Translations under genes and position numbers: made by a program
The notes under the pieces: generated by a model
Seen by the model: the letters and a program-made list of their open reading frames with translations, nothing else
Databases searched by the model: none
Told to the model about the DNA's origin: nothing
Part shown: positions 1 to 64,000 of the stretch, one piece after another
Position numbering within the stretch: the stretch's first letter is position 1
Layout: each line of letters starts with the position of its first letter
Sequence record: PQ615101
Reading direction: 5' to 3' (one strand)
DNA from: Shigella phage SP21535
DNA: 64,000 nucleotides

Positions 1-467
1 AAGCGCAAATTGCGTATTCATGGAAGAAAGATTCTTCTCCTGTAGAAGAGTCAACTAATGTATATACAGTTGATACTTCATCTGTTGGAAGTCAAACTAT
101 TGAAGTTACTGCAACTGTTACTGCTGCTGATTATGATAGCAAAACTATTACAGCAACAGGTCAAGTTCAGGTAACTGATAAAGTTGCTCCAGAACCAGAA
201 GGTGAATTACCTTATGTTCATCCTCTTCCACATCGTACTTCAGCTTATATCTGGTGCGGTTGGTGGGTTATGGATGAAATCCAAAAAATGACTGAAGAAG
301 GTAAAGATTGGAAAACTGAAGATCCAGACAGTAAATACTATCTGCATCGTTACACTCTCCAGAAGATGATGAAAGACTATCCAGAAGTTGATGTTCAAGA
401 ATCGCGCAATGGATACATCATTCATAAAACTGCTTTAGAAACTGGTATCATCTATACCTATCCATAA
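1..467 (+). CDS. hoc: outer capsid protein Hoc, C-terminal part (5' end upstream of window)
   Basis: Frame open from window edge (codons from nt 3) to TAA 465-467; track ORF 270-467 is its in-frame tail; position upstream of rnlB/24 as in T4 order. Confidence 0.5.
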   Translation, partial: AQIAYSWKKDSSPVEESTNVYTVDTSSVGSQTIEVTATVTAADYDSKTITATGQVQVTDKVAPEPEGELPYVHPLPHRTSAYIWCGWWVMDEIQKMTEEGKDWKTEDPDSKYYLHRYTLQKMMKDYPEVDVQESRNGYIIHKTALETGIIYTYP

Positions 468-473
468 TCTTAG

Positions 474-499
474 GGGCTTCGGCCCCTTTCTTCATTTTG
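474..499 (+). terminator. rho-independent terminator hairpin
   Basis: GGGGC-TTCG-GCCCC stem-loop followed by T-rich run just after hoc stop. Confidence 0.55.
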
Positions 500-555
500 A
501 AAGCACACAAAACACAATCAGAAAATGATGTATATAATGGCACCAACTCGATAAC

Positions 556-771
556 ATGAGATTGATTATGAGAACTGAGGTTGTGGTGTTTACTCTTCAT
601 GAGTCTGGAAAGTCATTCATTGAAATTGCTCGTGAATTGAACTTACAGGCGAAAGAAGTGGCTGTATTGTGGGCTCGAGCTATGACTGCTAAGAATAAAT
701 TTGAAACTCGAGAAAAAGTTGTCTATAGAAAAAGGCATATTAATAAAAAGGTGAAAAATGGAACAGTATGA
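556..771 (+). CDS. hypothetical small protein (24.3 position)
   Basis: 71-aa ORF with ATG start; gene order. Confidence 0.4.
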   Translation: MRLIMRTEVVVFTLHESGKSFIEIARELNLQAKEVAVLWARAMTAKNKFETREKVVYRKRHINKKVKNGTV

Positions 772-1036
772 TCTTTATGAAAATGAATCTTTTGCTAATC
801 AATTACGCGAAAAAGCACTTAAAAGTAAACAGTTTAAACTAGAGTGTTTTATTAAAGATTTTTCGGAACTTGCTAATAAAGCAGCTGAACAAGGTAAAAC
901 ATATTTTAGTTATTATTGTACCGCTCGCGATAAATTGATTACTGAAGAAATTGGTGATTGGCTGAGAAAAGAAGGATTTAGCTTTAAAGTCAATAGTGAT
1001 CAGCGTGATGGTAATTGGTTAGAAATTACATTTTGA
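758..1036 (+). CDS. hypothetical protein (24.2 position)
   Basis: 92-aa ORF overlapping upstream stop; gene order. Confidence 0.45.
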   Translation: MEQYDLYENESFANQLREKALKSKQFKLECFIKDFSELANKAAEQGKTYFSYYCTARDKLITEEIGDWLRKEGFSFKVNSDQRDGNWLEITF

Positions 1037-1045
1037 GGATTAATT

Positions 1046-2050
1046 ATGTTTAAAAAGTATAGCAGTCTTGAAAATCATTACAATTCTAAATTCATTGAAA
1101 AACTTTACAGTTTAGGATTGACTGACGGCGAATGGGTAGCTCGTGAAAAGATTCATGGCACAAATTTCTCACTGATTATTGAACGCGATAAAGCAACTTG
1201 TGCTAAACGTACTAGACCGATTCTTCCTGCTGAAGATTTCTTTGGGTATGAAATTATTTTAAAGAATTACGCTGATTCCATTAAAGCAGTGCAAGATATT
1301 ATGGAAACTTCAGCAGTTGTATCTTATCAAGTTTTTGGCGAATTCGCTGGACCTGGCATTCAGAAGAATGTCGATTATGGCGATAAAGATTTTTATGTAT
1401 TTGACATTATTGTTACTACGGAAAGTGGTGATGTGACTTATGTCGATGATTATATGATGGAATCATTCTGTAATACATTTAAATTTAAAATGGCTCCACT
1501 TTTAGGTCGCGGTAAATTTGAAGAACTTATTAAATTGCCAAATGATTTAGATTCTGTCGTCCAGGATTATAATTTTACAGTAGACCATGCTGGATTAGTT
1601 GATGCAAATAAATGTGTTTGGAATGCCGAAGCAAAAGGCGAAGTATTTACCGCTGAAGGATATGTATTGAAACCTTGTTATCCTTCTTGGCTGCCTAATG
1701 GCAATCGTGTCGCTATTAAATGCAAGAACTCTAAATTTAGCGAAAAGAAAAAGTCTGATAAGCCTATTAAAGCTAAAGTTGAGTTGTCAGAAGCTGATAA
1801 TAAATTGCTGGGAATTTTAGCTTGTTACGTTACACTGAACCGAGTAAATAACGTTATTTCTAAAATTGGCGAAATTAGTCCGAAGGATTTTGGAAAGGTG
1901 ATGGGACTAACTGTTCAAGATATTTTGGAAGAAACTTCTCGTGAAGGTATTACTATAACTCAAGCGGATAATCCTTCTTTGATTAAAAAGGAATTAGTTA
2001 AAATGGTACAAGATGTACTTCGTCCGGCTTGGATTGAATTGGTAAGTTAA
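1046..2050 (+). CDS. rnlB: RNA ligase 2
   Basis: 334 aa; adenylyltransferase motif I KIHGTNFS; adjacent to gene 24. Confidence 0.85.
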
Positions 2051-2054
2051 ATAA

Positions 2055-2079
2055 AAAGGGACCTTTTGGTCCCTTTGTT
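2055..2079. terminator. bidirectional terminator hairpin between convergent rnlB and gene 24
   Basis: AAAGGGACC-TTTT-GGTCCCTTT palindrome flanked by A/T runs on both strands. Confidence 0.5.
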
Positions 2080-3363
2080 TTATTCATCAACGATAATTTT
2101 TGGTAATTTAACACCTAATAAAACAGACAAATCTGAACGACCCGCCATTTTATCCATGTCTCCACCATCAATTATTCTTGCTTCTTTTTCATCTTTTGCT
2201 ACAGTGTAAGGATTTGCAGATAAAGCATATCTAACCAATAAACCGATAGATGGTTGTAAGCTTTCTGGATCAACTACAACTTTAAATGCACCTACATGTT
2301 CAGGGTCATCTAAGTCAAGACCTTCTGTATACGGAGCATAGAAAATTGATCCAACAATTTCTTTTTCGCCAATATTTTCTACTACACCAACGATTACATA
2401 ATCTAATGGGCTGTTAGTATCGCAATAAAGCGGTAAACCATTAGCTAAGAACCCGTAGGCATTTTGTGAAAGATATTTATCATCTTCTGGTTTATGTTTT
2501 AACCAACCTGATGCAGCAAGAATCGCAGCAGCACGAGCTGAAGCAACACAGAACGTTGCAGTATAAGTTGATTCTTTTTGGATATGCGAAACCATTTCAC
2601 ATACCATTCGGTATAATGAACGACCAGCTTCAGGTGCAGATGCATAACTCAAATCAATGAATCCAGTATCAGTAATTCCTGTAACTTTATAGCGTTTTGA
2701 CACTGTAATCAAAGACTGTAGAATATCTTTATTGATTTCATCCGCCATTTCAGTTGCAAGCAAATCTTCCAAGAAATTAGGAGCATCGAATCCATTTGCT
2801 TCTAAATCTTGTGCTAATTCAACTGTAATGCCAGTTTTAAGTTTACGAGATTTAACTGCGGTTTGCCATTTATTAATCTGGAATCTAGCATCAGCAATTT
2901 CGCTATCAGAGCTTTCAAATTTGCTCGTTGACGCTGCGTCAGAAAATAGACGAACCTTTAAAAGAACAATTGCAATCTGAAGAGCTAGTTCTAAATCGCT
3001 TTCTTCAATGGTAGCAAATGGTGTATCTTCTAATACTTTATAAACGATATTATTATATTTGAATAAATCGCCTTTATTGAGAGTTAATTTAGACTCTTCT
3101 GTTAATTCTGTGATTTGTTCTCGGTCTACATACCCAGCTTCGCCAGCGTAAGTAGCACCAGTTTTAAACGTAAATTCGTTGTCTGGGTTAAGGTATTTGA
3201 TACCATAAAAAGCAGCAACAGGTTGATTAGTTCTTTGCGTTGCTACAATGTCAGAATATATTAATTTAGTGGTAGCGCGAGTCAAAGCAACGAGATTTGG
3301 GCGACCGATTGAGTTGCTATTCGTTGTGGTTGATTCGCGCAGAAGTTCGTTGATTTTAGCCAT
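2080..3363 (-). CDS. 24: head vertex protein gp24
   Basis: 427 aa, paralog of gp23 fold, T4 gene order. Confidence 0.9.
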   Translation of the reverse strand: MAKINELLRESTTTNSNSIGRPNLVALTRATTKLIYSDIVATQRTNQPVAAFYGIKYLNPDNEFTFKTGATYAGEAGYVDREQITELTEESKLTLNKGDLFKYNNIVYKVLEDTPFATIEESDLELALQIAIVLLKVRLFSDAASTSKFESSDSEIADARFQINKWQTAVKSRKLKTGITVELAQDLEANGFDAPNFLEDLLATEMADEINKDILQSLITVSKRYKVTGITDTGFIDLSYASAPEAGRSLYRMVCEMVSHIQKESTYTATFCVASARAAAILAASGWLKHKPEDDKYLSQNAYGFLANGLPLYCDTNSPLDYVIVGVVENIGEKEIVGSIFYAPYTEGLDLDDPEHVGAFKVVVDPESLQPSIGLLVRYALSANPYTVAKDEKEARIIDGGDMDKMAGRSDLSVLLGVKLPKIIVDE

Positions 3364-3390
3364 TGCGCTTTCCTTTCAGTTTATATGATT

Positions 3391-3398
3391 TATTTATA
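3391..3398 (-). promoter_or_regulatory. late promoter TATAAATA upstream of gene 24
   Basis: Exact TATAAATA on minus strand about 28 nt upstream of ATG. Confidence 0.5.
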
Positions 3399-3399
3399 C

Positions 3400-3432
3400 C
3401 ATAAAAACAACTAAAGGGACCCGAAGGTCCCT
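3400..3432 (-). terminator. terminator hairpin downstream of gene 23
   Basis: GGGACC-TTCG-GGTCCC stem-loop followed by U-run on minus strand. Confidence 0.55.
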
Positions 3433-3446
3433 TAAATCGTCAAAGA

Positions 3447-5012
3447 TTAGATACCTTTAACATATACACGTCTAAAGTAAGCGTTTTTACCAAGGCTATT
3501 CAGAATAGAAGGCATACCGCTCTGGATGCGAGAAGCCGGAGCCTGAGCAGCGGATTCTGCAAATGGGTTGATACCGATACCGTAACGAGTTTTGAATCCC
3601 ATTACCGGTTGGAAGTTCTTCGGATCGGAACCACGCAGCGGAGTCAGAGCTACATATGGAGCATAGTAAATACCAGCATCCATTTCGTTCGGACCTTTAT
3701 AACCTACAGTGAAATAATCCTGTTTAGCATACTGGTCGATATATACACGGTATTTACCACCCAGAACACCAGCAAATACTGACTTGGTAGTATCAGTGTT
3801 AAAGCCGGTAGCCAGACCCTGTGCAGCATAAGAAATGCCGGTATCAACTGAAGCCAGAACGTTAACTACGTTACGGGAAGCGATAATGAAGTTACCTTCG
3901 CCGCGACCAGTCTGACGAGCAATTTCAACTGCTTCTTTGTCAATCTGGAACAACAGAGCTTTAAAGGATTCACCCGCCCAGCGAGCACCACGAATATCAA
4001 TCGGATCCTGGAAGTCAAATACACCAGCTTTAGAACCTGGAGTCAGGGTCATACCAGATTTACCAACCTGAGCTGAGTAGTTAATCCAATCAACAACTTC
4101 ACGGTTGATTTCCAGCATGATTTCTGTAGCCAGAATACCAGACAGTTCAGCATCAGCATCCATACCGTGAACAGCGCGGAGGTCTTGTGCTAATTCGATA
4201 GAGTAAGCAGCTTTCAGCTGGCGAGATTTAGCTTCGATAACTTGTTTATCGATACGGAAGCCCATTTCATTCCATGGGTTATCGGTAGAACCGTTGAAAC
4301 TTTCCTGAAGTTCAGCGATAGAAGTAGCCATACCTTCAGCGATTTCTACCAGTGCACCAGCTTCCATTTGTTTCTTAATTTCAGCATCTAATTTAGCTGC
4401 ATCAGTTGCGCTTGAACTAATTGTTACTACAGCGGAAGCTTGCAGATACACAGTACCAGTGTCCTGGAAGAAGTGAGTATAGATATCACCTACAACGGTT
4501 TGTGTGCTAGCAGCCAGAGCTGTGAATTTCTTAGCAGCACCCTGACCAGAGAACATTGCATCTGGACCATACATTGGGTGGAATGCTTCTTTAGCACCGG
4601 AAGCGATTGGGTCTTTACCGTATACTGCGCGCATTGCGAATACCTGGCCAGTCGGGCTGTTCATCGGCTGAACACCGCAAATATCGAAAGCAATCAGGTT
4701 AGGAATAGCACGACGTACCATACCCATAACAGCTGGGCCAATCTGAGTTACTGCGCCAGAAGTCTGACCTGCAGCGATGTTGGTAGCATTGTAACCGTGG
4801 TCACCACCGATTTCAGCTTCTGTTAAGAAAGAACCGAATGCCTGAGCAATTTTTTCGTCTTTATATTCCGGAGCTGTCTGGAAATCTTTTTCCTGGTTTT
4901 CAAAGATTTTAGCGATAATCGCTTGTTTGCTATTAGCAATTTCCGGTAAACCTTCACCTTCCAGTAATGGCTTCCATTTGTTCAAAAGTTCAGCTTTAGT
5001 TTTGATAGTCAT
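3447..5012 (-). CDS. 23: major capsid protein gp23
   Basis: 521 aa; sequence recognised as T4 gp23 precursor. Confidence 0.95.
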   Translation of the reverse strand: MTIKTKAELLNKWKPLLEGEGLPEIANSKQAIIAKIFENQEKDFQTAPEYKDEKIAQAFGSFLTEAEIGGDHGYNATNIAAGQTSGAVTQIGPAVMGMVRRAIPNLIAFDICGVQPMNSPTGQVFAMRAVYGKDPIASGAKEAFHPMYGPDAMFSGQGAAKKFTALAASTQTVVGDIYTHFFQDTGTVYLQASAVVTISSSATDAAKLDAEIKKQMEAGALVEIAEGMATSIAELQESFNGSTDNPWNEMGFRIDKQVIEAKSRQLKAAYSIELAQDLRAVHGMDADAELSGILATEIMLEINREVVDWINYSAQVGKSGMTLTPGSKAGVFDFQDPIDIRGARWAGESFKALLFQIDKEAVEIARQTGRGEGNFIIASRNVVNVLASVDTGISYAAQGLATGFNTDTTKSVFAGVLGGKYRVYIDQYAKQDYFTVGYKGPNEMDAGIYYAPYVALTPLRGSDPKNFQPVMGFKTRYGIGINPFAESAAQAPASRIQSGMPSILNSLGKNAYFRRVYVKGI

Positions 5013-5030
5013 TTGTGTTAACCTTTAAAA

Positions 5031-5840
5031 TTAGAAACGAGATGCGACTTTCGCATATACACTTACAATATCTTCTGCACCCTGTGCAGCTTTATCTTCT
5101 ACAGCTTCAGTGACGAAATTCAGTCCGGCTGCTTCAGTATCAGGAGTATTTATACTCTCAGTAATAGTGCTTTCATCTTTATTAGATTTCTTCACCATTT
5201 CTACGATTGCACTCAATTTACTTGAGAATTCATCTGAATAATCCATACCTTCGACCAGAGCAGAGACTTTTTCTTTTTGAGACTCAGTCAGATCTTTAGT
5301 ACTTTCGCTCAATGCCACTTCACGCTGCACATAATTGATATATGCGTCACGCTTATTGAGTTCTTCGAACAGACGAGCTGATTCTTCTTTATGTTCTTGC
5401 AGCTCTTCTTCCATTTCAGCTACAATATCAACTGATTCTTCTGGAACAACAACGTTGTGTTCAACAAAGAGCTCTTTTAATCCACCAAGCATGGATTCAA
5501 ACAGTTCGGCTTTGATGCCTTTATCAACTGCTAATTTATTTTCAGCGAGCCATTCTTTTGCAAGATGGTCAATGAATTTAGAAGCTTGCTCAGCGATTTT
5601 CTTCTCAGCTTTTTCTTCGGCTTCTTCTTTATTTTTTTCTACTTCTTCTTCTGCTTTTTCAGCAATTTTAGCGATATGAGATTCAGCTAATTTAACGGCG
5701 TGCTGCTTGACGGTAGCTTCGAATACAGTGCCGAAAGTTTCTTTTGCTTCCGGAGAAATATTAACTGATTCGAAAATACTATCAAGAGCAACGGAAGCAT
5801 CAATTTTTTGCGCTTCAGCAATCAGTTGTTCTTTAAGCAT
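5031..5840 (-). CDS. 22: prohead scaffold protein gp22
   Basis: 269 aa, highly acidic/helical, between 21 and 23. Confidence 0.9.
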   Translation of the reverse strand: MLKEQLIAEAQKIDASVALDSIFESVNISPEAKETFGTVFEATVKQHAVKLAESHIAKIAEKAEEEVEKNKEEAEEKAEKKIAEQASKFIDHLAKEWLAENKLAVDKGIKAELFESMLGGLKELFVEHNVVVPEESVDIVAEMEEELQEHKEESARLFEELNKRDAYINYVQREVALSESTKDLTESQKEKVSALVEGMDYSDEFSSKLSAIVEMVKKSNKDESTITESINTPDTEAAGLNFVTEAVEDKAAQGAEDIVSVYAKVASRF

Positions 5841-5867
5841 TTTGTAGTCCTGTTGTTTAGATAATAA

Positions 5868-5875
5868 TATTTATA
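5868..5875 (-). promoter_or_regulatory. late promoter TATAAATA upstream of gene 22
   Basis: Exact TATAAATA on minus strand 28 nt upstream of ATG. Confidence 0.5.
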
Positions 5876-6509
5876 ACGCTTTTTTCATGGCCTCTGCGAG
5901 AGCCATATAGGCGTCATCGGCACTTGTATCGGCTTCCGCCGTCTGTGATTCGGTAATTTCCTTAGGAGTTACCCATGCATCTGGAGCACTTGGACCCCAT
6001 ACCGCATCAACACCTACAGTTAATTTGAATCCTTCGTTTACGATACGATAACCTTTATTTGTGTCAGTCAATGAACCTAATCCACGAGAAGAAACTCCTG
6101 GAATCCATCCGGCACGAATATTAGCTGCTAATTTATCTCCAGGACCATGGTCACCTTCAATAACACGAGCTCGTCCGTATACGTCATTTCCTTTCCACCA
6201 CATATCTTCTATAATGATAGCGGCTTGCATCGGGTCAACATTAGCGCGTGGAGGATGATTTAATTCTCCGAGAGCTTGTTTAGTTAAAACTTGCTCATTA
6301 ATATAGTCTTTTACCGCTTTTTCTAATATACGTTTTGGATAAAGACGTTTATTTCTATTGACAACTTCCGCTTGCATGAATATTCCTTCGATGTATAAAC
6401 CCGGTTTTAAACCTAAGTCTTTTCCATCGTGGGATTCAAGCATTGGCACACCATCAATAATTTCGCCAGGTTGACCCCAAGTTTCAATTAGTAATTGGGG
6501 TTCATTCAT
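5871..6509 (-). CDS. 21: prohead protease gp21
   Basis: 212 aa; T4 gene order and size. Confidence 0.9.
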   Translation of the reverse strand: MNEPQLLIETWGQPGEIIDGVPMLESHDGKDLGLKPGLYIEGIFMQAEVVNRNKRLYPKRILEKAVKDYINEQVLTKQALGELNHPPRANVDPMQAAIIIEDMWWKGNDVYGRARVIEGDHGPGDKLAANIRAGWIPGVSSRGLGSLTDTNKGYRIVNEGFKLTVGVDAVWGPSAPDAWVTPKEITESQTAEADTSADDAYMALAEAMKKAL

Positions 6510-6934
6510 TAGCTTAATCCTAATGCTTTACGGCGTTTAAGAGCTTTTTTACGCTTACGCTGAGCACGAGATTGACCTGCTGGATTGGCAATCTTCGTTT
6601 TGGTAGCTTTGCGAGCAATTTGTCTACGTTTTGCTTTAGACAGCCCAGTGGTTTGAAATGCATTACGTTCGCGTGTTTTGCGGTCTTTAGTACGTGTAAT
6701 TTCACCACGAGCTGAAACATGCTTAACAATGAATTCATTTAACGGCATATTTTCATTAATAGAAGCTAATGCAACTGCTAAATCAGTTTCATCATCAAGC
6801 ATATTCTCGACAATTGTATTTATATCGTCTTTATTTAAAGCAGAAGACAATTCGTCAAAGCGACCCTGTGCTTCAGGAATAAGTGCTTCGACATTCTCGA
6901 GAACTAATTCATGAGTTTCAGGGATCAGAAGCAT
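6509..6934 (-). CDS. 68: prohead core protein gp68
   Basis: 141 aa, basic C-terminus; gene order. Confidence 0.8.
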
Positions 6935-7181
6935 TATTCATCATCCTCGTCTTCGTCATCTTCGTCAGAGTCTTTGTCTTTTTTGTCGTCTTTATCATCA
7001 CTATCTTCGTCTTCGTCATCATCCTCGTCTTCAGGTTCTTCACCTTCGATTAAGAAATTACGAGCGATAGCGATTTTTTCTTCTTTAATTAAATCAATCG
7101 TTCTTGCAGCCATGGCTTCAGCAAATAATTTACGAGCGGCTACGAGGTCGTTTGATTTAATAGCTTCAATTAAACCTTCCA

Positions 7182-7182
<1 letters not shown>
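6934..7182 (-). CDS. 67: prohead core protein gp67 (acidic C-terminal tail)
   Basis: 82 aa with Asp/Glu-rich tail; gene order. Confidence 0.8.
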
Positions 7183-8777
<1,595 letters not shown>

Positions 8778-8786
8778 TTATAGTTA

Positions 8787-8794
8787 TATTTATA
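8787..8794 (-). promoter_or_regulatory. late promoter TATAAATA upstream of gene 20
   Basis: Exact TATAAATA on minus strand about 31 nt upstream of ATG. Confidence 0.5.
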
Positions 8795-8841
8795 ATGGAC
8801 TTCTCTGCTTTAAGCAGGATGGGGATTTCTCCCCATTCATT

Positions 8842-9333
8842 TTATTCCCAATAATCGAGAGCAAGAGTTACTTCAAATGTTTGGATTTCATTGTTTGAAT
8901 CCCAATCTAATTGAAGTTCACCCACGTTAGTAGGCCACAAGCCTTTAATTTCGATTTCTTTTGTTACTGTTTTAGCGTCACGAGCATATTGACGAACGAT
9001 AGCGCTCTTTTTATACTCTGCAGGTTTTCCACCAGTAATTTCGTTTCCTTGCCCCGCAGCAATGCTTTGCCAATCAACGAACTTCTGACGAGCATCATGA
9101 GCTTCATCGTTCATTACTGTAACAGTCCAGTCATCGAATGTACGATCGCCTGCTACATTAATTTTACGGTTCATAAATCCGACTGGAATTTTTTCTACAA
9201 TACCAGCTGGTAAAGCAGTGGCTTTACACTGAAACGTAAAATTTTGTCCAAGATAAGAAATTTCTACTTGGAATAAGTTAGGTCGAGCAAAATCACCAGA
9301 TTCAAACGCTCGTGTTACATCATCTACAAACAT
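8842..9333 (-). CDS. 19: tail tube protein gp19
   Basis: 163 aa; gene order. Confidence 0.9.
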   Translation of the reverse strand: MFVDDVTRAFESGDFARPNLFQVEISYLGQNFTFQCKATALPAGIVEKIPVGFMNRKINVAGDRTFDDWTVTVMNDEAHDARQKFVDWQSIAAGQGNEITGGKPAEYKKSAIVRQYARDAKTVTKEIEIKGLWPTNVGELQLDWDSNNEIQTFEVTLALDYWE

Positions 9334-9347
9334 ATTAGCCTCTGTAG

Positions 9348-9355
9348 TATTTATA
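9348..9355 (-). promoter_or_regulatory. late promoter TATAAATA upstream of gene 19
   Basis: Exact motif on minus strand. Confidence 0.45.
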
Positions 9356-9406
9356 TCCCTATGTTTAACCTAGGGCATATAGAATTAAAGAATTAAGGAT
9401 ATAGTG

Positions 9407-9414
9407 TATTTATA
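9407..9414 (-). promoter_or_regulatory. second late promoter TATAAATA in the 18-19 intergenic region
   Basis: Exact motif on minus strand. Confidence 0.45.
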
Positions 9415-9449
9415 TGGCCTGCCGAAACAGGCCTTTAGAATGCACCGTA

Positions 9450-11429
9450 TTAACCTGCAAGACCAGTTAACTCGTCGAAATCTGCACCAGTAGCAGTTGC
9501 GACGAAATTAAGTTGGATATAATTTATACTTCTAGCCGGTTGGATGTAGAATGTTGCAACAAACTCATTTCTATCAATTACTGACGGAGTGTTATTTGTT
9601 GTATCGCAAACTACACGATATTCATAAATTCCACCGAGAGCTTTAATTCCCTGTAAGTATTGGGCAGTTTCTGTGCGGAACGATGAACGGGTAAACGCGT
9701 TGTTTAATTCGAACAAACGATATTTTGAACTACGTCCGATATTCGTTTTCAACATATTAAACAGACGACGAACGTTAATACGATCAAATGGAGAAGGAAC
9801 AGAAGTAGCTGTTTTATCACCATACAATACGTAACCATCACCACCTGTACCGGTTACCGGGTTGATAGCTTCTTGGTATAAACGGTCGCGCTGAGCCTGG
9901 CGAGTTTCAATAGCAAGTTTAATAACATTAAGAATCTGGCCACGATTATAACCAGCCGGAGACATCCAAGTCTGAGAAACGTTATCTGTTCTCGCGCATA
10001 AACCAGCAATATCAGCTGCTAATGGAACCCAACGATTCACATCATTATATTTGTCATACTGATACTTGTAGTTACCATCAATTGCTGCGTAGGTTGAACT
10101 GATATTAAAGTTATTATCAGTATATGAACCTGTCGCAGTTCTCCAATTGACTAAGTTATCGACAGCACGAGTTACAGGAATTCCAACTACAGTTTCGCGC
10201 GGCGGTGAGCACAATACTAAGCAATCTTGGCGAGCATCACCAATTGAAACGACGTGTTTTTGGACAGTAGATGCTGTTTCTAAAGATTCGCCGGCGCAAG
10301 AACCCGCAATAAACAACTGAACATCAACAGATTCGCGGTCAGCAAAGAAGTCCCAAGCTTCCATCAAATCTCCTGCTGTTACTTCAGCATTTGATGATAA
10401 TCCGCCAGACAAAGTTAAAATTCCAGAGAAACCTTCTGGCCAGTTTTGTGCAGTTGCGAAAATATATTCTGAACCACCTTTTGCGAAAAAGTCATCGATA
10501 TAGATGTTACTATCGTAAATATCTTTTTCACCACGCTTAGTTGAAAGAACAACGCTTTGAACAATAGCATCATTGCGACGAACTATAATAGCGTACTGTG
10601 AATCAGTTTGTGGTCCATATCCAAACACAGCTTTAGCAGTAGATGCACGAGTACCACCGCCTGGATAAATTGGCAGTAATGCAGAAGCCCCTTTTGCGTA
10701 GTCAGCTTTAGATACGATTTCAATTTCAATTTTATCGCCTAATTCGCCTGGATAAAGAGCTACTACTCCTGGAATTCCATATTTTTCGAGATTTGCTTGA
10801 AAGCCAACCTCTGTCATAGCAGCTTCAGCATTTTCAATTTCAGCTAATAAAATACCAGAATCAGTAATAATTTTTCCAAGAGTTATTACTGCAGCTAAAC
10901 CAGAGGAAGATGAAGAAATTTCCACGGTCCAGTTAGAACCTAATTCTGGATATTCACCGACTTCTTTAGCTTTAGCGATAATTTTTGCAGTAGGAATATT
11001 AATTTTCTTAATTTTTCCATCTGTGTCTACTTCAGTAATTTTACCTTCAGTTTCAATAGCATCTGAAACATATTTGACCGTGATTTTATCTCCAACCGCG
11101 TAGTTACTACCTGGGGTAGAAATAGTGTATTCAATATTACCGGCAATTGGAGATGAGTTTTTAGCGGTATCTCTATCGACAGCACGCACAACTCGCAAAT
11201 CATTTCCGTATTGCAAGAAATTCATTGCAGACATAAAATAGTCAGCAGTTTCAGCTGTAGGTTGACCAAAAGTATTAACTAAATCTACTTCATTTGTAAC
11301 CTGTTTAATCTGAAAAGCAGGACCCCACTGGAATTTACCGGCCAAAGCTGCTGTACCAGTAGAGTTATTAACCACGGTGCTTTGAACCGTGGTTTCTTTG
11401 AGCTCAATGCCCGGAGATAATAAAGTCAT
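9450..11429 (-). CDS. 18: tail sheath protein gp18
   Basis: 659 aa; gene order. Confidence 0.95.
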   Translation of the reverse strand: MTLLSPGIELKETTVQSTVVNNSTGTAALAGKFQWGPAFQIKQVTNEVDLVNTFGQPTAETADYFMSAMNFLQYGNDLRVVRAVDRDTAKNSSPIAGNIEYTISTPGSNYAVGDKITVKYVSDAIETEGKITEVDTDGKIKKINIPTAKIIAKAKEVGEYPELGSNWTVEISSSSSGLAAVITLGKIITDSGILLAEIENAEAAMTEVGFQANLEKYGIPGVVALYPGELGDKIEIEIVSKADYAKGASALLPIYPGGGTRASTAKAVFGYGPQTDSQYAIIVRRNDAIVQSVVLSTKRGEKDIYDSNIYIDDFFAKGGSEYIFATAQNWPEGFSGILTLSGGLSSNAEVTAGDLMEAWDFFADRESVDVQLFIAGSCAGESLETASTVQKHVVSIGDARQDCLVLCSPPRETVVGIPVTRAVDNLVNWRTATGSYTDNNFNISSTYAAIDGNYKYQYDKYNDVNRWVPLAADIAGLCARTDNVSQTWMSPAGYNRGQILNVIKLAIETRQAQRDRLYQEAINPVTGTGGDGYVLYGDKTATSVPSPFDRINVRRLFNMLKTNIGRSSKYRLFELNNAFTRSSFRTETAQYLQGIKALGGIYEYRVVCDTTNNTPSVIDRNEFVATFYIQPARSINYIQLNFVATATGADFDELTGLAG

Positions 11430-11457
11430 TTTTAATCCTCTTTAATATGCTTTAATA

Positions 11458-15618
<4,161 letters not shown>

Positions 15619-15659
15619 GATTTCTCCTAATCTGGGCTTTAATTAGTTTATAATATTTA

Positions 15660-17390
<1,731 letters not shown>

Positions 17391-17393
17391 ATG

Positions 17394-18857
17394 TTATGCT
17401 GGTGATAAAAAGGTAGAAAGTAATACCCATTCGCCGTCTTTACGAACGTAAGCTTGGCCATCTTTTGGAGCTTCAGGAATATAACCTGCTTCTTGGAGAG
17501 CTTGAACATCACCTTGCAGAGAAGATATACTACCTTTAGCGGTATTCACTTCTTGTGTAACTGATGCAATGTTGGTTTCGTTAGCTTTTATTGAATTGGT
17601 TAATCCGCGTTCTTCGACAGTTGAACCATTTGGGTTAGTTCCATTTACTAAAGTATTTAACGCTACAACTTGCCCTTTAATTCCTGTGCTGTTATTACCA
17701 ATCTCTACTTGTAGGTTTTGAACATCATTATTCAAGCCTGAAACAGAAGTTTCAATTGTAGAAACTTGGTTTAAAAGAGACCCAGGAGGAGAAGGTTGTC
17801 CACCGCTAGAATCAGTTCCAACAATTTGGTTTAACCATGAAACATTCGCTCTTAAACCAGATGAAGTGTTTTCACCGACGATTCCATTCAGAGATTCGAT
17901 TGAAGTTGTATTATCTTTAATTTGACCTTTAATACTCGAAGGAATATCATCTGAACCAATGGAAGTTTCAATAACTGTTAAACGCTGTTTAATACCTCCA
18001 CTTTGATTTAGCTCTAAATTAATAGATGCAATATTATCAGTGTTTGTATTAACACTCGTGATAATCGAATTATTTCCTGGATATCCTATTGAGGTCTTAA
18101 TAGCACTAATGTCAGATTCAAATGTTGTCTGTTTAGTGTCAATTTCATTTAAACGACTATAAACGTTTTGTGAAAATGATGGTGGTTTCGGTCCAAGCTC
18201 TTCACGAAGATTACCAACTTCAATAGTCAAAGAACCTACATCAGATTCAATAAATTTTGTTTCTAATTCGCTTAAACGTATTCCCTGTGAAGTAATGGCA
18301 TCAGTATTATTAATAATGCGATGCTTCATTCCACTACTAGGATTTCCTACAACAGGAAGACCATTAATATCTTGACCTGCGTATTGTCCAAGTTCACGCT
18401 TTATCCACAGTAAATCATTTCTGATCGTTCTGTATACAGAGTTGGCCTCGGAGTTAAATGGACCAATATCAGCAAGAATACTGTCAACCGTACTATTAGT
18501 TCCATTTAATATTTCTGTGTGTTCACTGGTTAGCGTTTTGAGGTCAGAAATATCCTTTTTATTGATACCTATTTGGGCCAAAGCTTCAATATCACCAGAT
18601 ACATCTAAGATGCCCTGAATTGTTTTAATATCACTATTTGTGGTTTCTAAAGATGTTTTAAGTATTCCAATGTTTTTATCAAGAACTTCAACATTTCTTA
18701 GTACAGAAACTGTAGGTCTATTCATTGAACCTTCGCTTCCATACTGCGTGTCAGCTCCTAATATTTCTTCGCCGTTTTTAATCCAGGAAATGCGGCTCTG
18801 GCCCTCTGCAGGAGGGCCGTCAACGAATGGTAAGTCATTCAGTACAATATCTGTCAT
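17394..18857 (-). CDS. wac: fibritin (whisker antigen control)
   Basis: 487 aa, long heptad-repeat coiled coil; gene order. Confidence 0.85.
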
Positions 18858-20437
18858 TCTTTTACCTTAATTATGTAGTTTAAAGAAATGTTCCATGGAC
18901 GTGTTTCATTTCCAATTAATTCAGGACGATTTAATGTATATTTGGAATTACGCTGCGATTCTGGGTCAATTTCATATCCGTCATTGGTGAAGTATGAACG
19001 GTTATCCCAGTCAAGTCCTTTACGTGTACCAACAAAATTTGATCTACGGGTATTACCGAATGCCCCAGAATCATCATGCTCACCAAATCCACCAGCATGT
19101 TTATGATAAGACATCTGCTGTTTTTGTACTTCACCAACATATCCACCGGTACAACCTACACCTAATCTAGGCTTACCAAATTGGTCATTACCATTAACGT
19201 TTGGATTTGTTAAGTGAGAGCCACGACCAGAGCCACGAACAAAAAGACCACGCATATCAGGTAATCCAGGATTTGATGAGCTTCCGCCGTATCTTGTTCC
19301 AATTCTAGAAGCATATAATGGACAATCTGACGCTGAAACAGTTCCACCATGGCAAAAACGCCAAGCATCACTAGGAAGACTATCAGCGGCCCACATCATA
19401 ATAGCTCCGACAGGAATAGTTCTATCAATTTCATTTTGTGTTACGACACGCTTACCTTGAATATAACCACCGGTCATGTTAACTGTTCCGGTAATATTTG
19501 CTCCGCCTGAAGCTATTGTAAGTGTGTTATTAATGCGGAGTGTTCCATTAATAGTTTGACCGCCTCTTTGGTGGATAACGTCAGCATTCCAAGCTAGTGC
19601 TGATGAAGCATCTCCTCCACTCTGTGAACCGGCCGTTGTTGTTAATCTAACTACGCCTCTCATTGACGTTGTAGAACCACGACCATTAAGAGTTGCGCCA
19701 GTAACTGCGACTGAAGCATTATTCGAGTTAACTTCTGACTGTGTTCCTAATTTAATTACACCTTTATACTCTTCAGTAGCAGTAGAATTCATAAACGTAT
19801 AAGGAGAAATTGCATAGCCTTCTCTTAAAGTTCCTTGACGAACTTGCGCTACTGTTGCTAATTGAACAACGCCTTGGGCCGATTCGGTAGCTGTAGTTTC
19901 AGAAGGAGCAATTTGCGCAATTAATTTAATAGCTAACTGTTGAGTTTTTAATGGAGTCATTGCAGTAGTATCATCTGCACCAGCTAATGCTTGTGGTAGA
20001 GATGAAATTTTAATAACACCATTCGAGGATTCAGTTGAAACACGAGTTTCAAACGCATTATTAAGGGCGACAGTAAATTTAGCTGGAGTTATAGAAGATT
20101 CATTATTAACTCCGGCAATGGCTTCATCATTGGTTGAATATCTTGTTAATCCGTAAACAGTTTCAGTTGCGTTTGGATAAGATAATCTTGTTGCCAACGT
20201 TGCTGGTGTAACTGCTTTGGTATTATTAGTTCCATCTATAACTTCCTGTTCAGTGGCAAGAAATAAAATTCCCTTTGTTGTTGACGATGCATCAGGAACT
20301 CCATTTACGCCAGCAGGAGAAATGGCTGCTATAGCAGCCTGAACATCAGTAATCTCTGGTGGAAAATTCGTATCGGTAGGATCAAATTTTACATAACGAG
20401 ATTCATTAGAAACGTGTTGATATGTATTATTACTCAT
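18854..20437 (-). CDS. 12: short tail fibre protein gp12
   Basis: 527 aa; gene order. Confidence 0.9.
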
Positions 20438-21093
20438 GCTGTTCTCTCAAAATGATAAAATACTGTAGGAGTCTGCTGATTATCTAAAGTTACCGTTTGT
20501 GCGCCCAATAAATTCCATGTACCATAGCCAGGTTTAGACTCAGAAATAATTTCCTGCGAAATAGTTATTCCATATGTAGAATATGTGCTTAATACATGTT
20601 TTTGATTATCTAAATAAGTAACTTCTAATTTACTACCATCTGTTGGATGGTCTTTATATGAGTTGATAGCAGTAAATGACGCAATAGCTTCTTGAAGGGC
20701 AACACGAACTTTTGCAACAAACTCAATAGCCGTCATTCCAGTTGTTGCTGAAACTGGAAGACCAAATACTAATACCGTAACAGGAGAACCCGGAGGAAGA
20801 GAATCGTCTGTTACAGTTCCAGAAAATGCCCAATAATCAGTTTGAGAAACACCCTCAGGAGAAACACCAGTTTTATTAGTAATAATTGTACCAACGTCTT
20901 TTATAGAAAAATTATGAACGTCATTAATAGCTGATTCTACGTTTGGTTCATAAAATCCTTTCGCTAATTGAGAAATTGTCACTGACCCAACTGATTGACG
21001 ATTCATTACATCTATATTACCAGCTTTAGGTCTAAAACCAAGAAAATCGGCTAAGCGGGAAATAACTCCCGCTTTATTATTAAGTAAACTCAT
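20434..21093 (-). CDS. 11: baseplate wedge protein gp11
   Basis: Start at ATG 21091-21093 (MSLLNN), overlapping gene 10 stop; 219 aa. Confidence 0.85.
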
Positions 21094-22901
21094 TATGCAA
21101 TCCTTATCCAACGATAAACTGTAATATATGGTTGAATGTTAGTTATTGATGTTGGCGGAGTGTGAGTAGAGTTAGTAGATGCTTTAGCTTCACGGTATTT
21201 AGTGTAAATTGGACCGGATTCATCTGGATCGTATTGACACCCACCAACAATGACTGATCCATTTTCATCAACTATTAGAACTTCTTCATCTGTTTCAGTT
21301 GCAGGAAGATTAGCATTTTCCAATGTAACCGAAGTAGAACCACCTGTTCCACCTGCAGTATGCGAAGGACTTCCACCAGAATCTAAATCGTTGTTATTTA
21401 GAGCGAAATTCGGATCCGAAATATCTTCATTCCATCCAACTAAAACTTTTCCTTGCCCAAATAATTTCCATGAGCCGAATCCCATATATGTAACAGGGTT
21501 GTTTGGATTAACAGCGTTTTCATATATAGTTCCAATAGGATAAATCGTATCAAAGATATTTGAAACAGCATTAAATTCGCGTTGATAAGATTGAACTGCT
21601 TCTACATTTGGCCAACCAATTTTATCGAAGTCTGTTAAATTTACATCACCAGAAATATCTACTCCCGGCCCTTGCGATACATAGAGATTATCAGTTTCAT
21701 CAATAATCTCATCTTTTGTCAATAATGTACCCAAATCATTATTAAACCAGGTGATATTGATAATGTCACCATGCTCAAATACTCTATCGAAATGTAAAAT
21801 TTCCGGTATGCCGTTTTCATCAGTTTCAATTGAATAATCGGTATGAGATTGTTCCCAAGTTCCACCTAAAACAGAGCATTCTACTTCATCGTCTGAATCG
21901 GCACCAACACAATGAAATAATGGCATTCCAACTGTGCCAGCCAATTCCTGCAAAATCCCGTTAAAACGAACCTCAAGAGAGTTAGGATTAATAGGTTCTC
22001 CTGGAATTAATCCAAAAGCAGAAAATGGAATTGATTTCATTGTTGATAAATCAGTAACGTAAATGCTTCCTTCTAAAGAAGTTTTTGACGTTAATTTTGA
22101 ATCTAACAATCTGATTTGACGTCTTGTATATGAACTTCTCCACTGCGATACACCATCCATAAATGTTTCAATTTGAACAGTGTCACCAATATTACAAGGC
22201 TGTCTTAATCGAATATTAAATCCATCAAGAGGAACTAGTTCTCCTTCATTTTCGCCCGGAGAGCCAAAATCACTGTTTTCGCTAAACACATCGCCGTAAT
22301 ACAATTCGTTACCACGATGTTTTACTCTGATGTTATTTACATTATAACTGGTTCCACGAAAAACATCTAAAAAGTCTGTTTGTCCTTGGACTTCGACTAA
22401 AAATTCTTTACGAGCTACATTACTAATGTCTGAACTGGTAATTTTGTCAATTTGTTTATTTTTGACATATTCCCAACGTCCTGGGGCACAATACACTAGT
22501 TCTAAATCGCTGAATTGAACATTAATTTCAACTGGTACTGCAGACCCTTTAATCGTATCACCGGAAGCAGCTACTAAAGTAACTGGGTTGACGTTCCATG
22601 TAGCAAATACGTCTCTAGCTCTAATTACCTTGTTGTAATCATTAACTGTTCCTTTTGGAAGATTTATAGTCACTCTTCCAGAAGAGGTATTAATAGCGTA
22701 TGATTTTCCCCATTCAGCTTTTAGTGTTTGCCCAGATGAAGCATCATAAGTTTTCCAGGCACCAGCTGAATATGGAACGTCTCCATCACCGAGCTCGTAA
22801 TAAAGCTCATCAAAGTTTTCATTTATTTTTATACCACCTTTACGCAGGTAGTCACCGGTACCATCATCTACAACATTACCGATATTAATATTTTGTTTCA
22901 T
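21093..22901 (-). CDS. 10: baseplate wedge protein gp10
   Basis: 602 aa; gene order. Confidence 0.9.
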
Positions 22902-23767
22902 TATTGAGCCACCCCGATTTTCTGCGTAGCGATAACTTTAACTGCTGCTCTCATACCGACAGTTGAAGAACTTATAGTCGCCGTTACATAATTTTCTTTA
23001 ATACTAAATGCAATATTAGCGATTTCGTCTTCTTCGGTTTCATTCCCAACTCGCATGACAGCATATTCAGAAGAAATGACCTCTGAATTAACAGTATCCA
23101 CAAGAATATTTATTTCTGCTGTTTTAATTTTTCTTCCATCTACCGATTGGCACGTAACTAGCAATTTAGCCATATTGTATTCAGTGCGATGAAATAATGG
23201 AATGTCAACTGATCCAGATGTAGAAATATTCCATGTACCTTCAGCTGGTGATTCCTTTTGACCAAACATACTTTCAATAGAATAATTCCACACCGATGTG
23301 GAATTATCAGATGAAATACAGCGTAAAGTTACTTTACTATATGGGCTAGTTACTACTAAATTACCAGAAACACCTTTAATTGAATCAATCGCTTGAATCG
23401 TTAAAGGATTAGTAACTGATATAGATCCATTTGAGTTAATAAATTCAACGCAGTCACCAAGTTCGCCTCTTTCAATGATAACTTTAACACCTACAGTAGA
23501 GGTATCAATATCATGCCTAGTGCCAACTTTTACTGGAGTTGCGTACTCTGCAATAGAGTGTTTTTGATAATATCCAGTAGCATGGATAATTTGGCCATCT
23601 GCTCCAGTTCCATTTGCTACTGCCATTTTACGTTGATCGCCAAACGCATTATAAATTGCATTAAAATCACTATTAATTTTATTACCACCGTCGAATAAGA
23701 TATCACCAGTAGAAGCGTTACCAATTTCGCCGGTATCAATCAATTTCTTTGGTTCTTGAATGAACAT
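22901..23767 (-). CDS. 9: baseplate wedge protein gp9
   Basis: 288 aa; gene order. Confidence 0.9.
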   Translation of the reverse strand: MFIQEPKKLIDTGEIGNASTGDILFDGGNKINSDFNAIYNAFGDQRKMAVANGTGADGQIIHATGYYQKHSIAEYATPVKVGTRHDIDTSTVGVKVIIERGELGDCVEFINSNGSISVTNPLTIQAIDSIKGVSGNLVVTSPYSKVTLRCISSDNSTSVWNYSIESMFGQKESPAEGTWNISTSGSVDIPLFHRTEYNMAKLLVTCQSVDGRKIKTAEINILVDTVNSEVISSEYAVMRVGNETEEDEIANIAFSIKENYVTATISSSTVGMRAAVKVIATQKIGVAQ

Positions 23768-23791
23768 AGCGGTTTCCTTATGAGTTTATAG

Positions 23792-23799
23792 TATTTATA
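23792..23799 (-). promoter_or_regulatory. late promoter TATAAATA upstream of gene 9
   Basis: Exact motif 25 nt upstream of ATG. Confidence 0.4.
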
Positions 23800-23805
23800 A
23801 AGAAA

Positions 23806-23827
23806 AAGGGAGCCCATGGGCTCCCTT
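23806..23827 (-). terminator. stem-loop downstream of gene 8
   Basis: AAGGGAGCCC-ATG-GGCTCCCTT palindrome followed by T-run on minus strand. Confidence 0.45.
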
Positions 23828-23830
23828 AAG

Positions 23831-24835
23831 TTAAAATGTAAACAGAATATTGATTTCTTCTGTTTGATCCATTGCCATAATAATAGGTGGCCTATTTTCC
23901 ATATAAATCATTTCGCCCGAATGCCTCATTAAATCTTCCGGATCATAATAATCCTTTTCAGCTTTAACGTTTGGGTCATTTGGATGAGCTTTAGCTTCAA
24001 GAGGATTCGTGATTATTGATATTTGTCTAAATCCTTTATTTCCCGGCAATGCAGCTTCCGGAAAATAAACTGAATCTAAATATGCTTTAAAACGGATAGT
24101 ATTTGCCTTAACACGGTAAATTAATCCAAAATCATCTTGTTGCCAAGTGAGGTTATCTTCATACCCCCATCTAGTCGGGTCTTCTTTTAATTCTTCCGGC
24201 CAAGGAACCACGATATATTCATTCGTGCATCTATTTATAGATACATCAGGTGGAATCTCAAAAAGATATTCCCAAACATATCCGTCGCCGGGTTCGATTG
24301 TTCCTTCCGCGTCTCCTCGACCTTCAGGAGGAGTCATTGACCTAACAGAAGGAGTCCATTTTCCACCTAACTTAAGGCATTCATCCTTATTAGTTAAAGA
24401 CTCAATTGAACACATTCCTGTGTCAGGAACATCTAAACAACGATATACTAACCAGCCTGCGCCTGATTCAGTAGCATTGTAAGGAGCTGAGTTACACACT
24501 ACAATATCGTTAATTCTAAATGTGTATGGATCTGGATATCTAGTATCTCCCCAATCTCGACGAGGAATAACTGCATCAAGCATAGATGGAAGAACCTTTA
24601 CAGTTCCCATCATATGCGTCCACATGTCAGTTACGCCTAATACAGAATCAGTAGGATAAGGTGGAGCAAAGCCCACCTCATTTTCATTTGATGACCACGG
24701 TTCTGATCTTCCAAATGTGATAAAGATAGTGTTTTTATCCGGACCACTTCCAATTGAATTATAAAAATTCAACATTTTTTCTGTTCTAAATTTTGAAGTA
24801 ACTATCGCACGATAGATAACACTTGAATCATTCAT
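23831..24835 (-). CDS. 8: baseplate wedge protein gp8
   Basis: 334 aa; gene order. Confidence 0.9.
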   Translation of the reverse strand: MNDSSVIYRAIVTSKFRTEKMLNFYNSIGSGPDKNTIFITFGRSEPWSSNENEVGFAPPYPTDSVLGVTDMWTHMMGTVKVLPSMLDAVIPRRDWGDTRYPDPYTFRINDIVVCNSAPYNATESGAGWLVYRCLDVPDTGMCSIESLTNKDECLKLGGKWTPSVRSMTPPEGRGDAEGTIEPGDGYVWEYLFEIPPDVSINRCTNEYIVVPWPEELKEDPTRWGYEDNLTWQQDDFGLIYRVKANTIRFKAYLDSVYFPEAALPGNKGFRQISIITNPLEAKAHPNDPNVKAEKDYYDPEDLMRHSGEMIYMENRPPIIMAMDQTEEINILFTF

Positions 24836-27800
24836 CTATTTTAACCTGTGTTGGATTTTCAGGGTCTCTTGGATTTCCTATATTATCTTTTAGACGTTTA
24901 TTAACTAAATCCCTAAATTGTGCAAATGTTGTTCCAGATGCATCGAATAAAGGACTCATTAATTTACGTCGTTCAGACGGCAATTGACCTTGAAATATTG
25001 AATTATTATTTTCAGCATTATAGTCATCAGGAAGAGGATATTTTACACCAGCCATTGGGCCAGGTTCATAAATTGCTTCGCCTGTTACTGAATCATGCTC
25101 AATTTCGCCAGTTGGAGTCAATTTAGCTACTCTATCAGCATATTCAGTAGGCAATCCAGAATCCCATTTATAGTTTTTGTATTTATTAATTATAGTCTCT
25201 GTATGTTTAAGAGTTAAACCAACATTAATAAACATCGTTAAAAGAGTAATTGCTATAAATCCAAATCCTACTGGATGAACAAAACGAATAACGTCAGATT
25301 TCCAGCGGGAAGAAGGTAAATTGGATTTAATTTTCATTACATAATATGATCTACTTCTATTAATATAGTCTATGTTATTTTGAAGCAAATCCTTTCCTTT
25401 AACCCCGCGAATAATTTCGCCTTCGAAACTAGGGAGTCTTTCTGCTTTAACTTCTTGACCGGCAATTAATCTTCCCAAAAGATTATGAATAGTTACGGTC
25501 CATTGCAATTTACCATTAGAATAGCTTCTTTCTATATAAGTAACATTACATCTTCCTGTAGCTGTATAAATCGTTTGTCCTACTAAGTCTTCGGTCAAAG
25601 AATCAGATTGAACGATTATATCATATTCAGTACCAGCCCCAGATTCAATTTCAATTTCAACTTCTTCATTATAAAGAACTTTAAAAAGAAATTTGTATGA
25701 TGCTTCAATTCCTTTAGTGGAATAAAAATCATAGCTACGTGATTCAAAAAATCTTGCAACAGCATCGCGTTTGTCAGCATTTAAATAAATGTTTCTTTTA
25801 TATATCTCTGACCACAAATATTCCCACGCATGCTCTTCTCGCGGATATTGGTTACGAATTAAATTTCGTAAATTATTATACTGAGTTCCATATCCATCAG
25901 AAAGATACTGAATATATGCTTCGCAGAATGCCTCAAAATTAGAATCCTGTAGCAAATAAGAATCAGGCATCATTGTGCCAATCAATGGTCTTAAATCAGG
26001 ATCAGCTAATCCATGCTCTTCTTCCGGGGACCAAGGAGTTTCACGCTCTTGGTTTTGTAAAAATGCTTTTAAAAATATTCCAGTTGGCTTCCAAATTATT
26101 TCAACCGTGTCTCTCACTCGATAGTTAAAATCATAGTAAGAAATTATTTCACCAGAAGACTTATAAAAAAGCATCCCAGACGCATATTTTTTAAATCCCG
26201 TGAATTTAACATTTGGCATTACTATCGTGCAATCACCATCATCCCAATATTCATGAACTAATCTATCTGGCGATGTTTCCGGAATATTTTCTATAACTTT
26301 AGTGTATTTTAAATCAGCATAAACTACTACAGCTCTATCAGAGTTGTTTATCCAACAGCGTGTGTTAGATTTTTTAGACCAGTTAAAGAATGGTTCTGCA
26401 TAGTATTTCATCGGCTGAGGCGTAAAAGTTTCCCAATCAGATTTTTCGTCTGCTATAAATGCCATCATATGATAATGCTTATCAGCTAGCCATTCACGAG
26501 GAAATTCATATTTAACAGCACCGATTAACTGATATTTCGTTGCAGTTTCAGGGTCATTAACAATGTTATCACTTAAAAATTTAAAATTACTCGAAGACAG
26601 AGAAACTAATTTACCATCAGTTGACATATTCGCATACCCTGGTTGAATGCGTCTTCTTTCTTCTTCAGTGTTGCCAAAAACTCTTTTCCACGTTTTTGTG
26701 TCGTGATTTAAAACATATATTCCTTTATCAGCAGAATCAATTATTTTTGATGTTCTAGGATTAGCATTTAATGTTTCAACTTCACCAATAATAAGAGCAA
26801 AAACTTTATCACCGATAGAATCCATTTTATAGCATACTGCTTTAGGATTTCCGGTTATAGTCATTGTATCAGGCTCAAAAAGCCTTTCCGAATATGTTGG
26901 AGATAATGGATCAGAATCTATAGGTGCATTACTCGTTTTTATGTATCTAACTTTATCTCTGGCGACAACGTAAATGTAATCATCGGTGCAAGTAATAGCT
27001 TCTGCAATGCGATATACATTCGCTGGCAAAGTTGCGTAAGTGGCAAAAATTTCTACATCAAATCCTAAATGTAATTGGTCGCCAAGTTTAGCGAATGTTA
27101 TATCTTGAGAACTAAATCTGACATCATCAGCTGACCATCTAACATCAGTAGATTTGCGGCCATAGAAAATCTTGTCGTATCCTAGAACGTATGTTGTGTT
27201 CGCAGATTGGTAATATACTGTCTTAGATAAAGGATATCCTACGCGGTCATTGAAGAGCTTTACAGCTTTCCAGGTTTGTCCTTTATCATTGGATACTTTA
27301 ACTACAGGTTGATAACGCTCAAAAAGATATAGAATCCCTTCTGATTCCATCAAATAAACTCGGTTAATATCCTTACATACTTGCTGAATAGAACCCTGTA
27401 TTTCATGGTACTCATTTTCACCAATAATAAAATTACTTATTGATGAAACATCAACATATGATGGGCTGAACTGAAATGATTCATTCATCAATGCAGCCAT
27501 TATAGTGTCATTATTAAAATTGACATAATCAGAATTATTAAGAGTAAATTTTTCCTGAATGAATTTATTAGCTAATTGCATTTCAATCATGTTTTGAAAT
27601 GTATAAGCGTTTGTAGCAAAAGTTTCAAACTCTTCGGTATAAATCCAATCAGACTGCTCAAAATCCTGCGCAGCTGTAGCTACTCTAATAATGTACGATG
27701 TCAATGGATTAGCATTATCAAAAAAGAAGCTGTTATTTGCAGTATATCCTAAGTTAATCCATCTGTATTGATTACTCGGGAGATTTTCCCCCGAGTTTGT

Positions 27801-27926
27801 TTTTGTCTCAGCGATTTCTACAAAATAGTAGAAATTAGCACCAACGTCATCCCAGCGTACTTGCACCTGATTTGCGGATAACTTGGAAATTCTGAGACTA
27901 GTGACTGAAGGTGCTTTTACTGTCAT
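24828..27926 (-). CDS. 7: baseplate wedge protein gp7
   Basis: 1032 aa; gene order. Confidence 0.9.
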   Translation of the reverse strand: MTVKAPSVTSLRISKLSANQVQVRWDDVGANFYYFVEIAETKTNSGENLPSNQYRWINLGYTANNSFFFDNANPLTSYIIRVATAAQDFEQSDWIYTEEFETFATNAYTFQNMIEMQLANKFIQEKFTLNNSDYVNFNNDTIMAALMNESFQFSPSYVDVSSISNFIIGENEYHEIQGSIQQVCKDINRVYLMESEGILYLFERYQPVVKVSNDKGQTWKAVKLFNDRVGYPLSKTVYYQSANTTYVLGYDKIFYGRKSTDVRWSADDVRFSSQDITFAKLGDQLHLGFDVEIFATYATLPANVYRIAEAITCTDDYIYVVARDKVRYIKTSNAPIDSDPLSPTYSERLFEPDTMTITGNPKAVCYKMDSIGDKVFALIIGEVETLNANPRTSKIIDSADKGIYVLNHDTKTWKRVFGNTEEERRRIQPGYANMSTDGKLVSLSSSNFKFLSDNIVNDPETATKYQLIGAVKYEFPREWLADKHYHMMAFIADEKSDWETFTPQPMKYYAEPFFNWSKKSNTRCWINNSDRAVVVYADLKYTKVIENIPETSPDRLVHEYWDDGDCTIVMPNVKFTGFKKYASGMLFYKSSGEIISYYDFNYRVRDTVEIIWKPTGIFLKAFLQNQERETPWSPEEEHGLADPDLRPLIGTMMPDSYLLQDSNFEAFCEAYIQYLSDGYGTQYNNLRNLIRNQYPREEHAWEYLWSEIYKRNIYLNADKRDAVARFFESRSYDFYSTKGIEASYKFLFKVLYNEEVEIEIESGAGTEYDIIVQSDSLTEDLVGQTIYTATGRCNVTYIERSYSNGKLQWTVTIHNLLGRLIAGQEVKAERLPSFEGEIIRGVKGKDLLQNNIDYINRSRSYYVMKIKSNLPSSRWKSDVIRFVHPVGFGFIAITLLTMFINVGLTLKHTETIINKYKNYKWDSGLPTEYADRVAKLTPTGEIEHDSVTGEAIYEPGPMAGVKYPLPDDYNAENNNSIFQGQLPSERRKLMSPLFDASGTTFAQFRDLVNKRLKDNIGNPRDPENPTQVKIDE

Positions 27927-29905
27927 TGTGATATAGGCTCCAAATCGATAGTTAAGTATTGTGGACGTAAGTCATTTTCAAATACAATCAGTGAACCATC
28001 GCGAGTAAAGATAACATCATCGGTTGGGTCAGAATATAATTCAATAGTCTGAACCTCAAATTTATCGGATGTTAAATTAATTTTAGCGATATTCCAATAA
28101 ATCATGTCAGCTGGATAATTTATTTCACCGATAACATAATATTTGTCACGTCCATCAGAATTTGCTAATTTGTTAAAATCGTTGCCTGTATACGGCTGAA
28201 TGTTTTCATTTTCTGTAACATCACCCGAAGCAAATGGACCAATAATAACTTTACCGATTCCTTTAGAATCTCGGTCTGTTGATACTATGCGAACGTCATA
28301 TAATACATCTTCTTCTAAACCAGTATCAGGATTTACAACCTTTCGTCCGGAATTAAATGAAAACGTATTAGATTCCATAGAACGATCTTTTATTTGATTA
28401 TTGTATTTAATACCTGCTTCAGGCGTTTTATAGAAGTTTTGTACTTCACGAACAATTTGAATTGTCGCTGATGAACCAATGATAGAATGATCTGCATCAT
28501 CTACATATGTCAACATCTTAGATTTAGCGAAAGATGAGTTAAAAATTTCTACGTCTTCGGTATAATAACGATCAATTTTATCAATTATTTGACCTTCAAG
28601 CCACTGTTCGGATTCTTGCAGCTTATTTAAAGCATATGTGACTTTTAAATTAGTCTTAATAAAAAGATAATTAGGAGAAATAATTGATGGCGTAATAGGA
28701 GCTAAATTATAGTCTTTGAGATAATTTTTAATATCTTCGCGCTGTACAGTAGTTAAATATAGTCCCGATTTAGGTTTAGCAGCAATAAATGCATAACCAG
28801 GTTTAGTAGAATCAGTGAAAGTCTGAACTGCCTGAATAATAGAACCAAATCTCTCTGAAACGAATGTATCATAGTCAGTCGCAGTTACGCAGCGTTGCTG
28901 GGTTTCACGTTTAATAGTACCCAATTCGCGAATACGTTCAATATCTTCTGGATCACCGCCGCCATCTGCTCCAACAAAATCTGGGTCATCGTTTGGGTTT
29001 TCATTAATATTGATGACAGTTATATTTGTTAATGTATCCGCGTATGAAAATCCGACTGCACCATTCGCATCTGCACCGTTAGTGCTGATGTACTCAATGA
29101 CAATCGTAGAGTTCTGAGTAGGTTTAAGACCTCCAATATAATTAGCGGTCAATGCTCCTTCTGCCGCGTTAACAGAAATCTCACCTTCACCAAAATAAAA
29201 TTCAGTATTTCCATCAATAGTTTCACGCATATAGTAAATCGTTGATGTTGAACCAGCATGAACCATTGACTTTCTCGTCCAGTTAATCCATTCCGCTCCA
29301 TCAACATATAATTTAACCTGGTTTCTATCAATATTTTTATCATAAATGATAATAGGTGTTAATTTATCATAAATGATTTCAGTTCTTACTATACGTCCCT
29401 GAGCTAATTTTAAACGCGGAAAATATTGGTTATTTTTATCGCGAATAGCAATAACATCTTCGGTAGATACAAAGTTATAAGGATTAACTGAAGTATCTTT
29501 TGCATATGCTAAAAAGCGAGTACCACGAGGAATAGTAATGTAATTTCTATTCAATGCGTCGGTACATGTTAACATAATTTCGGTCTGCGCAGCGGATTTT
29601 GAAGTAGGTAAATATCCGTTATCTTGTGCAGCTTGAACAACTGAACTTCGTAAGTTAGCAGTACGCATAAAGCTTTCATACACGGCAGCATTACCAAATT
29701 GTTGAATGTACAATGTATTATAAGCCAAAAGGTCACACAGAACGTTTAATCTTGAGCCTTCAAAATCATAATCCAAAAATTCATTTTGGCCATTAAGCCA
29801 TTCAATGAGGTTTTGTTTTATTTCAGCAAACGTACCCCCGACGAATATCTCGGGAATAGCATTTGCTGTTCTTGTTAATTGATAATTTACAGGGGTATTT
29901 GCCAT
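27923..29905 (-). CDS. 6: baseplate wedge protein gp6
   Basis: 660 aa; gene order. Confidence 0.9.
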   Translation of the reverse strand: MANTPVNYQLTRTANAIPEIFVGGTFAEIKQNLIEWLNGQNEFLDYDFEGSRLNVLCDLLAYNTLYIQQFGNAAVYESFMRTANLRSSVVQAAQDNGYLPTSKSAAQTEIMLTCTDALNRNYITIPRGTRFLAYAKDTSVNPYNFVSTEDVIAIRDKNNQYFPRLKLAQGRIVRTEIIYDKLTPIIIYDKNIDRNQVKLYVDGAEWINWTRKSMVHAGSTSTIYYMRETIDGNTEFYFGEGEISVNAAEGALTANYIGGLKPTQNSTIVIEYISTNGADANGAVGFSYADTLTNITVININENPNDDPDFVGADGGGDPEDIERIRELGTIKRETQQRCVTATDYDTFVSERFGSIIQAVQTFTDSTKPGYAFIAAKPKSGLYLTTVQREDIKNYLKDYNLAPITPSIISPNYLFIKTNLKVTYALNKLQESEQWLEGQIIDKIDRYYTEDVEIFNSSFAKSKMLTYVDDADHSIIGSSATIQIVREVQNFYKTPEAGIKYNNQIKDRSMESNTFSFNSGRKVVNPDTGLEEDVLYDVRIVSTDRDSKGIGKVIIGPFASGDVTENENIQPYTGNDFNKLANSDGRDKYYVIGEINYPADMIYWNIAKINLTSDKFEVQTIELYSDPTDDVIFTRDGSLIVFENDLRPQYLTIDLEPISQ

Positions 29906-29913
29906 TTTAAATC

Positions 29914-30207
29914 CTATTTAATGAATACTTTAGATGATGCCTGAGCCACAGTATCACCGCATGATATTGGATCAGCCATTTGAACAGCTTTCTTTCCAGT
30001 GACATATACCTTAGAAGTTCTGGGTTGTGTCACTCCGCCATGTGTTTCATATGGCTTTTTAATTTCTGTATGTTCTGTAATTGGATCACCTGCTACGAGA
30101 ACAGCAATTCCTCCAGTGAATACTTTACTTTGTGTAGCATTCACAACTGTTGGAGGCCACGCTTCATGGCCAGCAGTAACACACTTATCATAACTTAATC
30201 CTGACAT
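29914..30207 (-). CDS. 5.4: baseplate spike tip protein gp5.4 (PAAR-like)
   Basis: 97 aa; gene order. Confidence 0.75.
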
Positions 30208-30785
30208 TTATAATACCCCGCTTTAACTCGCCCCTTTAAGGTACTATAATTTATATTAAGAGCTTTAGCTGCGATTTTAATACTTTTATATAAAACGCCG
30301 TTGATAATAATAGATTTAGCATTAGGGGCTATTTTGCCATACATTGGGTTATTGGCGCCGCACATCTTCGGAGTTTTACCTCTAGGCCCTCTAGGCCCTC
30401 TTTTTCTAGACGATTTAATGCTAATTTTCAATCTAGTTTCACGCGAATGAGATTTACCGTAAAATCCATTTTTAACACCCGCTGTGCTATGTTTTGGGAA
30501 GCCACCGATACCACCTAGTTTCATATTATAAGTTTTCTCAGATTTAACAAATTCCTCTGTGACTATTTCTGCCTCTGCGTCATACATAGCTTTTTCAGAT
30601 TCAAAGAATTTTATAATATGCTTATAAAAATTATCTATGCCATATTTTTTAATGGCATTTTTAATGGCAACGCCAGAACCCATATACCCATCATCCAAAT
30701 TTGAAGTTTTATGGACACCTACATAAATTTTTCCCGTTGTTTTATTAGTTATTGAATACAAATAAAAATATTTATGGCCTCTCAT
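30195..30785 (-). CDS. GIY-YIG homing endonuclease (Seg family, SegB paralog)
   Basis: [18 protein letters not shown] ... YMGSG motifs; NUMOD-like repeats; C-terminal HTH-like region. Confidence 0.8.
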
Positions 30786-31308
30786 ACACGTAGCTTCTCA
30801 ATTTATTAGCCCAACGACTCCAATTTCCAACTATAGTTTTAGTATAATTTTTAACGAGAGTTTTTCTTACTGGAGCAGGAGGATCTGTTGGTTCAGTAGT
30901 ATCAGAAGATGACCTAGAATTACTGCCAGAACCCCCAGATTCACTTTGTTCTTGGTAGTCATATATTAATGTTACTTCATAAGTGAATGTTTTCTGGAGG
31001 TTTTGAGGAGCTTTCCATAAATATAACTGAGTATTAGAATCAGTTGGAAGGTCTTCCCATGAAGCAGCAGTTTTAAATTCATTATCTAAACGATATTTCA
31101 ATGCGTCATTTCCAAATCCAAATACAGATTCATACGTTCCATATAAACGATTTTCTTCTACTAAAACCCCAGGAGTTTCTTCGTAACTAGTTATATTTAT
31201 AGATACTAACGTTTCACCTGTTTCTAATTGAGCGGTAAAGGTGACGTCGATAGAAGAACCTTCCATGGATTCTCCTAAATCAGCGCTCATTGGAAGTATA
31301 TTAGCCAA
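30772..31308 (-). CDS. hypothetical protein (gp5.1-like position)
   Basis: 178-aa ORF between the two GIY-YIG genes; Ser/Gly-rich linker. Confidence 0.5.
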   Translation of the reverse strand: MANILPMSADLGESMEGSSIDVTFTAQLETGETLVSINITSYEETPGVLVEENRLYGTYESVFGFGNDALKYRLDNEFKTAASWEDLPTDSNTQLYLWKAPQNLQKTFTYEVTLIYDYQEQSESGGSGSNSRSSSDTTEPTDPPAPVRKTLVKNYTKTIVGNWSRWANKLRSYVYERP

Positions 31309-32167
31309 TTGTTGAATTCTCTAATGATGTAAATTTATAATCACATTTTTTCAAAGCTTTTAAAATTGCGTTATAACTTACATCCGGGAGGTCATGTTCA
31401 ATTGCTTTTTCTCTAAACCATTTGTATTTCTGTGGATGTGGTTTTCCCAAAACCTCCCAAAGTTTTTTGACTTTTTCTATACTAATCCAAGGTTCAACTG
31501 ATCTTAGTTTTTTATTTCTAGCATCTAATCTCGATTTTCTTATCAAAGGATCATTCCATGATTGTTTCGTTCCTTCTATTTTTCCTGGATGATTGATTAA
31601 TTTATTTCTGTATTCATCGGATTTCCATAAAGATTTAACGGTATTAGAAATACGAATTTTTAATGTTGGGTCATTTTCAAAAGCAGTTTTCATCGCATTA
31701 CTCATTTTCTTTCGATATTCTGGTGATGCGCATCTTTCTTTGTTTATTTTAGATATTTTCTCTGAAAATTCTTTAGTTGACGTTGATTTAGCTAATGCCT
31801 TCAATTGAGCTTTCCTATATTCAGGATTAGACCACATTCTCTTCAAATCTTCGGATGAAAAACCATCACCGCCGGATTTTATATTGGTACATAGAATGTC
31901 AGATGATTTATATTTCGAAATCCAATACCTTTCTCTTAAATTAAGAATTTCATAAGTAGAAACAAATTCAATTATTTCAAAATCTATTTTATAACCAGGT
32001 TTATTGCGTATCTTTTTAATATAATCACCGGAACCTATATACTTGTCATTTTCTAAATCAAAATATCTAGATTCATGTTTACCAATATAAACACGTACTA
32101 ATCCTTTCGGATTAGTAACGGTTGTTTTATATATGTATCTAAATTGAACAGTGTTAGATTTTTTCAT
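31301..32167 (-). CDS. GIY-YIG homing endonuclease with W-x-x-P-E-x-R repeat region
   Basis: FRYIYKTT...RVYIGKH...YIGSG motifs; repeated WSNPEYRK/WKSDEYRN/WNDPLIRK units. Confidence 0.75.
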   Translation of the reverse strand: MKKSNTVQFRYIYKTTVTNPKGLVRVYIGKHESRYFDLENDKYIGSGDYIKKIRNKPGYKIDFEIIEFVSTYEILNLRERYWISKYKSSDILCTNIKSGGDGFSSEDLKRMWSNPEYRKAQLKALAKSTSTKEFSEKISKINKERCASPEYRKKMSNAMKTAFENDPTLKIRISNTVKSLWKSDEYRNKLINHPGKIEGTKQSWNDPLIRKSRLDARNKKLRSVEPWISIEKVKKLWEVLGKPHPQKYKWFREKAIEHDLPDVSYNAILKALKKCDYKFTSLENSTIG

Positions 32168-32185
32168 AATTCACCTCTGAATTAT

Positions 32186-33916
32186 TTATAAACCTACGTC
32201 TATACGGCTACCATCAATTGTGTATTGACCAGATGAAATAGAACTCATAGATGCCATTTTTTCTGTCCAATCACCACCAACGTCCCAATCAACTGTCCCA
32301 GCAACTTTCCAAGAAAGATTTCCATTTACTGTATTAGTCTGGTTTCCTTCAACTAAAGTGGTAGCATCCCCTTTAACTGTAATGTCAGCATTACCTTCAA
32401 CTACAATAGTAACATTACCTTTAACTAGGATAGTTCCATTACCTTCAACTGTCTTAGTTTCATCGCCACGTACAAATATTGTATTGCTTCCATCTATTTG
32501 GTGGAGACGATTATCCATGTTGTAATAAATTTCTGACCCACCGACGTTAGTCTTTTTATCGCCAGCTACCAAAAAATTACCATCAGCATTTGTTATATCA
32601 TACAAATTATCAACAGTTTTTCTTGTTCTTCTTCCTGACGGTGATACTTCCTCATATGTTCCAGTCGGATGAACTAATCTGTATCGTTCTTGTCCCGGGG
32701 TATCGTCAAATTCCTGAATATGACCGCTTTCAGTTTCCATTGTGTGAACATACGGATATTCACCTTTATATGAAGAAACAGGTTCTTTAAATAAAATTCT
32801 CGAATCATTCGGAATAGGAGGGTCAGCTGGATCAGAAGACTTTGCTACAGCAGCAGCCATTGCTGACAAAGACCTAGCCGGTGTTTTCACTTCAATACCG
32901 TATGATTCCAAATTACCGGTAAGAATAATCATGGTAACACGGGATGCACGGCCTTTTGTTTGTTGATACCACAATGAATCACGACCAGCTTTATATGCTT
33001 TTTCCCAATCTCCGGCTAACATAGCAGTTAACATTGTGTTAAATTTAGCTACACCGCCAACACCCATTTGGAATGCCATATTTTCTAATGCCATTTGACG
33101 AGAACGATTAACTGCCTGCCAAACTGGGCCAACTTTAGAATGTGATTTAATGTCACGTTGCATATCAGCTAAATCACGTTCAAATAAAGTTACCGCTTCT
33201 TCCATTGTAATAGAACCTGGATTTCCGGTAATTTCACGACCAACTTGTTTTGATAAAACTTTATTAATTTGGGCCATATCACGAACTGGCTGCTTCATGA
33301 TAAGATGACCAATACCAATTGTCGGATATCCTTCGGTATCCCAATAAACTTTTAGTCTTAATCCTTCATCGCGGCGAAGCATTTCAGCCATTGACATATT
33401 TGGATTATCATCAGTTGGAATCTCTGATAGTGGTCTATCATCAGGATTTATCGCAGTGTCTAAATTACTATCTTGGATAATATTAGAAGACGAATCATAT
33501 CCTACTTCTCCGCCTTGGTTTAATACGTTAGTATCATTTCCTAGACGTCTAGGATACTGTCCAGTCGGGTCAGAAAATCCTTCAAGTCTATTAGGCTTTT
33601 CGCGAACTATTCCACCATACGTGCCAAGGACAATTCCGTTAGTTTTCCATTTGTCTAAAAAATGACCATAAACTCTAGTTCCTTCTACCGGTCCAGTAAC
33701 AGAACCTCCAATTCCAGACATTGCTGCAGAAGTTATAGGTTGAATAACTGACATCCATGGTAATTTATCAGTTGGAATACCCATTACATCGCCTTGCGCT
33801 CTTTGAGGTGGATGCAGACCAACCACACGAACACGAACACGACCTAATTTTAATGGGTCCATTCTATCTTCAACAACACCAACAAACCAGTTGAGGTTAT
33901 TACTTATCATTTCCAT
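32186..33916 (-). CDS. 5: baseplate hub + tail lysozyme gp5
   Basis: 576 aa; lysozyme-like GYPTIGIGHL segment; C-terminal VxGxxxxx beta-helix repeats. Confidence 0.9.
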   Translation of the reverse strand: MEMISNNLNWFVGVVEDRMDPLKLGRVRVRVVGLHPPQRAQGDVMGIPTDKLPWMSVIQPITSAAMSGIGGSVTGPVEGTRVYGHFLDKWKTNGIVLGTYGGIVREKPNRLEGFSDPTGQYPRRLGNDTNVLNQGGEVGYDSSSNIIQDSNLDTAINPDDRPLSEIPTDDNPNMSMAEMLRRDEGLRLKVYWDTEGYPTIGIGHLIMKQPVRDMAQINKVLSKQVGREITGNPGSITMEEAVTLFERDLADMQRDIKSHSKVGPVWQAVNRSRQMALENMAFQMGVGGVAKFNTMLTAMLAGDWEKAYKAGRDSLWYQQTKGRASRVTMIILTGNLESYGIEVKTPARSLSAMAAAVAKSSDPADPPIPNDSRILFKEPVSSYKGEYPYVHTMETESGHIQEFDDTPGQERYRLVHPTGTYEEVSPSGRRTRKTVDNLYDITNADGNFLVAGDKKTNVGGSEIYYNMDNRLHQIDGSNTIFVRGDETKTVEGNGTILVKGNVTIVVEGNADITVKGDATTLVEGNQTNTVNGNLSWKVAGTVDWDVGGDWTEKMASMSSISSGQYTIDGSRIDVGL

Positions 33917-34490
33917 AAGATTTCTCCATTATACGTATAAGGTCGTTCATAAATGAATTAATGTCTGATTTTGCTATTATTTTTATTTGACGAAGTTTTT
34001 CATTTTCAAGAACAGCAGCTTCATACGTATCAACAGCAGCAAGTGCTCCTTCATATTGAGGATATTTTCTAGCTTTATCGCCTTTATCATACCAAACATA
34101 TGGATTATCATCGTATGATATTAAATTATAAAATTTTTCACCATTCTCATTCACGTGATATACTATTTGGTCTCCACCTACGTTTTTGTATTTTTGTATA
34201 GATGCTTGATAAGCAGCTTCTTGCGAAGTAATCCATCCATAATACGGATCATAATTATCATTACACATCAATAAAACCCAATACAACTGTGGATTTCCAT
34301 ATATAGCATTTGCTAATTCTTCCGGGCGTGGTGAACCTTTAATATAATAAGTACGTAAGCGGTATCCCGCAAGAGCGCGTTTGAAATAGTCTTTATAGTT
34401 TCTAAAAATATCTGTCATAGGAATAGTCGGCGCGTTTTTATTCACCGTTTTGGCCGCATATTCAATCGGATCAAAAAATGTAAAGAGCAT
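33900..34490 (-). CDS. 53: baseplate wedge protein gp53
   Basis: 196 aa; divergent from gene 4. Confidence 0.85.
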   Translation of the reverse strand: MLFTFFDPIEYAAKTVNKNAPTIPMTDIFRNYKDYFKRALAGYRLRTYYIKGSPRPEELANAIYGNPQLYWVLLMCNDNYDPYYGWITSQEAAYQASIQKYKNVGGDQIVYHVNENGEKFYNLISYDDNPYVWYDKGDKARKYPQYEGALAAVDTYEAAVLENEKLRQIKIIAKSDINSFMNDLIRIMEKSYGNDK

Positions 34491-34503
34491 GGGCCCTCCT
34501 GTT

Positions 34504-34511
34504 TATAAATA
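34504..34511 (+). promoter_or_regulatory. late promoter TATAAATA for gene 4
   Basis: Exact motif 27 nt upstream of ATG 34538. Confidence 0.5.
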
Positions 34512-34518
34512 TATTATC

Positions 34519-34526
34519 TATTTATA
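34519..34526 (-). promoter_or_regulatory. late promoter TATAAATA for gene 53 (divergent)
   Basis: Exact motif on minus strand 29 nt upstream of ATG at 34490. Confidence 0.5.
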
Positions 34527-34537
34527 AGGAGAATCCA

Positions 34538-34990
34538 ATGGCATATTCTGGAAAATGGGTTCCTAAAAATATATCAAAATACAGAGGTGACCCTAAAAAA
34601 ATTACGTATAGATCAAATTGGGAAAAATTCTTTTTTGAATGGTTAGATAAAAATCCAGAAATTATTGCATGGGGTAGTGAAACAGCAGTAATTCCTTATT
34701 TTTGTAATGCAGAAGGGAAAAAACGTAGATACTTCATGGATATTTGGATGAAAGATTCTTCTGGACAAGAATTTTTTATTGAAATAAAACCTAAAAAAGA
34801 AACACAACCACCAGTTAAACCAGCACATCTAACAACTGCAGCGAAGAAAAGATTTATGAATGAAATTTATACATATTCCGTTAATACTGACAAATGGAAA
34901 GCAGCACAATCTTTAGCTGAAAAGCGTGGAATAAAATTTAGAATTTTAACAGAAGATGGATTACGAGCTCTTGGCTTTAAGGGGGCATAA
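34538..34990 (+). CDS. 4: head completion protein gp4
   Basis: 150 aa; gene order. Confidence 0.85.
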
Positions 34991-35814
34991 TGGCTATTTT
35001 TCAAATAATTAATGAAAGCACTCCCCAAGTTCCAAAGGTTAAGCAATCATTAAACGAAAAGAAATGGATTCAGATAGGTCTTGAATACAAAAAGGCCAAA
35101 GCAAAAGGAATGACAGGAAAGCAATTTGCTGAAGAAAGAGGAATCAAATACTCTACGTTTACTTCGGCAATGTCAAAATATGCTTCAGGAATTAAAACAG
35201 CCGAAAAGATTCAAAAACTTGAATCAAAACCAATGAATAAACTCAATAAGCAAGAAAGACAACTGCTTATGATAAATTCATTCAGACAAACATTGCGTGA
35301 TAAAATTCGTAATGAAGGTGCAGCAATTAATAATAAAACCAGAAAGTGGTTTGCTGAAACTATTAAGCAAGTAAAAGGACATAAAGTTGTTCGCCCGCAG
35401 CCGGGACGAATATATGCTTTTGCTTACGATGCTAAACACAAAGAAACTCTTCCTTACTGGGATAAATTTCCTTTGATAATTTACCTCGGTTTAGGTAAAC
35501 ATAATTTAATGTACGGATTGAACTTGCACTATATTCCACCTAAAGCTCGTCAGCAATTTCTAGAAGAGCTTTTAAAGCAATATTCAAATACACCTACTAT
35601 TACTAATAAAACGAAATTAAAAATTGATTGGAGTCAAGTGAAAGGATTTAGGGGTGCAGACCAAATGATTAAGGCATATATACCTGGTAATATTATGGGT
35701 AGCCTTGTTGAAATCGCCCCGAAAGACTGGGCGAACGTTGTGTTAATGCCACTCCAAAGCTTTTACTCCAAAGGAAAACGTTTCTCTGCAAACAAAGTCT
35801 GGTCAAATATCTAA
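34990..35814 (+). CDS. 2: DNA end protector protein gp2
   Basis: 274 aa; gene order. Confidence 0.85.
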
Positions 35815-35920
35815 TTCTATTATCTTCCATTCTTTTCTGTTGTTTGTTCTAATTGGAATTGAATGGAAGGGACTTAGACCCATTATACCACCAACATTTA
35901 TAAAGCATTATGAGGAATAT

Positions 35921-36451
35921 ATGTCACAAGCTCTGCAACAAATTTTTAACCAAGCAAATACAACTAACTTTGTAGTATCAATACCACATAGTAATACTAC
36001 ATCTGCTTTTACTTTAAATGCTCAGTCAGTTCCTATTCCGGGAATTAGGATACCTGTTACTGATACCGTGACTGGGCCGTTTGGACTAGGCCGAGCACAG
36101 CGTCCAGGAGTTACATTTGAGTACGATCCACTCATCGTGAGATTTATAGTTGATGAAGAGCTTAAGTCATGGATAGGAATGTATGAATGGATGCTAGGAA
36201 CTAGTAACTATCTTACAGGCGAAAATACTGCCCAAAAAACAGGTCCTGAATACATTACGCTTTACATTTTAGATAATAGTAAAACTGAAATCGTGATGTC
36301 AATAAATTTTTATAAGCCCTGGGTTTCTGACCTGTCTGAAGTAGAATTTAGCTACACAGAAGATTCAGACCCAGCCTTAGTATGCACAGCAACGATTCCT
36401 TATACGTATTTTCAAGTAGAAAAAGATGGAAAAATTATAGCAGAAGTTTAA
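35921..36451 (+). CDS. 3: tail completion/sheath stabiliser gp3
   Basis: ATG 35921 with GAGGA RBS (track start 35840 is upstream alt start); 176 aa. Confidence 0.75.
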   Translation: MSQALQQIFNQANTTNFVVSIPHSNTTSAFTLNAQSVPIPGIRIPVTDTVTGPFGLGRAQRPGVTFEYDPLIVRFIVDEELKSWIGMYEWMLGTSNYLTGENTAQKTGPEYITLYILDNSKTEIVMSINFYKPWVSDLSEVEFSYTEDSDPALVCTATIPYTYFQVEKDGKIIAEV

Positions 36452-36475
36452 TGCTTCAGTTTCATGTGTTATAAT
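36452..36475 (+). promoter_or_regulatory. middle-type promoter (MotA box TGCTTCA + TATAAT) upstream of gene 1
   Basis: TAATGCTTCA at 36449-36458, 11-nt spacer, TATAAT 36470-36475. Confidence 0.45.
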
Positions 36476-36500
36476 CTTAACTAAATTTGAGGAGAAACAT

Positions 36501-37213
36501 ATGAAACTAATCTTTTTAAGTGGTGTAAAGCGTAGTGGAAAAGATACTACTGCAGATTTTATTATGAATAATTATTCTGCAGTTAAATATCAACTTGCTG
36601 GTCCTATTAAGGATGCATTGGCTTATGCATGGGGTGTATTTGCAGCAAACACTGGCTATCCTTGTTTAACTCGTAAAGAGTTTGAAGGAATTGACTATGA
36701 TCGTGAAACTAATTTAAATCTGACTAAATTAGAAGTAATTACGATTATGGAACAAGCATTTTGCTATCTTAATAGTAAAAGCCCAATTAAAGATGTGTTT
36801 GTTTTTGATGACGCAGTTAATTTCGTAGCATTTAACAAGATTGCTGACGTTATAAATAATATTGAAGATCAATGGTCAGTCCGTCGTCTGATGCAAGCCC
36901 TAGGTACGGATTTGATTGTTAATAACTTCGACCGCATGTATTGGGTAAAATTATTTGCTTTAGATTATCTTGATAAATTTAACTCAGGTTATGATTATTA
37001 TATCGTTCCTGATACTCGTCAAGATCATGAAATGGATGCGGCTAGGGCGATGGGTGCTACAGTAATTCATGTAGTTCGTCCTGGTCAAAAATCCAATGAT
37101 ACACATATTACAGAAGCTGGATTGCCAATTCGTGATGGCGATTTAGTAATTACAAACGACGGTTCTCTTGAAGAACTTTTTTCTAAAATTAAAAATACAC
37201 TAAAGGTACTATA

Positions 37214-37214
<1 letters not shown>
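36501..37214 (+). CDS. 1: deoxynucleoside monophosphate kinase gp1
   Basis: 237 aa; P-loop GVKRSGKDT; gene order. Confidence 0.9.
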
Positions 37215-37911
<697 letters not shown>

Positions 37912-37923
37912 TTTCACAAAGTT

Positions 37924-37953
37924 GTTTACACGTTGATGAGGTAGTGATACTAT
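37924..37953 (+). promoter_or_regulatory. early promoter (GTTTAC -35, TG-extended -10) within inverted repeat
   Basis: GTTTAC 37924-37929; TGaTACTAT; flanking GATGAG/CTCATC stem. Confidence 0.5.
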
Positions 37954-37983
37954 TATCTCATCAAAATTAATTAGGAAAATAAA

Positions 37984-38271
37984 ATGAAAACTTTCAAAGA
38001 ATTTACTTCTACAACTACCCCGGTTTCTACTATTACCGAAGCTACTCTTACTTCTGAGGTTATTAAAGCAAATAAAGGACGAGAAGGTAAACCAATGATT
38101 AGTCTGGCTGATGGTGAAGAAATCAAAGGTACTGTTTACCTAGGTGATGGGTGGTCTGCTAAAAAGGATGGTGCTACAATCGTTATCTCTCCTGCTGAAG
38201 AAACTGCGTTGTTTAAAGCTAAACACATTTCTGCGGCACATCTCAAAATTATTGCTAAAAATCTTTTGTAA
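37984..38271 (+). CDS. ipI: internal protein I (capsid-targeted, injected)
   Basis: 95 aa; N-terminal capsid targeting sequence ending ...ITE before mature Ala; gene order. Confidence 0.85.
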   Translation: MKTFKEFTSTTTPVSTITEATLTSEVIKANKGREGKPMISLADGEEIKGTVYLGDGWSAKKDGATIVISPAEETALFKAKHISAAHLKIIAKNLL

Positions 38272-38290
38272 TAAATAATTTCACAAAGTT

Positions 38291-38320
38291 GTTTACATAG
38301 GGTTTTAGTTGTGATACTAT
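38291..38320 (+). promoter_or_regulatory. early promoter stem-loop cassette
   Basis: GTTTAC 38291-38296; TGATACTAT; ATAGGG/CCCTAT stem. Confidence 0.5.
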
Positions 38321-38348
38321 TACCCTATCAACTACTGAGGAGAATAAA

Positions 38349-38534
38349 ATGAAACGTTGTGAATTAATTCGAAATGTTGCTATTGCAATTTCTGCTTCCG
38401 CTTTTAGTTTTTCAATGTTTGTTGGATTTATATGTGGATTATTAACTACAGCAGAAAATGTGTTTTCACTTGTAGTAGCATTTTTAATTGGTTTAATTGC
38501 TATCGTTATGGATAAAATTTCTAAAGGTGAATAG
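38349..38534 (+). CDS. small hydrophobic protein
   Basis: 60-aa ORF, predicted transmembrane helices. Confidence 0.45.
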   Translation: MKRCELIRNVAIAISASAFSFSMFVGFICGLLTTAENVFSLVVAFLIGLIAIVMDKISKGE

Positions 38535-38535
38535 A

Positions 38536-38916
38536 ATGTACAAAGTGTATGCGGATTATCAGGCTAATCCATCTGAAAAGCCAGGTTGTCAAATTGGATG
38601 GGCTCATGATACTTTGCTTGAAGCAGTAGATGCTGCTCAAAAATTGGGATATAAATATGTAGAGATTGTTCAACCGTCAGGAAAAGTTATTACTCTTGAA
38701 GAGTTCAATAACATTAAACCAAACTTTTTACTTTTTGCAGGTGATAATTATTATCCTCGTGGTGGATATGCTGATTTAATCGCGAAAGCCGCCACTGAAG
38801 ATGAACTCCGTGATATTATCAAAGAAAATGAAAATAAACCAGATTATGGTTCCAATCGTTTCGATTGGTGGCAAATTGTAAATGCCAATACTCATACTAT
38901 TGTTGATGAAGGCTGA
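38536..38916 (+). CDS. hypothetical protein
   Basis: ATG 38536 after RBS-like AAAGGTGA; track start 38497 is upstream alt start. Confidence 0.5.
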   Translation: MYKVYADYQANPSEKPGCQIGWAHDTLLEAVDAAQKLGYKYVEIVQPSGKVITLEEFNNIKPNFLLFAGDNYYPRGGYADLIAKAATEDELRDIIKENENKPDYGSNRFDWWQIVNANTHTIVDEG

Positions 38917-38918
38917 TA

Positions 38919-39206
38919 ATGATTCTTTATGCGAAAGTATCATCCATTGAAAATGGATATAAATATGATCAAGAAGCAGCTAAAGCCTTGATTGATGATT
39001 ATGGCGTTTTAACATGTTTTGAAGTTGAAAAGGTTTATGTTGACCGTTCATCTTCTCAAGTTAAATTAGTGAAGGAAGACCGTAAATTTAATACAGTAAA
39101 TTTTGATTTCTTTATTGAAACAGAAAAAGGTCCTCTTGAATATGATATTTTCAAGAATCCTTTGGGTCTTGAATGCATCGTAAGTATGTATCATCATAAA
39201 TGGTAA
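38919..39206 (+). CDS. hypothetical protein
   Basis: 95-aa ORF with start overlapping upstream stop. Confidence 0.5.
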   Translation: MILYAKVSSIENGYKYDQEAAKALIDDYGVLTCFEVEKVYVDRSSSQVKLVKEDRKFNTVNFDFFIETEKGPLEYDIFKNPLGLECIVSMYHHKW

Positions 39207-39303
39207 ATATGCTTTAAGAATTATTTGTTATTATTAACTCATATCGCACTGATTAATACCCTCTATCATCAAGGGTTCTTGTTAGAGAGCCTTTGTTAAT
39301 AAT

Positions 39304-39376
39304 TGGGAATTAGCCAAGTTGGTAAGGCATAGCACTTTGACTGCTAGATGCAAAGGTTCGAGTCCTTTATTCCCAG
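39304..39376 (+). tRNA. tRNA-Gln (anticodon TTG)
   Basis: Cloverleaf: acceptor TGGGAAT/ATTCCCA, anticodon loop CTTTGAC, T-arm GGTTCGAGTCC. Confidence 0.85.
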
Positions 39377-39377
39377 C

Positions 39378-39464
39378 GCGAGAATGGTCAAATTGGTAAA
39401 GGCACAGCACTTAAAATGCTGCGGAATGATTTCCTTGTGGGTTCGAGTCCCACTTCTCGTACCA
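39378..39464 (+). tRNA. tRNA-Leu (anticodon TAA), long variable arm, CCA encoded
   Basis: Acceptor GCGAGAA/TTCTCGT, anticodon loop CTTAAAA, T-arm GGTTCGAGTCC, 3' ACCA. Confidence 0.85.
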
Positions 39465-39470
39465 AAGTTT

Positions 39471-39542
<72 letters not shown>

Positions 39543-39554
39543 AAATTTAATTTA

Positions 39555-39628
39555 CTCCGTGTAGCTCAGTTTGGTAGAGCGTCTGCTTTGGGAGCAGAAT
39601 GTCGCAGGTTCAAATCCTGCCGCGGAGA
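39555..39628 (+). tRNA. tRNA-Pro (anticodon TGG)
   Basis: Acceptor CTCCGTG/CGCGGAG, anticodon loop TTTGGGA, T-arm GGTTCAAATCC. Confidence 0.85.
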
Positions 39629-39630
39629 CT

Positions 39631-39717
39631 GGAGGCGTGGCAGAGTGGTTTAATGCACCGGTCTTGAAAACCGGCAGTCGCTCCGGCGACTCATAGGTTC
39701 GAATCCTATCGCCTCCG
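39631..39717 (+). tRNA. tRNA-Ser (anticodon TGA), long variable arm
   Basis: Acceptor GGAGGCG/CGCCTCC, anticodon loop CTTGAAA, T-arm GGTTCGAATCC. Confidence 0.85.
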
Positions 39718-39724
39718 TAATTTC

Positions 39725-39797
39725 GCTGATTTAGCTCAGTAGGTAGAGCACCTCACTTGTAATGAGGACGTCGGCGGTTCGATTCCGTCAATCAGCA
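39725..39797 (+). tRNA. tRNA-Thr (anticodon TGT)
   Basis: Acceptor GCTGATT/AATCAGC, anticodon loop CTTGTAA, T-arm GGTTCGATTCC. Confidence 0.85.
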
Positions 39798-39803
39798 TAT
39801 CAA

Positions 39804-39875
39804 GGCCCTGTAGCTGGAAGGTTCAAGCAAGCGACTCATAATCGCCAGATGGTGGTTCAATTCCACCCAGGGCCA
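39804..39875 (+). tRNA. tRNA-Ile (anticodon CAT, presumably lysidine-modified) or tRNA-Met
   Basis: Acceptor GGCCCTG/CAGGGCC, anticodon loop CTCATAA, T-arm GGTTCAATTCC; T4-type phages carry a CAU-anticodon tRNA-Ile here. Confidence 0.75.
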
Positions 39876-39916
39876 TATTTTGGGAACATAAATACTCTTA
39901 GAAATAGGAGATATTT

Positions 39917-40582
39917 ATGTTCCATTACACTTATAAAATAACAAATAAAATTAATAATAAAATTTATATTGGTGTGCATTCTACCGAAAATTTAGATGAT
40001 GGATATATGGGTTCTGGTAAATTATTAAAAAGAGCCCAAGACAAGTATGGTATAGAAAATTTCTCTAAAGAAATATTAGAGTATTTTGATGATAAAGAAT
40101 CTATGCTTGAAGCCGAGAAAAATATTGTCACAGAAGAGTTTTTAAATAGACCAGATGTGTATAATTTAAAACTTGGCGGTGAAGGTGGATGGGACCATAT
40201 AAATATTCCTGGGATGCTAAACCAGAAGAAAGATGCTAGCTTAAAAGGAGCTAAATCGTTTAAATCACGTTTTGAAAATGATATTTTACTTCAAGAAAAA
40301 TATCGTAAAATTGGTTCAAATGTATTTAAACGTTTGTGGTCAACTCCTGAATACAAGGAAAAATTTTTAAATAATAGCAGATTTTTAAATAAGCATCATA
40401 CTCCTGAAACTATTAATAAAATGAAAGAAATTCACGCTAAAAATAATCACCAGAAAGGAGAAAAGAATTCCCAATTTGGTATGATGTGGATTCATTCATT
40501 AGATGAAAAAGTTTCTAAACGTATTAAGAAAACTGACCCAATTCCAGAAGGATGGTTTAAAGGTCGAAAAATGAAATTTTAA
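39917..40582 (+). CDS. segB: GIY-YIG homing endonuclease SegB
   Basis: 221 aa; FHYTYKITNKINNKIYIGVH...YMGSG; located between tRNA subclusters. Confidence 0.85.
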   Translation: MFHYTYKITNKINNKIYIGVHSTENLDDGYMGSGKLLKRAQDKYGIENFSKEILEYFDDKESMLEAEKNIVTEEFLNRPDVYNLKLGGEGGWDHINIPGMLNQKKDASLKGAKSFKSRFENDILLQEKYRKIGSNVFKRLWSTPEYKEKFLNNSRFLNKHHTPETINKMKEIHAKNNHQKGEKNSQFGMMWIHSLDEKVSKRIKKTDPIPEGWFKGRKMKF

Positions 40583-40585
40583 TTA

Positions 40586-40662
<77 letters not shown>

Positions 40663-41000
40663 GACAAGAAACCGGGTCGCTACCGGTAAGTCGTCGGACT
40701 GATGTTCCCTGGGTAAGGAATTGCGTTAATAAATCTTTATGATTTGTTGATGCCCTCTTACATCACAGCAGAAACGGCGCACCGAATTATCGATTCGAGG
40801 AAATATCTTTGCCGTAAGCCGAGTAGCGTTTTTGACGGAACGTTCGGATATGGTCGAGATATGGCCTTTTAAAAATATTAAGTAGCGTCAACTGCTTAAT
40901 AACCGGGTTCGAATCCCGGCGTTTCGTACAAACACTTGCCTTAGCAGGTGGAACCCCGACAAGGTTGCCGCAAGGCTTTAGCCCCGACCGAAAGGTTGGG
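40663..41000 (+). ncRNA. structured stable RNA region (T4 species 1/2 RNA-like, tRNA-like T-arm)
   Basis: No ORF; GC-rich helices; CCGGGTTCGAATCCCGG T-arm-like element at ~40902-40918; precedes terminator. Confidence 0.4.
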
Positions 41001-41006
41001 GCTTTT
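40981..41006 (+). terminator. rho-independent terminator, GNRA-capped hairpin
   Basis: GCCCCGACC-GAAA-GGTTGGGGC followed by TTTTT. Confidence 0.65.
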
Positions 41007-41009
41007 TGG

Positions 41010-41017
41010 TATAAATA
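41010..41017 (+). promoter_or_regulatory. late promoter TATAAATA
   Basis: Exact motif 40 nt upstream of ATG 41057. Confidence 0.45.
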
Positions 41018-41056
41018 TAGTAGTATATTAAATCACGAATTAAAACAGGAAATAAG

Positions 41057-41515
41057 ATGAAATCATATGCTCAATTTTTAAATGAAGCATCCGCTTCAGA
41101 TGTTCGCGCTGTAGCAACTGCTGCTATTAAAGCTGGTAAATATTCTTATAAAGATGCTTCTGACGAATCTCGGTACAAGTTCTACGACGATATGAGAGCT
41201 GAAGGCTTTGTGGGTAACTATGTTACCACCGCCTGGAAAAGCCTGGTTGCTACTGGTGCGGCTTTCGAAAAACCTTCTGGTAAACCTGCTCCTAAGGCTG
41301 ACCCTAAAGCAGCACAAGAAAAAAATATTGCTAAAGGAATTATTTCTAGGTATGAAGCAATTCTTAAAGAACTTTTGGTAATTAAGACCGAAGGCCAGAA
41401 ACTTGCGCGAGCTCATAGTTTCAAAGATAACCCACATGCTCATGACCTAGAGTATGTTGAAGATCTCCAAAAAATCATCAAAGACCGCATTTGGTCTGCT
41501 AAACAAATTAAATAA
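41057..41515 (+). CDS. internal-protein-like capsid-targeted protein
   Basis: 152 aa; N-terminus MKSYAQFLNE-A resembles the IP capsid targeting sequence; late promoter upstream. Confidence 0.55.
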   Translation: MKSYAQFLNEASASDVRAVATAAIKAGKYSYKDASDESRYKFYDDMRAEGFVGNYVTTAWKSLVATGAAFEKPSGKPAPKADPKAAQEKNIAKGIISRYEAILKELLVIKTEGQKLARAHSFKDNPHAHDLEYVEDLQKIIKDRIWSAKQIK

Positions 41516-41523
41516 CATTCTTA

Positions 41524-41549
41524 GCCCCAGCCGAAAGGTTGGGGCTTTT
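41524..41549 (+). terminator. rho-independent terminator, near-identical copy of 40981 hairpin
   Basis: GCCCCAGCC-GAAA-GGTTGGGGC followed by TTTT. Confidence 0.65.
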
Positions 41550-41725
41550 GGTATCTAGGCCTTTCTGGACCTCTCTAGGCATCATTTAGTTTATACCCTT
41601 TATAATATATTATCCTATCCTTTAATTGCCCATCCCTGCCCTAGAATTCCCTAAAACTTCCCCGTTCTTCCATGGTACTATACAACTATCAACTACTGAT
41701 ACAGAAAAACAACTTGGAGAATGAA

Positions 41726-41989
41726 ATGGATAATTACGGCGAACTGTTCAACTTCTTTATGAAATGCGTTTCAGAAGATTTCGGTCGTACAGTGAATGAT
41801 ATTAAAGTTATCGGTCCTGATCATCCGATGTTTGAAACTTACGCAGTAATGGGTAATGAAGATGGTCAGTGGTATACTGTAAAGGTTGTGATTAACATGT
41901 TCACTGCTGAAAGTTATGTTAAACTGTCTTCTAAAGTTTACCATGATAACGACGAAATCGCAGAAGAATATTTCAATAATATGAAATAA
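41726..41989 (+). CDS. hypothetical protein
   Basis: ATG 41726 after GGAGAATGAA RBS region; track start 41672 lies inside promoter-like element. Confidence 0.5.
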   Translation: MDNYGELFNFFMKCVSEDFGRTVNDIKVIGPDHPMFETYAVMGNEDGQWYTVKVVINMFTAESYVKLSSKVYHDNDEIAEEYFNNMK

Positions 41990-42044
41990 GTTTACATAGG
42001 CTCATGATTGAGATATTATGAGCCTATAATTTGAGGAAACTGTT

Positions 42045-42575
42045 ATGTCTCTTTATACCGAACTGAATGAAACTTCCGAAAAATCTTTTGATGGTATCTT
42101 ATCAATAATGCAAAAGCAGGTATTAGAACAGCTTAGTGAAGCCGCAAGCAACGGACATAAGGCTTGTCGAATCCCAAGCCCACATCGTCGCCTGTATGAA
42201 CGCCCTCTTATTAATTGGCTAGAAAGCGAAGGTCTTACAGTTAAGATTTGTCCTGCCAAATTTGATGTCCCACGTATTCTTAATATTTACTGGGATAAAC
42301 CGATTGAGAAACCGATTGAGAAAAGTGAACCTTGGGTTGTCAATGTAAAAACATATGATAATGGATGCTCACTTGAGGTGTCTGCTGTAATTAAAGGCAC
42401 TCACGGTGAAAAATCGTGGGGTTGGCCTGGTAAAGATAAAGAAATCGTGTTAAGTGTAAAAGCTACTAGTATTAGTACTCCTATAGCTAAAAGCATTATC
42501 GCCGCCGCTGTTGAAGAAGCTGAACGAATTTGTAAAATTAAAAATAGTTTACATCTCTTAAATAGCATGATATAA
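42045..42575 (+). CDS. hypothetical protein
   Basis: 176-aa ORF, GAGGA RBS; contains PIEK PIEK tandem motif. Confidence 0.5.
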   Translation: MSLYTELNETSEKSFDGILSIMQKQVLEQLSEAASNGHKACRIPSPHRRLYERPLINWLESEGLTVKICPAKFDVPRILNIYWDKPIEKPIEKSEPWVVNVKTYDNGCSLEVSAVIKGTHGEKSWGWPGKDKEIVLSVKATSISTPIAKSIIAAAVEEAERICKIKNSLHLLNSMI

Positions 42576-42618
42576 TTCTTCCACAGATTTTAATTTTTAA
42601 TCAACCTAAGGAAATACT

Positions 42619-43212
42619 ATGAACACACTGAAGAAAATTGTTGAGTTTATTCGCACTAAACTTGGTTCTGCTATGGCTAAAAATCTATCTGTTGAAGAAC
42701 AGTATACTGCTGCAGCAGCAAAACTGCTTGATAAAATTAAAGATCTAAAAACTGCTTCTGTTAAATCTATTAATGAAGAAAAACGTATTCGTGAACTTGT
42801 TATCGAAAAGAATCGACAAGCCGAATCAAAAGAGCGTGAAATTCGCAAACTTCTTTCCGAAGGTCAAGATGTAACAATGCATGCTAAGCTCGGTTTACTA
42901 TATCGTCGAACAGCTGAGCAGTTGACTACTAAAGCTGATGGTTATGCTGAAATGCGAATTGAAATCGCCAAGAAAGTAGTTGAGTTAGATGATGCTCGTC
43001 AAGAACTTGCAGTTAAATTGGAATATATCCGTGAAACTCGTGCAGCAAATGCCCTTGGAATTAGTACTGCCGATGATGTAGTTGAAATCGCAGCGCTAAC
43101 TAAGGTTGATATTGAAGATACTCTTGCTCGAGTTGAAACCTTTAACGGTAATATTTCCGGGGTTGAAACTACCTCTGCCGATGTTCAGGAATACATTAAT
43201 TCTCTGAAATAA
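42619..43212 (+). CDS. hypothetical coiled-coil protein (PspA-like helical repeat pattern)
   Basis: 197 aa, almost entirely heptad-like helical sequence. Confidence 0.45.
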
Positions 43213-43253
43213 TGATAAGGGGCTTCGGCCCCTATTACTTGGAGTAAATAGGA

Positions 43254-43862
43254 ATGAAAATGCAAAGTGATTTCAATTCAATGTTTGAAGAGTTCCAAAG
43301 ACAGGTTGATGTTCCAGACCAATTACTAAATGCTCTTAAACGTATGGCAGAAGGACGTAATTACTATTGGGGGTCTTCATATGAAACTGATGAAAGTCTT
43401 TCTGGAAGATTTTCTAGAGGTAAAAAGTCTTTAATACGTCCTGGAATACTCATTAAAAGTATTGAATCAATTCATTCATTGACGTGTGATTTTGATGTTG
43501 AATTTACTGATTTCATTTCTCCTGAATGGACGGTTTGTTATTTAAATGACGATTATGATTATCTTGGCGTTTATAGTTTAAGTGACGCATGGTTTAAACG
43601 TAATTTACAAAAGTCAAATTTGTTCTATATTGATACTACGGTAAAATTTCAGGGAAAGAAATATTTCTTTACTCTTATAGTTGATTCTGAAACAAAGCAT
43701 GAAAATAAACGTATTCTTAGTAAAAAGAATATCTTAACTATTGTTGATGATCTTTTTGATAAATTCGTGGAAAATCCTAATTTTGAAAGCGATTTATTAT
43801 TAGAAAAATTTGTTAAGGAATGTAGAGAATATGTCAAAGCCATCACTATACCTTCCAAGTAA
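43254..43862 (+). CDS. hypothetical protein
   Basis: 202-aa ORF with RBS. Confidence 0.5.
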   Translation: MKMQSDFNSMFEEFQRQVDVPDQLLNALKRMAEGRNYYWGSSYETDESLSGRFSRGKKSLIRPGILIKSIESIHSLTCDFDVEFTDFISPEWTVCYLNDDYDYLGVYSLSDAWFKRNLQKSNLFYIDTTVKFQGKKYFFTLIVDSETKHENKRILSKKNILTIVDDLFDKFVENPNFESDLLLEKFVKECREYVKAITIPSK

Positions 43863-44223
43863 ACCTGTGAAGTATGAACCAAAGCGTCAGCTAATTTCTA
43901 CTGATGTATTAATAGGTCCTGTTATACTCATATCATTTGTAATTCTATTGATTATTGGAGGTGTTTTAGATGTTATGACTGATATTGATTCTGGCGAAAT
44001 ACTTGTATTAATGCTAATTCTTCCATTAATAGTTCCATTTTTATTAGTACCTGTAAATTGGGTAGGATACTGGTATCAAGGAAGGCATTATCGTAAACGC
44101 GTACGTGATTGGAAAGCACAGTGTAAAAAGATTAAAAAGGAATATCAGCTTAAACTTGCTGCGTATGAATTTGATGAAATTATGAAATTTGTTAAGGAAT
44201 CACGATGCAAAAGCCAAAACTAA
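43810..44223 (+). CDS. small membrane protein (paralog family member 1)
   Basis: Two hydrophobic helices then basic C-terminus ending ...FVKESRCKSQN; true start uncertain. Confidence 0.45.
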   Translation: MLRNVENMSKPSLYLPSKPVKYEPKRQLISTDVLIGPVILISFVILLIIGGVLDVMTDIDSGEILVLMLILPLIVPFLLVPVNWVGYWYQGRHYRKRVRDWKAQCKKIKKEYQLKLAAYEFDEIMKFVKESRCKSQN

Positions 44224-44570
44224 ATAAAGTCAAATATTCGCTTCCTGAGTCATTTTTAATTTTTGCTGTGGCGTTGGCTGCAGCTCTTGCGGGTAGTCTT
44301 TTTGGATTGTTAATTGACGACTGTTTTATTTTAAACATCGATGGCACAGTAAATATAATAGAAGTTTGGAGTGAACTTCGCTATACTAAAATTATTTCAT
44401 TATTTTCATTCTTTTGTATCATTCTATATTTTCATTATGATAATTTTAAAATAAATTGGCAAAGAAAAAAGGATTACAAAATACAATTAAAAGAATATAA
44501 TAGCTACATGTCTTATATTGAAAATGAATCAATGAAAGAGTTTGTGAGTGATTGTAGGAAAATCAGATGA
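44205..44570 (+). CDS. small membrane protein (paralog family member 2)
   Basis: Hydrophobic helices then C-terminus ...FVSDCRKIR. Confidence 0.45.
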   Translation: MQKPKLNKVKYSLPESFLIFAVALAAALAGSLFGLLIDDCFILNIDGTVNIIEVWSELRYTKIISLFSFFCIILYFHYDNFKINWQRKKDYKIQLKEYNSYMSYIENESMKEFVSDCRKIR

Positions 44571-45055
44571 TTTTAAAAACTCGCTGGTATGATTTAGATG
44601 ATGGGGATGATGGCATTCCAGTTGATAGAGTTGACTGGAATGGCTGTTCCGAAGATATGAAAAATTTGCTGATTAGGGAGTTTAGAATGGGATATCAACC
44701 AGTTAAGCCATCTACTGCAACAGATGATAAATTCGTATGTATTCATAATGGTCGCGCTAAATTAACGAACGCTGATTGGTTCACAGATAAAATTATGATT
44801 CTGTGGTATATTATTAGTCTTCCTGTGACATCATTCGTATTTTACTTTTTTATAAAAAATCCAATGGACAGAATAGGAGATTGGATTCTTTTAACCATAC
44901 TTGTTAATATTTTTACAGCAGCAATATTATCTGGGATATGGTACACGTTCATTGAAATGCCATGGCGGCTACGCAGACAACAAAAGATTTTTGATGAAAA
45001 GAAATATACTCAAAATTTAAATAACTTTATCACTGAATGCAGGAAATTAAAATGA
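44567..45055 (+). CDS. small membrane protein (paralog family member 3)
   Basis: Hydrophobic helices then C-terminus ...FITECRKLK. Confidence 0.45.
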   Translation: MILKTRWYDLDDGDDGIPVDRVDWNGCSEDMKNLLIREFRMGYQPVKPSTATDDKFVCIHNGRAKLTNADWFTDKIMILWYIISLPVTSFVFYFFIKNPMDRIGDWILLTILVNIFTAAILSGIWYTFIEMPWRLRRQQKIFDEKKYTQNLNNFITECRKLK

Positions 45056-45492
45056 AAACACTATCAGCTGGTATTATCTTTATGACAGAAGATAAAGATT
45101 TATTCATGGGACGGGTTACTGGTTCTCGTAAGCCTGGAATGATGGCACATCGCTGGGATATCCCAAAGGGCCGCGTAGAAAATTCTGATTTAAGCGCACT
45201 AGATGCAGCACGAAGAGAATGTTTAGAAGAGACTGGTTTTAGCAATTATAATCCAGACCTTCTAGAAGACCTAGGTGTATTTAAATATTCTAGTAATAAA
45301 GACTTACAGTTATTTTATTATACGATTCCAGTAGAGCATGAGATGTTTAGAAATTGCCATTGCGAGTCTTATTTTGAAAATAAAGATGGCGTTATGATTC
45401 CAGAGATGGACGCTTTTGCTCTTATTCCTCGTACTCAGTGGCAATATGTGATGGGTCCTTCACTTTACCGAATAATGAACAACCTCTTTTAA
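45052..45492 (+). CDS. nudE: Nudix hydrolase NudE
   Basis: Nudix box GRVENSDLSALDAARRECLEETGF; ATG 45052 with AGGAAA RBS. Confidence 0.8.
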   Translation: MKTLSAGIIFMTEDKDLFMGRVTGSRKPGMMAHRWDIPKGRVENSDLSALDAARRECLEETGFSNYNPDLLEDLGVFKYSSNKDLQLFYYTIPVEHEMFRNCHCESYFENKDGVMIPEMDAFALIPRTQWQYVMGPSLYRIMNNLF

Positions 45493-46023
<531 letters not shown>

Positions 46024-46027
46024 AGTT

Positions 46028-46058
46028 GTTTACTTTCTCCTAGAACTGTGATAGTATA
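46028..46058 (+). promoter_or_regulatory. early promoter stem-loop cassette
   Basis: GTTTAC 46028-46033; AACTGTGA/TCACAGTT inverted repeat around -10. Confidence 0.45.
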
Positions 46059-46100
46059 TTCACAGTTACTAATTAAAATATTTACATTTAAAGGAAACAT

Positions 46101-46575
46101 ATGAAAACATATCAAGAATTTATTACTGAAGCAGCTATTAATTCTCAAAATTATTGCTGAATCTTTTACTGATCTTTTGAAATTTAAAAAAGGACAGAAA
46201 ATTACTGCTGTATTAGATGATGGTACAGAAGTTGAGATGGATGTACAGGGATATAATTATGCAGTAGATGGAAAACTGTATAATAAATCTCATGCTAAAT
46301 TTGATTCATTTGATGATTTTGTTAATACAGTTGAAGATGAAAAAACTCGTCGATCCATTGCAACTGGTGATGCTAAGGTTCTTATGGCGCATGGACATGA
46401 ACGTATTCGCGCTAAACAGAATAAAATGGGTGAAGATAATTTCGCATTAGTTGGTTATCAATCTGGTAAACAAACTTATGGTTATCAGCGTACTGCTACC
46501 ATGTATAATAAAAATGGTAAAATCGCTTTCGTGAATAGTAAAGGTTCTATTCAGTACGTTAAATCGTTCAAATAA
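46101..46575 (+). pseudogene. internal-protein-like gene interrupted by +1 frameshift at an A-run
   Basis: MKTYQEFITEA... reads 19 codons to TGA at 46158; downstream frame open to 46575; removing one A of AAAA 46147-46150 fuses them. Confidence 0.45.
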
Positions 46576-46716
46576 TATGGGAACAACCTGGACCTCATGA
46601 TTCTGTGAGGGATTCCCGCCAACCTGTAATAAGGTCGAGCCCAAGTGCGGTAATGGGTAAATACAGAAATGGACAATTCATGCGCCATGGAATGGCCCAA
46701 ATTTAGAGAGAATAAA

Positions 46717-47259
46717 ATGAGAACATTTTTAACTGGTCCTTATCTATCCCTGATGAATGCTTTTACACACCATTCTGATGCTAGAGTAGAAGAAATTTGT
46801 AATAGTGGATTTTATGTACCTGATTCGTCGCATTTATTTAAAGAATATTGTACACTTCGACTAGACGGTGGACGTCAATCCGGTAAATCAACTGCAGTAA
46901 CTAATTTTGCCGCTAATTGGTTGTATGATGGTGGAACAGTTATTGTTCTTTCTAATACTTCAGCTTACGCTAAAATTTCTGCGGGCCGCATTAAAAAAGA
47001 ATTTTCTCGTTATTCTAGCGATGATATTCGATTCCGTTTATTTACTGATTCTGTCCGTAGTTTTGTTGGTAATAGAGGTAGCAAGTTCAGAGGTTTATCG
47101 CTTTCTCGAATTTTGTATATAATCGATGAGCCTGTTAAATCTCCTGATATGGATAAAATTTACGATATTCATATTGAAACTGTGCAACACTGCTGCAATA
47201 GTAAATGCTGCATTGGTGGTATTACTCGTCCACAGTTTTTCATAATCGGAATGCAATGA
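46717..47259 (+). CDS. small P-loop NTPase
   Basis: Walker A GGRQSGKST, Walker B ILYIIDEP; ATG 46717 after GAGAGAATAAA. Confidence 0.55.
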   Translation: MRTFLTGPYLSLMNAFTHHSDARVEEICNSGFYVPDSSHLFKEYCTLRLDGGRQSGKSTAVTNFAANWLYDGGTVIVLSNTSAYAKISAGRIKKEFSRYSSDDIRFRLFTDSVRSFVGNRGSKFRGLSLSRILYIIDEPVKSPDMDKIYDIHIETVQHCCNSKCCIGGITRPQFFIIGMQ

Positions 47260-47585
47260 TGACAGACACGCAACTTTTCGAATATCTTTATTTTTCGCCA
47301 AAAACTATTAAAAATAAATTGGTGAATCATTTTGAAATTTTGGCAAATAACAACGTCTTGAGCGAATTTTATCCTAAGCAATACAAATTACAAAAAGGTG
47401 TATTTAAAGGATGTAGAGTTTTGTGTACTGCTCCTAATGCAAGGTTAATGAATAAAATTCCATATTTTACTATGGAATTTATTGATGGTCCTTTTAAAGG
47501 ACTAATCACCCAAAGTTTAATGGCATATGATTCTGAGCCATTTTTAATTAAAGAACAATCTTGGATAAATTTATTTTCTAATTGA
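47256..47585 (+). CDS. hypothetical protein
   Basis: ATG overlapping upstream stop (ATGATGA). Confidence 0.45.
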   Translation: MMTDTQLFEYLYFSPKTIKNKLVNHFEILANNNVLSEFYPKQYKLQKGVFKGCRVLCTAPNARLMNKIPYFTMEFIDGPFKGLITQSLMAYDSEPFLIKEQSWINLFSN

Positions 47586-47591
47586 GGTTAT

Positions 47592-47954
47592 ATGAAAGCA
47601 TATCAAATTCTTGAAGGCACACATAAAGGTACTATTTATTTTGAAGACGGTATTCAAGCACGAATTATTGTCTCTAAAACTTTTAAAGAGGACTCTTTTG
47701 TAGACCCAGAAATTTTCTATGGTTTGCATGCCCGTGAAATTGAAATTGAAACACAACCTACAGTTAAAATTGAAGGTGGTCAGCACCTGAACGTTAACGT
47801 TCTGCGTCGTGAAACTCTGGAAGATGCAGTTAAGCATCCGGAAAAATATCCGCAGCTGACCATCCGTGTATCCGGATACGCAGTTCGCTTTAACTCTCTG
47901 ACTCCGGAACAGCAACGCGACGTTATTGCTCGTACCTTTACTGAGAGTTTGTAA
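47592..47954 (+). CDS. GrcA/YfiD-like autonomous glycyl radical cofactor protein
   Basis: C-terminal [57 protein letters not shown] with glycyl radical motif RVSGY. Confidence 0.8.
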
Positions 47955-48175
47955 TGGCAAAGATAATTATTGAAGGTTCTGAAGATGTGCTAAATGCTTT
48001 CGCCGAGTGGTTTAGTAATTCAGGCGAACAGCAATTTAATGAAGCGTGGAACATGGGTGATATTAGTGGAATTTATCCTACGACAGAAATTTCTGTTCAA
48101 GGATATGGAATTCATGAACCTATTCGTTTAGTTGAATATGATTTGGGAACAGGTGAGGAAGTAAAATATGATTGA
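47954..48175 (+). CDS. hypothetical protein
   Basis: 73-aa ORF, start overlaps upstream stop. Confidence 0.45.
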   Translation: MAKIIIEGSEDVLNAFAEWFSNSGEQQFNEAWNMGDISGIYPTTEISVQGYGIHEPIRLVEYDLGTGEEVKYD

Positions 48176-48434
48176 AGACATTAAAGGTTATAAGCCACAT
48201 ACTGACGATAAAATCAGTAAAGTGAATGCTATCAAAGACGCTGAAGTTCGTTTAGGACTTATCTTTGATGCTTTATACGATGAATTCTGGGAAGCATTAG
48301 ATAATTGTGAAGACTGCGAATTCGCAAAGAATTATGCTGAAAGCCTCGATCAGTTAACTATTGCTAAAACGAAACTCAAAGAAGCCAGTATGTGGGCTTG
48401 TCGTGCTGTGTTCCAACCAGAGGAAAAATACTAA
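48168..48434 (+). CDS. hypothetical protein
   Basis: 88-aa ORF, start overlaps upstream stop. Confidence 0.45.
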   Translation: MIEDIKGYKPHTDDKISKVNAIKDAEVRLGLIFDALYDEFWEALDNCEDCEFAKNYAESLDQLTIAKTKLKEASMWACRAVFQPEEKY

Positions 48435-48711
48435 TGGCTCAATTAAGCGCAGGGTTTGGTTATGAGTATTATACTGCCCTCGTCGTGTATCTGTTGCTCC
48501 TAAGAAAATTCAAAGTCTTGATGACTTCCAGGAAGTAGTTCGTAACGCTTTCCAGGACTATGCACGTTATCTTAAAGAAGATTCACAGGACTGTCTCGAA
48601 GAAGATGAAATTGCTTACTATGAGCAGCGTCTTGAACAGCTCAAAAATCTACATGAGGTTCGTGCAGAAGTTTCAAAGTCTATGAATAAATTGATTAGAT
48701 TTAAAGAATAA
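48434..48711 (+). pseudogene. small gene interrupted by -1 frameshift at A-run
   Basis: ATG 48434 frame stops at 48536-48538; overlapping frame open 48466-48711; one extra A in AAAA 48505-48508 would fuse to a ~92-aa product. Confidence 0.4.
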
Positions 48712-48713
48712 CT

Positions 48714-48743
48714 GTTTACTTTTCCTCTTGACTGTGGTATAAT
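48714..48743 (+). promoter_or_regulatory. early promoter (GTTTAC ... TGgTATAAT)
   Basis: GTTTAC 48714-48719, TGGTATAAT 48735-48743, flanking inverted repeat. Confidence 0.55.
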
Positions 48744-48770
48744 TTTTCTATCAGTTAAGAGGAGAATAAC

Positions 48771-49232
48771 ATGACTATCAATACAGAAGTTTTTATCCGT
48801 CGAAATAAGCTCCGTCGTCACTTTGAGTCGGAGTTTCGTCAAATTAACAATGAGATTCGTGAGGCATCAAAAGCAGCAGGGGTCTCATCGTTTCATCTAA
48901 AATATTCTCAACATCTTCTTGATCGTGCAATTCAACGGGAGATTGATGAGACATACGTTTTTGAATTATTCCATAAAATAAAAGACCATGTTTTAGAAGT
49001 TAATGAATTCCTGAGTATGCCTCCGCGTCCTGACATTGACGAGGATTTTATTGATGGGGTTGAATATCGTCCTGGACGTTTAGAAATCACAGATGGAAAT
49101 CTTTGGCTTGGATTTACAGTTTGTAAACCTAACGCGAAGTTCAAAGACCCGTCACTTCAATGTAGGATGGCAATTATCAACAGTCGTCGTTTACCAGGAA
49201 AGGCTTCTAAAGCAGTAATTAAAACTCAATGA
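48771..49232 (+). CDS. regB: endoribonuclease RegB
   Basis: 153 aa; sequence and position between vs and the vs.x genes. Confidence 0.8.
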   Translation: MTINTEVFIRRNKLRRHFESEFRQINNEIREASKAAGVSSFHLKYSQHLLDRAIQREIDETYVFELFHKIKDHVLEVNEFLSMPPRPDIDEDFIDGVEYRPGRLEITDGNLWLGFTVCKPNAKFKDPSLQCRMAIINSRRLPGKASKAVIKTQ

Positions 49233-49239
49233 GGTAAGC

Positions 49240-49785
49240 ATGAGAAAAGCACTACTCGCTGGTCTATTGGCCATTTCAATGATGGCACATAGCTCCGAGC
49301 ATACTTTCAGTAATGTCCAACTCGATAACATGCGTTACGCGTATCAATTCGGGGAACAGTTTTCTAAGGATGGAAAATATAAAACACATAAAAATATCCA
49401 CAAGAGCGGATTAGGTTATATAATGGCTGCTATTTTATGGCAAGAAAGCTCTGGCGGAGTTAATTTAAAATCTAAACCAAAGCATCACGCTTACGGAATG
49501 TTCCAAAATTATTTGCCTACTATGCGAGCGAGAGTTAAGGAACTTGGTTATAATATGACCGATGCTGAAATAAAAAGAATGTTGAATAAACGATCCAATT
49601 CAGCTTCCTGGGCGTACATTGAACTTTCTTATTGGTTAAATATACATAAGGGCGATATAAGAAAAGCAATATCCTCTTATAATTCGGGATGGAATGTTAA
49701 AGCTGGTTCTAAATATGCTTCTGAAGTCCTAGAAAAGGCTAATTACCTTAAAAATAATAAACTTTTGGAAATAGTAAATGACTAA
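49240..49785 (+). CDS. secreted lytic transglycosylase-like protein (vs.1 position)
   Basis: Signal peptide; SLT-like motifs QESSGG, AYGMFQ, YNSG. Confidence 0.6.
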   Translation: MRKALLAGLLAISMMAHSSEHTFSNVQLDNMRYAYQFGEQFSKDGKYKTHKNIHKSGLGYIMAAILWQESSGGVNLKSKPKHHAYGMFQNYLPTMRARVKELGYNMTDAEIKRMLNKRSNSASWAYIELSYWLNIHKGDIRKAISSYNSGWNVKAGSKYASEVLEKANYLKNNKLLEIVND

Positions 49786-50125
49786 AATTTTGGTTTTATG
49801 TATAGGATTAATTTCATTTTCTGCTTCTGCGTCAGCAGATACATCATATACTGAAATTAGAGAATATGTAAATCGCACTGCGGCAGATTATTGTGGGAAA
49901 AATAAAGCATGCCAAGCTGAATTTGCGCAGAAATTAATATATGCATATAAAGACGGAGAAAGAGATAAATCAAGCAGATACAAAAACGATACATTATTAA
50001 AACGATATGCTAAAAAGTGGAATACCTTAGAATGTTCAGTTGCGGAGGAGAAAGATAAAGCCGCTTGTCATTCAATGGTTGACCGTTTGGTAGATTCTTA
50101 TAATCGAGGATTGAGTACTAGATGA
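49778..50125 (+). CDS. vs: valyl-tRNA synthetase modifier Vs (positional)
   Basis: 115 aa with N-terminal signal-like helix; gene order. Confidence 0.55.
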   Translation: MTKILVLCIGLISFSASASADTSYTEIREYVNRTAADYCGKNKACQAEFAQKLIYAYKDGERDKSSRYKNDTLLKRYAKKWNTLECSVAEEKDKAACHSMVDRLVDSYNRGLSTR

Positions 50126-50589
50126 TTGTAAAATATATCAAGGGCGATATTGTCGCCCTTTTCGCTGAAGGTAAAAATATTGCGCATGGATGCAATTGTT
50201 TTCATACTATGGGTTCAGGCGTAGCGGGTCAATTAACCAAAGCTTTCCCTAAAATTTTGGAAGCTGATAAATTACAGACTGAATGGGGTGATGTAACTAA
50301 ACTTGGTTCTTACTCAGTCTATGAAAAATACTTTAGGACTCATAAAGCGTATTGCTTCAACCTTTATACTCAATTTCAACCAGGGCCAAATTTTGAGTAT
50401 TCCGCTTTAATGAATTGTATGTTAGAATTAAATGAGTTTGGTGAAAATAAACTGATTAAACCTACAATCTATATGCCTAGGATTGGTGCAGGCATAGGTA
50501 AAGGGAACTGGGATATTATTGAGGGGATTTTAGATACATATTCCTCTAAATTAGAAATTGTGATTGTTGATTGGGAACCATTATTATGA
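50122..50589 (+). CDS. macro domain protein (tk.4 position)
   Basis: 155 aa; macro-domain-like glycine-rich stretches (GCNCFHTMGSGVAG, RIGAGIGKG). Confidence 0.6.
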   Translation: MIVKYIKGDIVALFAEGKNIAHGCNCFHTMGSGVAGQLTKAFPKILEADKLQTEWGDVTKLGSYSVYEKYFRTHKAYCFNLYTQFQPGPNFEYSALMNCMLELNEFGENKLIKPTIYMPRIGAGIGKGNWDIIEGILDTYSSKLEIVIVDWEPLL

Positions 50590-50798
50590 ATATACATTAT
50601 CCACATCCATATGACCCAAAGAATAAGGCAGTAATTATTCGTCAATGGGAACGCATTTGCCGTACTAAATGTCCAATTAATAGTCCACACGATGTAGATA
50701 AAGACTACATTGGAACATTCGTTGAATATACCTTTATTGATAGGAAAGGTCGTAAACAACATGTAGAAGAATATTGCTTAAAGGTTACATGGTTATGA
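50571..50798 (+). CDS. hypothetical protein
   Basis: 75-aa ORF. Confidence 0.4.
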   Translation: MGTIIMNIHYPHPYDPKNKAVIIRQWERICRTKCPINSPHDVDKDYIGTFVEYTFIDRKGRKQHVEEYCLKVTWL

Positions 50799-50980
50799 GT
50801 CTGAGTAAAGAACAAAAAGATAAATTGTTTGAGCTTATCCATGAACTTCTAGATGAGCATACAGAAGCAAACACCTTTTATGATGAATACGGCCCGCTAT
50901 CTCCCGAACAGCAAGAAGAATTTGCTGACCGGTTTGATAAGAAAGAAAACGAATTAATAGCTTATGTGAATACGCTTTAA
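50789..50980 (+). CDS. hypothetical protein
   Basis: ATG 50789 (track start 50774 is TTG). Confidence 0.4.
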   Translation: MVMSLSKEQKDKLFELIHELLDEHTEANTFYDEYGPLSPEQQEEFADRFDKKENELIAYVNTL

Positions 50981-50989
50981 GAAGGTGAT

Positions 50990-51571
50990 ATGGCGAGTTT
51001 AATTTTTACTTATGCAGCAATGAATGCTGGAAAATCTGCTTCTCTTTTGACTGCTGCGCATAATTATAAAGAACGCGGAATGGGTGTATTAGTTCTTAAA
51101 CCTGCTATTGATACTCGCGATTCTGTCTGTGAAGTCGTTTCTCGCATTGGAATTAAGCAGGAAGCAAATATTATTACAGATGATATGGATATTTTCGAGT
51201 TCTATAAATGGGCTGAAGCACAAAAAGATATTCATTGCGTATTTGTAGATGAAGCCCAGTTTTTAAAAACTGAACAGGTGCATCAATTGAGCCGAATTGT
51301 TGATACATATAATGTTCCTGTTATGGCCTATGGTCTAAGGACTGATTTCGCCGGAAAATTATTTGAAGGTTCTAAAGAACTTTTGGCGATTGCAGATAAA
51401 CTTATTGAACTAAAGGCAGTTTGTCATTGTGGTAAAAAAGCTATTATGACAGCTCGATTAATGGAAGATGGAACACCCGTTAAAGAAGGTAATCAAATCT
51501 GTATTGGTGATGAAATTTATGTTTCTTTGTGTAGAAAACATTGGAATGAATTAACTAAAAAGCTCGGTTAG
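50990..51571 (+). CDS. tk: thymidine kinase
   Basis: 193 aa; P-loop NAGKS, Zn-binding CHCG...C..C. Confidence 0.9.
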   Translation: MASLIFTYAAMNAGKSASLLTAAHNYKERGMGVLVLKPAIDTRDSVCEVVSRIGIKQEANIITDDMDIFEFYKWAEAQKDIHCVFVDEAQFLKTEQVHQLSRIVDTYNVPVMAYGLRTDFAGKLFEGSKELLAIADKLIELKAVCHCGKKAIMTARLMEDGTPVKEGNQICIGDEIYVSLCRKHWNELTKKLG

Positions 51572-51613
51572 TGCAAAAGTTATAAATAGGTTTATCTAAC
51601 TAAAGGGGTATAT

Positions 51614-51826
51614 ATGCTACAATTAACTGAAAAGCAACTTCGCAATCTTACTGTTCTTCAATTAGATGAAATTCGTAGGGAAGTTGGAAATATCATTTCA
51701 GCTTTGCGTCGAGAAGTATCACTCAACCAATCTCCGGCAGACTATACTAGATTGCGAAATTTTGAAAAATACCTTGATAAAGTTAAGGCCGTGCATCGGC
51801 ATAAAGTAAATACAGGACAAAAATGA
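51614..51826 (+). CDS. hypothetical protein (rI.1 position)
   Basis: 70-aa ORF. Confidence 0.45.
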
Positions 51827-51838
51827 TAGGAGGCCTTT

Positions 51839-52132
51839 ATGGCCTTAAAAGCAACGGCACTATTTGCCATGCTAGGATTAGCGTTTGCTTTATCTCCACC
51901 GATTGAAGCGAATGTCGATCCTCATTTTGATAAATTTATGGAATCTGGTATTAGACACGTTTATATGCTTTTTGAAAACAAAAGCGTAGAATCATCTGAA
52001 CAGTTCTATAGTTTTATGCGAACGACTTATAAAAATGACCCGTGCTCTTCCGATTTTGAATGTATAGAGCGAGGCGCGGAGATGGCACAATCATACGCTA
52101 GAATTATGAACATTAAATTGGAGACTGAATGA
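51839..52132 (+). CDS. rI: lysis inhibition regulator RI
   Basis: 97 aa with N-terminal signal-anchor; gene order. Confidence 0.75.
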   Translation: MALKATALFAMLGLAFALSPPIEANVDPHFDKFMESGIRHVYMLFENKSVESSEQFYSFMRTTYKNDPCSSDFECIERGAEMAQSYARIMNIKLETE

Positions 52133-52515
52133 AATTCAGCGACTTTTCACAAAGTGGAAAACCTTCAAAGGCAGATGAATACTTAGGTTTATTAATGGCT
52201 GCACAAGCTTATTTTCATTCTGCACATTTTGAAACTAAAAATTATGCTAGACACAAAGCATACGATTTTATTTTCTCCGAGTTGCCAGATTTGATTGATA
52301 AATTTGGTGAGCAATATTTGGGGTATTCTGGTAGAAAATACACGCCGTCAATTCCGGATGCCAGTAAACTTCCTACCGACACAATTAAAATGATTGATCG
52401 TATACTAGACCAATCTAACAGCATTTATAAAGAAATGCCTCCAGCCATTCAAAGCACGATAGATGATATTACTGGAATGTTTTACCAGAGCAAGTATCTT
52501 CTTTCCCTCGAATAA
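52129..52515 (+). CDS. hypothetical protein (rI.-1 position)
   Basis: 128-aa ORF overlapping rI stop. Confidence 0.5.
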
Positions 52516-52519
52516 CATT

Positions 52520-52543
52520 AGTCTCCTTCGGGAGACTTTTTTC
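52520..52543 (+). terminator. rho-independent terminator
   Basis: AGTCTCC-TTCG-GGAGACT followed by TTTTTT. Confidence 0.65.
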
Positions 52544-52552
52544 ATTTTACCG

Positions 52553-52582
52553 GTTTACTTTCCGTTTGAGCTGTGGTACTAT
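52553..52582 (+). promoter_or_regulatory. early promoter cassette (GTTTAC ... TGGTACTATACAACTATC)
   Basis: GTTTAC 52553-52558; conserved GGTACTATACAACTATC block. Confidence 0.5.
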
Positions 52583-52610
52583 ACAACTATCGGATAAAGA
52601 GGAGAACATC

Positions 52611-52799
52611 ATGAAAATTGAAGCACTTAATCAAGAAGGAAATATCTACGTCATCATTAATGGTGATTTTTTCGTCGACATGGATGAAGTTACCAGTGAA
52701 GAACTTGTAGAACTTCTTAAGAAACGTTATAATATGTGTGATGAAGTTGCAACTCACATGGCGTGTGCAATATTCTCTCTTTCATATGTGGTGGAATAA
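52611..52799 (+). CDS. small helical protein, tandem paralog 1
   Basis: ATG 52611 after GAGGAGAACATC. Confidence 0.45.
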
Positions 52800-52981
52800 T
52801 GATTAGTATCGAACAAGCAGATAAAATCAAGGAATTAGTGGCTTTAATTCGTAAAGCAGATGAGGAACGCATTAACTTTGCCTTATCAGGTATTGAAGAA
52901 TTTGAAGATAAAGTTAACAATGCTGTAGAAGCGTTAGATATGTTTCTTGATGAAATTATCGATCATAATACGAGAGTTTAA
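52799..52981 (+). CDS. small helical protein, tandem paralog 2
   Basis: ATG 52799 overlapping upstream stop. Confidence 0.45.
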   Translation: MISIEQADKIKELVALIRKADEERINFALSGIEEFEDKVNNAVEALDMFLDEIIDHNTRV

Positions 52982-52983
52982 GT

Positions 52984-53178
52984 ATGCTAACACGCGAACA
53001 GTTTGAAAAAATCATTAAATTAGCACGTGATATTGAAATAGATTCATATCAATTAGCAGTTGAGCATTGTGAAGGATATTCATACGACGGTATAGAAGCA
53101 GCTAAAAGGGATTTGGATAAATCCAAAGCTAAGTTAGTTCAATATCTTGAAATGATTAGGTGGAATAATGAAAACTGA
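52984..53178 (+). CDS. small helical protein, tandem paralog 3
   Basis: 64-aa ORF. Confidence 0.45.
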   Translation: MLTREQFEKIIKLARDIEIDSYQLAVEHCEGYSYDGIEAAKRDLDKSKAKLVQYLEMIRWNNEN

Positions 53179-53341
53179 AAAGCAGATGTTTTTAATGAAG
53201 CTAATTGAAGAATATGCTAATGCAGTTTCTGACTATGAGTGTTCTTCTCGGGAAAGAGGTATAGCTTTCGCAAAGGAAGAAATGAAAATCATGGTTGATG
53301 CTCACACAAAGCTTCAGAATTTTATTGAAAACGTCATTTAA
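53168..53341 (+). CDS. small helical protein, tandem paralog 4 (below ORF-track cutoff)
   Basis: ATG 53168, 57 codons to TAA 53339-53341. Confidence 0.35.
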   Translation: MKTEKQMFLMKLIEEYANAVSDYECSSRERGIAFAKEEMKIMVDAHTKLQNFIENVI

Positions 53342-53343
53342 TG

Positions 53344-53373
53344 GTTTACAAGTTGGCAAGGTTATGGTATAGT
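53344..53373 (+). promoter_or_regulatory. early promoter (GTTTAC ... TGGTATAGT)
   Basis: GTTTAC 53344-53349; TATAGT 53368-53373. Confidence 0.45.
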
Positions 53374-53505
53374 AATCTTGTCAACTGCCAAGGAGAAGAG
53401 AATGAAAATTTTGTTTGTTGTGTATGTGATGATTCAATATAATTACCCAATGTTTACTTATAATCTAGTGAACAACATTATTGATATTATTCAGAGGAGT
53501 ATGTA

Positions 53506-53691
53506 ATGACAAGTGAGCAGGCTTTTAAATTAAGAGAATTAATTGAGATGTATAGTAAAGCTGTTCATACATCAACAATTATTGATGAATCAGCTTTCTC
53601 CGGACATGCTAACAAGATTAAATACAAAACTCTTATGGAAGAAGCTAAAGTAAATCTTGATTCTTATATTGAAACTTTAATTGGTGAATAA
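53506..53691 (+). CDS. small helical protein, tandem paralog 5
   Basis: 61-aa ORF. Confidence 0.45.
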   Translation: MTSEQAFKLRELIEMYSKAVHTSTIIDESAFSGHANKIKYKTLMEEAKVNLDSYIETLIGE

Positions 53692-53959
53692 CATGGGCTT
53701 TCCTAAATTAGAAGTAGGTGATTTAGTTTTAACAAAATTATGGAATGGTGTTCAATCAGTAGAAATCTGCCAATATCGTGGAGCAACAGGTAATTTGATG
53801 TACACGATTTATAATCCAGAAATTTTGTTAGAGTGTCATTTGGAACGCTTTATAAAAGACACCGATAGTATGCCTTATAGTGTATCAATTGTACGTAAAT
53901 CTGATACAAAGGAATATTCTAAAATTTTAGAACAAATTCGTGCCAATAAAAAGGATTAA
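53681..53959 (+). CDS. hypothetical protein
   Basis: 92-aa ORF. Confidence 0.45.
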   Translation: MVNNMGFPKLEVGDLVLTKLWNGVQSVEICQYRGATGNLMYTIYNPEILLECHLERFIKDTDSMPYSVSIVRKSDTKEYSKILEQIRANKKD

Positions 53960-54500
53960 TATGAAACGATTAGTATTAGAAGTTAGTTCACTTTTTGGTG
54001 AATTGGCTATAGAAAAAGTAAATAATATGTATCGTTTGACGCAAGAAGATGATATGCTATATTTTACGCCTAGTGAAATCATTCATTTAACCCAAATTGA
54101 AAATCCTTATACTGATAAAATTGTAAGCATTAATGATGAGCATAAAATTCATTTTTATTCTTCATGCCCAGGATTTAATATTGAAAGCGAGTCAATATGC
54201 TTATCAGTTATCCATTGGGATAGTTTTATAGATAAGATTAAATATTTTTATTATTCTAATGAAAGAAAACATAGTTTAAAATGGCTTAAAAATTGCAATG
54301 CTATTATTACTAACGCTTGTGATCAGTGCGATCAGAATGATGAAACTGATACTTATATGTGTGTTTTAAAAGCTGGTGGTGACCGTCATCCGGATTTTAT
54401 TTCTATTCGTCAAAACAATGGAGAAATTTCATTATCAAAATCAGAAGCTGAAGCTATGATTAAGTATTTAACAACTGTTACACCTTCAATGAAAGGATGA
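53940..54500 (+). CDS. hypothetical Cys-rich protein
   Basis: 186-aa ORF. Confidence 0.45.
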   Translation: MPIKRINMKRLVLEVSSLFGELAIEKVNNMYRLTQEDDMLYFTPSEIIHLTQIENPYTDKIVSINDEHKIHFYSSCPGFNIESESICLSVIHWDSFIDKIKYFYYSNERKHSLKWLKNCNAIITNACDQCDQNDETDTYMCVLKAGGDRHPDFISIRQNNGEISLSKSEAEAMIKYLTTVTPSMKG

Positions 54501-54982
54501 TTATAATTATGATTATTAATGAAAACTCTTGGCACTATAAAATTTACTCGGCATTTAATAGCACATGGAATCGTCCAAAAACGTTATGTGCTTATTTTTG
54601 GAAAACGTTTCTCCCGGTATTAGCTGTTTCAATTGTTGGATTTGCAACTTTAGCAGGTGCCGCAATAATTGGCCAAGAAATTTTAATTAAATTCTTTGTC
54701 TTTAGTAGTCTATGGACATTAGTTCCGGCTTCAATTGGTATAGGCATTTTAGCATTATCGGTTATGGTTCTTATTGCTGTCGGGGCGGTAATTGGTCCTT
54801 CCTGGTTGTTAGACAAATATAACGACCGAAAGCTCAATAAAGAAATTGAGTTCATTGTACAAAACGAAGAACGAATCAAAAATGGACTTGAGCCTATTCA
54901 ACCCAAGAAATCGATTATCGTTGAATTTTTAAAAGCTCGTAAAGCTAAAGTATGTCCTGTTATTGAATATAAGGCTGAATGA
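54497..54982 (+). CDS. polytopic membrane protein
   Basis: 161 aa with several hydrophobic helices. Confidence 0.5.
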   Translation: MIIIMIINENSWHYKIYSAFNSTWNRPKTLCAYFWKTFLPVLAVSIVGFATLAGAAIIGQEILIKFFVFSSLWTLVPASIGIGILALSVMVLIAVGAVIGPSWLLDKYNDRKLNKEIEFIVQNEERIKNGLEPIQPKKSIIVEFLKARKAKVCPVIEYKAE

Positions 54983-55992
54983 TGAAAACAGTAATGAAAA
55001 GTTATTTTGGTAGTCATCTTTATGGAACTTCTACCCCAGAATCTGATGTAGATTTTAAAGAAATCTTTGTTCCTCCTGCTCGCGATATTCTTATTGGAAA
55101 TGTTAAAGAGCACATGAGTAAAAACACTAACAACACATCATCTAAAAACACTAAAGATGATATTGACCACGAATTGTATAGTCTTAAGTATTTCTTTAAA
55201 TTAGCAGCAGATGGTGAAACTGTAGCATTAGATATGCTTCACACTCCACCTGAGCTAGTGGTTAAATCTGATTTGCCTGATGTGTGGAAGTTTATTCAAG
55301 ACAACCGTTCTCGTTTTTATACGACTAACATGAAATCCTATTTAGGATATGTCCGTAAGCAAGCTTCTAAATACGGTGTCAAGGGTTCTCGTTTGGCCGC
55401 ATTACGTGATGTATTGAAAGTAGTTAATCAAATCCCTGACCAGTGGGTCGACTATCAAGAAGGAATCCCTGATAGACTTCGTCGCACTAAAGTTGAAGAT
55501 ATTAAGCATCGTCTTCCAGAAAACGAGTTCTGTGAATGGGTGTTCCATAATTATGAGAAAACAGGCCCGCAAATGTTCTACACTGTGTTGGGTCGTAAAT
55601 ATCAGACAACGCTTTCTCTTATTGAGCTTAAGCAGTCACTGAACAAATTAGATGCTGAATATGGTGAACGTGCCCGTAAGGCCGAAGCCAACGAAGGTAT
55701 TGACTGGAAAGCTCTGAGCCATGCTTGTCGTGGTGGACTTCAACTATTGGAAATTTACAAAACTGGTGACTTGGTTTATCCACTTCAAGACGCTCCATTT
55801 ATTCTTGACGTGAAGTTGGGTAAACATCCATTTAAAACGGTTCAAGAGTTTTTGGAAGATGTGGTCGATCAAGTAGAAGCAGCATCTACTGAAGCTTCTA
55901 AGAACGGTATGCCTAAAACAGTAGACATGAGTTTCTGGGATGACTTCCTTGAGAAGGTCTATCTTGAAAACCACCGAAGTTATTATAAATGA
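54979..55992 (+). CDS. predicted nucleotidyltransferase (Pol-beta-like fold)
   Basis: N-terminal GSHLYGTSTPESDVDF resembles the G[SG]-x(9-13)-DxD NTase signature. Confidence 0.5.
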   Translation: MMKTVMKSYFGSHLYGTSTPESDVDFKEIFVPPARDILIGNVKEHMSKNTNNTSSKNTKDDIDHELYSLKYFFKLAADGETVALDMLHTPPELVVKSDLPDVWKFIQDNRSRFYTTNMKSYLGYVRKQASKYGVKGSRLAALRDVLKVVNQIPDQWVDYQEGIPDRLRRTKVEDIKHRLPENEFCEWVFHNYEKTGPQMFYTVLGRKYQTTLSLIELKQSLNKLDAEYGERARKAEANEGIDWKALSHACRGGLQLLEIYKTGDLVYPLQDAPFILDVKLGKHPFKTVQEFLEDVVDQVEAASTEASKNGMPKTVDMSFWDDFLEKVYLENHRSYYK

Positions 55993-56207
55993 TAGGGAGC
56001 CTTCGGGCTTATGGTACTATACAACTATCAAAACAAACACTTAAACGGAAAAACAAAATGAAAATTACACCAATTGAAGTAAAAAAGTTGATTGATACAG
56101 AAGAAATTTCAGAGTGTTTTGAAAGTTTCTTAGAAGATGCAACTGAAGATAATGCAGTTTATCTCGCTCAGAAAATTATCGAAACTTATTTGGAGAAGAA
56201 TCAATGA
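55989..56207 (+). CDS. hypothetical protein
   Basis: 72-aa ORF; actual start may be internal ATG after promoter cassette. Confidence 0.35.
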   Translation: MIGSLRAYGTIQLSKQTLKRKNKMKITPIEVKKLIDTEEISECFESFLEDATEDNAVYLAQKIIETYLEKNQ

Positions 56208-56467
56208 CAGTTTACGTAGATGTTTTAATGAATCATGGATGGAAACTTCGCGGTCATCCAACTAAAAATTGTCATATGTTCACTGATGGAGATATTGAAG
56301 AGCTTCACGAAATGGCAGAAGCAATAGGAATGAAACGTTCTTGGTTTCAAGATAAACGCATTAAACATTATGACTTACACGCTCGGCGACGCCAAAAAGC
56401 TGTAGAACTTGGAGCTGTAGAAGTATCTCGTCGCGAAGCAGTAAAAATTTGGCAAACATTAAAATAA
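56204..56467 (+). CDS. hypothetical protein
   Basis: 87-aa ORF overlapping upstream stop. Confidence 0.45.
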   Translation: MTVYVDVLMNHGWKLRGHPTKNCHMFTDGDIEELHEMAEAIGMKRSWFQDKRIKHYDLHARRRQKAVELGAVEVSRREAVKIWQTLK

Positions 56468-56470
56468 ATT

Positions 56471-56500
56471 GTTTACAGCAGGGTAGTAGTGTGATACTAT
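56471..56500 (+). promoter_or_regulatory. early promoter stem-loop cassette (copy of the 38291 element)
   Basis: GTTTAC 56471-56476; GTGATACTATTACCCTATCAA identical to 38310-38330. Confidence 0.5.
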
Positions 56501-56524
56501 TACCCTATCAAAACAAATGTAAAA

Positions 56525-57505
56525 TTGGAGAATAAAATGAAAACTGTAACTATCAATAAGGGTATCTACTTCGGTAAAGAAATCTCTGGAACTTTTGAGC
56601 TCTTAGGCGAATGGTTCCCAGATAATGCTCCGGTAGATGTACAAGGAGATGGTAAAGTTTTTGTTGAAATTGACGGTAAACGTCGCGGTGTTTGGGTTTA
56701 CAAATCAGACATTTCATATGATGGTGTAAAAGTTGAAGAAGTTAAAGAATCGTATGAAGATATGAAAACCCGCATTAATAAAAGATTTAATGTTATGGGA
56801 ATGATGACGAATGGTATTATTAATGGAAACATTCGTTCATTAATTATCTCTGGTGCGGCGGGTATTGGTAAAACGTATTCTTTAGATAAAGCTTTGAATA
56901 AAGCAAATGATAATGGATACATTGAATATAAAAGCATTAACGGTAAAATCTCTGGTATTGGTCTTTATGAGCAGCTTTGGAATAATCGTGAAGAGAATTC
57001 TGTCCTTTTGATTGATGATGTGGATGTTTTCTCTGATATGGACATTCTTAATCTTCTAAAAGCCGCTCTGGACACTGGAGAGACCCGTAAAGTCTGCTGG
57101 AGCACTGCATCTTCTTACTTAGAAGAAAAAGGCATTGAGCGTGAGTTTGAATTTAAAGGAACGATTGTTTTTATCACAAACGTTGACATTGACCGCGAAT
57201 TAGACCGTGGTACTAAACTTGCTCCACATTTACAAGCATTAGTATCCCGCTCAGTTTATTTGGATTTGGGTGTTCACACTAATGAAGAAATTATGGTCAG
57301 GGTTGAAGATGTTATTCTTTCAACCGACATGATGCAAAAGCGCGGTCTTTCTGATGAAGAAACTTATAAAGCATTATCATGGATGAAAGTCAATGTTAAT
57401 CGTTTACGCAATGTTTCACTGCGTACTGCACTTTATCTTGCTGACTTTATTATGACCGACAAAAACGGTTGGCAAGAAATTGCTGAGGTTACTCTTCTGA
57501 AATAA
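56525..57505 (+). CDS. AAA+ family ATPase
   Basis: Walker A GAAGIGKT, Walker B LLIDDVD. Confidence 0.6.
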   Translation: MENKMKTVTINKGIYFGKEISGTFELLGEWFPDNAPVDVQGDGKVFVEIDGKRRGVWVYKSDISYDGVKVEEVKESYEDMKTRINKRFNVMGMMTNGIINGNIRSLIISGAAGIGKTYSLDKALNKANDNGYIEYKSINGKISGIGLYEQLWNNREENSVLLIDDVDVFSDMDILNLLKAALDTGETRKVCWSTASSYLEEKGIEREFEFKGTIVFITNVDIDRELDRGTKLAPHLQALVSRSVYLDLGVHTNEEIMVRVEDVILSTDMMQKRGLSDEETYKALSWMKVNVNRLRNVSLRTALYLADFIMTDKNGWQEIAEVTLLK

Positions 57506-57595
57506 TTCATAAGAGGACTTCTATGACAAAAAAGGCAGTTCAGAAATAGATTATATGGACTGCCATTAAAAAGATGACTAGAATTAAACTGGTAA

Positions 57596-57910
57596 ATGGA
57601 GGTAGTGATGTTATACTCAAAGGCTCGTGAAATTTACGAAACTAAGATTAAAGAAGCTGTATTTCAATTCGCAACGACAATGCGATGGACAAATGACTGG
57701 GAGTATTCAAAAAATCATAAGAAGCCCATGGTGACAAGAAAGGCTCATATGTTAGTGTTAATAGACCGTGAGCAGATTAAAGCCCGAGAAGCCCTCCAGA
57801 ATCATAAAAAGGCTGCCTTTGAATGGTTTATGGATAACACTGCTCCTGAGACTAAGAAAGCAGTGAGCGCATGGTTCAGTGGAAAAAAATGTGAAAGAAG
57901 TTTCTTTTAG
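57596..57910 (+). CDS. hypothetical protein
   Basis: 104-aa ORF. Confidence 0.45.
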   Translation: MEVVMLYSKAREIYETKIKEAVFQFATTMRWTNDWEYSKNHKKPMVTRKAHMLVLIDREQIKAREALQNHKKAAFEWFMDNTAPETKKAVSAWFSGKKCERSFF

Positions 57911-57912
57911 TG

Positions 57913-57942
57913 GTTTACAAGACTGTTCCTCTGTGGTACTAT
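57913..57942 (+). promoter_or_regulatory. early promoter stem-loop cassette
   Basis: GTTTAC 57913-57918; CTGTTCCTC/GAGGAACAG stem around GGTACTATACAACTATC. Confidence 0.5.
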
Positions 57943-57970
57943 ACAACTATCAACTACGGAGGAACAGAAA

Positions 57971-58498
57971 ATGAACGCTAAAGATATTTTCAACCTGGTA
58001 AATTACAACGATGGTAAATTTAAATCAGAAGCACAAAGCAAGTTCTTTAATGACATCTCAATCGAAGGTGAAATCACGGTTGACGGAGGACAAATTTATA
58101 AATCCCGTTGGAATTGGATCGTTATTATCGATGAGATTGGTATTGTAGAAATTTACAAGAATACGAATAAAAATCGTACATTACACTGGTCTCGTGATAC
58201 TAACGAACAGTACAAAAAGGATAAAGCATCTAAATTATCTCGTGTAACTCAAGAAGATATTGAGTTCATCAAGAAAGATATTTTGATGTATGATAACTTA
58301 ATTGCTGAAGAGCAAGCTGTTATTGATAAATTTGACGAGATTAAAGCTTCTCATGAAATTCCTGATTTTATGAAAGAATCAGTAAATGAACGATACACTC
58401 TCATTTCAGAGCGTATTGAAACTTACAAAAAGCAAAGAGCTGAACGCCAGAACACTCTTCGGAAATTTGAAGAACGGTTAAAGACGGTACTCGCATAA
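57971..58498 (+). CDS. hypothetical protein
   Basis: 175-aa ORF with RBS GGAGGAACAG. Confidence 0.5.
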   Translation: MNAKDIFNLVNYNDGKFKSEAQSKFFNDISIEGEITVDGGQIYKSRWNWIVIIDEIGIVEIYKNTNKNRTLHWSRDTNEQYKKDKASKLSRVTQEDIEFIKKDILMYDNLIAEEQAVIDKFDEIKASHEIPDFMKESVNERYTLISERIETYKKQRAERQNTLRKFEERLKTVLA

Positions 58499-58553
58499 CC
58501 GCTTTATACCAAGGATGGTATAATGGTTCTAAGCCCTTTTAATTGAGATTATT

Positions 58554-58961
58554 ATGAAACAGTTGATAATTAAAAGATTGAATTTATTGATATGTTGTTT
58601 ATGTATAGCAATTGCATACGGTTATTACGCAATTAATGATTATATGCATTATAAAGATTATGATGTTACTGTAGTTAATACCATTACAGGAACACAAGGA
58701 AAAGGGTCTAGTTTATCGTTTATTGCTGTATATGAACTCAAAGACGGTTATAGATTTAGTGAATATATTTCCCCAGAGATGTATTCTTCAATAGAAAAAG
58801 GTGATAATATTACTGTAAGTTTACGTCCTTTCGACGTAAAACAGACACTGTTTGATAATATTGTTTGGTTCTTTGGGATGGTATTAGTTCAATCTGTGTG
58901 CGGTGCTTATGTAGTCTGTTCAATCATATTCTGTGTATTTAGTAAAATTGAAATTGAGTGA
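58554..58961 (+). CDS. membrane protein
   Basis: 135 aa, N- and C-terminal hydrophobic helices. Confidence 0.45.
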   Translation: MKQLIIKRLNLLICCLCIAIAYGYYAINDYMHYKDYDVTVVNTITGTQGKGSSLSFIAVYELKDGYRFSEYISPEMYSSIEKGDNITVSLRPFDVKQTLFDNIVWFFGMVLVQSVCGAYVVCSIIFCVFSKIEIE

Positions 58962-58968
58962 GGAAAAT

Positions 58969-59856
58969 ATGTCAGTAGCAATTAATAATGTCAATGCAGT
59001 AATTAAATCTTTAGTTAATAAAAAATCAAATGAATGGACTGTACTTCGCCGTGGAGAGCCAGATAAATTTTTTCATAGATTTAACCCAACTTTGGATTTG
59101 AATGTTATCGACAAAGATGTTCATGCTGAAATTTTAGATAAATTTAAAGTTGATATTGGATTTGGATTAGAAAAACATTTACAGCGACCAAACGGGTCTG
59201 GAATGCTTTTATCTAAACGCATTATGAAAGCCCTTAATAAAATTGGAGCGTTGTCTCGTATTAATGCGAGCGAAATCCTTCGTAATTATAATAAAGGATA
59301 TGACCTTTACGGTCGACTAATGCCAAAATTATCATTCGATCAAATGATTGCGGATTTGTGGGAAAATCAACGACGATTATTAGCATTAGGCGCTCGATTA
59401 GCTAAAGGTCTAGATAAACAAATGATTTTTAAGACCAATAATACAGAAGACCTTAAATGCTTTAAATTTAGTATTCGCGGAGATGATTATTACATCAGAG
59501 CTCGCTCTACAGATTATGTTAATATGGGGCATCATCTCTGTTTAGCTTTTGAAGTTTTAAAAGAAGCTGGAACATTAGAATATTCATCTGGTGCAAAATG
59601 CCCTATTGGTTCAAGTTGTATTTTAATTTATCGCCCGAATGAATCCAGTTCAACTACATTGCCTACAAAACCTGTACCGGTTCGTAGTAATGAAAAACAT
59701 TCTGAACAAATTGATTATTTTAATAAGCAAATTGAAGAACTGAATATTTCTATTCAACAATATGATGATGAAATTTTCAGACTATCTGGATTGAGTAGTA
59801 AAGCTAAATCTGAGCGTGAAAAGTTAATTAAAATTGTTGATTTACTTAAATCTTAA
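58969..59856 (+). CDS. hypothetical protein with C-terminal coiled coil (tandem family member 1)
   Basis: ATG 58969 after GAGGAAAA RBS. Confidence 0.5.
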   Translation: MSVAINNVNAVIKSLVNKKSNEWTVLRRGEPDKFFHRFNPTLDLNVIDKDVHAEILDKFKVDIGFGLEKHLQRPNGSGMLLSKRIMKALNKIGALSRINASEILRNYNKGYDLYGRLMPKLSFDQMIADLWENQRRLLALGARLAKGLDKQMIFKTNNTEDLKCFKFSIRGDDYYIRARSTDYVNMGHHLCLAFEVLKEAGTLEYSSGAKCPIGSSCILIYRPNESSSTTLPTKPVPVRSNEKHSEQIDYFNKQIEELNISIQQYDDEIFRLSGLSSKAKSEREKLIKIVDLLKS

Positions 59857-59864
59857 GGAACACC

Positions 59865-60872
59865 ATGAAAACTCGTTCTCAAATTGAAGATATGGTTCGT
59901 AATGCCAGTTATACTCGTGATGTTATGACATTTTTGTGTGAAAATAATTTAGACCCTGATAAAGTTAATCGTGTTATTCATCACTTTAAGTATACGAATA
60001 GCAGTGAATGGGTGCGTAATTTTAGTAAAGCGGGATATATTACACAAATGACTGCTCGTGAGCAGCTCACCGATTTCTGTAAAACTATTGATTATAAAAA
60101 TCCTCTATTTGTTCAAGGCGTTGGTCAAAGTAAGGTCGATTTATCATCTGGATTTTTCAATCCAAATCATTATCGTATTGAATGGAGATTTATTGCTCTG
60201 TTCCGTAGACAATTAAAGCAAATTTTATCAACTGCGAGTCGATTAAAAGGTTCTGATATTAACTTAAAGAATCTGAAATTTGATGGTTATACTCTTCAGA
60301 TGGAAGTAAGACCATTAAAAGAAAATAATAGAACTGCACGAATTAGCTTTAAACCTAATACAAAAAATTCTCTTTCAATTTGCGAATGCCTTAAATCACA
60401 GTTGACAGAAGCATTTAAGTATATGGATGTTGTTGCTGCTGTTCAATCTAAGATTTTACCTCGTTTTGAGCGAAATTGGGAACATACAACAACATATGAA
60501 CTTGATATGATCGTTTCATTTAAATACGATTTTTTGAGAAAGGACGAAGTCCCGCAAGAGAAAAAACCTGAACCCCAAACTAATTACTCATCAAACGATC
60601 CTAAATTTTGGATGTATAGTTCAGGTAATAAAGATGCATGGAAATTCAATAAAGTGAATTTTCTTTCTGTTGAAAATCCGAGTCTTAAACCTGTTGAAAA
60701 ATGGTACGCGGATGCGATTGAGAAGTCCCTTAAGGCAGTAGATGATGAACTCGTTAAAGCGACCAATGAAGTGCTAGAAGCTGAAAAGGCGTTAGAACAA
60801 GCTCAGTCAAGGGTTCAAAATCTGACAAAGCAACGTTCTAAACTGAACAATGCACTAAATGCACTGAACTAG
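59865..60872 (+). CDS. hypothetical protein with C-terminal coiled coil (tandem family member 2)
   Basis: 335-aa ORF. Confidence 0.5.
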   Translation: MKTRSQIEDMVRNASYTRDVMTFLCENNLDPDKVNRVIHHFKYTNSSEWVRNFSKAGYITQMTAREQLTDFCKTIDYKNPLFVQGVGQSKVDLSSGFFNPNHYRIEWRFIALFRRQLKQILSTASRLKGSDINLKNLKFDGYTLQMEVRPLKENNRTARISFKPNTKNSLSICECLKSQLTEAFKYMDVVAAVQSKILPRFERNWEHTTTYELDMIVSFKYDFLRKDEVPQEKKPEPQTNYSSNDPKFWMYSSGNKDAWKFNKVNFLSVENPSLKPVEKWYADAIEKSLKAVDDELVKATNEVLEAEKALEQAQSRVQNLTKQRSKLNNALNALN

Positions 60873-60901
60873 TTTACTTTGCCACAAGGATGTGGTATAA
60901 T
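60873..60901 (+). promoter_or_regulatory. early promoter (GTTTAC ... TGGTATAAT)
   Basis: GTTTAC 60873-60878; TGGTATAAT 60893-60901. Confidence 0.55.
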
Positions 60902-60929
60902 GTTCTTACTTTCTACTGAGGAGATTAAT

Positions 60930-61856
60930 ATGACTCGTAAACACTATATTGATTATTTTGACAGTCTTATTACTAAACATCGTAATTATCAGATCGGGCA
61001 CAGAGCAGTAATCAATAATATTCTTCGTGATTTCCTTCAATATGTTGACCAGGAAAATCATATCTGTAAAGATACTCAAAACGCTTATTCTCATTCGTTA
61101 GGCAATTTGCTTGAATGGTTTAAACGTTCTCGTATGTTATCTTCTACTGTAGCTCGCGATAACATTAAAAACTTTATGAAGCCGAGCTTCATTAAATCTG
61201 AGACATCTATAACCGATTTGGTTGAATTTACTATTGTTAACGATGTTAAAAAGACCCATTTGGCTGATTGGTTATCTACCATTCCTGAAACTAAATTTGC
61301 TGATAAATTTGCTTGTCAATTCAATGACCAAGTGAATATGCTTTTTAAGCATGCTCGTAAACTATTTACCGCGGGCGATGACCGTACAAATACAGTTCAT
61401 GTTAAGGATTGGGTTATTGCTGATGAAGTAACACACAAGCCAGGTGGTTCATCAGTGTTAATTAATATCCAGGTTCCTTATTATTACTCACGTAATCTCG
61501 GCACCATGAACTCTAGAGAAATTAATAAGCACAACAAAACTATTCGTTCATTGTCTTATAAACTCCGCATGATGTTAAAAATCATGGACGTAGTAGAAAT
61601 GTATGATGAAACCGAAGATAATGGTTCAATGTTATACAGTTCACGCATTCTAATTAAACTGAAGAACCCTAATACGTATAAGCCAGTTGTAAAAGAACCT
61701 AAAGTAGAAAAGATTGATAACCTGAGTGAAGAACGCGAATATCTTAATACACGCTTAATTGAAGTTGAAGCCCAAATTGCAGAACACACCAAATTGTTAA
61801 AAGCTCTTAATGCAAAAGCAAATGGTTTACGTAATGCTATTGAGGTATTGAAATGA
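60930..61856 (+). CDS. hypothetical protein with C-terminal coiled coil (tandem family member 3)
   Basis: ATG 60930 after GAGGAG RBS; track start 60879 lies in promoter. Confidence 0.5.
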   Translation: MTRKHYIDYFDSLITKHRNYQIGHRAVINNILRDFLQYVDQENHICKDTQNAYSHSLGNLLEWFKRSRMLSSTVARDNIKNFMKPSFIKSETSITDLVEFTIVNDVKKTHLADWLSTIPETKFADKFACQFNDQVNMLFKHARKLFTAGDDRTNTVHVKDWVIADEVTHKPGGSSVLINIQVPYYYSRNLGTMNSREINKHNKTIRSLSYKLRMMLKIMDVVEMYDETEDNGSMLYSSRILIKLKNPNTYKPVVKEPKVEKIDNLSEEREYLNTRLIEVEAQIAEHTKLLKALNAKANGLRNAIEVLK

Positions 61857-62170
61857 AAAAGCGCTTATTAGAAGATATTGCAGCTTCAAGTAATTCCAGT
61901 CTAATTAAAATTATTATGGCTGGTGAAGAAGACGATTTAGAAATGCGTGGAAAGATTCATGGCTGTGACGATCTAGACTTTAAACCTCCTGCTTGGGATG
62001 CCATTACGGTTATGGTTGAACGCCGCGAAAGGGCTTCTAAGAATGTTCCGAACTGCCCAAAATGTGGTACTGAACAGGTCCAATTGATTAACTGGCGTAA
62101 ACCAGAGCTTGAATATAAATGTCGTCATTGTAAACATCGATTTGACCGAGAAGAAAATGACAAAGCGTAA
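61853..62170 (+). CDS. hypothetical Zn-ribbon protein
   Basis: 105 aa; CPKCG...CRHCKH. Confidence 0.45.
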
Positions 62171-62330
62171 AGAATATATGGAGACTGCTGAAAAGGCAGT
62201 CCGTGAATTAGCAATAGCTTATTATAATGAACATGGTAAATTTCCTGATAGATACAGCGTGCTTAAATCAGCTTTAACTCGTTCATATAAAAATATGCTA
62301 TCAGAAGTAAGTGATATTATACAAACATAA
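62157..62330 (+). CDS. hypothetical protein
   Basis: ATG 62157 overlapping upstream gene end. Confidence 0.4.
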
Positions 62331-62398
62331 AGAACAAACGGGCCAAAGTCTTGATTACGACGAGACTTTTAAACAAGTATTAGGAATTAAGGAATAAT

Positions 62399-62662
62399 AT
62401 GTTTAAAGTATATGGTTATGATAGCAACATTCATAAATGCGTGTATTGTGATAATGCAAAACGTCTCTTGACTGTGAAGAAACAGCCGTTTGAATTTATC
62501 AACATTATGCCGGAAAAAGGTGTTTTTGATGATGAGAAAATTGCTGAGCTTCTGACTAAACTAGGTCGTGATACTCAAATCGGATTGACGATGCCTCAGG
62601 TATTTGCTCCTGATGGAAGTCATATTGGTGGATTTGACCAATTGCGGGAATACTTTAAATGA
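62399..62662 (+). CDS. nrdC: glutaredoxin/thioredoxin NrdC
   Basis: 87 aa; CVYC active-site motif. Confidence 0.8.
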   Translation: MFKVYGYDSNIHKCVYCDNAKRLLTVKKQPFEFINIMPEKGVFDDEKIAELLTKLGRDTQIGLTMPQVFAPDGSHIGGFDQLREYFK

Positions 62663-62874
62663 TGCTTGAAGGAACTGATTATATCCATGACTACCGCGGA
62701 AGCGCGGTATATGTAGGTGATGAGGTTGCAGTTTATTATGGGTATGGAACTTTGATGACAGCAAAGGTTATTCAAATTAAAAATAATCGTGCTAAACTTG
62801 AAGTTTATTATTCTAACGGTGAAAAGTCTATTTCTAAATGGAAATACGGCGATTGTATGGTCAAACTGGGGTAA
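62659..62874 (+). CDS. hypothetical protein
   Basis: 71-aa ORF overlapping nrdC stop. Confidence 0.45.
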   Translation: MMLEGTDYIHDYRGSAVYVGDEVAVYYGYGTLMTAKVIQIKNNRAKLEVYYSNGEKSISKWKYGDCMVKLG

Positions 62875-62876
62875 AT

Positions 62877-63047
62877 ATGATTTACGATATTAGTGTATCA
62901 AGAACTCCGTCAATGGTTACTATTCCAGCTGAAGAATTAGATCGTCTTCAGAAAATTGAAGAACTTCTTTGGGAAATTGAATATGATTTGCCATCAGGAC
63001 TAGAATCCTGGATTGATTATGAAGAACTTAATAAGCTTCGGGGTTAA
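62877..63047 (+). CDS. hypothetical protein
   Basis: ATG 62877 (track start 62838 upstream). Confidence 0.4.
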   Translation: MIYDISVSRTPSMVTIPAEELDRLQKIEELLWEIEYDLPSGLESWIDYEELNKLRG

Positions 63048-63169
63048 ACCTTGGTGGGCGGCTAGATGGGAAACTGTAGAGCCAGAGCCGGAAGAACCGG
63101 TTTACACTGATGAAGAAACAGTATATAATGAACCTACGATAAATGACTTAATTGATACGGAGATGGGAC

Positions 63170-63616
63170 ATGATTACAGTAGATAAGTGGTTTAGAATTA
63201 ATCGTGCTGATACCGGGCTGTGTAATTATTGGCCGGAACTTAGTGCAGGTACTGTCTTTAAAGTTCGTGAACTCGCAAAAGAATGCGAAGATGATATAGA
63301 ACCTGATACTGGAATTATTGAAATTGAACTTTCTGATGGAAAGATTATTAACATCTACGATAAGCCAATTACGTATTGGTGCTTATGGAATACTGAATCA
63401 GTAGAAAATGGCGAAATTGAAGAAGTTGTAGAACGAGCTGATCAAGCTCTTCATAAACCTAAAGCCGCTTTTCAAGGTGAACGCATTTCATACGCATTAG
63501 CTAAATTAGCTGCACAAGAAAATAACGATGGTTATGAAGGAAATTTGATGCAAGCTGCGGCAGAATATATTGAATGGCTTGAAACTCAAATTTCTTTTTC
63601 TGACCGAGCGTTTTAA
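63170..63616 (+). CDS. hypothetical protein
   Basis: ATG 63170 after GGAG; track start 63152 is TTG. Confidence 0.45.
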   Translation: MITVDKWFRINRADTGLCNYWPELSAGTVFKVRELAKECEDDIEPDTGIIEIELSDGKIINIYDKPITYWCLWNTESVENGEIEEVVERADQALHKPKAAFQGERISYALAKLAAQENNDGYEGNLMQAAAEYIEWLETQISFSDRAF

Positions 63617-63665
63617 TACTTGAAAATAATAAATACCCTTATCTATTTAAGGTAAGGGTTTTATT

Positions 63666-64000
63666 ATGTTATTGACTGGCAAATTATACAAAGAAGAAAA
63701 ACAGAAATTTTATGATGCACAAAACGGTAAATGCTTAATTTGCCAACGAGAACTAAATCCTGATGTTCAAGCTAATCACCTTGACCATGACCATGAATTA
63801 AATGGACCAAAAGCAGGAAAGGTACGTGGATTGCTCTGTAATCTCTGTAATGCAGCAGAAGGTCAAATGAAGCATAAATTCAATCGTTCTGGCTTAAAGG
63901 GACAAGGTGTTGATTATCTTGAATGGTTAGAAAATTTACTTACTTATTTAAAATCCGATTACACCCAAAATAATATTCACCCTAACTTTGTTGGAGATAA
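63666..64000 (+). CDS. 49: endonuclease VII (Holliday junction resolvase), N-terminal part; 3' end beyond window
   Basis: MLLTGKLYKEEKQKFYDAQNGKCLICQRELNPDVQANHLDHDHELNGPKAGKVRGLLCNLCN recognised as T4 gp49. Confidence 0.85.
   Translation, partial: MLLTGKLYKEEKQKFYDAQNGKCLICQRELNPDVQANHLDHDHELNGPKAGKVRGLLCNLCNAAEGQMKHKFNRSGLKGQGVDYLEWLENLLTYLKSDYTQNNIHPNFVGD

Follow-up and report, generated by a model that had tools for sequence, protein, structure and literature searches.

An extra A in a short run disrupts the reading frame of a T2 ipIV-type gene (ip4) in a Tequatrovirus genome

Introduction

At positions 46101-46575 of the phage DNA studied here, a frame that starts with ATG soon reaches a stop codon, and the adjacent frame stays open to the end of the interval. 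Is this a single internal-protein gene broken by a mutation, an intact gene with an error in its deposited sequence, a gene expressed through recoding, or a pair of separate genes? The window, that is, the whole stretch of DNA analyzed (64,000 nucleotides of Shigella phage SP21535, PQ615101), is from a T4-like coliphage (Tequatrovirus), and its closest deposited genomes are those of IME537, PD112 and CE1 (approximately 97% identity over 20 kb).

In the internal proteins of T-even phages only the capsid-targeting sequence is conserved, and it directs their entry into the scaffolding core (PMC3012670; PMC12373910). The ip genes are non-essential, and Ip1, Ip2 and Ip3 of T4 each inhibit one subtype of the GmrSD Type IV restriction enzymes (PMC12373910). 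Ip4 is absent from the paper that names the targets of Ip2 and Ip3 (PMC12373910), so that a role of Ip4 as an anti-restriction factor like Ip1-3 may be proposed by analogy only.

Results

Reading frames and sequence elements of the locus

Translation of 46101-46160 gave MKTYQEFITEAAINSQNYC, that is, a truncated frame on the plus strand with 19 codons followed by TGA (46158-46160). The +1 frame, when read from 46102, was clear of stops after its first codon and remained stop-free from 46105 as far as TAA at 46573-46575. Its translation from 46150 is IIAESFTDLLKFKKGQ...KSFK, or in a longer reading IIAESFTDLLKFKKGQKITAVLDDG...YVKSFK. The translation and the ORF listing thus bore out the original prediction of a stop soon after ATG 46101 with the +1 frame open to 46575. 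The two frames meet at a run of four A residues (46147-46150). Removal of one A from this run was predicted to yield a single protein of approximately 158 amino acids; a single protein does result, but its length is 157 residues (158 codons including the stop).

The elements expected for expression from ATG 46101 are in place. The sequence AGGA (46092-46095, plus strand), which lies 5 nt upstream of the ATG and is read directly as a ribosome-binding site, is kept in all aligned relatives. Further upstream, GTTTAC N14 GTGATAGTAT (46030-46059, plus strand) is a putative T4 early promoter, as judged from its similarity to a homologous stretch of SA20RB that is annotated as such. Codons 1-10 (46101-46130, plus strand) encode the capsid-targeting sequence MKTYQEFITE, which fits the T-even pattern MKTYxEF[IL]xE; 13 Ip4 homologues with 60-99% identity all keep M1, K2, F7 and E10. 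Internal starts are less well equipped. A mechanical ORF of 132 aa on the plus strand begins with TTG (46177-46575) and has no Shine-Dalgarno sequence upstream; this TTG-start form is what gene callers output for alleles that carry a 5' lesion. The Shine-Dalgarno sequence of a second internal start, ATG 46237, is weak at best.

The locus corresponds to ip4 of phage T2

When 46030-46660 was used as a megablast query, 735 phage records matched. The best of these covered 630 nt of the 631-nt query and had a single CDS annotated there, as "internal virion protein", "Ip4" or "IpIV internal head protein". The ip4 CDSs of IME537, T2 and SA20RB are each 474 nt long and encode one 157-aa protein, MKTYQEFITEAAINSQIIAESFTDLL...; the translations of IME537 Ip4 and T2 IpIV are identical. 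In a four-way alignment of the window with these three genomes there was one gap, exactly at the A run, where the window has AAAA and the others AAA. Residues 17-157 of the relatives' protein are identical to the +1 frame of the window (46150-46575, plus strand, closed by TAA 46573-46575), as supported by DUF7412 and by tblastn, which matched residues 16-157 at 99.3%. Apart from the extra A, the window gene was identical to IME537 ip4 at 474 of 474 positions. Because the gene is otherwise 100% identical to that of IME537, the frameshift pattern is no chance effect.

The restored protein matched the Pfam family DUF7412 (PF24183) end to end, over residues 1-157, with 319.4 bits, and the 132-aa body alone scored 275.6 bits (cut-off 27 in both cases). 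It also matched PHROG 3155 ("internal virion protein") with an E-value of 6e-102. In the window, ip4 lies directly downstream of the lysozyme gene e (45529-46023), as does ipIV in T2; this is one of the two ip loci, which adjoin e or 57B. The e protein is 100% identical to that of IME537, nudE (45037-45492) precedes it, and ip4 is followed by vs.7, vs.6 and the remainder of that series. We concluded from these comparisons that 46101-46575 is, by sequence, the orthologue of the phage T2 gene ipIV (ip4). The alignment, DUF7412 and PHROG 3155 thus agree with the original prediction of a second internal-protein gene with a capsid-targeting N-terminus, frameshifted at an A run. The window copy shares with T2 IpIV/Ip4 (BBC14742.1; PF24183; PHROG 3155) the site 3' of e, the targeting N-terminus and, minus the extra A, the 157-aa sequence. 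It differs in a private insertion of one A at codons 16-17, which leaves 19 residues in frame.

Ip4 also resembles IPI, IPII and IPIII of T4, which are injected and inhibit Type IV restriction enzymes of the GmrSD type, in its MKTY/FxEF...E N-terminus, in the type of locus and in dispensability. In contrast, profile searches matched the Ip4 body only to Pfam DUF7412, and only the capsid-targeting sequence was common to another PHROG. The 13-sequence alignment gave an AlphaFold2 model of intact Ip4 that was too poor for fold comparison (mean pLDDT 49.4, pTM 0.44).

At 37984-38271 (plus strand) the window has its other ip gene, an intact ORF of 95 aa (MKTFKEFTSTTTPVSTITEATL...) that we take to be a T4-type ipI. 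The ip genes found at the ipI locus of IME537 (99 and 85 aa) had no match in the window. The ipI locus thus shows the known cassette polymorphism, with the 95-aa ORF in place of the IME537 genes.

The AAAA allele is private to the window

A 67-nt query centred on the A run retrieved 288 phage records, each differing from the window by at least the gap, and the AAAA allele was found in none of the 288. The records counted are other genomes, since the window's own genome is outside the collection. With a pattern that accepts either allele, five further contigs were recovered (three from metagenomes and two from IMG/VR), all with AAA, and no match was obtained in genome_contigs. A census was beyond IMG/VR, which held three related loci. 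In a large collection, the intact 157-aa protein occurred in its exact form on 459 contigs, and further intact Ip4 variants occurred on 109, 18, 12, 11 and 10 contigs. The privacy of AAAA rules out a conserved recoding site as well as two normally separate genes.

Other disrupted ip4 alleles

Including the extra A of the window, ip4 is disrupted by seven independent types of lesion. The others are a stop at Q5 in REP1 (OQ174500.1); in metagenome or SRA assemblies, loss of the start through ATG to ACG (three assemblies), deletion of 2 bp at nt 11-12 and an extra T after nt 39; expansion of A6 to A7 in G4507 (NC_054919); and an extra T after nt 93 in an ip4 lineage with 83% identity. One-nucleotide insertions were found in G4507, SRR20727979 and SRR23924977. 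These alleles resemble that of the window in that the gene is inactivated early and the downstream body is left intact, and several are likewise 1-nt insertions at short runs. However, the lesion sites are all distinct, and none of the alleles has the AAAA of the window. Some lesions are substitutions in short-read assemblies, and real loss of ip4 therefore occurs.

Most lesions were found by an exact-sequence look-up that sees only those upstream of TTG 46177. Since this look-up is blind to later lesions, ascertainment largely accounts for their clustering in the first 50 nt, and we do not take the clustering as a sign of targeted selection. In REP1 and ERZ28657847, ip4 is located 3' of denV (Pyr_excise) instead of directly following e, which shows a mosaic organisation of the locus.

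Homopolymer changes elsewhere in the window

We judged the homopolymer indels of the window against five relatives. Most are shared polymorphisms (39467, 41550, 41709, 47590 and 54292), and four are clean private changes (40977-40979, 46147-46150, 48477-48479 and 57528-57533).

The change at 48477-48479 lies in vs.3 (48434-48711, plus strand), where a private shortening of C4 to C3 shifts the frame at codon 16. The run is CCC in the window and CCCC in four relatives; T2 has CACC, of equal length. The gene is conserved and encodes 92 aa in T2 and PD112. In the window its frame yields 15 residues and then 19 more before a stop, and the other frame keeps the remaining 77 codons intact. This stretch is covered by 492 phage records, none of which matched it identically over its full length. 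vs.3 adjoins vs.4, whose homologue in related contigs has the Pfam domain Acb2_Tad1_hairpin.

The two remaining changes, both private among the five relatives compared, are non-coding: T3 versus T2 at 40977-40979, in a region of tRNAs and small RNAs, and A6 versus A5 at 57528-57533, in the spacer between nrdC.10 and nrdC.9 beside a hairpin. IME537 has such a change of its own (13482-13895, matching window 54288-54292), a private A4 where the window, PD112, CE1 and F1 have A5, which truncates a mobD-like gene that encodes 180 aa in PD112. The IME537 case indicates that lone homopolymer frameshifts, whatever their cause, are routine in deposited Tequatrovirus genomes.

Predicted consequence for Ip4

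Intact Ip4 would be carried into the prohead core by residues 1-10 (MKTYQEFITE) and later be injected with the DNA. Going by what is established for the prohead protease (T4 gp21), it is presumably cleaved after Glu10 (I-T-E/A). In the window, replication slippage may have converted AAA to AAAA, so that CAA ATT became CAA AAT T at 46147-46150. Translation would then end after 19 codons with the 141-residue body out of frame, and the product would consist of the targeting peptide and nine junk residues. A body made from the internal starts (TTG 46177 and ATG 46237) would have no targeting sequence and hence would remain unpackaged. The targeting sequence is joined in frame to the cargo body in all relatives compared and not in the window. 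As written, the AAAA allele is accordingly predicted to be null for injected Ip4, because the capsid-targeting N-terminus is split from the 141-residue body, which precludes packaging. The peptide across the frame junction of restored Ip4 would be ...AAINSQIIAESFTDLLK, and FDSFDDFVNTVEDEK is a peptide belonging to mature Ip4.

Discussion

Real mutation or assembly artefact

Spontaneous gain of one base in a short run of identical bases is the Streisinger-type class of frameshift, classical from the genetics of T4 rII and e. The extra A of the window is likewise a one-base gain in a short run, and nothing sets it apart from that class. We favour, with modest confidence, the reading that the T2-type ip4 of the window was broken by a real and recent mutation, an ordinary knockout of a dispensable gene; it would be recent, since the gene has no other change. 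Inactivation of ip4 occurs in other public data, in approximately 1% of ip4-bearing contigs, and the ip genes are non-essential (PMC12373910). All structural or essential genes of the window that were compared with IME537 are intact, and the only private indels that break a frame fall in two small accessory genes, as selection on real mutations predicts. Further, 197 private substitutions in 26.4 kb versus approximately eight private indels is an unremarkable ratio, and a change from A3 to A4 in so short a run is no typical platform error. On the other hand, the absence of further decay, with 474 of 474 positions identical to IME537, is what an artefact would also give, and the private homopolymer frameshift in vs.3, 2.3 kb away, together with the two in non-coding DNA, may be a sequencing signature.

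It is also quite possible, if somewhat short of probable, that the run in the phage itself is AAA, that its Ip4 is intact at 157 aa, and that an error in the consensus of this short homopolymer added the fourth A. AAAA was unique among all public sequences searched, the remainder of the gene does not differ from that of IME537, another homopolymer indel, also unique, disrupts the nearby vs.3, and two more unique changes of homopolymer length are both non-coding. Lone private homopolymer frameshifts are also present in other deposited relatives (IME537 at window 54292; A6 to A7 in ip4 of G4507). However, runs of three to four bases are seldom miscalled in a consensus, and approximately 36 kb of essential structural genes are without a frameshift. 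The chance that two random errors would both fall in dispensable small genes is approximately 0.2 by our own estimate, and the substitution-type knockouts of ip4 elsewhere show that the gene is lost in reality. The homopolymer pattern by itself does not separate error from mutation, because the ratio of indels to substitutions is normal. Taken together, the evidence is mixed and leans only slightly towards an extra base that is real and not an assembly error. In a gene known to be dispensable, the ip4 feature is thus either an ordinary allele with a shifted frame or a sequence error.

Recoding, separate genes and adaptive loss

Recoding at the A run, by a ribosomal shift into the +1 frame or by slippage during transcription, could restore a useful level of full-length Ip4. 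The +1 frame is open over the whole overlap, the lesion lies within an A run, and T4-type phages offer a precedent for recoding in the bypass of gene 60. Yet the arrangement in two frames was found in none of the 288 phage records or the five other contigs, and no orthologue has it; an allele so private gave recoding signals no opportunity to evolve around AAAA. A run of four A residues is much too short for slippage of RNA polymerase. The mRNA UCU CAA AAU UAU UGC UGA includes no codon whose P-site tRNA re-pairs in the +1 frame (CAA-AAU and UGC-UGA included), and a Shine-Dalgarno-like stimulator is absent upstream. The predicted RNA fold of 46140-46260 was not significant (z = -1.32; 20 of 200 shuffles folded equally well), and inspection by eye revealed no landing codon at which UGC could resume in the +1 frame in the manner of gene 60. 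With a private allele, no slippery motif and no significant RNA structure, the third option named in the original prediction (pseudogene, homopolymer sequencing error or expression by slippage) was not supported. We reject such expression above background noise, and consider recoding to a useful level very unlikely.

Still less credible, to the point of being next to impossible, is a small leader ORF followed by an independent 132-aa gene. The 132-aa TTG-start protein is indeed called on 5-8 contigs, and REP1 is annotated with this form. However, each such contig has its own distinct lesion in the first 50 nt, and the intact 157-aa form is present on 459, 109 and further contigs. The DUF7412 model spans residues 1-157, and TTG 46177 lacks a preceding Shine-Dalgarno sequence. 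The annotated orthologues are single 157-aa CDSs, not the two separate ORFs that would have spoken against a frameshift.

It is also improbable that the ip4-null state is adaptive and that the independent lesions reflect selection against injection of Ip4. The defence of some hosts could sense Ip4, or the body made from internal starts without its targeting sequence could have a cytoplasmic role. If loss were adaptive, the window allele would belong to a wider family of variants in host range.

Under the favoured reading of a real, ordinary knockout, the phage would tolerate the null allele because hosts without the cognate defence make ip genes dispensable. The frameshifted ip4 is of little importance by itself. 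Annotators should record the locus as a frameshifted ip4 (IpIV family of internal head proteins, DUF7412) and not as two hypothetical ORFs. If the mutation is real, the phage would be a natural Ip4-null and a ready tool for finding what Ip4 targets in the host, in analogy to Ip1-3 and the GmrSD-type enzymes that they block.

A fractured terminase gene in the window

Separately from ip4, we observed that the gene for the terminase large subunit, gene 17, is fractured in the window (11461-14313, minus strand) into the ORFs 14313-13420, 13454-12834 and 12846-11461. The N-terminal piece comprises gp17 residues 1-257, with the gp17 part ending ...IYIDE, and then 12 or more extra residues. An ORF for a 206-aa TnsA-like endonuclease lies between the gene 17 pieces. 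The C-terminal piece reads ...NNVESHN/C, after which gp17 resumes at 100% identity. This looks like a putative split intein with a free-standing endonuclease between the halves. In the 'fractured genes' described by Dassa et al. 2009 (PMC2677866), split intein halves have a free-standing endonuclease between them; the halves of gene 17 likewise flank such an endonuclease, a likeness read here from the DNA. No description of a split intein arrangement in a Tequatrovirus terminase was found in the literature. The same 1-kb insertion in gene 17 is present in 16 deposited phage records, including PD112, CE1, HY03, JEP6 and SG1, which are annotated 'terminase large subunit (x2)', and IME537 is without it.

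Follow-up and report, generated by a model that had tools for sequence, protein, structure and literature searches.

Vs.8 of a T-even-type Shigella phage, a predicted minimal P-loop ATPase, and a candidate structured RNA element upstream of its gene

The open reading frame (ORF) at positions 46717-47259 of the DNA of Shigella phage SP21535 (record PQ615101) raises the question of whether a P-loop NTPase gene new to the T-even-type phages lies between their e/ip region and their vs genes. We analyzed it within a stretch of 64,000 nucleotides, hereafter the window, and the parts of the locus described below, from the ip4-like gene to vs.7, are on its plus strand. An earlier note on this DNA implied such novelty, against which an identical gene at the same position in T4 would speak. 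The genome comparison with T4 that it suggested identifies the ORF, in the T4 gene order, as vs.8 (NP_049732, T4p119, annotated as "hypothetical protein"), which in T4 has the same relative position and strand, directly upstream of vs.7 and vs.6. The two proteins are 87.2% identical over a 180-aa core, and the Walker motifs and the cysteine cluster CCNSKCC are the same in both; the T4 ortholog is not literally identical but is in substance that very gene, and the implied novelty is hence refuted. When T4 proteins are placed on the window by tblastn, their order is nudE (45037-45492)-e (45529-46023)-[ip]-vs.8-vs.7-vs.6/GrcA (47592-47954)-vs.5-vs.4-vs.3-regB (48771-49232)-vs.1, in accord with the position between the e/ip region and the vs genes given in the note. 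The vs.4 product of the window matches the Pfam Acb2/Tad1 hairpin. The synteny of vs.8 is the same in other genera of the Tevenvirinae, and the window protein has both marks of the T4 Vs.8 family (phrog_1488), namely, a full-length profile match and a position before vs.7 and after the e/ip/denV block. The ortholog of this ORF in T4 is thus vs.8, an already-known and ordinary gene.

What does differ between the two genomes is the block immediately upstream. T4 has ipIII-ipII-denV between e and vs.8, as the note stated for denV and ipII, while the window has a single gene encoding an ip4-like internal virion protein (DUF7412; 46101-46575) in their place, with ipII, ipIII, and denV all missing. 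The Pfam DUF7412 match covers 46177-46575 (E = 2e-82), and the capsid-targeting N terminus, MKTYQEFITEA, starts at 46101 in a different frame; the gene is therefore frameshifted in the window, and it is unbroken in phage IME537. The note's statement that no pyrimidine-dimer glycosylase is visible was borne out, as T4 DenV finds no tblastn match anywhere in the 64 kb, and Vs.8 itself has no match to Pfam Pyr_excise, a profile that T4 DenV, used as a positive control, matches with an E value of 3.7e-14. The "glycosylase" label attached to vs.3 in IME537 is unsupported when set against the score of that control. The same layout is common to many Tequatroviruses at 95-98% identity, such as IME537 and PD112 (97.9% identical). 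The absence of denV and ipII is ordinary plasticity of the ip/denV block, and vs.8 is no replacement for denV.

The longest ORF in this frame opens with the ATG at 46669 and encodes 196 aa, but the gene model that we adopt runs from the ATG at 46717 to the TGA at 47257-47259. No sequence in a 20-member alignment of the Vs.8 family, which reaches identities as low as 41%, departs from the methionine at 46717, and all of the distant members begin there; a purine-rich ribosome-binding site of the AGAGA type lies about 8 to 13 nt 5' of this ATG, and the independent annotation of phage SA20RB uses this start as well. Because these three lines concur, we take 180 aa, instead of 219 or 196, to be the correct length. 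The phrog_1488 profile aligns with residues 3-180 of this protein over positions 2-177 of its 177 (E = 1.2e-77), and tblastn finds Vs.8 homologs in 1,009 phage records. Relative to T4, substitutions in vs.8 are distributed over codon positions 1, 2, and 3 as 14, 12, and 40, giving a dN/dS of 0.19. As judged from these sequence comparisons, the ORF is a real gene, conserved beyond chance, and vs.8 belongs to the conserved accessory genes of the T-even-type phages, with purifying selection acting on it.

The motifs listed in the note are all present in the 180-aa product: Walker A, GGRQSGKST, at residues 51-59 (46867-46893); Walker B, ILYIIDEP, at residues 132-139 (47110-47133), with a catalytic-type glutamate, Glu138; and CCNSKCC at residues 159-165 (47191-47211). 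Invariant in the 20-member alignment are D50-G-G-R-Q-S-G-K57, R114, R125-G126, L133, I135-I136, E138-P139, K147, Y149, and, at the C terminus, F174...G178-x-Q180; D137 is nearly so. The family signature GRQxGK[ST] is kept in the distant members retrieved, with the exception of one (P0058), in which a G-to-Y change leaves a degenerate Walker A, GRQTYKS. The cysteine cluster, by comparison, was noted correctly as present, and it occurs in T4 too, but it is not a conserved functional feature: more distant homologs have lost it, with WPSMLG or FYACITKA in its place, and it falls in a variable loop where model confidence is low (pLDDT below 50 at residues 162-169). It also causes a Pfam "conotoxin" match in only 1 of the 20 family members. 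We accordingly rejected it as a metal site for want of conservation.

The AlphaFold2 model of Vs.8 is a single confident domain (pLDDT 83.4, pTM 0.84), in which a five-stranded beta-alpha-beta core comes after two helices at the N terminus, with Walker A placed after the strand at 46-49 and Walker B on the strand at 132-136, as in ASCE ATPases. Foldseek comparison with the PDB returned ASCE ATPase cores only, with E values from 1e-4 to 1e-2 and TM scores of at most 0.5; these include the SLFN11 helicase domain, DSH9, RecD, the P74-26 TerL ATPase, the phi29/phi28 packaging ATPases, KaiC, and UvsW. The predicted fold is thus RecA-like alpha/beta, with ASCE ATPases rather than kinases or GTPases as its probable neighbors, and the description "small P-loop NTPase" holds, the motifs being invariant across the family and the fold matching only ASCE/RecA-like cores. 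Sequence and profile searches against solved structures with Vs.8 gave nothing significant, and nothing beyond noise was obtained from NCBIfam or PADLOC. Among 1.84 billion representative proteins, a profile search recovered 55 representatives at the 50% identity level, nearly all of 130-185 aa, and no link to a characterized family; with 55 proteins in 1.84 billion, the family is therefore narrow and restricted to phages. Of the longer members, which were inspected for domain fusions that might be informative, two (P0057 and P0063) carry an uncharacterized N terminus of about 100 aa. The nearest nonorthologous viral models, in BFVD, are stand-alone uncharacterized P-loop proteins of 145-170 aa (query-normalized TM scores of 0.49-0.65, identities of 12-23%) from phages including Proteus phiP4-3, Vibrio JSF10, Aeromonas Aes012, Ralstonia RSL1, PhiPA3, and Phabio, and since none of them has a known function, none can be transferred to Vs.8.

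Among characterized ATPases, the recurrent resemblances are to terminases and helicases. Across 20 Vs.8 members, Pfam AAA_14 matches 19, Terminase_6N 13 (best E = 6.8e-5), and AAA_30 6, all of them below threshold, and the curated Pfam threshold for a characterized ATPase family is reached by none of the 20; phrog_2, the large terminase subunit, matches from Walker A to Walker B with an E value of 1.6e-6. Membership of Terminase_6N/TerL was rejected, with the window protein scoring 15.1 bits against a gathering cutoff of 22, as was identity as a full large terminase, given that the chain stops at residue 180, just past the strand C-terminal to Walker B, and has neither the RNase H-like nuclease domain nor the lid subdomain. 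Identity as an SF1/SF2 helicase likewise fails on the single RecA-like domain of the model, where two are needed. Taking these results together, we infer that Vs.8 is probably a minimal terminase/helicase-like ATPase core that lacks a second domain and stands outside TerL, SF1/SF2, and the other characterized ATPase families. The subclass, the arginine fingers, and the oligomeric state discussed below are conjectural because the matches are below threshold, the TM scores are at most 0.5, and our literature search for vs.8 found no biochemical or genetic information.

Directly downstream, the 109-aa vs.7 ortholog (47256-47585; phrog_2049), 98% identical to T4 Vs.7, begins with an ATG that overlaps the vs.8 stop codon (caATGAtg). 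An ORF of the Vs.7 family directly follows vs.8 in all 42 loci that have enough downstream sequence, and the stop-to-stop frames of the two genes overlap in 40 of these, with the Vs.7 frame opening about 100 nt downstream in the other 2; the next gene, vs.6, is variable among vs.8 loci. Homologs of Vs.7 carry a precomputed assignment to Pfam PF26834. A model of Vs.7 built on a shallow alignment (pLDDT 80.7) has two helices and a small beta domain, and it finds no significant match among structures, the best (E = 0.19) amounting to a faint KOW/SH3-like resemblance. The literature search for Vs.7 returned no relevant description. From gene order, because vs.7 follows vs.8 in 42/42 loci and mostly in overlapping frames, we propose that the two proteins probably work together as a two-protein unit. 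In engineered T-even-like phages, the adjacent pin-vs.7 block can be deleted (PMC10869271). This deletion does not inform on whether vs.8 is essential, as vs.8 lies outside the deleted block.

Based on these features, a possible action of Vs.8 can be outlined. Its one RecA-like alpha/beta core of five strands carries a terminase-like Walker A, GRQxGK[S/T], with Lys57 in the P-loop and, in Walker B, the catalytic-type glutamate of Asp137-Glu138. Arg114 and Arg125 appear to sit where packaging ATPases carry their trans-acting arginine fingers, and the C-terminal strand, ending in the conserved G-x-Q, would occupy the place of helicase/terminase motif III. Such a protein would bind and hydrolyze ATP as an oligomer, and in the infected cell it might act jointly with the vs.7 product, its target being either a nucleic acid or some factor of the host.

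The extra residues at the N terminus of the T4 entry lead to a second feature of the locus. T4 Vs.8 is annotated as a protein of 219 aa, of which the first 32 aa match window positions 46605-46700 by tblastn in another frame; the extra segment of about 39 aa is the translation of an RNA element, is out of frame in the window, and is missing from distant homologs. This noncoding stretch, at 46579-46696 in the window, has a nucleotide identity to T4 of about 96%, compared with 87.7% for the vs.8 coding sequence, and its GC content is 46-49% versus about 27-37% in the flanks. Small indels near the ribosome-binding site decide whether it is in the vs.8 frame, and in closely linked loci the stop-to-stop frame that holds vs.8 opens anywhere from 91 nt before to 111 nt after the 3' end of the RNA core. 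Since the frame varies and the nucleotide identity exceeds that of the coding sequence, the stretch is conserved as nucleic acid and not as protein. The N-terminal extensions seen in database entries are translations of its core (CCT GTA ATA AGG TC), such as "...QPVIRSS..." in T4 and "...PPVIRSV..." in another family member (P0034). The element, which many gene callers render as the start of the Vs.8 protein, accounts for the recurrent "PVIRS" extensions on Vs.8 entries, and the 219-aa annotation of T4 Vs.8 over-extends through this RNA.

We propose, from a comparison of related sequences, that the element comprises a 5' domain, a three-way-junction core, and a 3' hairpin. The 5' domain, which is of the T4 type (46579-46617), would consist of a helix, P1 (GGGAA 46579-46583 with TTCCC 46613-46617), enclosing a hairpin, P2 (CCTCAT 46593-46598 with GTGAGG 46605-46610). 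Double compensatory changes are seen in relatives, as GGGAG/CTCCC in one locus (L024) and CCTTA/TAAGG in another (L090), and the window version includes a T.G wobble that fits, as RNA, this strand only. In the core (46618-46659), the closing helix Pc pairs 46618-46621 with 46654 and 46656-46658, leaving a bulged G at 46655; within it lie the hairpin P3 (ACCT 46622-46625 with AGGT 46632-46635, loop GTAATA), a linker that is C-G-A in the window and C-R-A in the family, the mini-hairpin P4 (GC 46639-46640 with GC 46647-46648; family form G[C/U]-loop-[G/A]C), and the junction strand GGTAA (46649-46653; GGUAA in the family). The proposed family form of the three-way junction is therefore P3 as ACCU-RUAANA-AGGU, then C-R-A, P4, and GGUAA, within a freely covarying Pc with its bulged G. 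The 3' hairpin, GCCA-TGGAA-TGGC (46684-46696, with 46684-46687 pairing with 46693-46696), lies about 20 nt 5' of the vs.8 ATG, and its pairing is kept in the variants GCCA.../TGGC and GGCA.../TGCC, the latter in phage PM2.

Support for the core comes from an alignment of 67 distinct sequences that could be aligned without difficulty (53 columns, 19 of them invariant), together with the pair types and slide controls. The pair types vary at columns 8-46 (CG 43, GC 13, AU 10, 1 unpaired), 9-45 (CG 50, UA 10, GC 4, AU 2, GU 1, none unpaired), 10-43 (AU 37, UA 18, UG 7, CG 5, none unpaired), and 29-36 (CG 49, UA 15, 3 unpaired). Over all of the proposed pairs, 89% of cells are paired, against 28-40% after the partners are slid by 1 to 3 columns, and the covariation score was reached by none of 500 shuffles, for helices that were found by eye in the same 67 sequences that served for the covariation test. 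P3 stands apart from this covariation evidence because the search patterns required its sequence, which is part of the cause of its invariance. The G.U pairs occur in this orientation only, so the transcript runs in the direction of the genes. Searching the window with a covariance model yields a single copy (46612-46664; 67.7 bits, E = 1e-22), the next-best match scoring 14 bits. Of the core helices, RNAalifold recovers the invariant hairpin alone, and single-sequence folding of the stretch is not significant (z = 0.44).

The element is by no means confined to T4-like phages. A 49-nt core query retrieved 1,084 phage records, including many genera of the Tevenvirinae, the Vequintavirinae, and Vibrio and Pseudomonas phages, in which an annotation under the match is almost always absent. 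Many metagenomic contigs and contigs of about 360 kb carry further versions, as do Klebsiella phage KpCHEMY26 and Vibrio phages of two sizes (about 60 kb and about 130 kb); from a looser pattern search, eight loci were discarded as chance matches inside coding sequence. None of 185,579 cellular genomes gave a match to the core in a pattern scan. In the Tevenvirinae loci, vs.8 always has the RNA ahead of it on its own strand, at a distance below about 110 nt or, in some loci, of about 400-460 nt, a gap that in Klebsiella phage EI is taken up by an ip gene. Outside the Tevenvirinae, no Vs.8-like or Walker-A ORF was found near the RNA in the loci examined, and we rejected a link to a Vs.8-like ATPase there. 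Instead, same-strand tRNA genes lie about 40 nt to 1.2 kb from the RNA in nearly all loci with enough flank, the RNA usually being located within a tRNA gene cluster or beside one, and in four of them (L050, L104, L109, and L082) the core begins about 40-50 nt past the tRNA 3' end. In rV5-like phages, a consensus sigma-70-like promoter sequence follows the RNA, and in two other loci (L039 and L048) an intrinsic terminator does so. As the non-T4 context consists of tRNA genes and a promoter or terminator, with no vs.8, we favor a self-standing RNA or processing element over a leader dedicated to vs.8.

Comparisons with described RNA classes returned no counterpart. A search of the junction core of the window, rV5-like, and KpCHEMY26-like versions against Rfam 15, with E values up to 10, found no overlapping family and only chance-level matches of the snoRNA type, and a scan of 12 diverse loci at the Rfam gathering thresholds detected nothing except tRNAs and group I introns, all in other parts of the loci. 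ARAGORN found no tRNA or tmRNA in the stretch, and the literature, searched by sequence string and by topic, yielded no description of it. The element was rejected as a terminator, and a promoter-like site within it is likewise absent. We know of no RNA class with the junction sequences C-R-A and GGUAA and the loop RUAANA. We put it at about even chances that 46579-46696 represents an undescribed class of self-standing, structured phage RNA, which could serve as a processing signal or ribozyme, as a decoy that binds a ligand or protein, or as a factor related to tRNA; in the T-even phages, a module with vs.8-vs.7 may exist in addition. The RNA motif might be the sole new part of the locus.

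How the locus is best explained as a whole depends on the weight given to several other readings. That the ORF is a novel P-loop gene which replaced denV and ipII would agree with the true absence of denV, ipII, and ipIII from the window, but T4 has vs.8 next to denV, so that the two evidently coexist, and the 87% identity to T4 vs.8, the shared downstream neighbors, and the 1,009 records leave this reading with a vanishingly small probability. Only slightly less implausible is what some GenBank labels suggest, namely, that Vs.8, whose homologs are variously called "endoribonuclease" or "terminase large subunit" (with "endoribonuclease" also on one Vs.7 homolog), is one of these enzymes. Pfam, NCBIfam, and PADLOC yield no nuclease family match for Vs.8, the true endoribonuclease, RegB, is encoded by a separate gene about 1.5 kb downstream, and the labels look like transfer errors. 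Descent from the large terminase is a more serious proposition: Vs.8 would be a degenerate paralog of its ATPase, acting in or regulating DNA packaging, as might be suggested by the RQxGK[ST] motif, which resembles the Walker A of T4 gp17, by the recurrent Terminase_6N and phrog_2 matches, and by the terminase ATPase domains among the fold matches. We nevertheless consider it improbable, given that every one of these matches is below threshold, that the 180-aa protein, against about 600 aa, has no lid or nuclease domain, and that vs.8 lies among accessory genes (nudE, vs, regB, and tk) and not among the structural or packaging genes.

A further reading joins the protein to the RNA. Vs.8, Vs.7, and the upstream element might together constitute a ribonucleoprotein or processing module, with the ATPase loading on, remodeling, or being regulated by the RNA, or else the RNA might be a cis-regulator of vs.8-vs.7 translation. 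The same-strand position upstream of vs.8 in every Tevenvirinae locus, the RNA-vs.8-vs.7 order conserved across genera, and the faint KOW/SH3-like resemblance of Vs.7 all point in this direction. Yet rV5-like, Vibrio, Klebsiella, and jumbo phages also carry the core and have neither a Vs.8-family ORF nor a Walker-A ORF near it, the promoter-like and terminator sequences that follow it there fit poorly with a leader, and the linkage in the Tevenvirinae could be synteny inherited within one subfamily; we regard this reading as unlikely, while leaving it some weight. The explanation that very probably accounts for the locus is that the ORF is the ortholog of T4 vs.8, encoding a minimal single-domain ATPase of the ASCE type, and that the window differs from T4 in its ip/denV cassette.

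By itself, vs.8 matters little, being one of many conserved T-even genes that are so far without a function, although the corrected gene model, the invariant vs.8-vs.7 pair, and the structural class together make a targeted experiment feasible. The RNA is of wider interest: it is better conserved than vs.8, shows clear compensatory changes, is common to unrelated families of virulent phages and absent from cells, and is unannotated or mistranslated in about a thousand phage records, the T4 reference genome included. If functional, it would represent a phage RNA that is both new and very widespread and that may be connected with tRNA biology.

Several parallels are offered by known systems. The RNA resembles small three-way-junction ribozymes such as the hammerhead in its compact junction, where many of the unpaired nucleotides are invariant, and it resembles the tRNA-adjacent HDV-like "theta" ribozymes of phages in being specific to phages and lying on the same strand beside tRNA genes; it differs from both families in having no Rfam match to either. 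The stable RNAs rnaC and rnaD of the T4 tRNA cluster are a further point of comparison, but they are unrelated to the element, as the covariance model finds no second copy in the window. With respect to the protein, the large terminase and packaging ATPases (T4 gp17 type, P74-26 TerL, and phi29 gp16) share with Vs.8 the ASCE fold, an Arg-Gln before Gly-Lys-Ser/Thr, a glutamate after Walker B, and arginines between Walker A and Walker B, along with weak recurrent matches in sequence and fold; Vs.8, however, is one third their size, lacks the lid and nuclease domains, and has another genomic context. Domain 1 (1A) of SF1/SF2 helicases, such as RecD and UvsW, supplies the best Foldseek matches and a similar order of elements (strand, P-loop, helix, strand, ..., DE, ..., and a terminal strand with a motif-III-like end), whereas these helicases have two RecA-like domains and Vs.8 one, at TM scores of 0.5 or less. 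T4 Vs.8 itself differs in its upstream neighbor, which is denV in T4 and the ip4-like gene in the window.

Immediately 5' of vs.8, the gene for a 180-aa P-loop ATPase orthologous to T4 Vs.8 (46717-47259, forward strand), high conservation and covariation delineate a structured RNA on the same strand (46579-46696). Its core (46612-46664) is a three-way junction, in which 19 columns of the alignment are invariant and paired positions covary strongly. The RNA has no annotation of its own, and the T4 reference annotation translates this stretch as the N-terminal part of Vs.8, to which it assigns 219 aa. It matched no family in Rfam 15. Its core was recovered in approximately 1,080 phage records spanning several families and in none of 185,579 cellular genomes; beyond the T4-like phages, it usually adjoins tRNA genes on the same strand.

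Other versions of this RNA carry further conserved elements. In the rV5-like phages, an additional motif, UAGAGGGCUUGAnAGUGC, is found as one copy 5' of the core (e.g., at ~2440-2470 in locus L002), and loci of the L026 type possess a second copy 3' of it (~70-100 and ~185-215 in L026). This suggests that the RNA of the rV5-like phages is larger and modular. The KpCHEMY26-like, Pseudomonas PsgM04F, and jumbo-phage versions (loci L053, L003, L050, and L109), with a full length of ~150 nt, have more conserved blocks in common, namely, GAAAGCAAA, CCGnGGUUAGUAG, and AAGCGG, the last of these in a hairpin-loop position, along with an outer helix formed by GUUGUGA/UCACAAC. One possibility is that these RNAs additionally form a pseudoknot through CGGA/UCCG, with the variants CGGU/GCCG and CGGG/UCCG.

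Downstream, vs.8 is directly followed by vs.7 in each of the 42 loci inspected from Tevenvirinae; the start of the window's vs.7 (47256-47585, forward strand) overlaps the vs.8 stop. Precomputed Pfam annotation assigns the Vs.7 homologs to the family PF26834, and the structural model of Vs.7 predicts a beta domain with a faint resemblance to the KOW/SH3 fold. Several GenBank records label homologs of both proteins “endoribonuclease,” and in one case the label is “terminase large subunit” (examples of homologs with such labels are the database matches H39, H61, H75, and H88 and the protein entries P0005, P0006, and P0077). These labels look like annotation-transfer errors, which probably stem from the nearby regB gene or from weak similarity to TerL.

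The structured RNA is preceded by an ip4-like gene for an internal virion protein with the DUF7412 domain (46101-46575, forward strand), which is frameshifted in the window: the capsid-targeting N-terminus, MKTYQEFITEA, begins at 46101 and reaches a stop after 19 codons, and the body of the gene runs from 46177 in a different frame. The counterpart in the Tequatrovirus IME537 is intact and encodes 157 aa; the copy in the window is either a pseudogene or the product of a sequencing error. Separately, the lysozyme gene e has a second match in the window at 32900-33397 on the reverse strand (43% identity), which, from what is known of T4, we take to be most likely the lysozyme domain of the baseplate protein gp5.

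Two further genes on the forward strand appear to differ in frame from their T4 equivalents. When the T4 proteins are mapped to the window, residues 1 to 15 of Vs.3 fall at 48434-48478 and residues 15 to 92 at 48475-48708 in another frame; hence, vs.3 of the window (48392-48711) appears to be frameshifted relative to T4. The RefSeq label of the IME537 vs.3 product, “putative pyrimidine dimer DNA glycosylase,” finds no support in Pfam. In the case of vs.5 (47954-48175), which encodes 73 aa in the window and 58 aa in T4, the match of the T4 protein is likewise split over two frames, and, judging from this alignment, it is the T4 reference rather than the window that looks to hold the frameshifted copy.

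Follow-up and report, generated by a model that had tools for sequence, protein, structure and literature searches.

The window, by which we mean the whole 64,000-nt stretch of DNA from Shigella phage SP21535 (record PQ615101) that was analysed, belongs to a Tequatrovirus, i.e. a T4-like phage. The original prediction had placed an open reading frame at positions 47592–47954, and this was confirmed as a frame of 120 codons on the + strand (Table 1). The stop codon of the preceding gene, vs.7, overlaps the Shine-Dalgarno sequence of this frame, and its own TAA stop overlaps the start of vs.5 as TAATG. Among the 814 phage records that match the surrounding 1.5 kb are the Tequatrovirus phages IME340 and CE1, with 98% identity. 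The open reading frames follow each other as vs.8, vs.7, vs.6, vs.5, vs.4 (Pfam Acb2/Tad1), vs.3 and regB, which is the order in T4, with the + strand of the window corresponding to the minus strand of T4.

Table 1. Features at the vs.6 locus, in window coordinates.
Feature	Position	Strand	Basis or remark
vs.8 ortholog (PHROG 1488)	46669–47259		
Antisense 129-aa ORF	47571–47960	−	spans the whole vs.6 ortholog; probably spurious
vs.7 stop codon, TGA	47583–47585		overlaps the GAGG of the vs.6 ortholog
Shine-Dalgarno GAGG	47584–47587	+	read from sequence; 4 nt 5′ of the vs.6 ATG
vs.6 / Y06I ortholog, 120-aa GrcA-type autonomous glycyl radical protein	47592–47954, including stop	+	ATG-initiated ORF
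Phage-type head, codons 1–60	47592–47771	+	AT-rich, GC3 0.17
Small β domain, residues 1–50	47592–47741	+	AlphaFold prediction
Host-identical tract, ORF nt 181–353, codons 61–118, glycyl radical domain (173 nt)	47772–47944	+	match to E. coli grcA
RVSGY motif, codons 92–96	47865–47879	+	alignment with GrcA and PflB
Gly95 codon GGA, predicted radical site	47874–47876	+	counterpart of GrcA Gly102 and PflB Gly734
Phage-specific 3′ end, codon 118 onward	47945–47954	+	right boundary of the host tract
Differences from E. coli in the 3′ end	47945, 47948, 47949	+	GAG AGT TTG TAA in the window, GAA AGC CTG TAA in E. coli
vs.5 start codon, ATG	47954		overlaps the vs.6 stop
vs.4 ortholog	48168–48434		Pfam Acb2/Tad1 hairpin domain, E 1.2e-19

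The encoded protein shares 118 of 120 residues with T4 Vs.6 (Y06I; UniProt P13316, NP_049730.1), which is named 'autonomous glycyl radical cofactor GrcA' in RefSeq. Protein identity and gene order make the window gene the ortholog of T4 vs.6, and the T4 homolog mentioned in the original prediction is this same, already known gene. The two genes agree in genomic position, neighbours, protein length (120 aa), chimeric DNA structure and junction, and their proteins differ at two residues (T54 and R73 in the window, P and H in T4). In an earlier comparison, vs.6 was conserved in 6 of 6 T4-like genomes (PMC1524935), and a match to the gene is present in 1,540 phage records. In two of these phages the match falls into two pieces, which span more DNA than the query: Salmonella phage Lv5cm (MZ150757.1, 62332–63996), where two CDSs are annotated as 'autonomous glycyl radical cofactor', and phage vB_Eco_Some (OZ034686.1, 46632–46879). 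This suggests an insertion or a partial duplication inside vs.6 of both phages.

A scan for promoters and terminators around the gene gave 14 sites, against 12.8 ± 3.4 in shuffled sequence, i.e. no excess, and the gene looks co-transcribed with vs.8 to vs.3. The vs.4 ortholog matches the Acb2/Tad1 family of anti-CBASS/anti-Thoeris sponges, and therefore the vs cluster mixes anti-defence and metabolic genes. The vs.8 ortholog shows a weak match to part of the large terminase phrog_2 (residues 62–166, E 1.9e-6) and may have an ATPase-like core; its match to a Pfam conotoxin family is under the cut-off of that family and probably spurious. The antisense frame listed in Table 1 was rejected, since the substitutions among the phages follow the + frame (pN/pS 0.12).

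Gly_radical (PF01228) is the sole Pfam domain of the 120-aa protein (residues 60–101, E 2.2e-18). Together with this domain, matches to NCBIfam TIGR04365 ('spare_glycyl', autonomous glycyl radical cofactor GrcA; E 1.4e-45) and to the sequence of PDB entry 6owr, the NMR structure of E. coli YfiD/GrcA (E 4.6e-42), support the earlier reading of the protein as GrcA/YfiD-like. The TIGR04365 score of 154.6 bits lies below the curated equivalog cut-off of 170, because the N-terminal head of the phage protein is divergent. PHROG 1209 covers the full length of the protein (E 5.4e-63). With 120 aa and a short N-terminal region, the protein has the size of a small stand-alone glycyl radical protein (about 120–130 aa), and its C-terminal half is homologous to PFL 693–759 and GrcA 61–127. 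Near-identity of the last ~60 residues to the GrcA/PFL radical domain with its RVSGY motif had been predicted, and was found: residues 61–120 are identical throughout to GrcA 68–127, and residues 58–120 are ~80% identical to PflB 697–759 (E 4.8e-26). In the alignment with E. coli GrcA and the C-terminus of PflB, which had been proposed as a check, the context of the radical glycine is conserved at Gly95. The columns of the RVSGYAV loop (residues 92–98) are invariant in 53 homologs; 39 columns are invariant in this set, including one whole 10-residue stretch, and 44 columns of the C-terminal tail are invariant across 10 diverse sequences.

The annotation of this family is inconsistent. PHROG 1209, several GenBank records and a 2025 T4 annotation table all give 'unknown function' for vs.6, and homologs elsewhere are labelled as pyruvate formate-lyase, glycerol dehydratase radical, ribonucleotide reductase subunit, acetyltransferase, 2-ketobutyrate formate-lyase or hypothetical protein. 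Only positions 680–744 of the 744 in the pyruvate formate-lyase profile TIGR01255 are matched by the phage protein, with 89 bits against a cut-off of 994. Judged from its translation, the protein is not a full formate C-acetyltransferase, as the ~760-aa catalytic barrel protein with its Cys418/Cys419 pair has no counterpart in it. Since the phage copy is without the ~690-residue barrel and Cys418/Cys419, it cannot be a formate acetyltransferase alone, and many phage copies are therefore misnamed 'pyruvate formate-lyase' in GenBank. [quoted passage not shown]

Compared with E. coli GrcA/YfiD (P68066; 6owr), the phage protein has the same stand-alone glycyl radical domain and the same RVSGYAV activase recognition loop, and the N-terminal halves are detectably homologous. 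It differs in being seven residues shorter, in having a head with phage-type codons, and in being expressed from a phage early transcription unit, whereas host grcA is expressed under its own regulation.

The N-terminal half had been described as different from its counterpart in GrcA, and so it is: 14 of 40 residues (35%) are identical between the head and GrcA 28–67. The similarity is nevertheless still significant (E 2e-6 in a BLASTP search with the head only), so that homology extends into the N-terminal half, with the first 21 residues unaligned in the pairwise comparison. The pattern MKAYQIL.G..GTIY...AR.IVSK recurs in the heads of T4-like, T5-like and jumbo phages. The arginine of the AR.IV.K motif, R24, is invariant, and conservation reaches at least 90% at Q5, K29 and D34. 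The head is under purifying selection, with a pN of 0.024 and a pS of 0.20 (pN/pS 0.12) among eight Tequatrovirus-type genes. In an AlphaFold model built with 53 homologs, residues 1–50 are predicted with a pLDDT of ~90 as a small β domain of four strands and a short helix, the linker 57–69 has a pLDDT below 50, and the glycyl radical domain lies at roughly 60–77. A Foldseek search with this model returned only YfiD and PFL-family glycyl radical domains (6owr, E 2.5e-6); for the head there were weak, insignificant matches to KOW/SH3-like folds (E > 0.1).

How might the two halves work together? In YfiD, residues 61–127 reproduce the fold of PFL 693–759, and residues 1–60 are disordered in solution by NMR; their removal abolishes measurable binding to cleaved PFL and lowers radical installation ~fourfold (PMC8683613). 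By analogy, the phage head would be a docking element for cleaved PFL that also aids radical installation, and the tail would be the catalytic insert. As the phage head is predicted to be folded and the YfiD head is disordered, the two may not be identical in their working.

YfiD and T4 Y06I are the only two validated spare-part proteins (PMC8683613; PMC13450708). Both receive a glycyl radical from PFL activase and restore oxygen-cleaved PFL (Wagner et al. 2001, pmid 11444864, as cited in PMC8683613 and PMC13450708); for Y06I, the reconstitution of cleaved PFL is an in vitro result (Wagner et al. 2001, as cited in PMC8683613). The following course of events would be in line with a spare-part protein. 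Vs.6 would be made early in infection, and its N-terminal half would dock onto host PflB after oxygen cleavage at Gly734. PflA, the radical-SAM activase of the host, would then take a hydrogen from Gly95 in the RVSGYAV loop, and the C-terminal domain, with the sequence of GrcA 68–127, would replace the lost C-terminus of PflB. In this way the conversion of pyruvate to acetyl-CoA and formate, and hence the fermentative ATP supply, could go on in a microaerobic host during phage replication. The predicted benefit of Vs.6 would be a fermentative energy supply kept running in oxygen-stressed gut hosts.

The divergent head allows a different proposal, in which a host-exact radical domain mounted on another head acts as a decoy that titrates PflA or occupies PflB, and thereby redirects or shuts down fermentation. 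That the head is strongly unlike host GrcA (35% over 40 aa) and predicted to be folded instead of disordered would suit such a decoy, as would the location of the gene in an early cluster with host-takeover and anti-defence genes such as regB and Acb2. However, the residues for catalysis and activation are invariant, which a pure decoy would not need, and PFL regained activity in vitro when supplied with the T4 protein (Wagner et al. 2001, as cited in PMC8683613). We regard the decoy as improbable.

The substrate of the repair could also be another enzyme. The anaerobic ribonucleotide reductase of the phage itself, NrdD, which is activated by NrdG, is likewise a glycyl radical enzyme that is cleaved by oxygen, and Vs.6 might be a spare part or partner for it instead of for host PFL. 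A role in nucleotide metabolism was suggested in an earlier comparative paper (PMC1524935), and in 6 of 88 phage loci, from Aeromonas phages (e.g. Aswh_1) and Munch-like jumbo Salmonella phages, the homolog adjoins nrdD or nrdG or sits between them. In T4-like phages, however, vs.6 is ~17 kb away from nrdD/nrdG. The C-terminal 130 aa of T4 NrdD, of the zinc-ribbon type with RRTCGY, have no detectable similarity to the phage protein (BLASTP E = 19), which also led us to reject membership in the class III NrdD glycyl radical domains (RxCGY after a zinc ribbon), and the tail is 100% identical to GrcA and ~80% to PflB. The reconstitution of PFL by Y06I (as cited in PMC8683613) counts against an NrdD partner as well, and we find this alternative very hard to credit for the window gene. 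The loci in which nrdD and nrdG have a GrcA-like gene directly behind them or between them (L007:1-1714, L010:1-2150, L115, L117, L118 and L138) may nonetheless represent an 'anaerobic module', or an activation of those copies by NrdG.

In time-resolved omics data for T4 (PMC9697503 supplement), the RNA of vs.6 falls in the early class and its protein in the middle class; as a caveat on the protein, its C-terminal peptides also occur in host GrcA. In a genome-wide dCas13d screen in standard aerobic culture, the knockdown of T4 vs.6 scored −0.14 (p 0.64) and was classed as 'Not Fit' (PMC11879866 supplement). The original prediction had called the role in infection not established, and these T4 data leave that judgement standing. 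It had also held that the lack of a phenotype together with the lack of expression would speak against it; the first part was seen, as an aerobic knockdown without phenotype, and the second was not, both in T4. T4 thus expresses the gene and can do without it in aerobic laboratory culture, which fits a condition-specific role and does not demonstrate one, and any benefit of vs.6 during infection is putative.

At the DNA level the gene is a chimera with a sharp breakpoint. Aligned with E. coli grcA, it is ~40% identical as far as ORF nt 178, and 181/185 nt (97.8%) agree from nt 179 onward; all four differences after the breakpoint (ORF nt 179–181) are synonymous. The base composition changes too: GC3 rises from 0.17 in the 5′ half to 0.43 in the 3′ half, the GC of the window being 0.36 and that of grcA 0.48. 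In every T4-type genome compared, the three codons at the end of the gene are phage-specific, and therefore the host-like tract is internal to the gene. All 5,426 of 5,426 complete E. coli genomes match only the tract part of the vs.6 ortholog, and they do so at grcA. No megablast match to any E. coli genome was found in the window from 23000 to 47760 (24.8 kb) or from 47960 to 64000 (16 kb); the tract is a unique host-like island in at least 41 kb of flanking phage DNA.

Such a structure raises two questions. First, is the whole gene of host origin, or only the tract? Second, by which process, and in which direction, was the DNA exchanged?

For the first question, the tails of 10 GenBank phages, 80 IMG/VR loci and 80 bacterial species representatives were compared. 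In that comparison set, tails at least 95% identical to Escherichia grcA occur only in Tequatrovirus-type genes, for which the next best bacterial match is Citrobacter (89–90%); genomes fetched later showed that Mosigvirus genes carry an E. coli-type tract too. In the homologs from Karamvirus, Pseudotevenvirus, Krischvirus, T5-like, Aeromonas and jumbo phages, the protein of the tail is strongly conserved and its DNA is 70–84% identical to any bacterial grcA, with a phage-like tail GC3 in the Aeromonas (0.16) and jumbo-phage (0.10) homologs. Since these other phage homologs are only 70–84% identical in DNA to any bacterial grcA, vs.6 as a whole is an ancient phage lineage of grcA, on which the E. 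coli-like tract is a recent overlay. The original prediction had spoken of host-derived material, and on the DNA comparison this description fits the internal 173-nt tract and does not fit the whole gene.

For the second question, the boundaries of the tract are informative. They coincide with the limits of strong protein conservation, and because crossovers need homology, this is what homologous recombination, and not a domain fusion, would be expected to give. One might still argue that the gene has no function for the phage and that the tract is a neutral recombination scar, or even an artefact of assembly or contamination, given the absence of a laboratory knockdown phenotype for T4 vs.6 (PMC11879866) and the 'unknown function' entries in PHROGs and several GenBank records. 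However, the open reading frame is intact in hundreds of independently sequenced phages of several families, the phage-specific head is under purifying selection (pN/pS 0.12), and in every genome compared, including the classic T4 record, the host tract lies in frame between phage-specific flanks; moreover, vs.6 is expressed in T4 (PMC9697503). We consider such a scar or artefact exceedingly improbable.

Different phages carry different host alleles. Window positions 47772–47940 are identical at 168 of 169 sites to a rare E. coli grcA allele (e.g. strain LHM10-1), which was found in 12 of 5,426 E. coli genomes. In contrast, the tract of T4 is that of the common E. coli grcA allele (E2348/69 type), from which it has one difference, at nt 218, giving R73H. 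The T4 and window tracts differ at ORF nt 192, 218, 285, 288, 324 and 336, and at nt 354 just past the tract. Two IMG/VR phages show zero differences from the common allele; with that allele as the query, 391 phage records are at least 99% identical, many of them 100%, whereas the window allele is common at 100% only to phage CE1.

In a comparison of 16 phage genes with five E. coli alleles, each of the five positions that are polymorphic in E. coli (nt 192, 219, 285, 324 and 336) is polymorphic in the phages too, where the same two states occur in several combinations; three of the E. coli alleles had been picked as the best matches of the window, which inflates the count of shared polymorphisms. 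A four-site haplotype match is harder to explain by such a bias in the choice of alleles. Between pairs of the 16 phages, the head diverges by 6.6% on average and the tract by 2.9%; the eight Tequatrovirus-type genes likewise have a higher pS in the head (0.20) than in the tract (0.07). A transfer of the rare allele from phage to host was considered and rejected: the LHM10-1 allele and the common allele are distinct along the whole of grcA and in its flanks, beyond the tract, and therefore transfer from host to phage is the simpler direction.

A parallel case was found in Klebsiella-type phages. Metagenome contigs were scanned with a 26-mer specific to Klebsiella-phage tails. Two phage contigs were hit, along with 27 bacterial contigs (56–58% G+C, up to 620 kb), several of which have names of human-gut metagenome assemblies. 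The locus on the bacterial contigs is collinear with grcA loci of enterobacteria, and its nearest representatives are Klebsiella sp. (82.7%) and Raoultella (82.0%); we infer the genus of these Klebsiella-like contigs from such sequence comparison. Against this bacterial allele, the phage contig L192 shows no difference over 158 nt (ORF nt 181–338), and the phages L116 and Wolf_ER13 differ at 5 and 8 of 171 sites, respectively, while the common E. coli allele and the window tract each differ at 21 of 171. The left junction of the Klebsiella-type phages falls where the E. coli phages have it, between codons 60 and 61, and their heads are orthologous phage sequence, GC3 being 0.24–0.25 in the head and 0.57–0.61 in the tail. 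Thus each phage lineage carries the tract of its own host.

Two further bacterial records stand out (L040 / L031). A record titled Vagococcus sp. WN89Y has an enterobacterial-type grcA locus with 91% protein identity to E. coli, probably through contamination or mislabelling, and a 276-kb 'plasmid' of Klebsiella sp. WOUb02 has a copy of grcA.

We propose that the tract of vs.6 (~170 nt) evolves in concert with the host: homologous recombination with grcA of the infected cell would overwrite it again and again with the allele present there. We hold this to be probable. Under that proposal, E. coli-infecting Tequatrovirus and Mosigvirus phages should carry several E. coli alleles and their Klebsiella-infecting relatives Klebsiella-type ones, with the head following the phage phylogeny, a pattern that we expect with comparable confidence. 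As for the gene as a whole, the account in which Vs.6 is a GrcA/YfiD-type spare part for cleaved PFL, with a tract recurrently overwritten from the chromosome of the infected host, is in our judgement quite likely correct.

A host-derived auxiliary metabolic gene with documented exchange of segments between host and phage is psbA of the cyanophages. As with psbA-type genes, the phage here carries a copy of a damage-prone host metabolic protein that needs replacement, and segments are exchanged with host alleles. Different from psbA-type genes, the exchange at vs.6 concerns a tract of only ~170 nt, which is identical or nearly so to the allele of the current host and stands as the only host-like DNA over at least 41 kb. 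No description of host–phage recombination at vs.6/grcA was found in the literature searched; the probable tracking of host alleles by the 173-nt tract is the one feature of the gene for which this holds. If confirmed, it would provide a tractable, measurable case of host-to-phage gene conversion in a strictly lytic phage, and the tract would serve as a simple, genome-embedded marker of recent host use.

Some T4-like phages deposited under other host names carry the E. coli type of sequence as well. In phages deposited with Pseudomonas coronafaciens, Hafnia and Yersinia as hosts, the grcA tract is 98–99% identical to the E. coli allele, and phages deposited under Serratia and Proteus gave matches of 96.4% to the window gene, seen at the whole-gene level only. 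The tract in phages with such unexpected host names may flag recent growth on Escherichia.

Follow-up and report, generated by a model that had tools for sequence, protein, structure and literature searches.

A single missing C splits the vs.3 (tadIV-1) anti-defense reading frame in the sequence of Shigella phage SP21535

Phage T4 evades type IV Thoeris by means of its Vs.3 protein, recently characterized as the anti-defense protein TadIV-1 (Chen et al., Nat Commun 2026, PMC13243611). TadIV-1 is a sponge that sequesters N7-cADPR, the TIR-made signal, with a KD of about 216 nM; it forms a homodimer of two-helix hairpins, and its binding pocket is built largely from a flexible N-terminal loop (PMC13243611). 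Mutations of R17, R18, and K24 in T4 TadIV-1 impair ligand binding, and deletion of the loop (residues 2-32 in UPEC07 numbering) leaves an inactive protein. Natural homologs of ~70 aa that have no loop are likewise inactive against type IV Thoeris, and loss of anti-Thoeris activity has been discussed as a natural outcome in the TadIV-1 family (PMC13243611). A T4 mutant deleted for vs.3 is viable, yet it is sensitive to type IV Thoeris (PMC13243611). The T4 gene product has been listed as an [quoted passage not shown] and our literature text searches with "vs.3" and phage terms returned no paper discussing the gene; the report of Chen et al. was reached via the PDB code.

The window that we analyzed is a 64,000-nt stretch of the Shigella phage SP21535 genome (record PQ615101), and it represents a Tequatrovirus (T4-like) early region with a GC content of 36%. 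The 701 nt around the locus of interest matched 573 phage records, mostly at 95-99% identity. The T4 gene order vs.6, vs.5, vs.4, vs.3, regB, vs.1, vs, and tk.4 is kept in the window, and the vs.4 (acb2)-vs.3-regB order, which marks the position of the gene in Straboviridae, is the same as in T4T and four other relatives. Thus, two sponge genes that are unrelated to each other stand side by side, i.e., vs.4, which encodes the cyclic-nucleotide sponge Acb2, followed by vs.3. The vs.4 stop codon (TAA, 48432-48434) overlaps the vs.3 ATG in the sequence TAATG, an arrangement typical of translational coupling, and the two genes appear to be coupled. The features of the locus are collected in Table 1.

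Table 1. Features at and around the split vs.3 gene (positions are those of the 64,000-nt window)
Feature	Position	Strand	Basis or description
Start-codon frame of the vs.3/tadIV-1 ortholog, 34 aa	48434..48538	+	Residues 1-15 native, then 19 out-of-frame residues, TAG
-1 frame remainder of vs.3, Pro16-Glu92 plus TAA	48478..48711	+	PDB 9wiw_A match, E 5.6e-38; PHROG 2037 over residues 22-92
C-run with 1-nt deletion (CCC versus CCCC in relatives), codon 16 (Pro16) of vs.3	48477..48479	+	Alignment with relatives
A-run AGAAAATTC, proposed earlier as slip or indel site	48503..48511	+	No difference between the window and intact orthologs
vs.4/acb2, 88 aa, intact upstream neighbor	48168..48434	+	ORF; Pfam PF24729 Acb2_Tad1_hairpin, E 1.2e-19; annotated vs.4 in T4T
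Early-promoter-like site between vs.3 and regB	48715..48743	+	TTTACT, 17-nt spacer, TG-extended TATAAT; consensus match 10/12
regB, 153 aa, intact downstream neighbor	48771..49232	+	ORF; annotated regB/endoribonuclease in relatives
Internal-protein-like gene, N-terminus MKTYQEFITEAAINSQ	46101-46575	+	Pfam DUF7412, E 1.7e-82 for the downstream part

In the relatives whose vs.3 annotation we examined (ECO07P4, Lv5cm, LYE-01, PD112, CE1, T4T, and BYEP01), a single ORF of 279 nt encoding 92 aa lies between vs.4 and regB, versus a start-to-stop length of 278 nt in the window. The difference lies in the C-run at codon 16, which reads CTGCCCCTCG in the relatives and CTGCCCTCG in the window (48477-48479). 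In a wider alignment (ACTGCCCCTCGT in the relatives versus ACTGCCCTCGT in the window), there is one gap, and it falls in this C-run; region-wide comparisons of the window with PD112, CE1, T4T, and BYEP01 revealed the same single gap. When one C is restored, the gene encodes a 92-aa protein that matches T4T Vs.3 at 91 of 92 residues and shows 100% identity to the ESh18, slur14, and vB_EcoM_112 homolog. A four-sequence alignment uncovered no private substitution in the window copy of vs.3 besides the gap.

An earlier reading of this DNA, made from the letters alone (the sequence-only reading), had described a small gene upstream of regB that is split by an apparent -1 frameshift. Our data agree with this description. 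The frame that opens at ATG 48434 comprises 34 codons and ends with TAG at 48536-48538, and the -1 frame, which encodes a hydrophilic helical sequence ending in LIRFKE, is free of stop codons from 48466 up to TAA at 48709-48711. Both the single ORF of the relatives and the one-base restoration identify the two frames as parts of one gene in 0/-1 relation, and the alignment with orthologs, together with the shared locus, places it as the vs.3-position gene of T4-like phages. We also looked for two independent genes in the orthologs and found one uninterrupted ORF instead. The same reading had pointed to AGAAAATTC as the slip or indel site. This sequence is indeed present at 48503-48511, but it is base-for-base the same in relatives with an intact ORF, and the sole length difference is the C-run at 48477-48479, so the indel was misplaced in that proposal.

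The -1 frame contains no ATG, GTG, or TTG before 48682, which is 10 codons before the end of the frame. Its vs.3-coding portion (48478-48711) contains both the two-helix hairpin and the loop residues that bind the ligand (R17, R18, and K24), and is joined to no start codon. Start-less open stretches of at least 60 codons occur about 15 times in the window, mostly antisense to genes. Since start-less frames of such length are not rare here, the significance of the -1 frame rests on its homology and not on its being open. The start-less open frame at 38255-38563, for its part, was rejected as a gene, being only the antisense of trna.4.

With respect to that homology, a phmmer search against solved structures returned one strong match, PDB 9wiw_A (UPEC07 TadIV-1), at E 5.6e-38 over residues 1-92. 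PHROG 2037, a family without known function, matched Vs.3 at E 2e-40, and Pfam gave a sub-threshold match to Tex_N and no family. The feature is an ortholog of T4 vs.3, encoding TadIV-1, and the split gene is a disrupted copy of an already known, recently characterized anti-defense gene. The restored ORF shows the homology to T4 Vs.3 and UPEC07 TadIV-1 that characterizes the family; the window sequence as written lacks an uninterrupted ORF of ~90 aa that joins the start, the N-terminal loop, and the two-helix body. More specifically, the window shares with T4 vs.3/TadIV-1 the locus between vs.4/acb2 and regB, the TAATG start context, and, after one C is restored, a length of 92 aa in which R17, R18, K24, and the two-helix region are encoded, and it differs in that the frame is broken at codon 16 and residues 16-92 have no start codon. 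The window allele resembles the short-group TadIV-1 homologs (about 70 aa) in that a functional N-terminal ligand-binding loop is absent. Unlike those homologs, which are intact ORFs with their own start and have kept the helical body, it has no translatable helical body, and it is otherwise a long-group TadIV-1 sequence. Short homologs, aligned by tblastn over residues 25-92, were found in Enterobacter, Kosakonia, and some Escherichia phages.

Vs.3/TadIV-1 orthologs are widely mislabeled in phage records as "endoribonuclease RegB (domain-containing)" (e.g., L011, 18397-18675), and the UPEC07 homolog in PDB 9wiw_A bears the molecule name "Endoribonuclease." The BYEP01 record carries a RegB-type label on vs.8, vs.7, and vs.1 as well. 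Pfam gave no RegB match for Vs.3. A single-base frameshift in a dispensable early gene is minor as a sequence feature and of a kind common in phage records; its value for annotation is that the locus should be labeled as disrupted vs.3/tadIV-1 (anti-type IV Thoeris sponge) rather than as a pair of hypothetical genes, as a recoding site, or as "endoribonuclease RegB."

We then assessed how widespread the intact and the split forms are. A tblastn search revealed a vs.3 homolog encoded in 651 phage records, 611 of them with an uninterrupted alignment over at least 80% of the protein; among the matches listed, the lowest-ranked records align over residues 25-92 only. A 65-nt query across the site matched 494 records, of which 492 covered at least 80% of the query, and among the matches listed every record aligned at 98.5%, which corresponds to the one gap. 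A 34-nt probe centered on the site and carrying the C3 allele, which cannot seed a match on the C4 allele, had no match in 50,697 phage records. As a control, the same kind of probe recovered real run-length variants at the intergenic positions 40977 (1 record) and 41705 (85 records). The exact 30-mer with three C's was absent from IMG/VR, metagenome contigs, and genome contigs, and its four-C version is present in IMG/VR. Exact look-up of the 34-aa product retrieved no gene on record.

Two explanations would make the split functional. In the first of these, a programmed -1 ribosomal shift within 48466-48536 (e.g., on A-AAA at 48505-48508) would yield a full-length Vs.3-like protein. The 0/-1 relation of the two frames is compatible with such recoding, as is the long downstream frame with no start codon of its own, and an AAA-decoding tRNA-Lys is able to slip on A-AAA. 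Nevertheless, we regard recoding as very improbable. The 611 orthologs have a single uninterrupted ORF, and no record shares the split arrangement; the A-run is unchanged in intact genes that need no shift, and it therefore did not evolve for shifting. Direct reading of 48466-48536 uncovered no X XXY YYZ heptamer, and 48470-48570 folds at -16.2 kcal/mol, compared with a mean of -17.8 for the shuffles (z +0.52), with no excess of structure over them. Moreover, a shift at the A-run would give LVVYLLLLR at residues 16-24 in place of PRRVSVAPK, so that R17, R18, and K24 would be lost (PMC13243611), and a shift at the C-run would require the alanine tRNA to move from GCC onto UGC, a re-pairing that is not slippery. 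The ribosomal slip at the A-run that the sequence-only reading had considered plausible is thus unsupported, given the intact orthologs and the lack of both a slippery heptamer and a downstream structure. Known programmed -1 frameshift genes, such as dnaX (A AAA AAG) and the tail chaperone gene (G/GT), have in common with the window the overlapping 0/-1 frames and an A-run in the overlap; in contrast to them, the window has no conserved split, slippery heptamer, or downstream stimulator, and a shifted product would be without the essential residues. The other explanation, i.e., two independent small genes, one for a hydrophobic peptide of 34 aa and one for a helical protein, merits next to no credence. 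The 34-aa frame does begin with a good ATG and has a hydrophobic-looking out-of-frame tail, but this tail is simply the Vs.3 loop region read out of frame, ATG, GTG, and TTG are lacking in the second frame up to 10 codons from its end, and each ortholog has a single gene. For the helical part, internal initiation was rejected on the same ground of no in-frame ATG, GTG, or TTG before 48682, and no Shine-Dalgarno-like sequence was seen before the in-frame ATT at 48508.

The sequence-only reading had counted vs.3 as the second frameshifted small gene of the early region, and it had argued from intact large structural genes against generally low sequence quality. The other frameshifted gene does exist. 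It starts at ATG 46101; because of one surplus A in the run at 46147-46150 (AAAA in the window versus AAA in PD112 and CE1), its frame ends at 46158-46160, and removal of one A restores a 157-aa protein. We take its MKTYQEFI start to be the capsid-targeting leader of T4 internal proteins. This DUF7412 frameshift lies 2.3 kb upstream of vs.3 and, as in vs.3, about 45 nt after the start codon. A 36-nt probe for the A4 allele matched no phage record.

To place the two events in context, the window was compared with four relatives (PD112, CE1, T4T, and BYEP01; compared part, 13965-64000). Only two unique uncompensated single-base indels were found in conserved genes within 13965-64000, both of them in dispensable accessory genes. 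Other single-base indels relative to these phages are mostly intergenic, compensated within a few codons, or located in diverged patches (e.g., the tRNA region). We also checked about 2,200 homopolymer runs of at least 3 bases against three relatives, observing 8 run-length differences from the closest relative, and grouped the indels relative to BYEP01 into clusters. Both unique indels occur in short runs (3-4 nt), though about 200 runs of at least 5 bases were aligned, and two other run-length differences that we tested are natural alleles common to other phages. A general homopolymer error was rejected, most differences being intergenic, compensated, or common to other phages. About 28 kb of structural genes showed no frame-breaking indel relative to phage BYEP01, and the comparisons with relatives and the run-length check agree that the window is not of generally low quality.

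Against this background, we infer with roughly even confidence that the missing C is a genuine loss-of-function deletion rather than a base-calling error. Falling somewhat short of an even chance, and a serious possibility all the same, is a sequencing or assembly artifact, according to which the phage would have a normal C4 run and an intact tadIV-1, the loss of one C having arisen during base-calling or consensus polishing; the additional A at 46147-46150 in the internal-protein-like gene would share this origin. Consistent with an artifact, both anomalies are homopolymer-length changes, and neither allele occurs in 50,697 phage records, the C3 allele being missing from IMG/VR, metagenome, and genome contigs as well. 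The glucosyl-hydroxymethyl-C DNA of T-even phages troubles some sequencing chemistries. In addition, neither gene shows other decay, and the restored Vs.3 is identical to the protein of other phages; with no private change in vs.3 besides the gap, the event, if real, must be very recent. The two anomalies, 2.3 kb apart and each about 45 nt into its gene, could also reflect a locally poor stretch of the assembly. Arguing against an artifact, there are only two such events and neither is in an essential gene, though the essential structural genes are the larger target, and no unique uncompensated change within a CDS was seen in the long runs, in which homopolymer errors are most frequent. A further reading, in which both unique frameshifts are real and selected, one disabling the TadIV-1 sponge and the other the DUF7412 gene, each through a one-base change in a short homopolymer about 45 nt into the gene, would have the phage shed counter-defense genes, possibly reversibly, as host defense senses or is triggered by them. 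The idea of such shedding has been raised for the inactive short TadIV-1 homologs (PMC13243611); for the window, we consider it improbable.

If the deletion is genuine, replication slippage would have removed one C from the C4 run at codon 16. Translation would start at ATG 48434, probably by coupling to vs.4/acb2 termination, and would yield 15 native residues plus 19 out-of-frame ones before stopping at 48536, and the resulting peptide would be without the loop residues R17, R18, and K24 and without both helices of the dimer body. Since the frame shifts just before these residues and the dimer body is lost, the allele is predicted to be null; as written, the sequence encodes no functional TadIV-1 and represents a disrupted member of the family (a pseudogene or a miscalled base). 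No functional TadIV-1 would then be made, and the phage would be expected to stay viable because vs.3 is dispensable. Such a phage would be naturally null for TadIV-1, with the adjoining acb2 intact and the rest of its background T4-like, and its predicted phenotype is sensitivity to type IV Thoeris that is rescued by vs.3 in trans. As for the downstream gene, the putative early promoter at 48715-48743 suggests that regB expression need not depend on vs.3 translation, and a polar effect of the frameshift on regB is therefore unlikely.

An A380V change has been reported to let T6 escape type IV Thoeris sensing (PMC13243611). In the window, residue 380 of gp24 (capsid vertex protein, 427 aa; 2080-3363, minus strand) is Ala (LVRYALSANPY), with the numbering assumed to be collinear with T6 Gp224. 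On that assumption, Ala380 is the T6 wild-type state, and a compensating A380V escape allele is absent from gp24.

Several further differences from T4 were observed in the window. The DUF7412 gene (46132-46575) stands in place of the ipIII-ipII-denV block of T4, the vs.8 N-terminus (46605-46712) is in another frame than in T4, and the nrdC.1 homolog (62314-62394) is shorter than that of T4 via a 2-nt difference at 62324-62326. All of these mosaic differences are common to PD112 and CE1, which identifies them as natural variants and not private indels.

Finally, the large terminase gene 17 is present in three ORFs (11461-14313, minus strand). The N-terminal part, of 297 aa, ends with ...AMIYIDE and then CVAKDTKV...DAQK and a stop; an ORF of 206 aa has a match to a TnsA-like/endonuclease I domain (PF08722, E 8e-10); and a 461-aa ORF reaches ...NNVESHN and continues with CAFIPNF..., the latter part presumably being the rest of gp17 as in T4. 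Judged from its ORFs, gene 17 looks like a "fractured gene" in which putative split-intein halves flank a free-standing homing endonuclease (compare Dassa et al. 2009, PMC2677866). Coverage of the gene 17 stretch reaches at least 80% in 17 phage records, including BYEP01, CE1, SG1, and HY03, and among the matches listed the annotated records carry two "terminase large subunit" ORFs.

Follow-up and report, generated by a model that had tools for sequence, protein, structure and literature searches.

Stand-alone macrodomain proteins raise the question of which ADP-ribose mark they recognize, and whether they erase it. In Shigella phage SP21535 (sequence record PQ615101), of which a stretch of 64,000 nucleotides was analysed (the window), this question is posed by a 155-aa open reading frame on the plus strand. 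A preliminary description of the sequence had noted two glycine-rich strings in the predicted product, proposed a macro domain, and guessed that a phage protein of this kind might reverse or read ADP-ribose marks set by host defence or by the ADP-ribosyltransferases of T-even phages themselves. We examined the identity of the gene, the fold and active site of its product, and the explanations that can be offered for its function.

Identity and genomic context of the gene

The ORF listing places the reading frame, from ATG to TGA, exactly at the interval given in Table 1. Its product is identical to Tk.4 of phage T4 (NP_049723.1) in all 155 residues. At the DNA level the two genes are 98.7% identical and all six differences are synonymous third-position changes, which indicates purifying selection. 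The order of the surrounding genes (regB, vs.1, vs, tk.4, tk.3, tk.2, tk, rI.1, rI, rI.-1) is also that of T4. Near-identical sequence together with the conserved place between vs and tk.3 puts the gene in the Tk.4 orthologue group. The ORF is tk.4, lately renamed adfM (anti-DarT factor macrodomain). The window comes from a T4 relative (Tequatrovirus, T4-type) and not from T4 itself: the tk.4 flanks are ca. 97.3% identical to T4 DNA, the genome ca. 97%, and the closest database phages, PD112 and IME537, share ca. 97% identity over 24 kb.

The gene itself is not new, although the preliminary description did not recognize it as this named T4 gene: its annotation as an A1pp/macro gene is long-standing, and an anti-DarTG2 role was reported in 2025. 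RefSeq describes T4 Tk.4 as 'phosphatase; contains A1pp phosphatase motif', and the GenBank labels of orthologues vary between 'macro domain protein', 'phosphatase', 'Poa1p-like family protein', 'ADP-ribose binding module protein' and 'hypothetical'. A tblastn search of 50,697 phage records detected homologues in 2750, which belong to many genera, and 220 records carry a copy of at least 95% identity. Macro domains in general have been reported in 41% of myoviruses (PMC9503650).

Table 1. Features of the tk.4 locus, with coordinates in the window.
Feature	Coordinates	Strand	Description
Sigma-70-like promoter candidate	48715..48743	+	TTTACT-17-TATAAT with TG; just before regB; best match upstream of the block; consensus only
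vs	49778..50125	+	Valyl-tRNA synthetase modifier, 115 aa; upstream; stop overlaps tk.4 start (ATGA); same order and overlap in T4
tk.4 / adfM CDS	50122..50589	+	155 aa, stand-alone macrodomain protein
Codons G8-D9 of 'KGD' motif	50143..50148	+	Opposite TARG1 VKGD20 motif (profile alignment)
Loop 1, substrate-binding	50185..50229	+	H22-G-C-N25-C-F-H-T29-M-G-S-G33-V-A35-G36
N80-L-Y82-T83-Q84 motif	50359..50373	+	End of strand beta 75-84
Loop 2, diphosphate-binding	50476..50511	+	P119-R-I121-G122-A-G124-I-G126-K-G128-N-W130
tk.3	50586..50798	+	70 aa; downstream; start overlaps tk.4 stop (ATGA)
Terminator-like hairpin and T-run	52520..52537	+	First on the + strand downstream of tk.4, after rI.-1; consensus only

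The ATGA overlaps at both ends, which are the same in T4, place tk.4 within a tightly packed same-strand gene array; the downstream neighbor Tk.3 differs from its T4 counterpart in one of 70 residues. Transcription of tk.4 may start at the promoter match before regB, and the transcription unit may end at the hairpin after rI.-1, both sites being predicted by consensus. The promoter scan returned 19 sites as compared to 21.6 expected from shuffled sequence. Without an excess of sites the match is weak evidence, and the scan says little on expression timing. Within the tk.4 CDS, 18 nt from its beginning, a perfect 9-bp-stem hairpin (AAGGGCGAT-ATT-GTCGCCCTT, RNA ΔG ca. −13.4 kcal/mol) covers codons 7-13 (KGDIVAL) at 50140-50160. 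The T4 copy is identical, and when the minus strand is read the hairpin also scored as a terminator-like element. Chance may explain it, or it may influence translation or the stability of the mRNA.

Other parts of the array showed further features. T4 carries tk.2 and tk.1 between tk.3 and tk, where the window has 135 bp in place of 312 bp, with flanks that are ca. 97% identical. A single tk.2-like gene occurs here at 50795-50989, and its 61-aa product shares only 54% identity with T4 Tk.2. There is no tk.1. Tk.1 and Tk.2 of T4 are weak paralogues of each other (30% identity). Two small adjoining ORFs at 52763-53178 (72 and 64 aa) have an N-terminal '..EQ..KI..L' pattern resembling the start of Tk.1/Tk.2 (M..(S/T)(K/R)EQK), a likeness which suggests a family of small, paralogous early proteins with members at scattered loci. 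Upstream, the counterpart of T4 vs.1 (49240-49785, 181 aa; a hypothetical protein in RefSeq) has a hydrophobic, signal-peptide-like N-terminus, MRKALLAGLLAISMMAHS. According to the passages of a HIDEN-SEQ preprint cited here, vs is the T4 gene most strongly depleted in minimal medium relative to LB (bioRxiv 10.1101/2025.11.20.689424).

Fold and class of Tk.4

Both glycine-rich strings were found in the product, at residues 23-36 and 120-128, and correspond to loops 1 and 2 of a macrodomain. The Pfam Macro profile PF01661 matches residues 22-132 (profile positions 2-113 of 118) with 27.7 bits against a gathering cut-off of 22 (E = 2.9e-6), and PHROG 335 matches with E = 1.3e-65. For more sensitive comparisons 203 homologues were collected, 108 of which, down to ca. 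33% identity, were aligned (alignment A1). When the A1 profile was compared to the PDB it matched BT1257 (1.9e-19), TARG1 (3.5e-16), SCO6735 (4.4e-15), Poa1p (2.8e-14) and Mycobacterium tuberculosis DarG (7e-14). A structure predicted by AlphaFold2 from A1 had a pLDDT of 95.8 and a pTM of 0.91. Each of the best 50 Foldseek matches was a macrodomain or a protein design based on one, and TARG1 ranked first (E = 1.9e-10).

The predicted structure has the three-layer α/β/α macro fold, and the putative ADP-ribose cleft is lined by conserved loop 1, with an Asn followed by a Gly-rich segment, and loop 2, with the GxG...G pattern. The macro domain of the preliminary description, a proposal that was to fall if no macro fold was predicted, is thus borne out with high confidence by Pfam, PDB profile matches, AlphaFold2 and Foldseek alike. 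The nearest neighbors in both structure and sequence are of the ALC1-like class and not of the MacroD, viral, PARG or macroH2A types. Tk.4 is a stand-alone macrodomain of the ALC1-like class, which includes TARG1, DarG, SCO6735 and Poa1p.

Active-site residues

Eight columns of A1 do not vary at all: G33, A35, Y82, Q84, P119, I121, G122 and G124. Others are nearly invariant, among them H22, G23, C24, N25, C26, M30, D49, N80, T83, G128 and W130. In loop 1, conservation is 95% or higher at residues H22 to C26 and at M30, with N25 present in 107 of the 108 sequences. The motif at the end of the central strand has Y82 and Q84 in all 108, N80 in 107 and T83 in 106. In loop 2, G128 (101 of 108) and W130 are at least 93% conserved. 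Near the N-terminus, G8 occurs in 103 sequences, and position 9 is Asp in 80 and Asn in 28; the equivalent motif of TARG1 contacts the adenine, and G8-D9 may have the same role.

To assign catalytic positions, the TARG1 sequence was verified against its PDB chains and aligned to the A1 profile with both DarG macrodomains. Profile-to-sequence alignments were used instead of a three-sequence MAFFT alignment of Tk.4, TARG1 and PhiKZ gp104, in which the central region was misaligned. In three independent alignments, T83-Q84 of Tk.4 is opposite the T-K of TARG1, M. tuberculosis DarG and T. aquaticus DarG, while in the BT1257 alignment it is opposite G-Q. The catalytic lysine of TARG1 (K84) and DarG (K80) is replaced by a glutamine in Tk.4, and this glutamine is invariant in the family. 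Loop 2 aligns with 'MPRIGCGLDRLQW' of TARG1 and 'PPLGxGNGGLxW' of DarG. At the position of Asp125, the partner in the TARG1 catalytic dyad, Tk.4 has G126; in A1 this column is divided between Ala (80 sequences) and Gly (28). With Q84 at the lysine position and G126 at the Asp125 position, Tk.4 lacks the catalytic residues of the lysine-type enzymes. The lysine-to-glutamine substitution goes beyond what is described in the cited passages of the preprint.

The same residues group Tk.4 with the glutamine-type macrodomains. Q84, N25 and H22 align with Gln, Asn and His of BT1257, the latter two within its 'THICN' motif. They correspond to Q85, N27 and H24 of SCO6735, an equivalence obtained via the BT1257, TARG1 and DarG alignments and a structure-based statement in the SCO6735 study (PMC9411070). 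N25 is also opposite N23 of PhiKZ gp104, and H22 and T29 are opposite H23 and S30 of Poa1p. Just after the Gln motif BT1257 has an insertion of six residues relative to the Tk.4 family profile. The mobile loop with Lys89 and Lys94 is not present in Tk.4, whose loop has the TARG1 length and aligns with it without gaps.

Comparison with characterized macrodomains

The glutamine-type proteins SCO6735 from Streptomyces coelicolor (PDB 5E3B) and BT1257 (PDB 2FG1/2AFC) are 54% identical to each other. Both share with Tk.4 the Gln at the catalytic-lysine position but their identity to Tk.4 is only ca. 25-29%, and their mobile loop with the two lysines is 5-6 residues longer. The HGCNC motif of Tk.4, in turn, is specific to its family, and both cysteines in it are nearly invariant. 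Furthermore, SCO6735 is a cellular, DNA-damage-regulated protein, whereas Tk.4 is a phage counter-defence gene product. Gln85 of SCO6735 is structurally equivalent to TARG1 K84 and DarG K80. On DNA with DarT-made thymidine-ADP-ribose SCO6735 is a faster hydrolase than either DarG or TARG1, and cells exposed to DarT are rescued by it. The Q85A and Q85E variants were dead and N27S nearly so, both His24 and Asn27 having been mutagenized. A water-mediated, lysine-independent mechanism was proposed, with Gln85 contacting the ring oxygen of the distal ribose and the mobile loop (Lys89, Lys94) helping DNA binding (all PMC9411070).

Human TARG1/OARD1 (PDB 4J5R/4J5S), the top Foldseek match, also removes dT-ADPr from DNA. 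Its alignment with Tk.4 is almost ungapped and the numbering nearly the same, but its K84/D125 dyad is Q84/G126 in Tk.4. Yeast Poa1p, an ADP-ribose-1''-phosphate phosphatase (PDB 6LFQ-6LFU), has the loop 1 nearest to that of Tk.4 (HSCNC...S30 versus HGCNC...T29), H23 and S30 being the positions at which deposited Poa1p structures carry mutations. It differs from Tk.4 in being ca. 25 residues longer and in having Ser rather than Gln near the catalytic position, and it is known for its small-molecule substrates.

DarG, the antitoxin of DarTG2 (PDB 5M31/5M3E/5M3I/7OMU), carries Lys80 where Tk.4 has Gln84. The NCBIfam DarG model NF048014 gave 30.3 bits with Tk.4 against a cut-off of 250 and matched only positions 2-146 of 338; the PADLOC DarG model gave 36 bits over positions 2-145 of 329. 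No darT adjoins tk.4, its neighbors being vs and tk.3. We considered and rejected an orphan DarG antitoxin: the catalytic lysine, the C-terminal domain and darT linkage are all missing, and the score is below the NF048014 cut-off. Two distant homologues labelled as bacterial MAG proteins (P0072, Bacilli; P0118, Culicoidibacterales) turned out to be located on T4-like phage contigs (L002, 344-3739; L003, 5001-5480). No darT was found near either one, the neighbors being T4-like phage genes. On L002 the macro gene immediately precedes a Dda/UvrD-like helicase gene; the RNA ligase 1 gene is located two genes before the macro gene, and Pnkp is also close by. On L003 a Pfam SLT (lytic transglycosylase) gene is found two genes downstream of the macro gene.

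Published function and the two AdfM proteins

A need for tk.4 on DarTG2 hosts is documented for T4. In the cited passages of a preprint of November 2025, a HIDEN-SEQ transposon library of T4 grown on DarTG2-expressing E. coli gave tk.4 as the single significant hit, depleted specifically there, and a clean knockout made T4 sensitive to DarTG2 (bioRxiv 10.1101/2025.11.20.689424). These passages also note structural similarity of Tk.4 to the M. tuberculosis DarG macrodomain and introduce the name adfM; enzymatic removal of ADP-ribose from DNA is described there as something that only 'seems likely'. T4 lacking adfA and adfN had been found to remain DarTG2-resistant, and a further factor was predicted (Nat Commun 2025, PMC11825919). 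The tk.4 result, as given in the preprint passages, fills this gap. The same phage already provides a precedent for enzymatic erasure of DarT-made DNA ADP-ribosylation in AdfN (gene 30.3, NADAR domain; PMC11825919), but AdfN has an unrelated fold, acts on DarT1 guanosine adducts and does not counter DarTG2. In the literature searched we found no biochemical assay of Tk.4 itself, and the CmdTAC paper (PMC11618068) contains nothing on Tk.4, with macrodomains named in its reference list only.

The name AdfM was also given, independently, to gp104 of phage PhiKZ (Cell Rep 2026, PMC13309987), so that in the sources cited it denotes both a Gln-type and a Lys-type protein. At its submission, no macrodomain Adf had yet been reported according to that study. 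Like Tk.4, gp104 is a phage-encoded stand-alone macrodomain that counters DarTG2. It strips DarT2-made ADP-ribose from DNA in vitro, and its conserved loop-1 Asn is important, N23A lowering the activity (PMC13309987). Unlike Tk.4, gp104 is of the lysine type ('FPTKDNW') and DarG-like (E = 9.4e-25 to M. tuberculosis DarG), and it is imported into the phage nucleus. A BLASTP comparison of the two proteins aligned only 23 residues (E = 0.005), which means that they are essentially unrelated at the BLAST level. The two AdfM proteins are different kinds of ALC1-like macrodomain, and judged by their sequences they appear to be independent recruitments under one name.

Proposed mechanism and alternative explanations

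We consider it likely that Tk.4 hydrolyses DarT2-made thymidine-ADP-ribose on phage single-stranded DNA in a glutamine-assisted, lysine-independent manner. During infection the host toxin DarT2 would put ADP-ribose on thymidines of single-stranded phage DNA, by which replication would be blocked. The Tk.4 cleft formed by loop 1 (H22-G36) and loop 2 (P119-W130) would bind the ADP-ribose moiety, and the enzyme would then cut the N-glycosidic bond between ribose and thymine, giving unmodified DNA and free ADP-ribose. Q84, held by the conserved Asn25, would position the distal ribose while water supplies the chemistry, as proposed for SCO6735. With an invariant Gln84 and a Gly at the TARG1 Asp125 position, catalysis by Tk.4 is probably lysine-independent like that of SCO6735. 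We infer ADP-ribose binding, hydrolase activity on ADP-ribosylated DNA and the role of Q84 from these comparisons. Several points count against the hydrolase model: the canonical catalytic lysine is absent, as is the 5-6-residue longer mobile loop, loop 1 (HxCNC) most resembles that of Poa1p, and the T4 genetics, to date in preprint form, bear on hydrolysis indirectly.

The lack of the canonical Lys and Asp would also fit non-catalytic protection, in which Tk.4 binds and inhibits DarT2 directly or acts as a 'reader' that shields ADP-ribosylated DNA. Inactive SCO6735 Q85A, DarG K80A and TARG1 K84A all inhibit DarT in vitro, with SCO6735 the strongest (PMC9411070). Because even dead SCO6735 is inhibitory, the protection by Tk.4 need not be purely hydrolytic. 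However, the catalytic residues of SCO6735 (Gln, Asn, His and the loop glycines) are invariant or nearly so in the 108 homologues, down to the ca. 33% identity limit, a pattern expected of an enzyme. Moreover, Tk.4 consists of a macrodomain only, 155 aa without the DarG C-terminal domain that binds DarT, and stoichiometric binding of lesions would not restore replication. A wholly non-catalytic role is therefore unlikely in our view. The similarity to Poa1p and the historical RefSeq phosphatase label raise another explanation, namely that Tk.4 is mainly a small-molecule enzyme, an ADP-ribose-1''-phosphate phosphatase or O-acetyl-ADP-ribose deacetylase that clears soluble derivatives from RNA repair or host NAD+-based immunity. 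The shared HxCNC motif and the H23 and S30 equivalents provide a lead only toward phosphatase activity. T4 Pnkp/Rnl1 repair is known to leave no 2'-phosphate, and hence no Appr>p or Appr-1''-p, and gene adjacency is weak as evidence in the dense early regions of T4-like phages. The sole tk.4 phenotype found, in the cited preprint passages, is specific to DarTG2, which is a DNA-modifying system (bioRxiv 10.1101/2025.11.20.689424). We regard a main role on small molecules as quite improbable; a side activity of this kind would be compatible with DNA hydrolysis.

T-even phages encode three ADP-ribosyltransferases, and Tk.4 might erase or tune the marks that the phage's own enzymes (Alt, ModA, ModB) set on host proteins or RNA. 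The residue modified by Alt and Mod is arginine, and cleavage of the arginine linkage is not reported for the macrodomains discussed in the literature cited here. The ALC1-like enzymes TARG1 and SCO6735 do act on protein-linked ADP-ribose as well (PMC9411070). Against such a role, tk.4 was the sole gene to reach significance on the DarTG2 host in the preprint passages, and its depletion was specific to DarTG2 (bioRxiv 10.1101/2025.11.20.689424). Homologues are spread over 2750 phage records of many genera, which may or may not encode transferases of the Alt/Mod type. We regard removal of the phage's own marks as the most improbable explanation. Hydrolysis of thymidine-ADP-ribose is the reading that we prefer, and the early guess that a phage macro domain reverses host-defence ADP-ribose marks agrees with the T4 tk.4 genetics on DarTG2 in the preprint passages (bioRxiv 10.1101/2025.11.20.689424).

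Implications

The anti-DarTG2 role itself having been reported, as the cited preprint passages show, what is added here is mechanistic: the AdfM of T4-type phages is of the glutamine type and not of the lysine type. Since the place of the catalytic DarG lysine is taken in Tk.4 by a glutamine, as in SCO6735, mutagenesis or inhibitor design modelled on DarG K80 would be misdirected. More tentatively, and with somewhat less than even confidence, we propose that Tk.4-type proteins form a third, phage-specific branch of ALC1-like macrodomains, recognizable by the motifs HGCNC and NLYTQ, by a mobile loop that is short and by two cysteines that hardly vary. Such a branch would carry out lysine-independent, Gln-assisted dT-ADPr removal from DNA, would stem from a recruitment separate from that of the lysine-type PhiKZ AdfM and not from the capture of a DarG antitoxin, and might in addition act, like Poa1p, on soluble derivatives of ADP-ribose. 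For the T-even phages, tk.4 is part of a layered anti-DarTG arsenal consisting of AdfA, AdfN and Tk.4/AdfM.

Follow-up and report, generated by a model that had tools for sequence, protein, structure and literature searches.

Do the five small open reading frames (ORFs) lined up between positions 52611 and 53691 of Shigella phage SP21535 belong to one family, and what could such a family do? No lytic phage is better studied than T4, yet a role is known for only about half of its genes. The window (the whole 64,000-nucleotide stretch of record PQ615101 that was analysed) is a Tequatrovirus (T4-like) genome, in which the region discussed here shares 98% identity with Tequatrovirus genomes and is collinear with T4 tk-rI-mobD. 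An earlier note had described the five ORFs as a tandem array of paralogs behind early promoters. All five were found where it had placed them (Table 1), and they correspond to the early operon mobD.5-mobD.2a and to an additional gene, here called the 53506 ORF, which T4 lacks.

Table 1. Genes and putative expression signals of the early region discussed in the text
Feature	Position	Strand	Length or composition	Matches
tk.2 homolog	50795..50980	+	61 aa	DUF7438 69.6 bits, E 2.9e-19; phrog_653, E 1e-26
Terminator-like hairpin (intrinsic)	52520..52537	+	7-bp stem, TTCG loop, T run; 3' of rI.-1	
Early-promoter-like site	52554..52582	+	TTTACT-17 nt-TACTAT with upstream TG; read from sequence	
mobD.5 ortholog	52611..52799	+	62 aa; first gene of the operon	phrog_3024, E 2e-44
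mobD.4 ortholog	52799..52981	+	60 aa from ATG	DUF7438 50.5 bits; phrog_653
mobD.3 ortholog	52984..53178	+	64 aa	DUF7438 63.3 bits
mobD.2a ortholog	53168..53341	+	57 aa, full-length	DUF7438 52.4 bits; phrog_2758
Second promoter-like site	53345..53373	+	TTTACA-17 nt-TATAGT with TG; between mobD.2a and mobD.2	
mobD.2 ortholog	53402..53506	+	34-aa hydrophobic peptide	phrog_3515, E 1e-21
53506 ORF (fifth ORF of the array)	53506..53691	+	61 aa	DUF7438 55.0 bits; phrog_4859, E 3e-38

Raw pairwise identity to the mobD.4 product (52799) was weak (19-27%), and in Smith-Waterman alignments compared with shuffled sequences only the pairs 53168/53506 (z 5.7) and 52799/53506 (z 4.1) stood out. Since such pairwise alignments were too weak to join all members, we used HMM and profile-profile tests. 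Four of the five ORFs (mobD.4, mobD.3, mobD.2a, and the 53506 ORF) matched the Pfam family DUF7438 with E values of 3e-13 to 3e-17. The fifth true DUF7438 paralog lies outside the coordinates of the earlier note: it is the tk.2 homolog, located 1.8 kb upstream of the array, with its stop codon 9 nt ahead of the tk start. Each of these five genes matched the profile over its full length (positions 1-57) at 50.5-69.6 bits, compared to a gathering score of 25 bits. A family HMM run over 908 six-frame ORFs of the window scored only the same five (E 1e-15 to 4e-24), with the next best ORF at E 0.079. The tk.2 homolog reached only E 0.0024 with the first-built family HMM and 6e-19 with the rebuilt one; since the latter and the Pfam model both match, we regard its membership as settled. 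Alignment of subfamily profiles with hhalign connected mobD.4 with mobD.3 (E 5.5e-7), and the 53506 subfamily with both mobD.4 (E 4.7e-6) and mobD.2a (E 2e-5). Across PHROGs the family is spread over groups 653, 2758, and 4859. Judged from these sequence comparisons, the genes at 50795, 52799, 52984, 53168, and 53506 are almost certainly diverged paralogs within DUF7438, a family of early T4-like phage proteins of ∼60 residues that had been catalogued before. We also considered rI.1, tk.3, mobD.2, and a tudor-domain gene as possible relatives and rejected them (hhalign probability ≤3.5%).

The first ORF of the array, mobD.5 (52611), behaved differently. It had no Pfam hit and no DUF7438 match at E ≤1, was not reported when the window was scanned with the family HMM at E ≤10, did not exceed a shuffle z of 0.3 against any other ORF of the array, and reached hhalign probabilities of 0.1-1% against DUF7438. 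Its AlphaFold2 (AF2) model showed a β3-α2 arrangement (E3-8, E11-16, E20-23, H29-40, H44-61; pLDDT 89), a predicted fold that differs from the helical hairpin of 52984 (mobD.3). mobD.5 is thus an unrelated small protein at the head of the operon and no paralog. The HMM alignment proposed in the earlier note joined four of the five products and left 52611 unlinked. A single family comprising all five ORFs, for which their likeness in length, acidity, and position within one operon could be cited, is almost certainly the wrong grouping. Likewise, the N-terminal pattern that had been thought common to all (E-Q-x-x-K-[IL]-x-E-L) occurred as such in 52799 and 53506 and in degenerate form in 52984 and 53168, and 52611 lacked it. 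Because mobD.5 is no paralog, the array consists of four paralogs split by a 34-aa ORF, plus the paralog at 50795-50980. Comparison of the mobD.5 model with the PDB gave no significant fold match. Weak resemblances to RiPP-recognition-element or ClpS-like domains (E >0.3) were discarded, as were sequence matches to designed "Bagel" propellers in the PDB, which spanned only a 17-residue β-hairpin.

The 34-aa ORF is mobD.2, which sits inside the paralog array and is not a DUF7438 member. Several genera conserve it, sharing the motif QYxxP[ML]FTYNxVN, and its pN/pS is ∼0.22. A terminator-like hairpin sets the array apart from the upstream operon. The early-promoter-like site that follows is the counterpart of the T4 mobD.5 promoter, and lies where the window shares 97% identity with T4; the site scored under the threshold of a generic sigma-70 scan. 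In T4, reverse-transcriptase stops map to the mobD.5 promoter, which is thus used experimentally (PMC1702504), the mobD.2-mobD.5 RNAs are all classed as early, and the MobD.3 and MobD.4 proteins were detected early (PMC9697503, supplement). Early expression of the array, as the earlier note had supposed, is therefore supported for the T4 orthologs. The second site is a candidate promoter by consensus match (10 of 12 positions). Within the array, gene starts are closely coupled to the preceding stop codons and have Shine-Dalgarno sites: the mobD.4 start overlaps the mobD.5 stop (TAATG), mobD.2a overlaps mobD.3 by 11 nt, and the 53506 ORF starts within the mobD.2 stop. A scan of positions 50500-54600 against Rfam returned no match and no sign of an RNA element.

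To what extent has this gene set been maintained? DNA identity to the T4 ortholog was 94-99% for three DUF7438 genes of the window and only 68% for the tk.2 copy. mobD.2a, intact in the window, is broken by a frameshift in the T4 reference into a 38-aa piece and a remnant. Positions 53518-53962 have no T4 counterpart, and the 53506 copy is absent from T4; it occurs in 191 phage records, compared to 585 for mobD.3. For mobD.4, other phages carry an allele of 67 aa whose loop is extended by 7 aa, and loop-indel alleles occur in the family. Copy number varied from none in RB49 and Entb_43 to five in the SP21535 window and PD112, with one copy in Roth16 and TG1, two in PhAPEC2, VR26, and contig L004, three in dhabil, and four in AR1, Shfl2, and RB68; T4 has four intact copies and the frameshifted one. 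Among 1.84 billion protein representatives, 19 clusters at 50% identity matched DUF7438, and the cultured phages carrying it were T-even-like only. Searches of IMG/VR with two distant members found nothing.

One alternative takes these ORFs as filler without a function, or as duplicates undergoing decay where the genome is hyperplastic. The frameshift in mobD.2a, the absence of the 53506 copy from about two-thirds of the genomes that carry mobD.3, and the dispensability of all DUF7438 genes (see below) would fit this idea. However, pN/pS ranged from 0.12 to 0.28 in four members, similar to rI (0.12) and tk (0.16); the calculation covers these four, as the 53506 copy, with one near-identical ortholog only, was left out. 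The four DUF7438 genes with computed pN/pS are hence under purifying selection. Moreover, full-length frames are retained in hundreds of genomes, T4 proteins have been detected, and the coupled starts with their Shine-Dalgarno sites count against decay as well. We therefore consider decay or filler improbable.

What the proteins may look like was judged from mobD.3, the sole member modelled. Its AF2 model, of moderate confidence, folds into a helical hairpin (H4-16, H21-28, H34-63; pLDDT 78) with a loop of lower confidence (pLDDT 58-70). DUF7438 members are accordingly predicted to be all-α, two-layer helical hairpins of about 55-67 residues. Conserved among them are an N-terminal T-x-E-Q cap and a heptad-like hydrophobic seam running along both helices (mobD.3 positions 10, 13, 14, and 17, and 40, 44, 51, 54, 55, and 58). 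In the column analysis the connecting segment, where the indels fall, and the exposed faces were variable. Searches of the mobD.3 model against the PDB returned only generic hairpin matches (best E 2.7), and against BFVD an ortholog alone; PDB sequence searches retrieved no solved structure for the DUF7438 or mobD.5 families.

All 20 aligned members were acidic, with net charges between -2.4 and -10.5. Rop is a small four-helix-bundle former, and in size and helical-hairpin build the DUF7438 proteins would resemble such bundle formers. They might then be nucleic-acid mimics, comparable to anti-restriction proteins of the Ocr/Arn type, or Rop-like four-helix-bundle binders of RNA or DNA; acidic hairpin dimers could imitate DNA, thereby inhibiting restriction proteins and others that bind DNA, or could bind structured RNA. 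The strong acidity of several members (tk.2 -10.3, mobD.4 -8.4, T4 tk.1 -10.5) would suit a mimic. However, the other paralogs of the window are mildly acidic (-2.4 to -3.4), neither Rop nor any DNA mimic came up as a significant PDB match of the mobD.3 model, and an acidic charge speaks against direct nucleic-acid binding. Overall, we regard this possibility as unlikely.

The T4 genes themselves have been covered by two genome-wide screens. DUF7438 genes and tk were non-essential by transposon sequencing (HIDEN-SEQ, supplement), gene knock-down revealed no fitness effect for DUF7438 genes, and the whole block nrdC.11-mobD.3 can be deleted. DUF7438 genes are thus dispensable in both screens. 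In one conditional comparison within the available part of the HIDEN-SEQ data, none of the seven listed T4 genes, five of them DUF7438 genes, was affected (q = 1). The available part of the HIDEN-SEQ text names no DUF7438 or mobD.5 gene among its anti-defence hits; it does identify nrdC.1, from the same early region, as a Septu inhibitor. The literature found on mobD.x, tk.x, and DUF7438 consisted of incidental mentions, with no functional paper, partner, phenotype, or toxicity, and mobD.x, tk.x, and DUF7438 genes have no entry in the supplementary data of a 2026 study of phage products that are toxic.

As the best explanation, we propose that DUF7438 members could act as stoichiometric binding proteins produced within the first minutes after infection. 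Their scaffold, possibly a dimeric four-helix bundle, would be built by the conserved seam, while the variable loop and surface might direct each paralog to a target of its own, either a host protein or an anti-phage defence protein. A partly redundant set would have arisen through duplication and divergence, and such redundancy could be why single knock-outs are silent. This mechanism, in which a diversified and redundant set binds proteins of the host or of its defences, including oligomeric state, binding, and targets, is tentative and somewhat more apt to fail than to hold. Taken together with the identity and paralogy of the genes, the explanation as a whole is, in our estimate, only slightly more apt to be wrong than right. 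A role in host take-over or anti-defence is consistent with the dispensability of the genes, their variable copy number, and the nearby Acb2 and nrdC.1 genes; nearness to anti-defence genes is weak evidence, though, because early gene order in T-even phages is largely inherited. A further reading, possible but doubtful, is that the family expanded within this lineage into inhibitors of defences or host factors that share a single hairpin scaffold; the variable loop would aim each paralog at another host protein or variant, and redundancy among the 4-5 copies would have masked the phenotype in all single-gene screens of T4 to date.

The position of the genes raises another possibility, namely that they act on phage machinery, for example as small accessory or regulatory subunits tied to thymidine kinase or nucleotide metabolism. 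All located copies either adjoin tk or stand downstream of rI.-1, and the slot upstream of tk is the conserved location: a copy was found there in Tequatrovirus, Mosigvirus, Gaprivervirus, Dhakavirus, Tegunavirus, Klebsiella phage Roth16, and a metagenomic T4-like contig. Throughout this range the most conserved copy abuts or nearly abuts tk. Adjacency is again weak evidence given the inherited early gene order, and RB49 and Entb_43 retain tk without any DUF7438 gene. In addition, tk is as dispensable as all the paralogs, and the expanded copies are found at a distance of 1.8 kb and follow a separate promoter. A link to phage machinery thus appears rather unlikely, if less so than mimicry of nucleic acids.

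A further candidate function was suggested by annotation. In one database record the Roth16 member is labelled "anti-CBASS protein acb2", and the family could accordingly be thought to comprise cyclic-nucleotide sponges of the Acb2/Tad1 helical-hairpin type. A genuine Acb2 homolog, likewise small, helical, and early, is indeed encoded in the same early region of the window, 2.4 kb upstream (48168-48434; 70.6 bits to Acb2_Tad1_hairpin). The Roth16 protein itself, however, belongs to DUF7438 (57.3 bits) and has no Acb2_Tad1_hairpin match. Alignment of the family to Acb2 gave an hhalign probability of 0.2%, and none of the five members in the window matched PF24729 at E ≤1. At the level of sequence a sponge of this type is already contradicted, and we hold it to be very improbable.

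Two other names are attached to these genes in public records. phrog_4859, which contains the 53506 ORF, bears the label "helicase loader", and RefSeq lists these genes under the product name [quoted passage not shown]. For a helicase loader of the T4 gp59/DnaC type, Pfam offered nothing beyond DUF7438 and one sub-threshold unrelated match in the 53506 ORF; for a MobA/MobB molybdopterin role, no Mob family matched any ORF at E ≤1. Both roles are implausible because proteins of 57-64 aa are too small for them. The Mob label appears to stem from mistaking mobD, which in T4 names a homing endonuclease, for one of the mob genes of bacteria.

As it stands, the outcome clarifies, at the level of annotation, a family already catalogued: DUF7438 accounts for five T4 genes, of which one carries a frameshift in the reference sequence, and for 0-5 genes in the sampled relatives. 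One redundant family without mobD.5 would account for the neutral appearance of single knock-outs and knock-downs. If the members are inhibitors with loop-encoded specificity, they would offer a compact scaffold for studying how counter-defence diversifies in phages.

Among known proteins, ribosomal protein L29, WXG100/ESAT-6 proteins, and EscE-type chaperones share the two-helix hairpin topology of the mobD.3 model (TM-scores 0.5-0.6). With Foldseek E values of at least 2.7 and probabilities of at most 0.23, this resemblance gives no evidence of kinship or shared function. The Acb2/Tad1 anti-CBASS/Thoeris sponges (PF24729; vs.4 in T4) are likewise small, helical, early, and dispensable, and come from the same T-even early region; in contrast to them, DUF7438 members are ∼30 residues shorter and have no sequence or profile similarity to them. 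The closest counterpart is the DUF7438 (PF24219) set of T4 itself, which comprises tk.1, tk.2, mobD.4, mobD.3, and mobD.2a and has its positions in common with the window copies. Compared to this set, the window has the 53506 copy in addition, lacks tk.1, and carries mobD.2a intact, and nothing essential differs between the two.

Four of the five small ORFs that the earlier note had taken for a tandem array of ~60-aa helical paralogs (those at 52799, 52984, 53168, and 53506) matched the Pfam family DUF7438 (PF24219) end to end, with 50.5 to 63.3 bits against a cutoff of 25. When pairwise Smith-Waterman scores were compared with those of 1,000 shuffles, only two pairs were significant (53168/53506, z 5.7; 52799/53506, z 4.1), and the ORF at 52611 never exceeded a z of 0.3 with the others. 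At the level of sequence, the family-level tests are decisive for paralogy. Using hhalign on profiles made separately for each orthologous group, mobD.4 was aligned with mobD.3 (92%, E 5.5e-7) and with the group of the 53506 copy (86%, E 4.7e-6), mobD.2a with the latter group (77%, E 2e-5), and mobD.3 with tk.2 (38%, E 3e-4), while mobD.5, encoded at 52611, reached at most 1% with every DUF7438 group. An AlphaFold2 model of mobD.3 was an all-helical hairpin (helices 4-16, 21-28, and 34-63; pLDDT 78), and that of mobD.5 had three strands followed by two helices, a small beta3-alpha2 domain (pLDDT 89). The observation therefore holds for four ORFs and fails for the first.

No solved structure was found for any DUF7438 member. 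A fold search with the mobD.3 model returned only generic hairpins (L29, WXG100, and EscE; E of at least 2.7), and a second search matched an ortholog only. The mobD.5 model had no significant fold match in the PDB; weak top matches (E >0.3) to RiPP-recognition-element-like and WNK CCT-like domains were rejected. Its C-terminal 16-residue motif is nearly invariant.

Coordinates of features in the window
Position	Strand	Feature	Details
48168-48434	+	Acb2/T4 vs.4 homolog	Acb2_Tad1_hairpin, 70.6 bits
50795-50980	+	tk.2 homolog, DUF7438	69.6 bits; stop 9 nt before tk start
52520-52537		terminator-like hairpin	followed by promoter sequence
52554-52582		T4-early-type promoter sequence	3' of hairpin; corresponds to T4 mobD.5 promoter
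52611-52799	+	mobD.5 ortholog	62 aa
52799-52981	+	mobD.4 ortholog	60 aa
52984-53178	+	mobD.3 ortholog	64 aa
53168-53341	+	mobD.2a ortholog	57 aa; T4 reference 38 aa via frameshift
53345-53373		promoter-like site	TTTACA-17-TATAGT; between mobD.2a and 53506 copy, 5' of mobD.2
53402-53506	+	mobD.2 ortholog	hydrophobic, 34 aa; phrog_3515, E 1e-21
53506-53691	+	DUF7438 copy, no T4 equivalent	61 aa
53693-53959		Phage_tudor gene	PF24144, 137 bits; 88 aa
54497-54982	+	predicted membrane protein	161 aa; between mobD.1 and nrdC.11; no Pfam match

A T4-like metagenomic contig of 173 kb carries a distant DUF7438 member directly 5' of tk, beside a second copy; this pointed to the tk.2 homolog in the window, whose DUF7438 score was the highest there. 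When every one of the window's 908 six-frame ORFs was scanned with a rebuilt family HMM, exactly five genes were detected, the four above and tk.2 (E 1e-15 to 4e-24; runner-up, 0.079). T4 tk.1 and tk.2 also belong to the family. The tk.3-tk slot (window 50586-50980; 8347-8926 of the T4 record, L001) is mosaic among phages, holding only tk.2 in the window, tk.2 and tk.1 in T4, and tk.2 with two other small genes in AR1, RB68, and PD112. Between T4 and the window, tk.2 DNA was only 68% identical, versus 97% for its flanks.

Within 10-kb stretches around tk, RB49 and Entb_43 had no DUF7438 copy, Klebsiella phage Roth16 and Yersinia phage TG1 one (5' of tk in both), PhAPEC2, VR26, and the metagenomic contig two, dhabil three, AR1, Shfl2, and RB68 four, T4 four intact and one frameshifted, and PD112 and the window five. 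The slot upstream of tk is the widely conserved DUF7438 position, and the mobD-side copies are an expansion with Tequatrovirus at its centre. That a DUF7438 gene is conserved next to tk would suggest action with the phage's own nucleotide-metabolism proteins, a reading that we consider unlikely. Run exhaustively against 1.84 billion representative proteins, an HMM matched only 19 clusters at E <=1e-3; a word-indexed search gave 91 near-identical sequences, nearly all of them belonging to T-even phages or to E. coli/Shigella assemblies.

Many Tequatrovirus genomes were 96 to 98% identical to window 52500-53800, and gene order follows T4 (tk, rI.1, rI, rI.-1, mobD.5, mobD.4, mobD.3, mobD.2a, mobD.2, mobD.1) on the opposite strand. 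The segment 53518-53962, found in PD112 and roughly 190 further phage records, was unmatched in T4, where mobD.2 is joined straight to mobD.1; it represents a two-gene module of the 53506 copy and the Phage_tudor gene. This copy occurred in 191 phage records, compared to 585 with mobD.3. The array is interrupted by mobD.2, which has its own promoter-like site and is kept in three genera (Tequatrovirus, Mosigvirus, and Karamvirus) as well as in a Klebsiella phage and a metagenomic T4-like contig with a shared motif, QYxxP[ML]FTYNxVN, a wider spread than that of the flanking mobD-side DUF7438 copies. The T4 mobD homing endonuclease is missing from the window, and the 3' part of mobD.1 differs from T4, similarity stopping at 54347. 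An Rfam scan of the region matched no family.

Alleles of DUF7438 genes vary by loop indels. The 67-aa form of mobD.4 in AR1, Shfl2, and RB68 (6810-7013 in records L014-L016) carries a 7-residue inter-helix loop insertion relative to the 60-aa window form; the two alleles are ~80% identical in DNA, and adjoining genes 96 to 99%. In the T4 reference, mobD.2a (L001 5997-6178) is split into 38 aa and a C-terminal remnant in another frame. Since its annotation spans 174 nt in the T4 stock of a 2025 transposon-sequencing study (HIDEN-SEQ; bioRxiv 10.1101/2025.11.20.689424), the reference frameshift may be strain specific or a sequencing error.

Pooled pN/pS values against six to eight relatives were 0.12 to 0.28 for tk.2, mobD.4, mobD.3, and mobD.2a, 0.11 for mobD.5, and 0.22 for mobD.2 (reference genes rI, 0.12, and tk, 0.16); these values are rough, as comparisons are non-independent and gapped alignments crudely treated, and they do not extend to the 53506 copy, for which a single near-identical ortholog was available. 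Starts are coupled to preceding stops (TAATG at 52799 and 53506; an 11-nt overlap at 53168), with Shine-Dalgarno sequences 5' of them. An exact 13-nt repeat, GGTGGAATAATGA, at 52790-52802 and 53159-53171 bears the Shine-Dalgarno sequence and start codon of mobD.4 and of mobD.2a, and at mobD.4 the stop codon of mobD.5 as well; the repeat could be either a duplication relic or a convergent translational-coupling signal. The placement of the array behind early promoters was borne out: the T4 counterpart of the mobD.5 promoter has been observed experimentally, its transcript being RegB insensitive (PMC1702504), and the supplement of PMC9697503 classes all T4 mobD.2-mobD.5 transcripts as early and lists MobD.3 and MobD.4 as early proteins seen by mass spectrometry. 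Purifying selection and protein detection both argue against these ORFs being functionless filler, which is very unlikely.

In a 20-sequence alignment, conserved columns were T3, E5, and Q6, hydrophobic positions 10, 13 (invariant Leu), 14, and 17 of helix 1, and 40, 44, 51 (invariant Leu), 54, 55, and 58 of helix 2. Residues ~21-39, where indels fall, and exposed faces were variable, which reads as a constant scaffold with a variable surface. All aligned members are acidic (net charge -2.4 to -10.5); that they are nucleic-acid mimics or Rop-like binders is quite improbable.

The HIDEN-SEQ supplement lists tk.1, tk.2, and mobD.2a-mobD.5 as non-essential (insertion saturation, 0.91 to 1.0), and one conditional comparison in that study reports no effect for them. 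Likewise, the same genes are all "Not Fit" upon dCas13d knock-down (PMC11879866 supplement), and the nrdC.11-mobD.3 block can be missing from genome-reduced T4 (PMC9825161). The Acb2 homolog, an anti-CBASS sponge, is encoded in this early region as well, 2.4 kb 5' of the tk.2 paralog, and T4 nrdC.1 is described as a Septu inhibitor in the HIDEN-SEQ preprint. Acb2-like sponging by DUF7438 itself is contradicted by profile tests (0.2% against the Acb2 alignment in hhalign) and is extremely improbable. The mechanism that we tentatively favor is that DUF7438 proteins might bind host or defence proteins stoichiometrically and with partial redundancy, perhaps assembling as dimeric four-helix bundles. 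We infer this from the scaffold with its variable surface, from expression early in infection, from dispensability in K-12, from copy numbers that change by lineage, and from neighbors that are proven counter-defence genes (Acb2, nrdC.1). Conceivable, if rather doubtful, is an anti-defence family whose loops have diversified and whose effects are hidden by redundancy.

Misleading product names for these genes are spreading in public records. [quoted passage not shown] is put on mobD.1, mobD.4, and mobD.5, and "helicase loader" (the phrog_4859 label) on the 61-aa copy and sometimes mobD.3; no corresponding Pfam family was matched for either. "Anti-CBASS protein acb2", put on the Roth16 DUF7438 gene, was likewise unsupported (no match to the Acb2 Pfam family and the same 0.2% in hhalign). 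"Starvation-inducible transcriptional regulator" is put on rI.-1, which is DUF5856.

A literature search found no paper dealing with these genes, which belong to an already catalogued family (DUF7438; PHROGs 653, 2758, and 4859). Four window members are orthologous to named T4 genes, and orthologs of the 53506 copy occur in roughly 190 further phage records. Their paralogy was already implicit in databases; for instance, tk.1, tk.2, mobD.3, and mobD.4 are all entered as phrog_653 in the CRISPRi-ART supplement (PMC11879866). Our analysis goes beyond this by correcting which genes are members, adding a fifth copy, recording how copy number varies among phages, describing the scaffold/variable-loop pattern, and ruling out the misleading labels.
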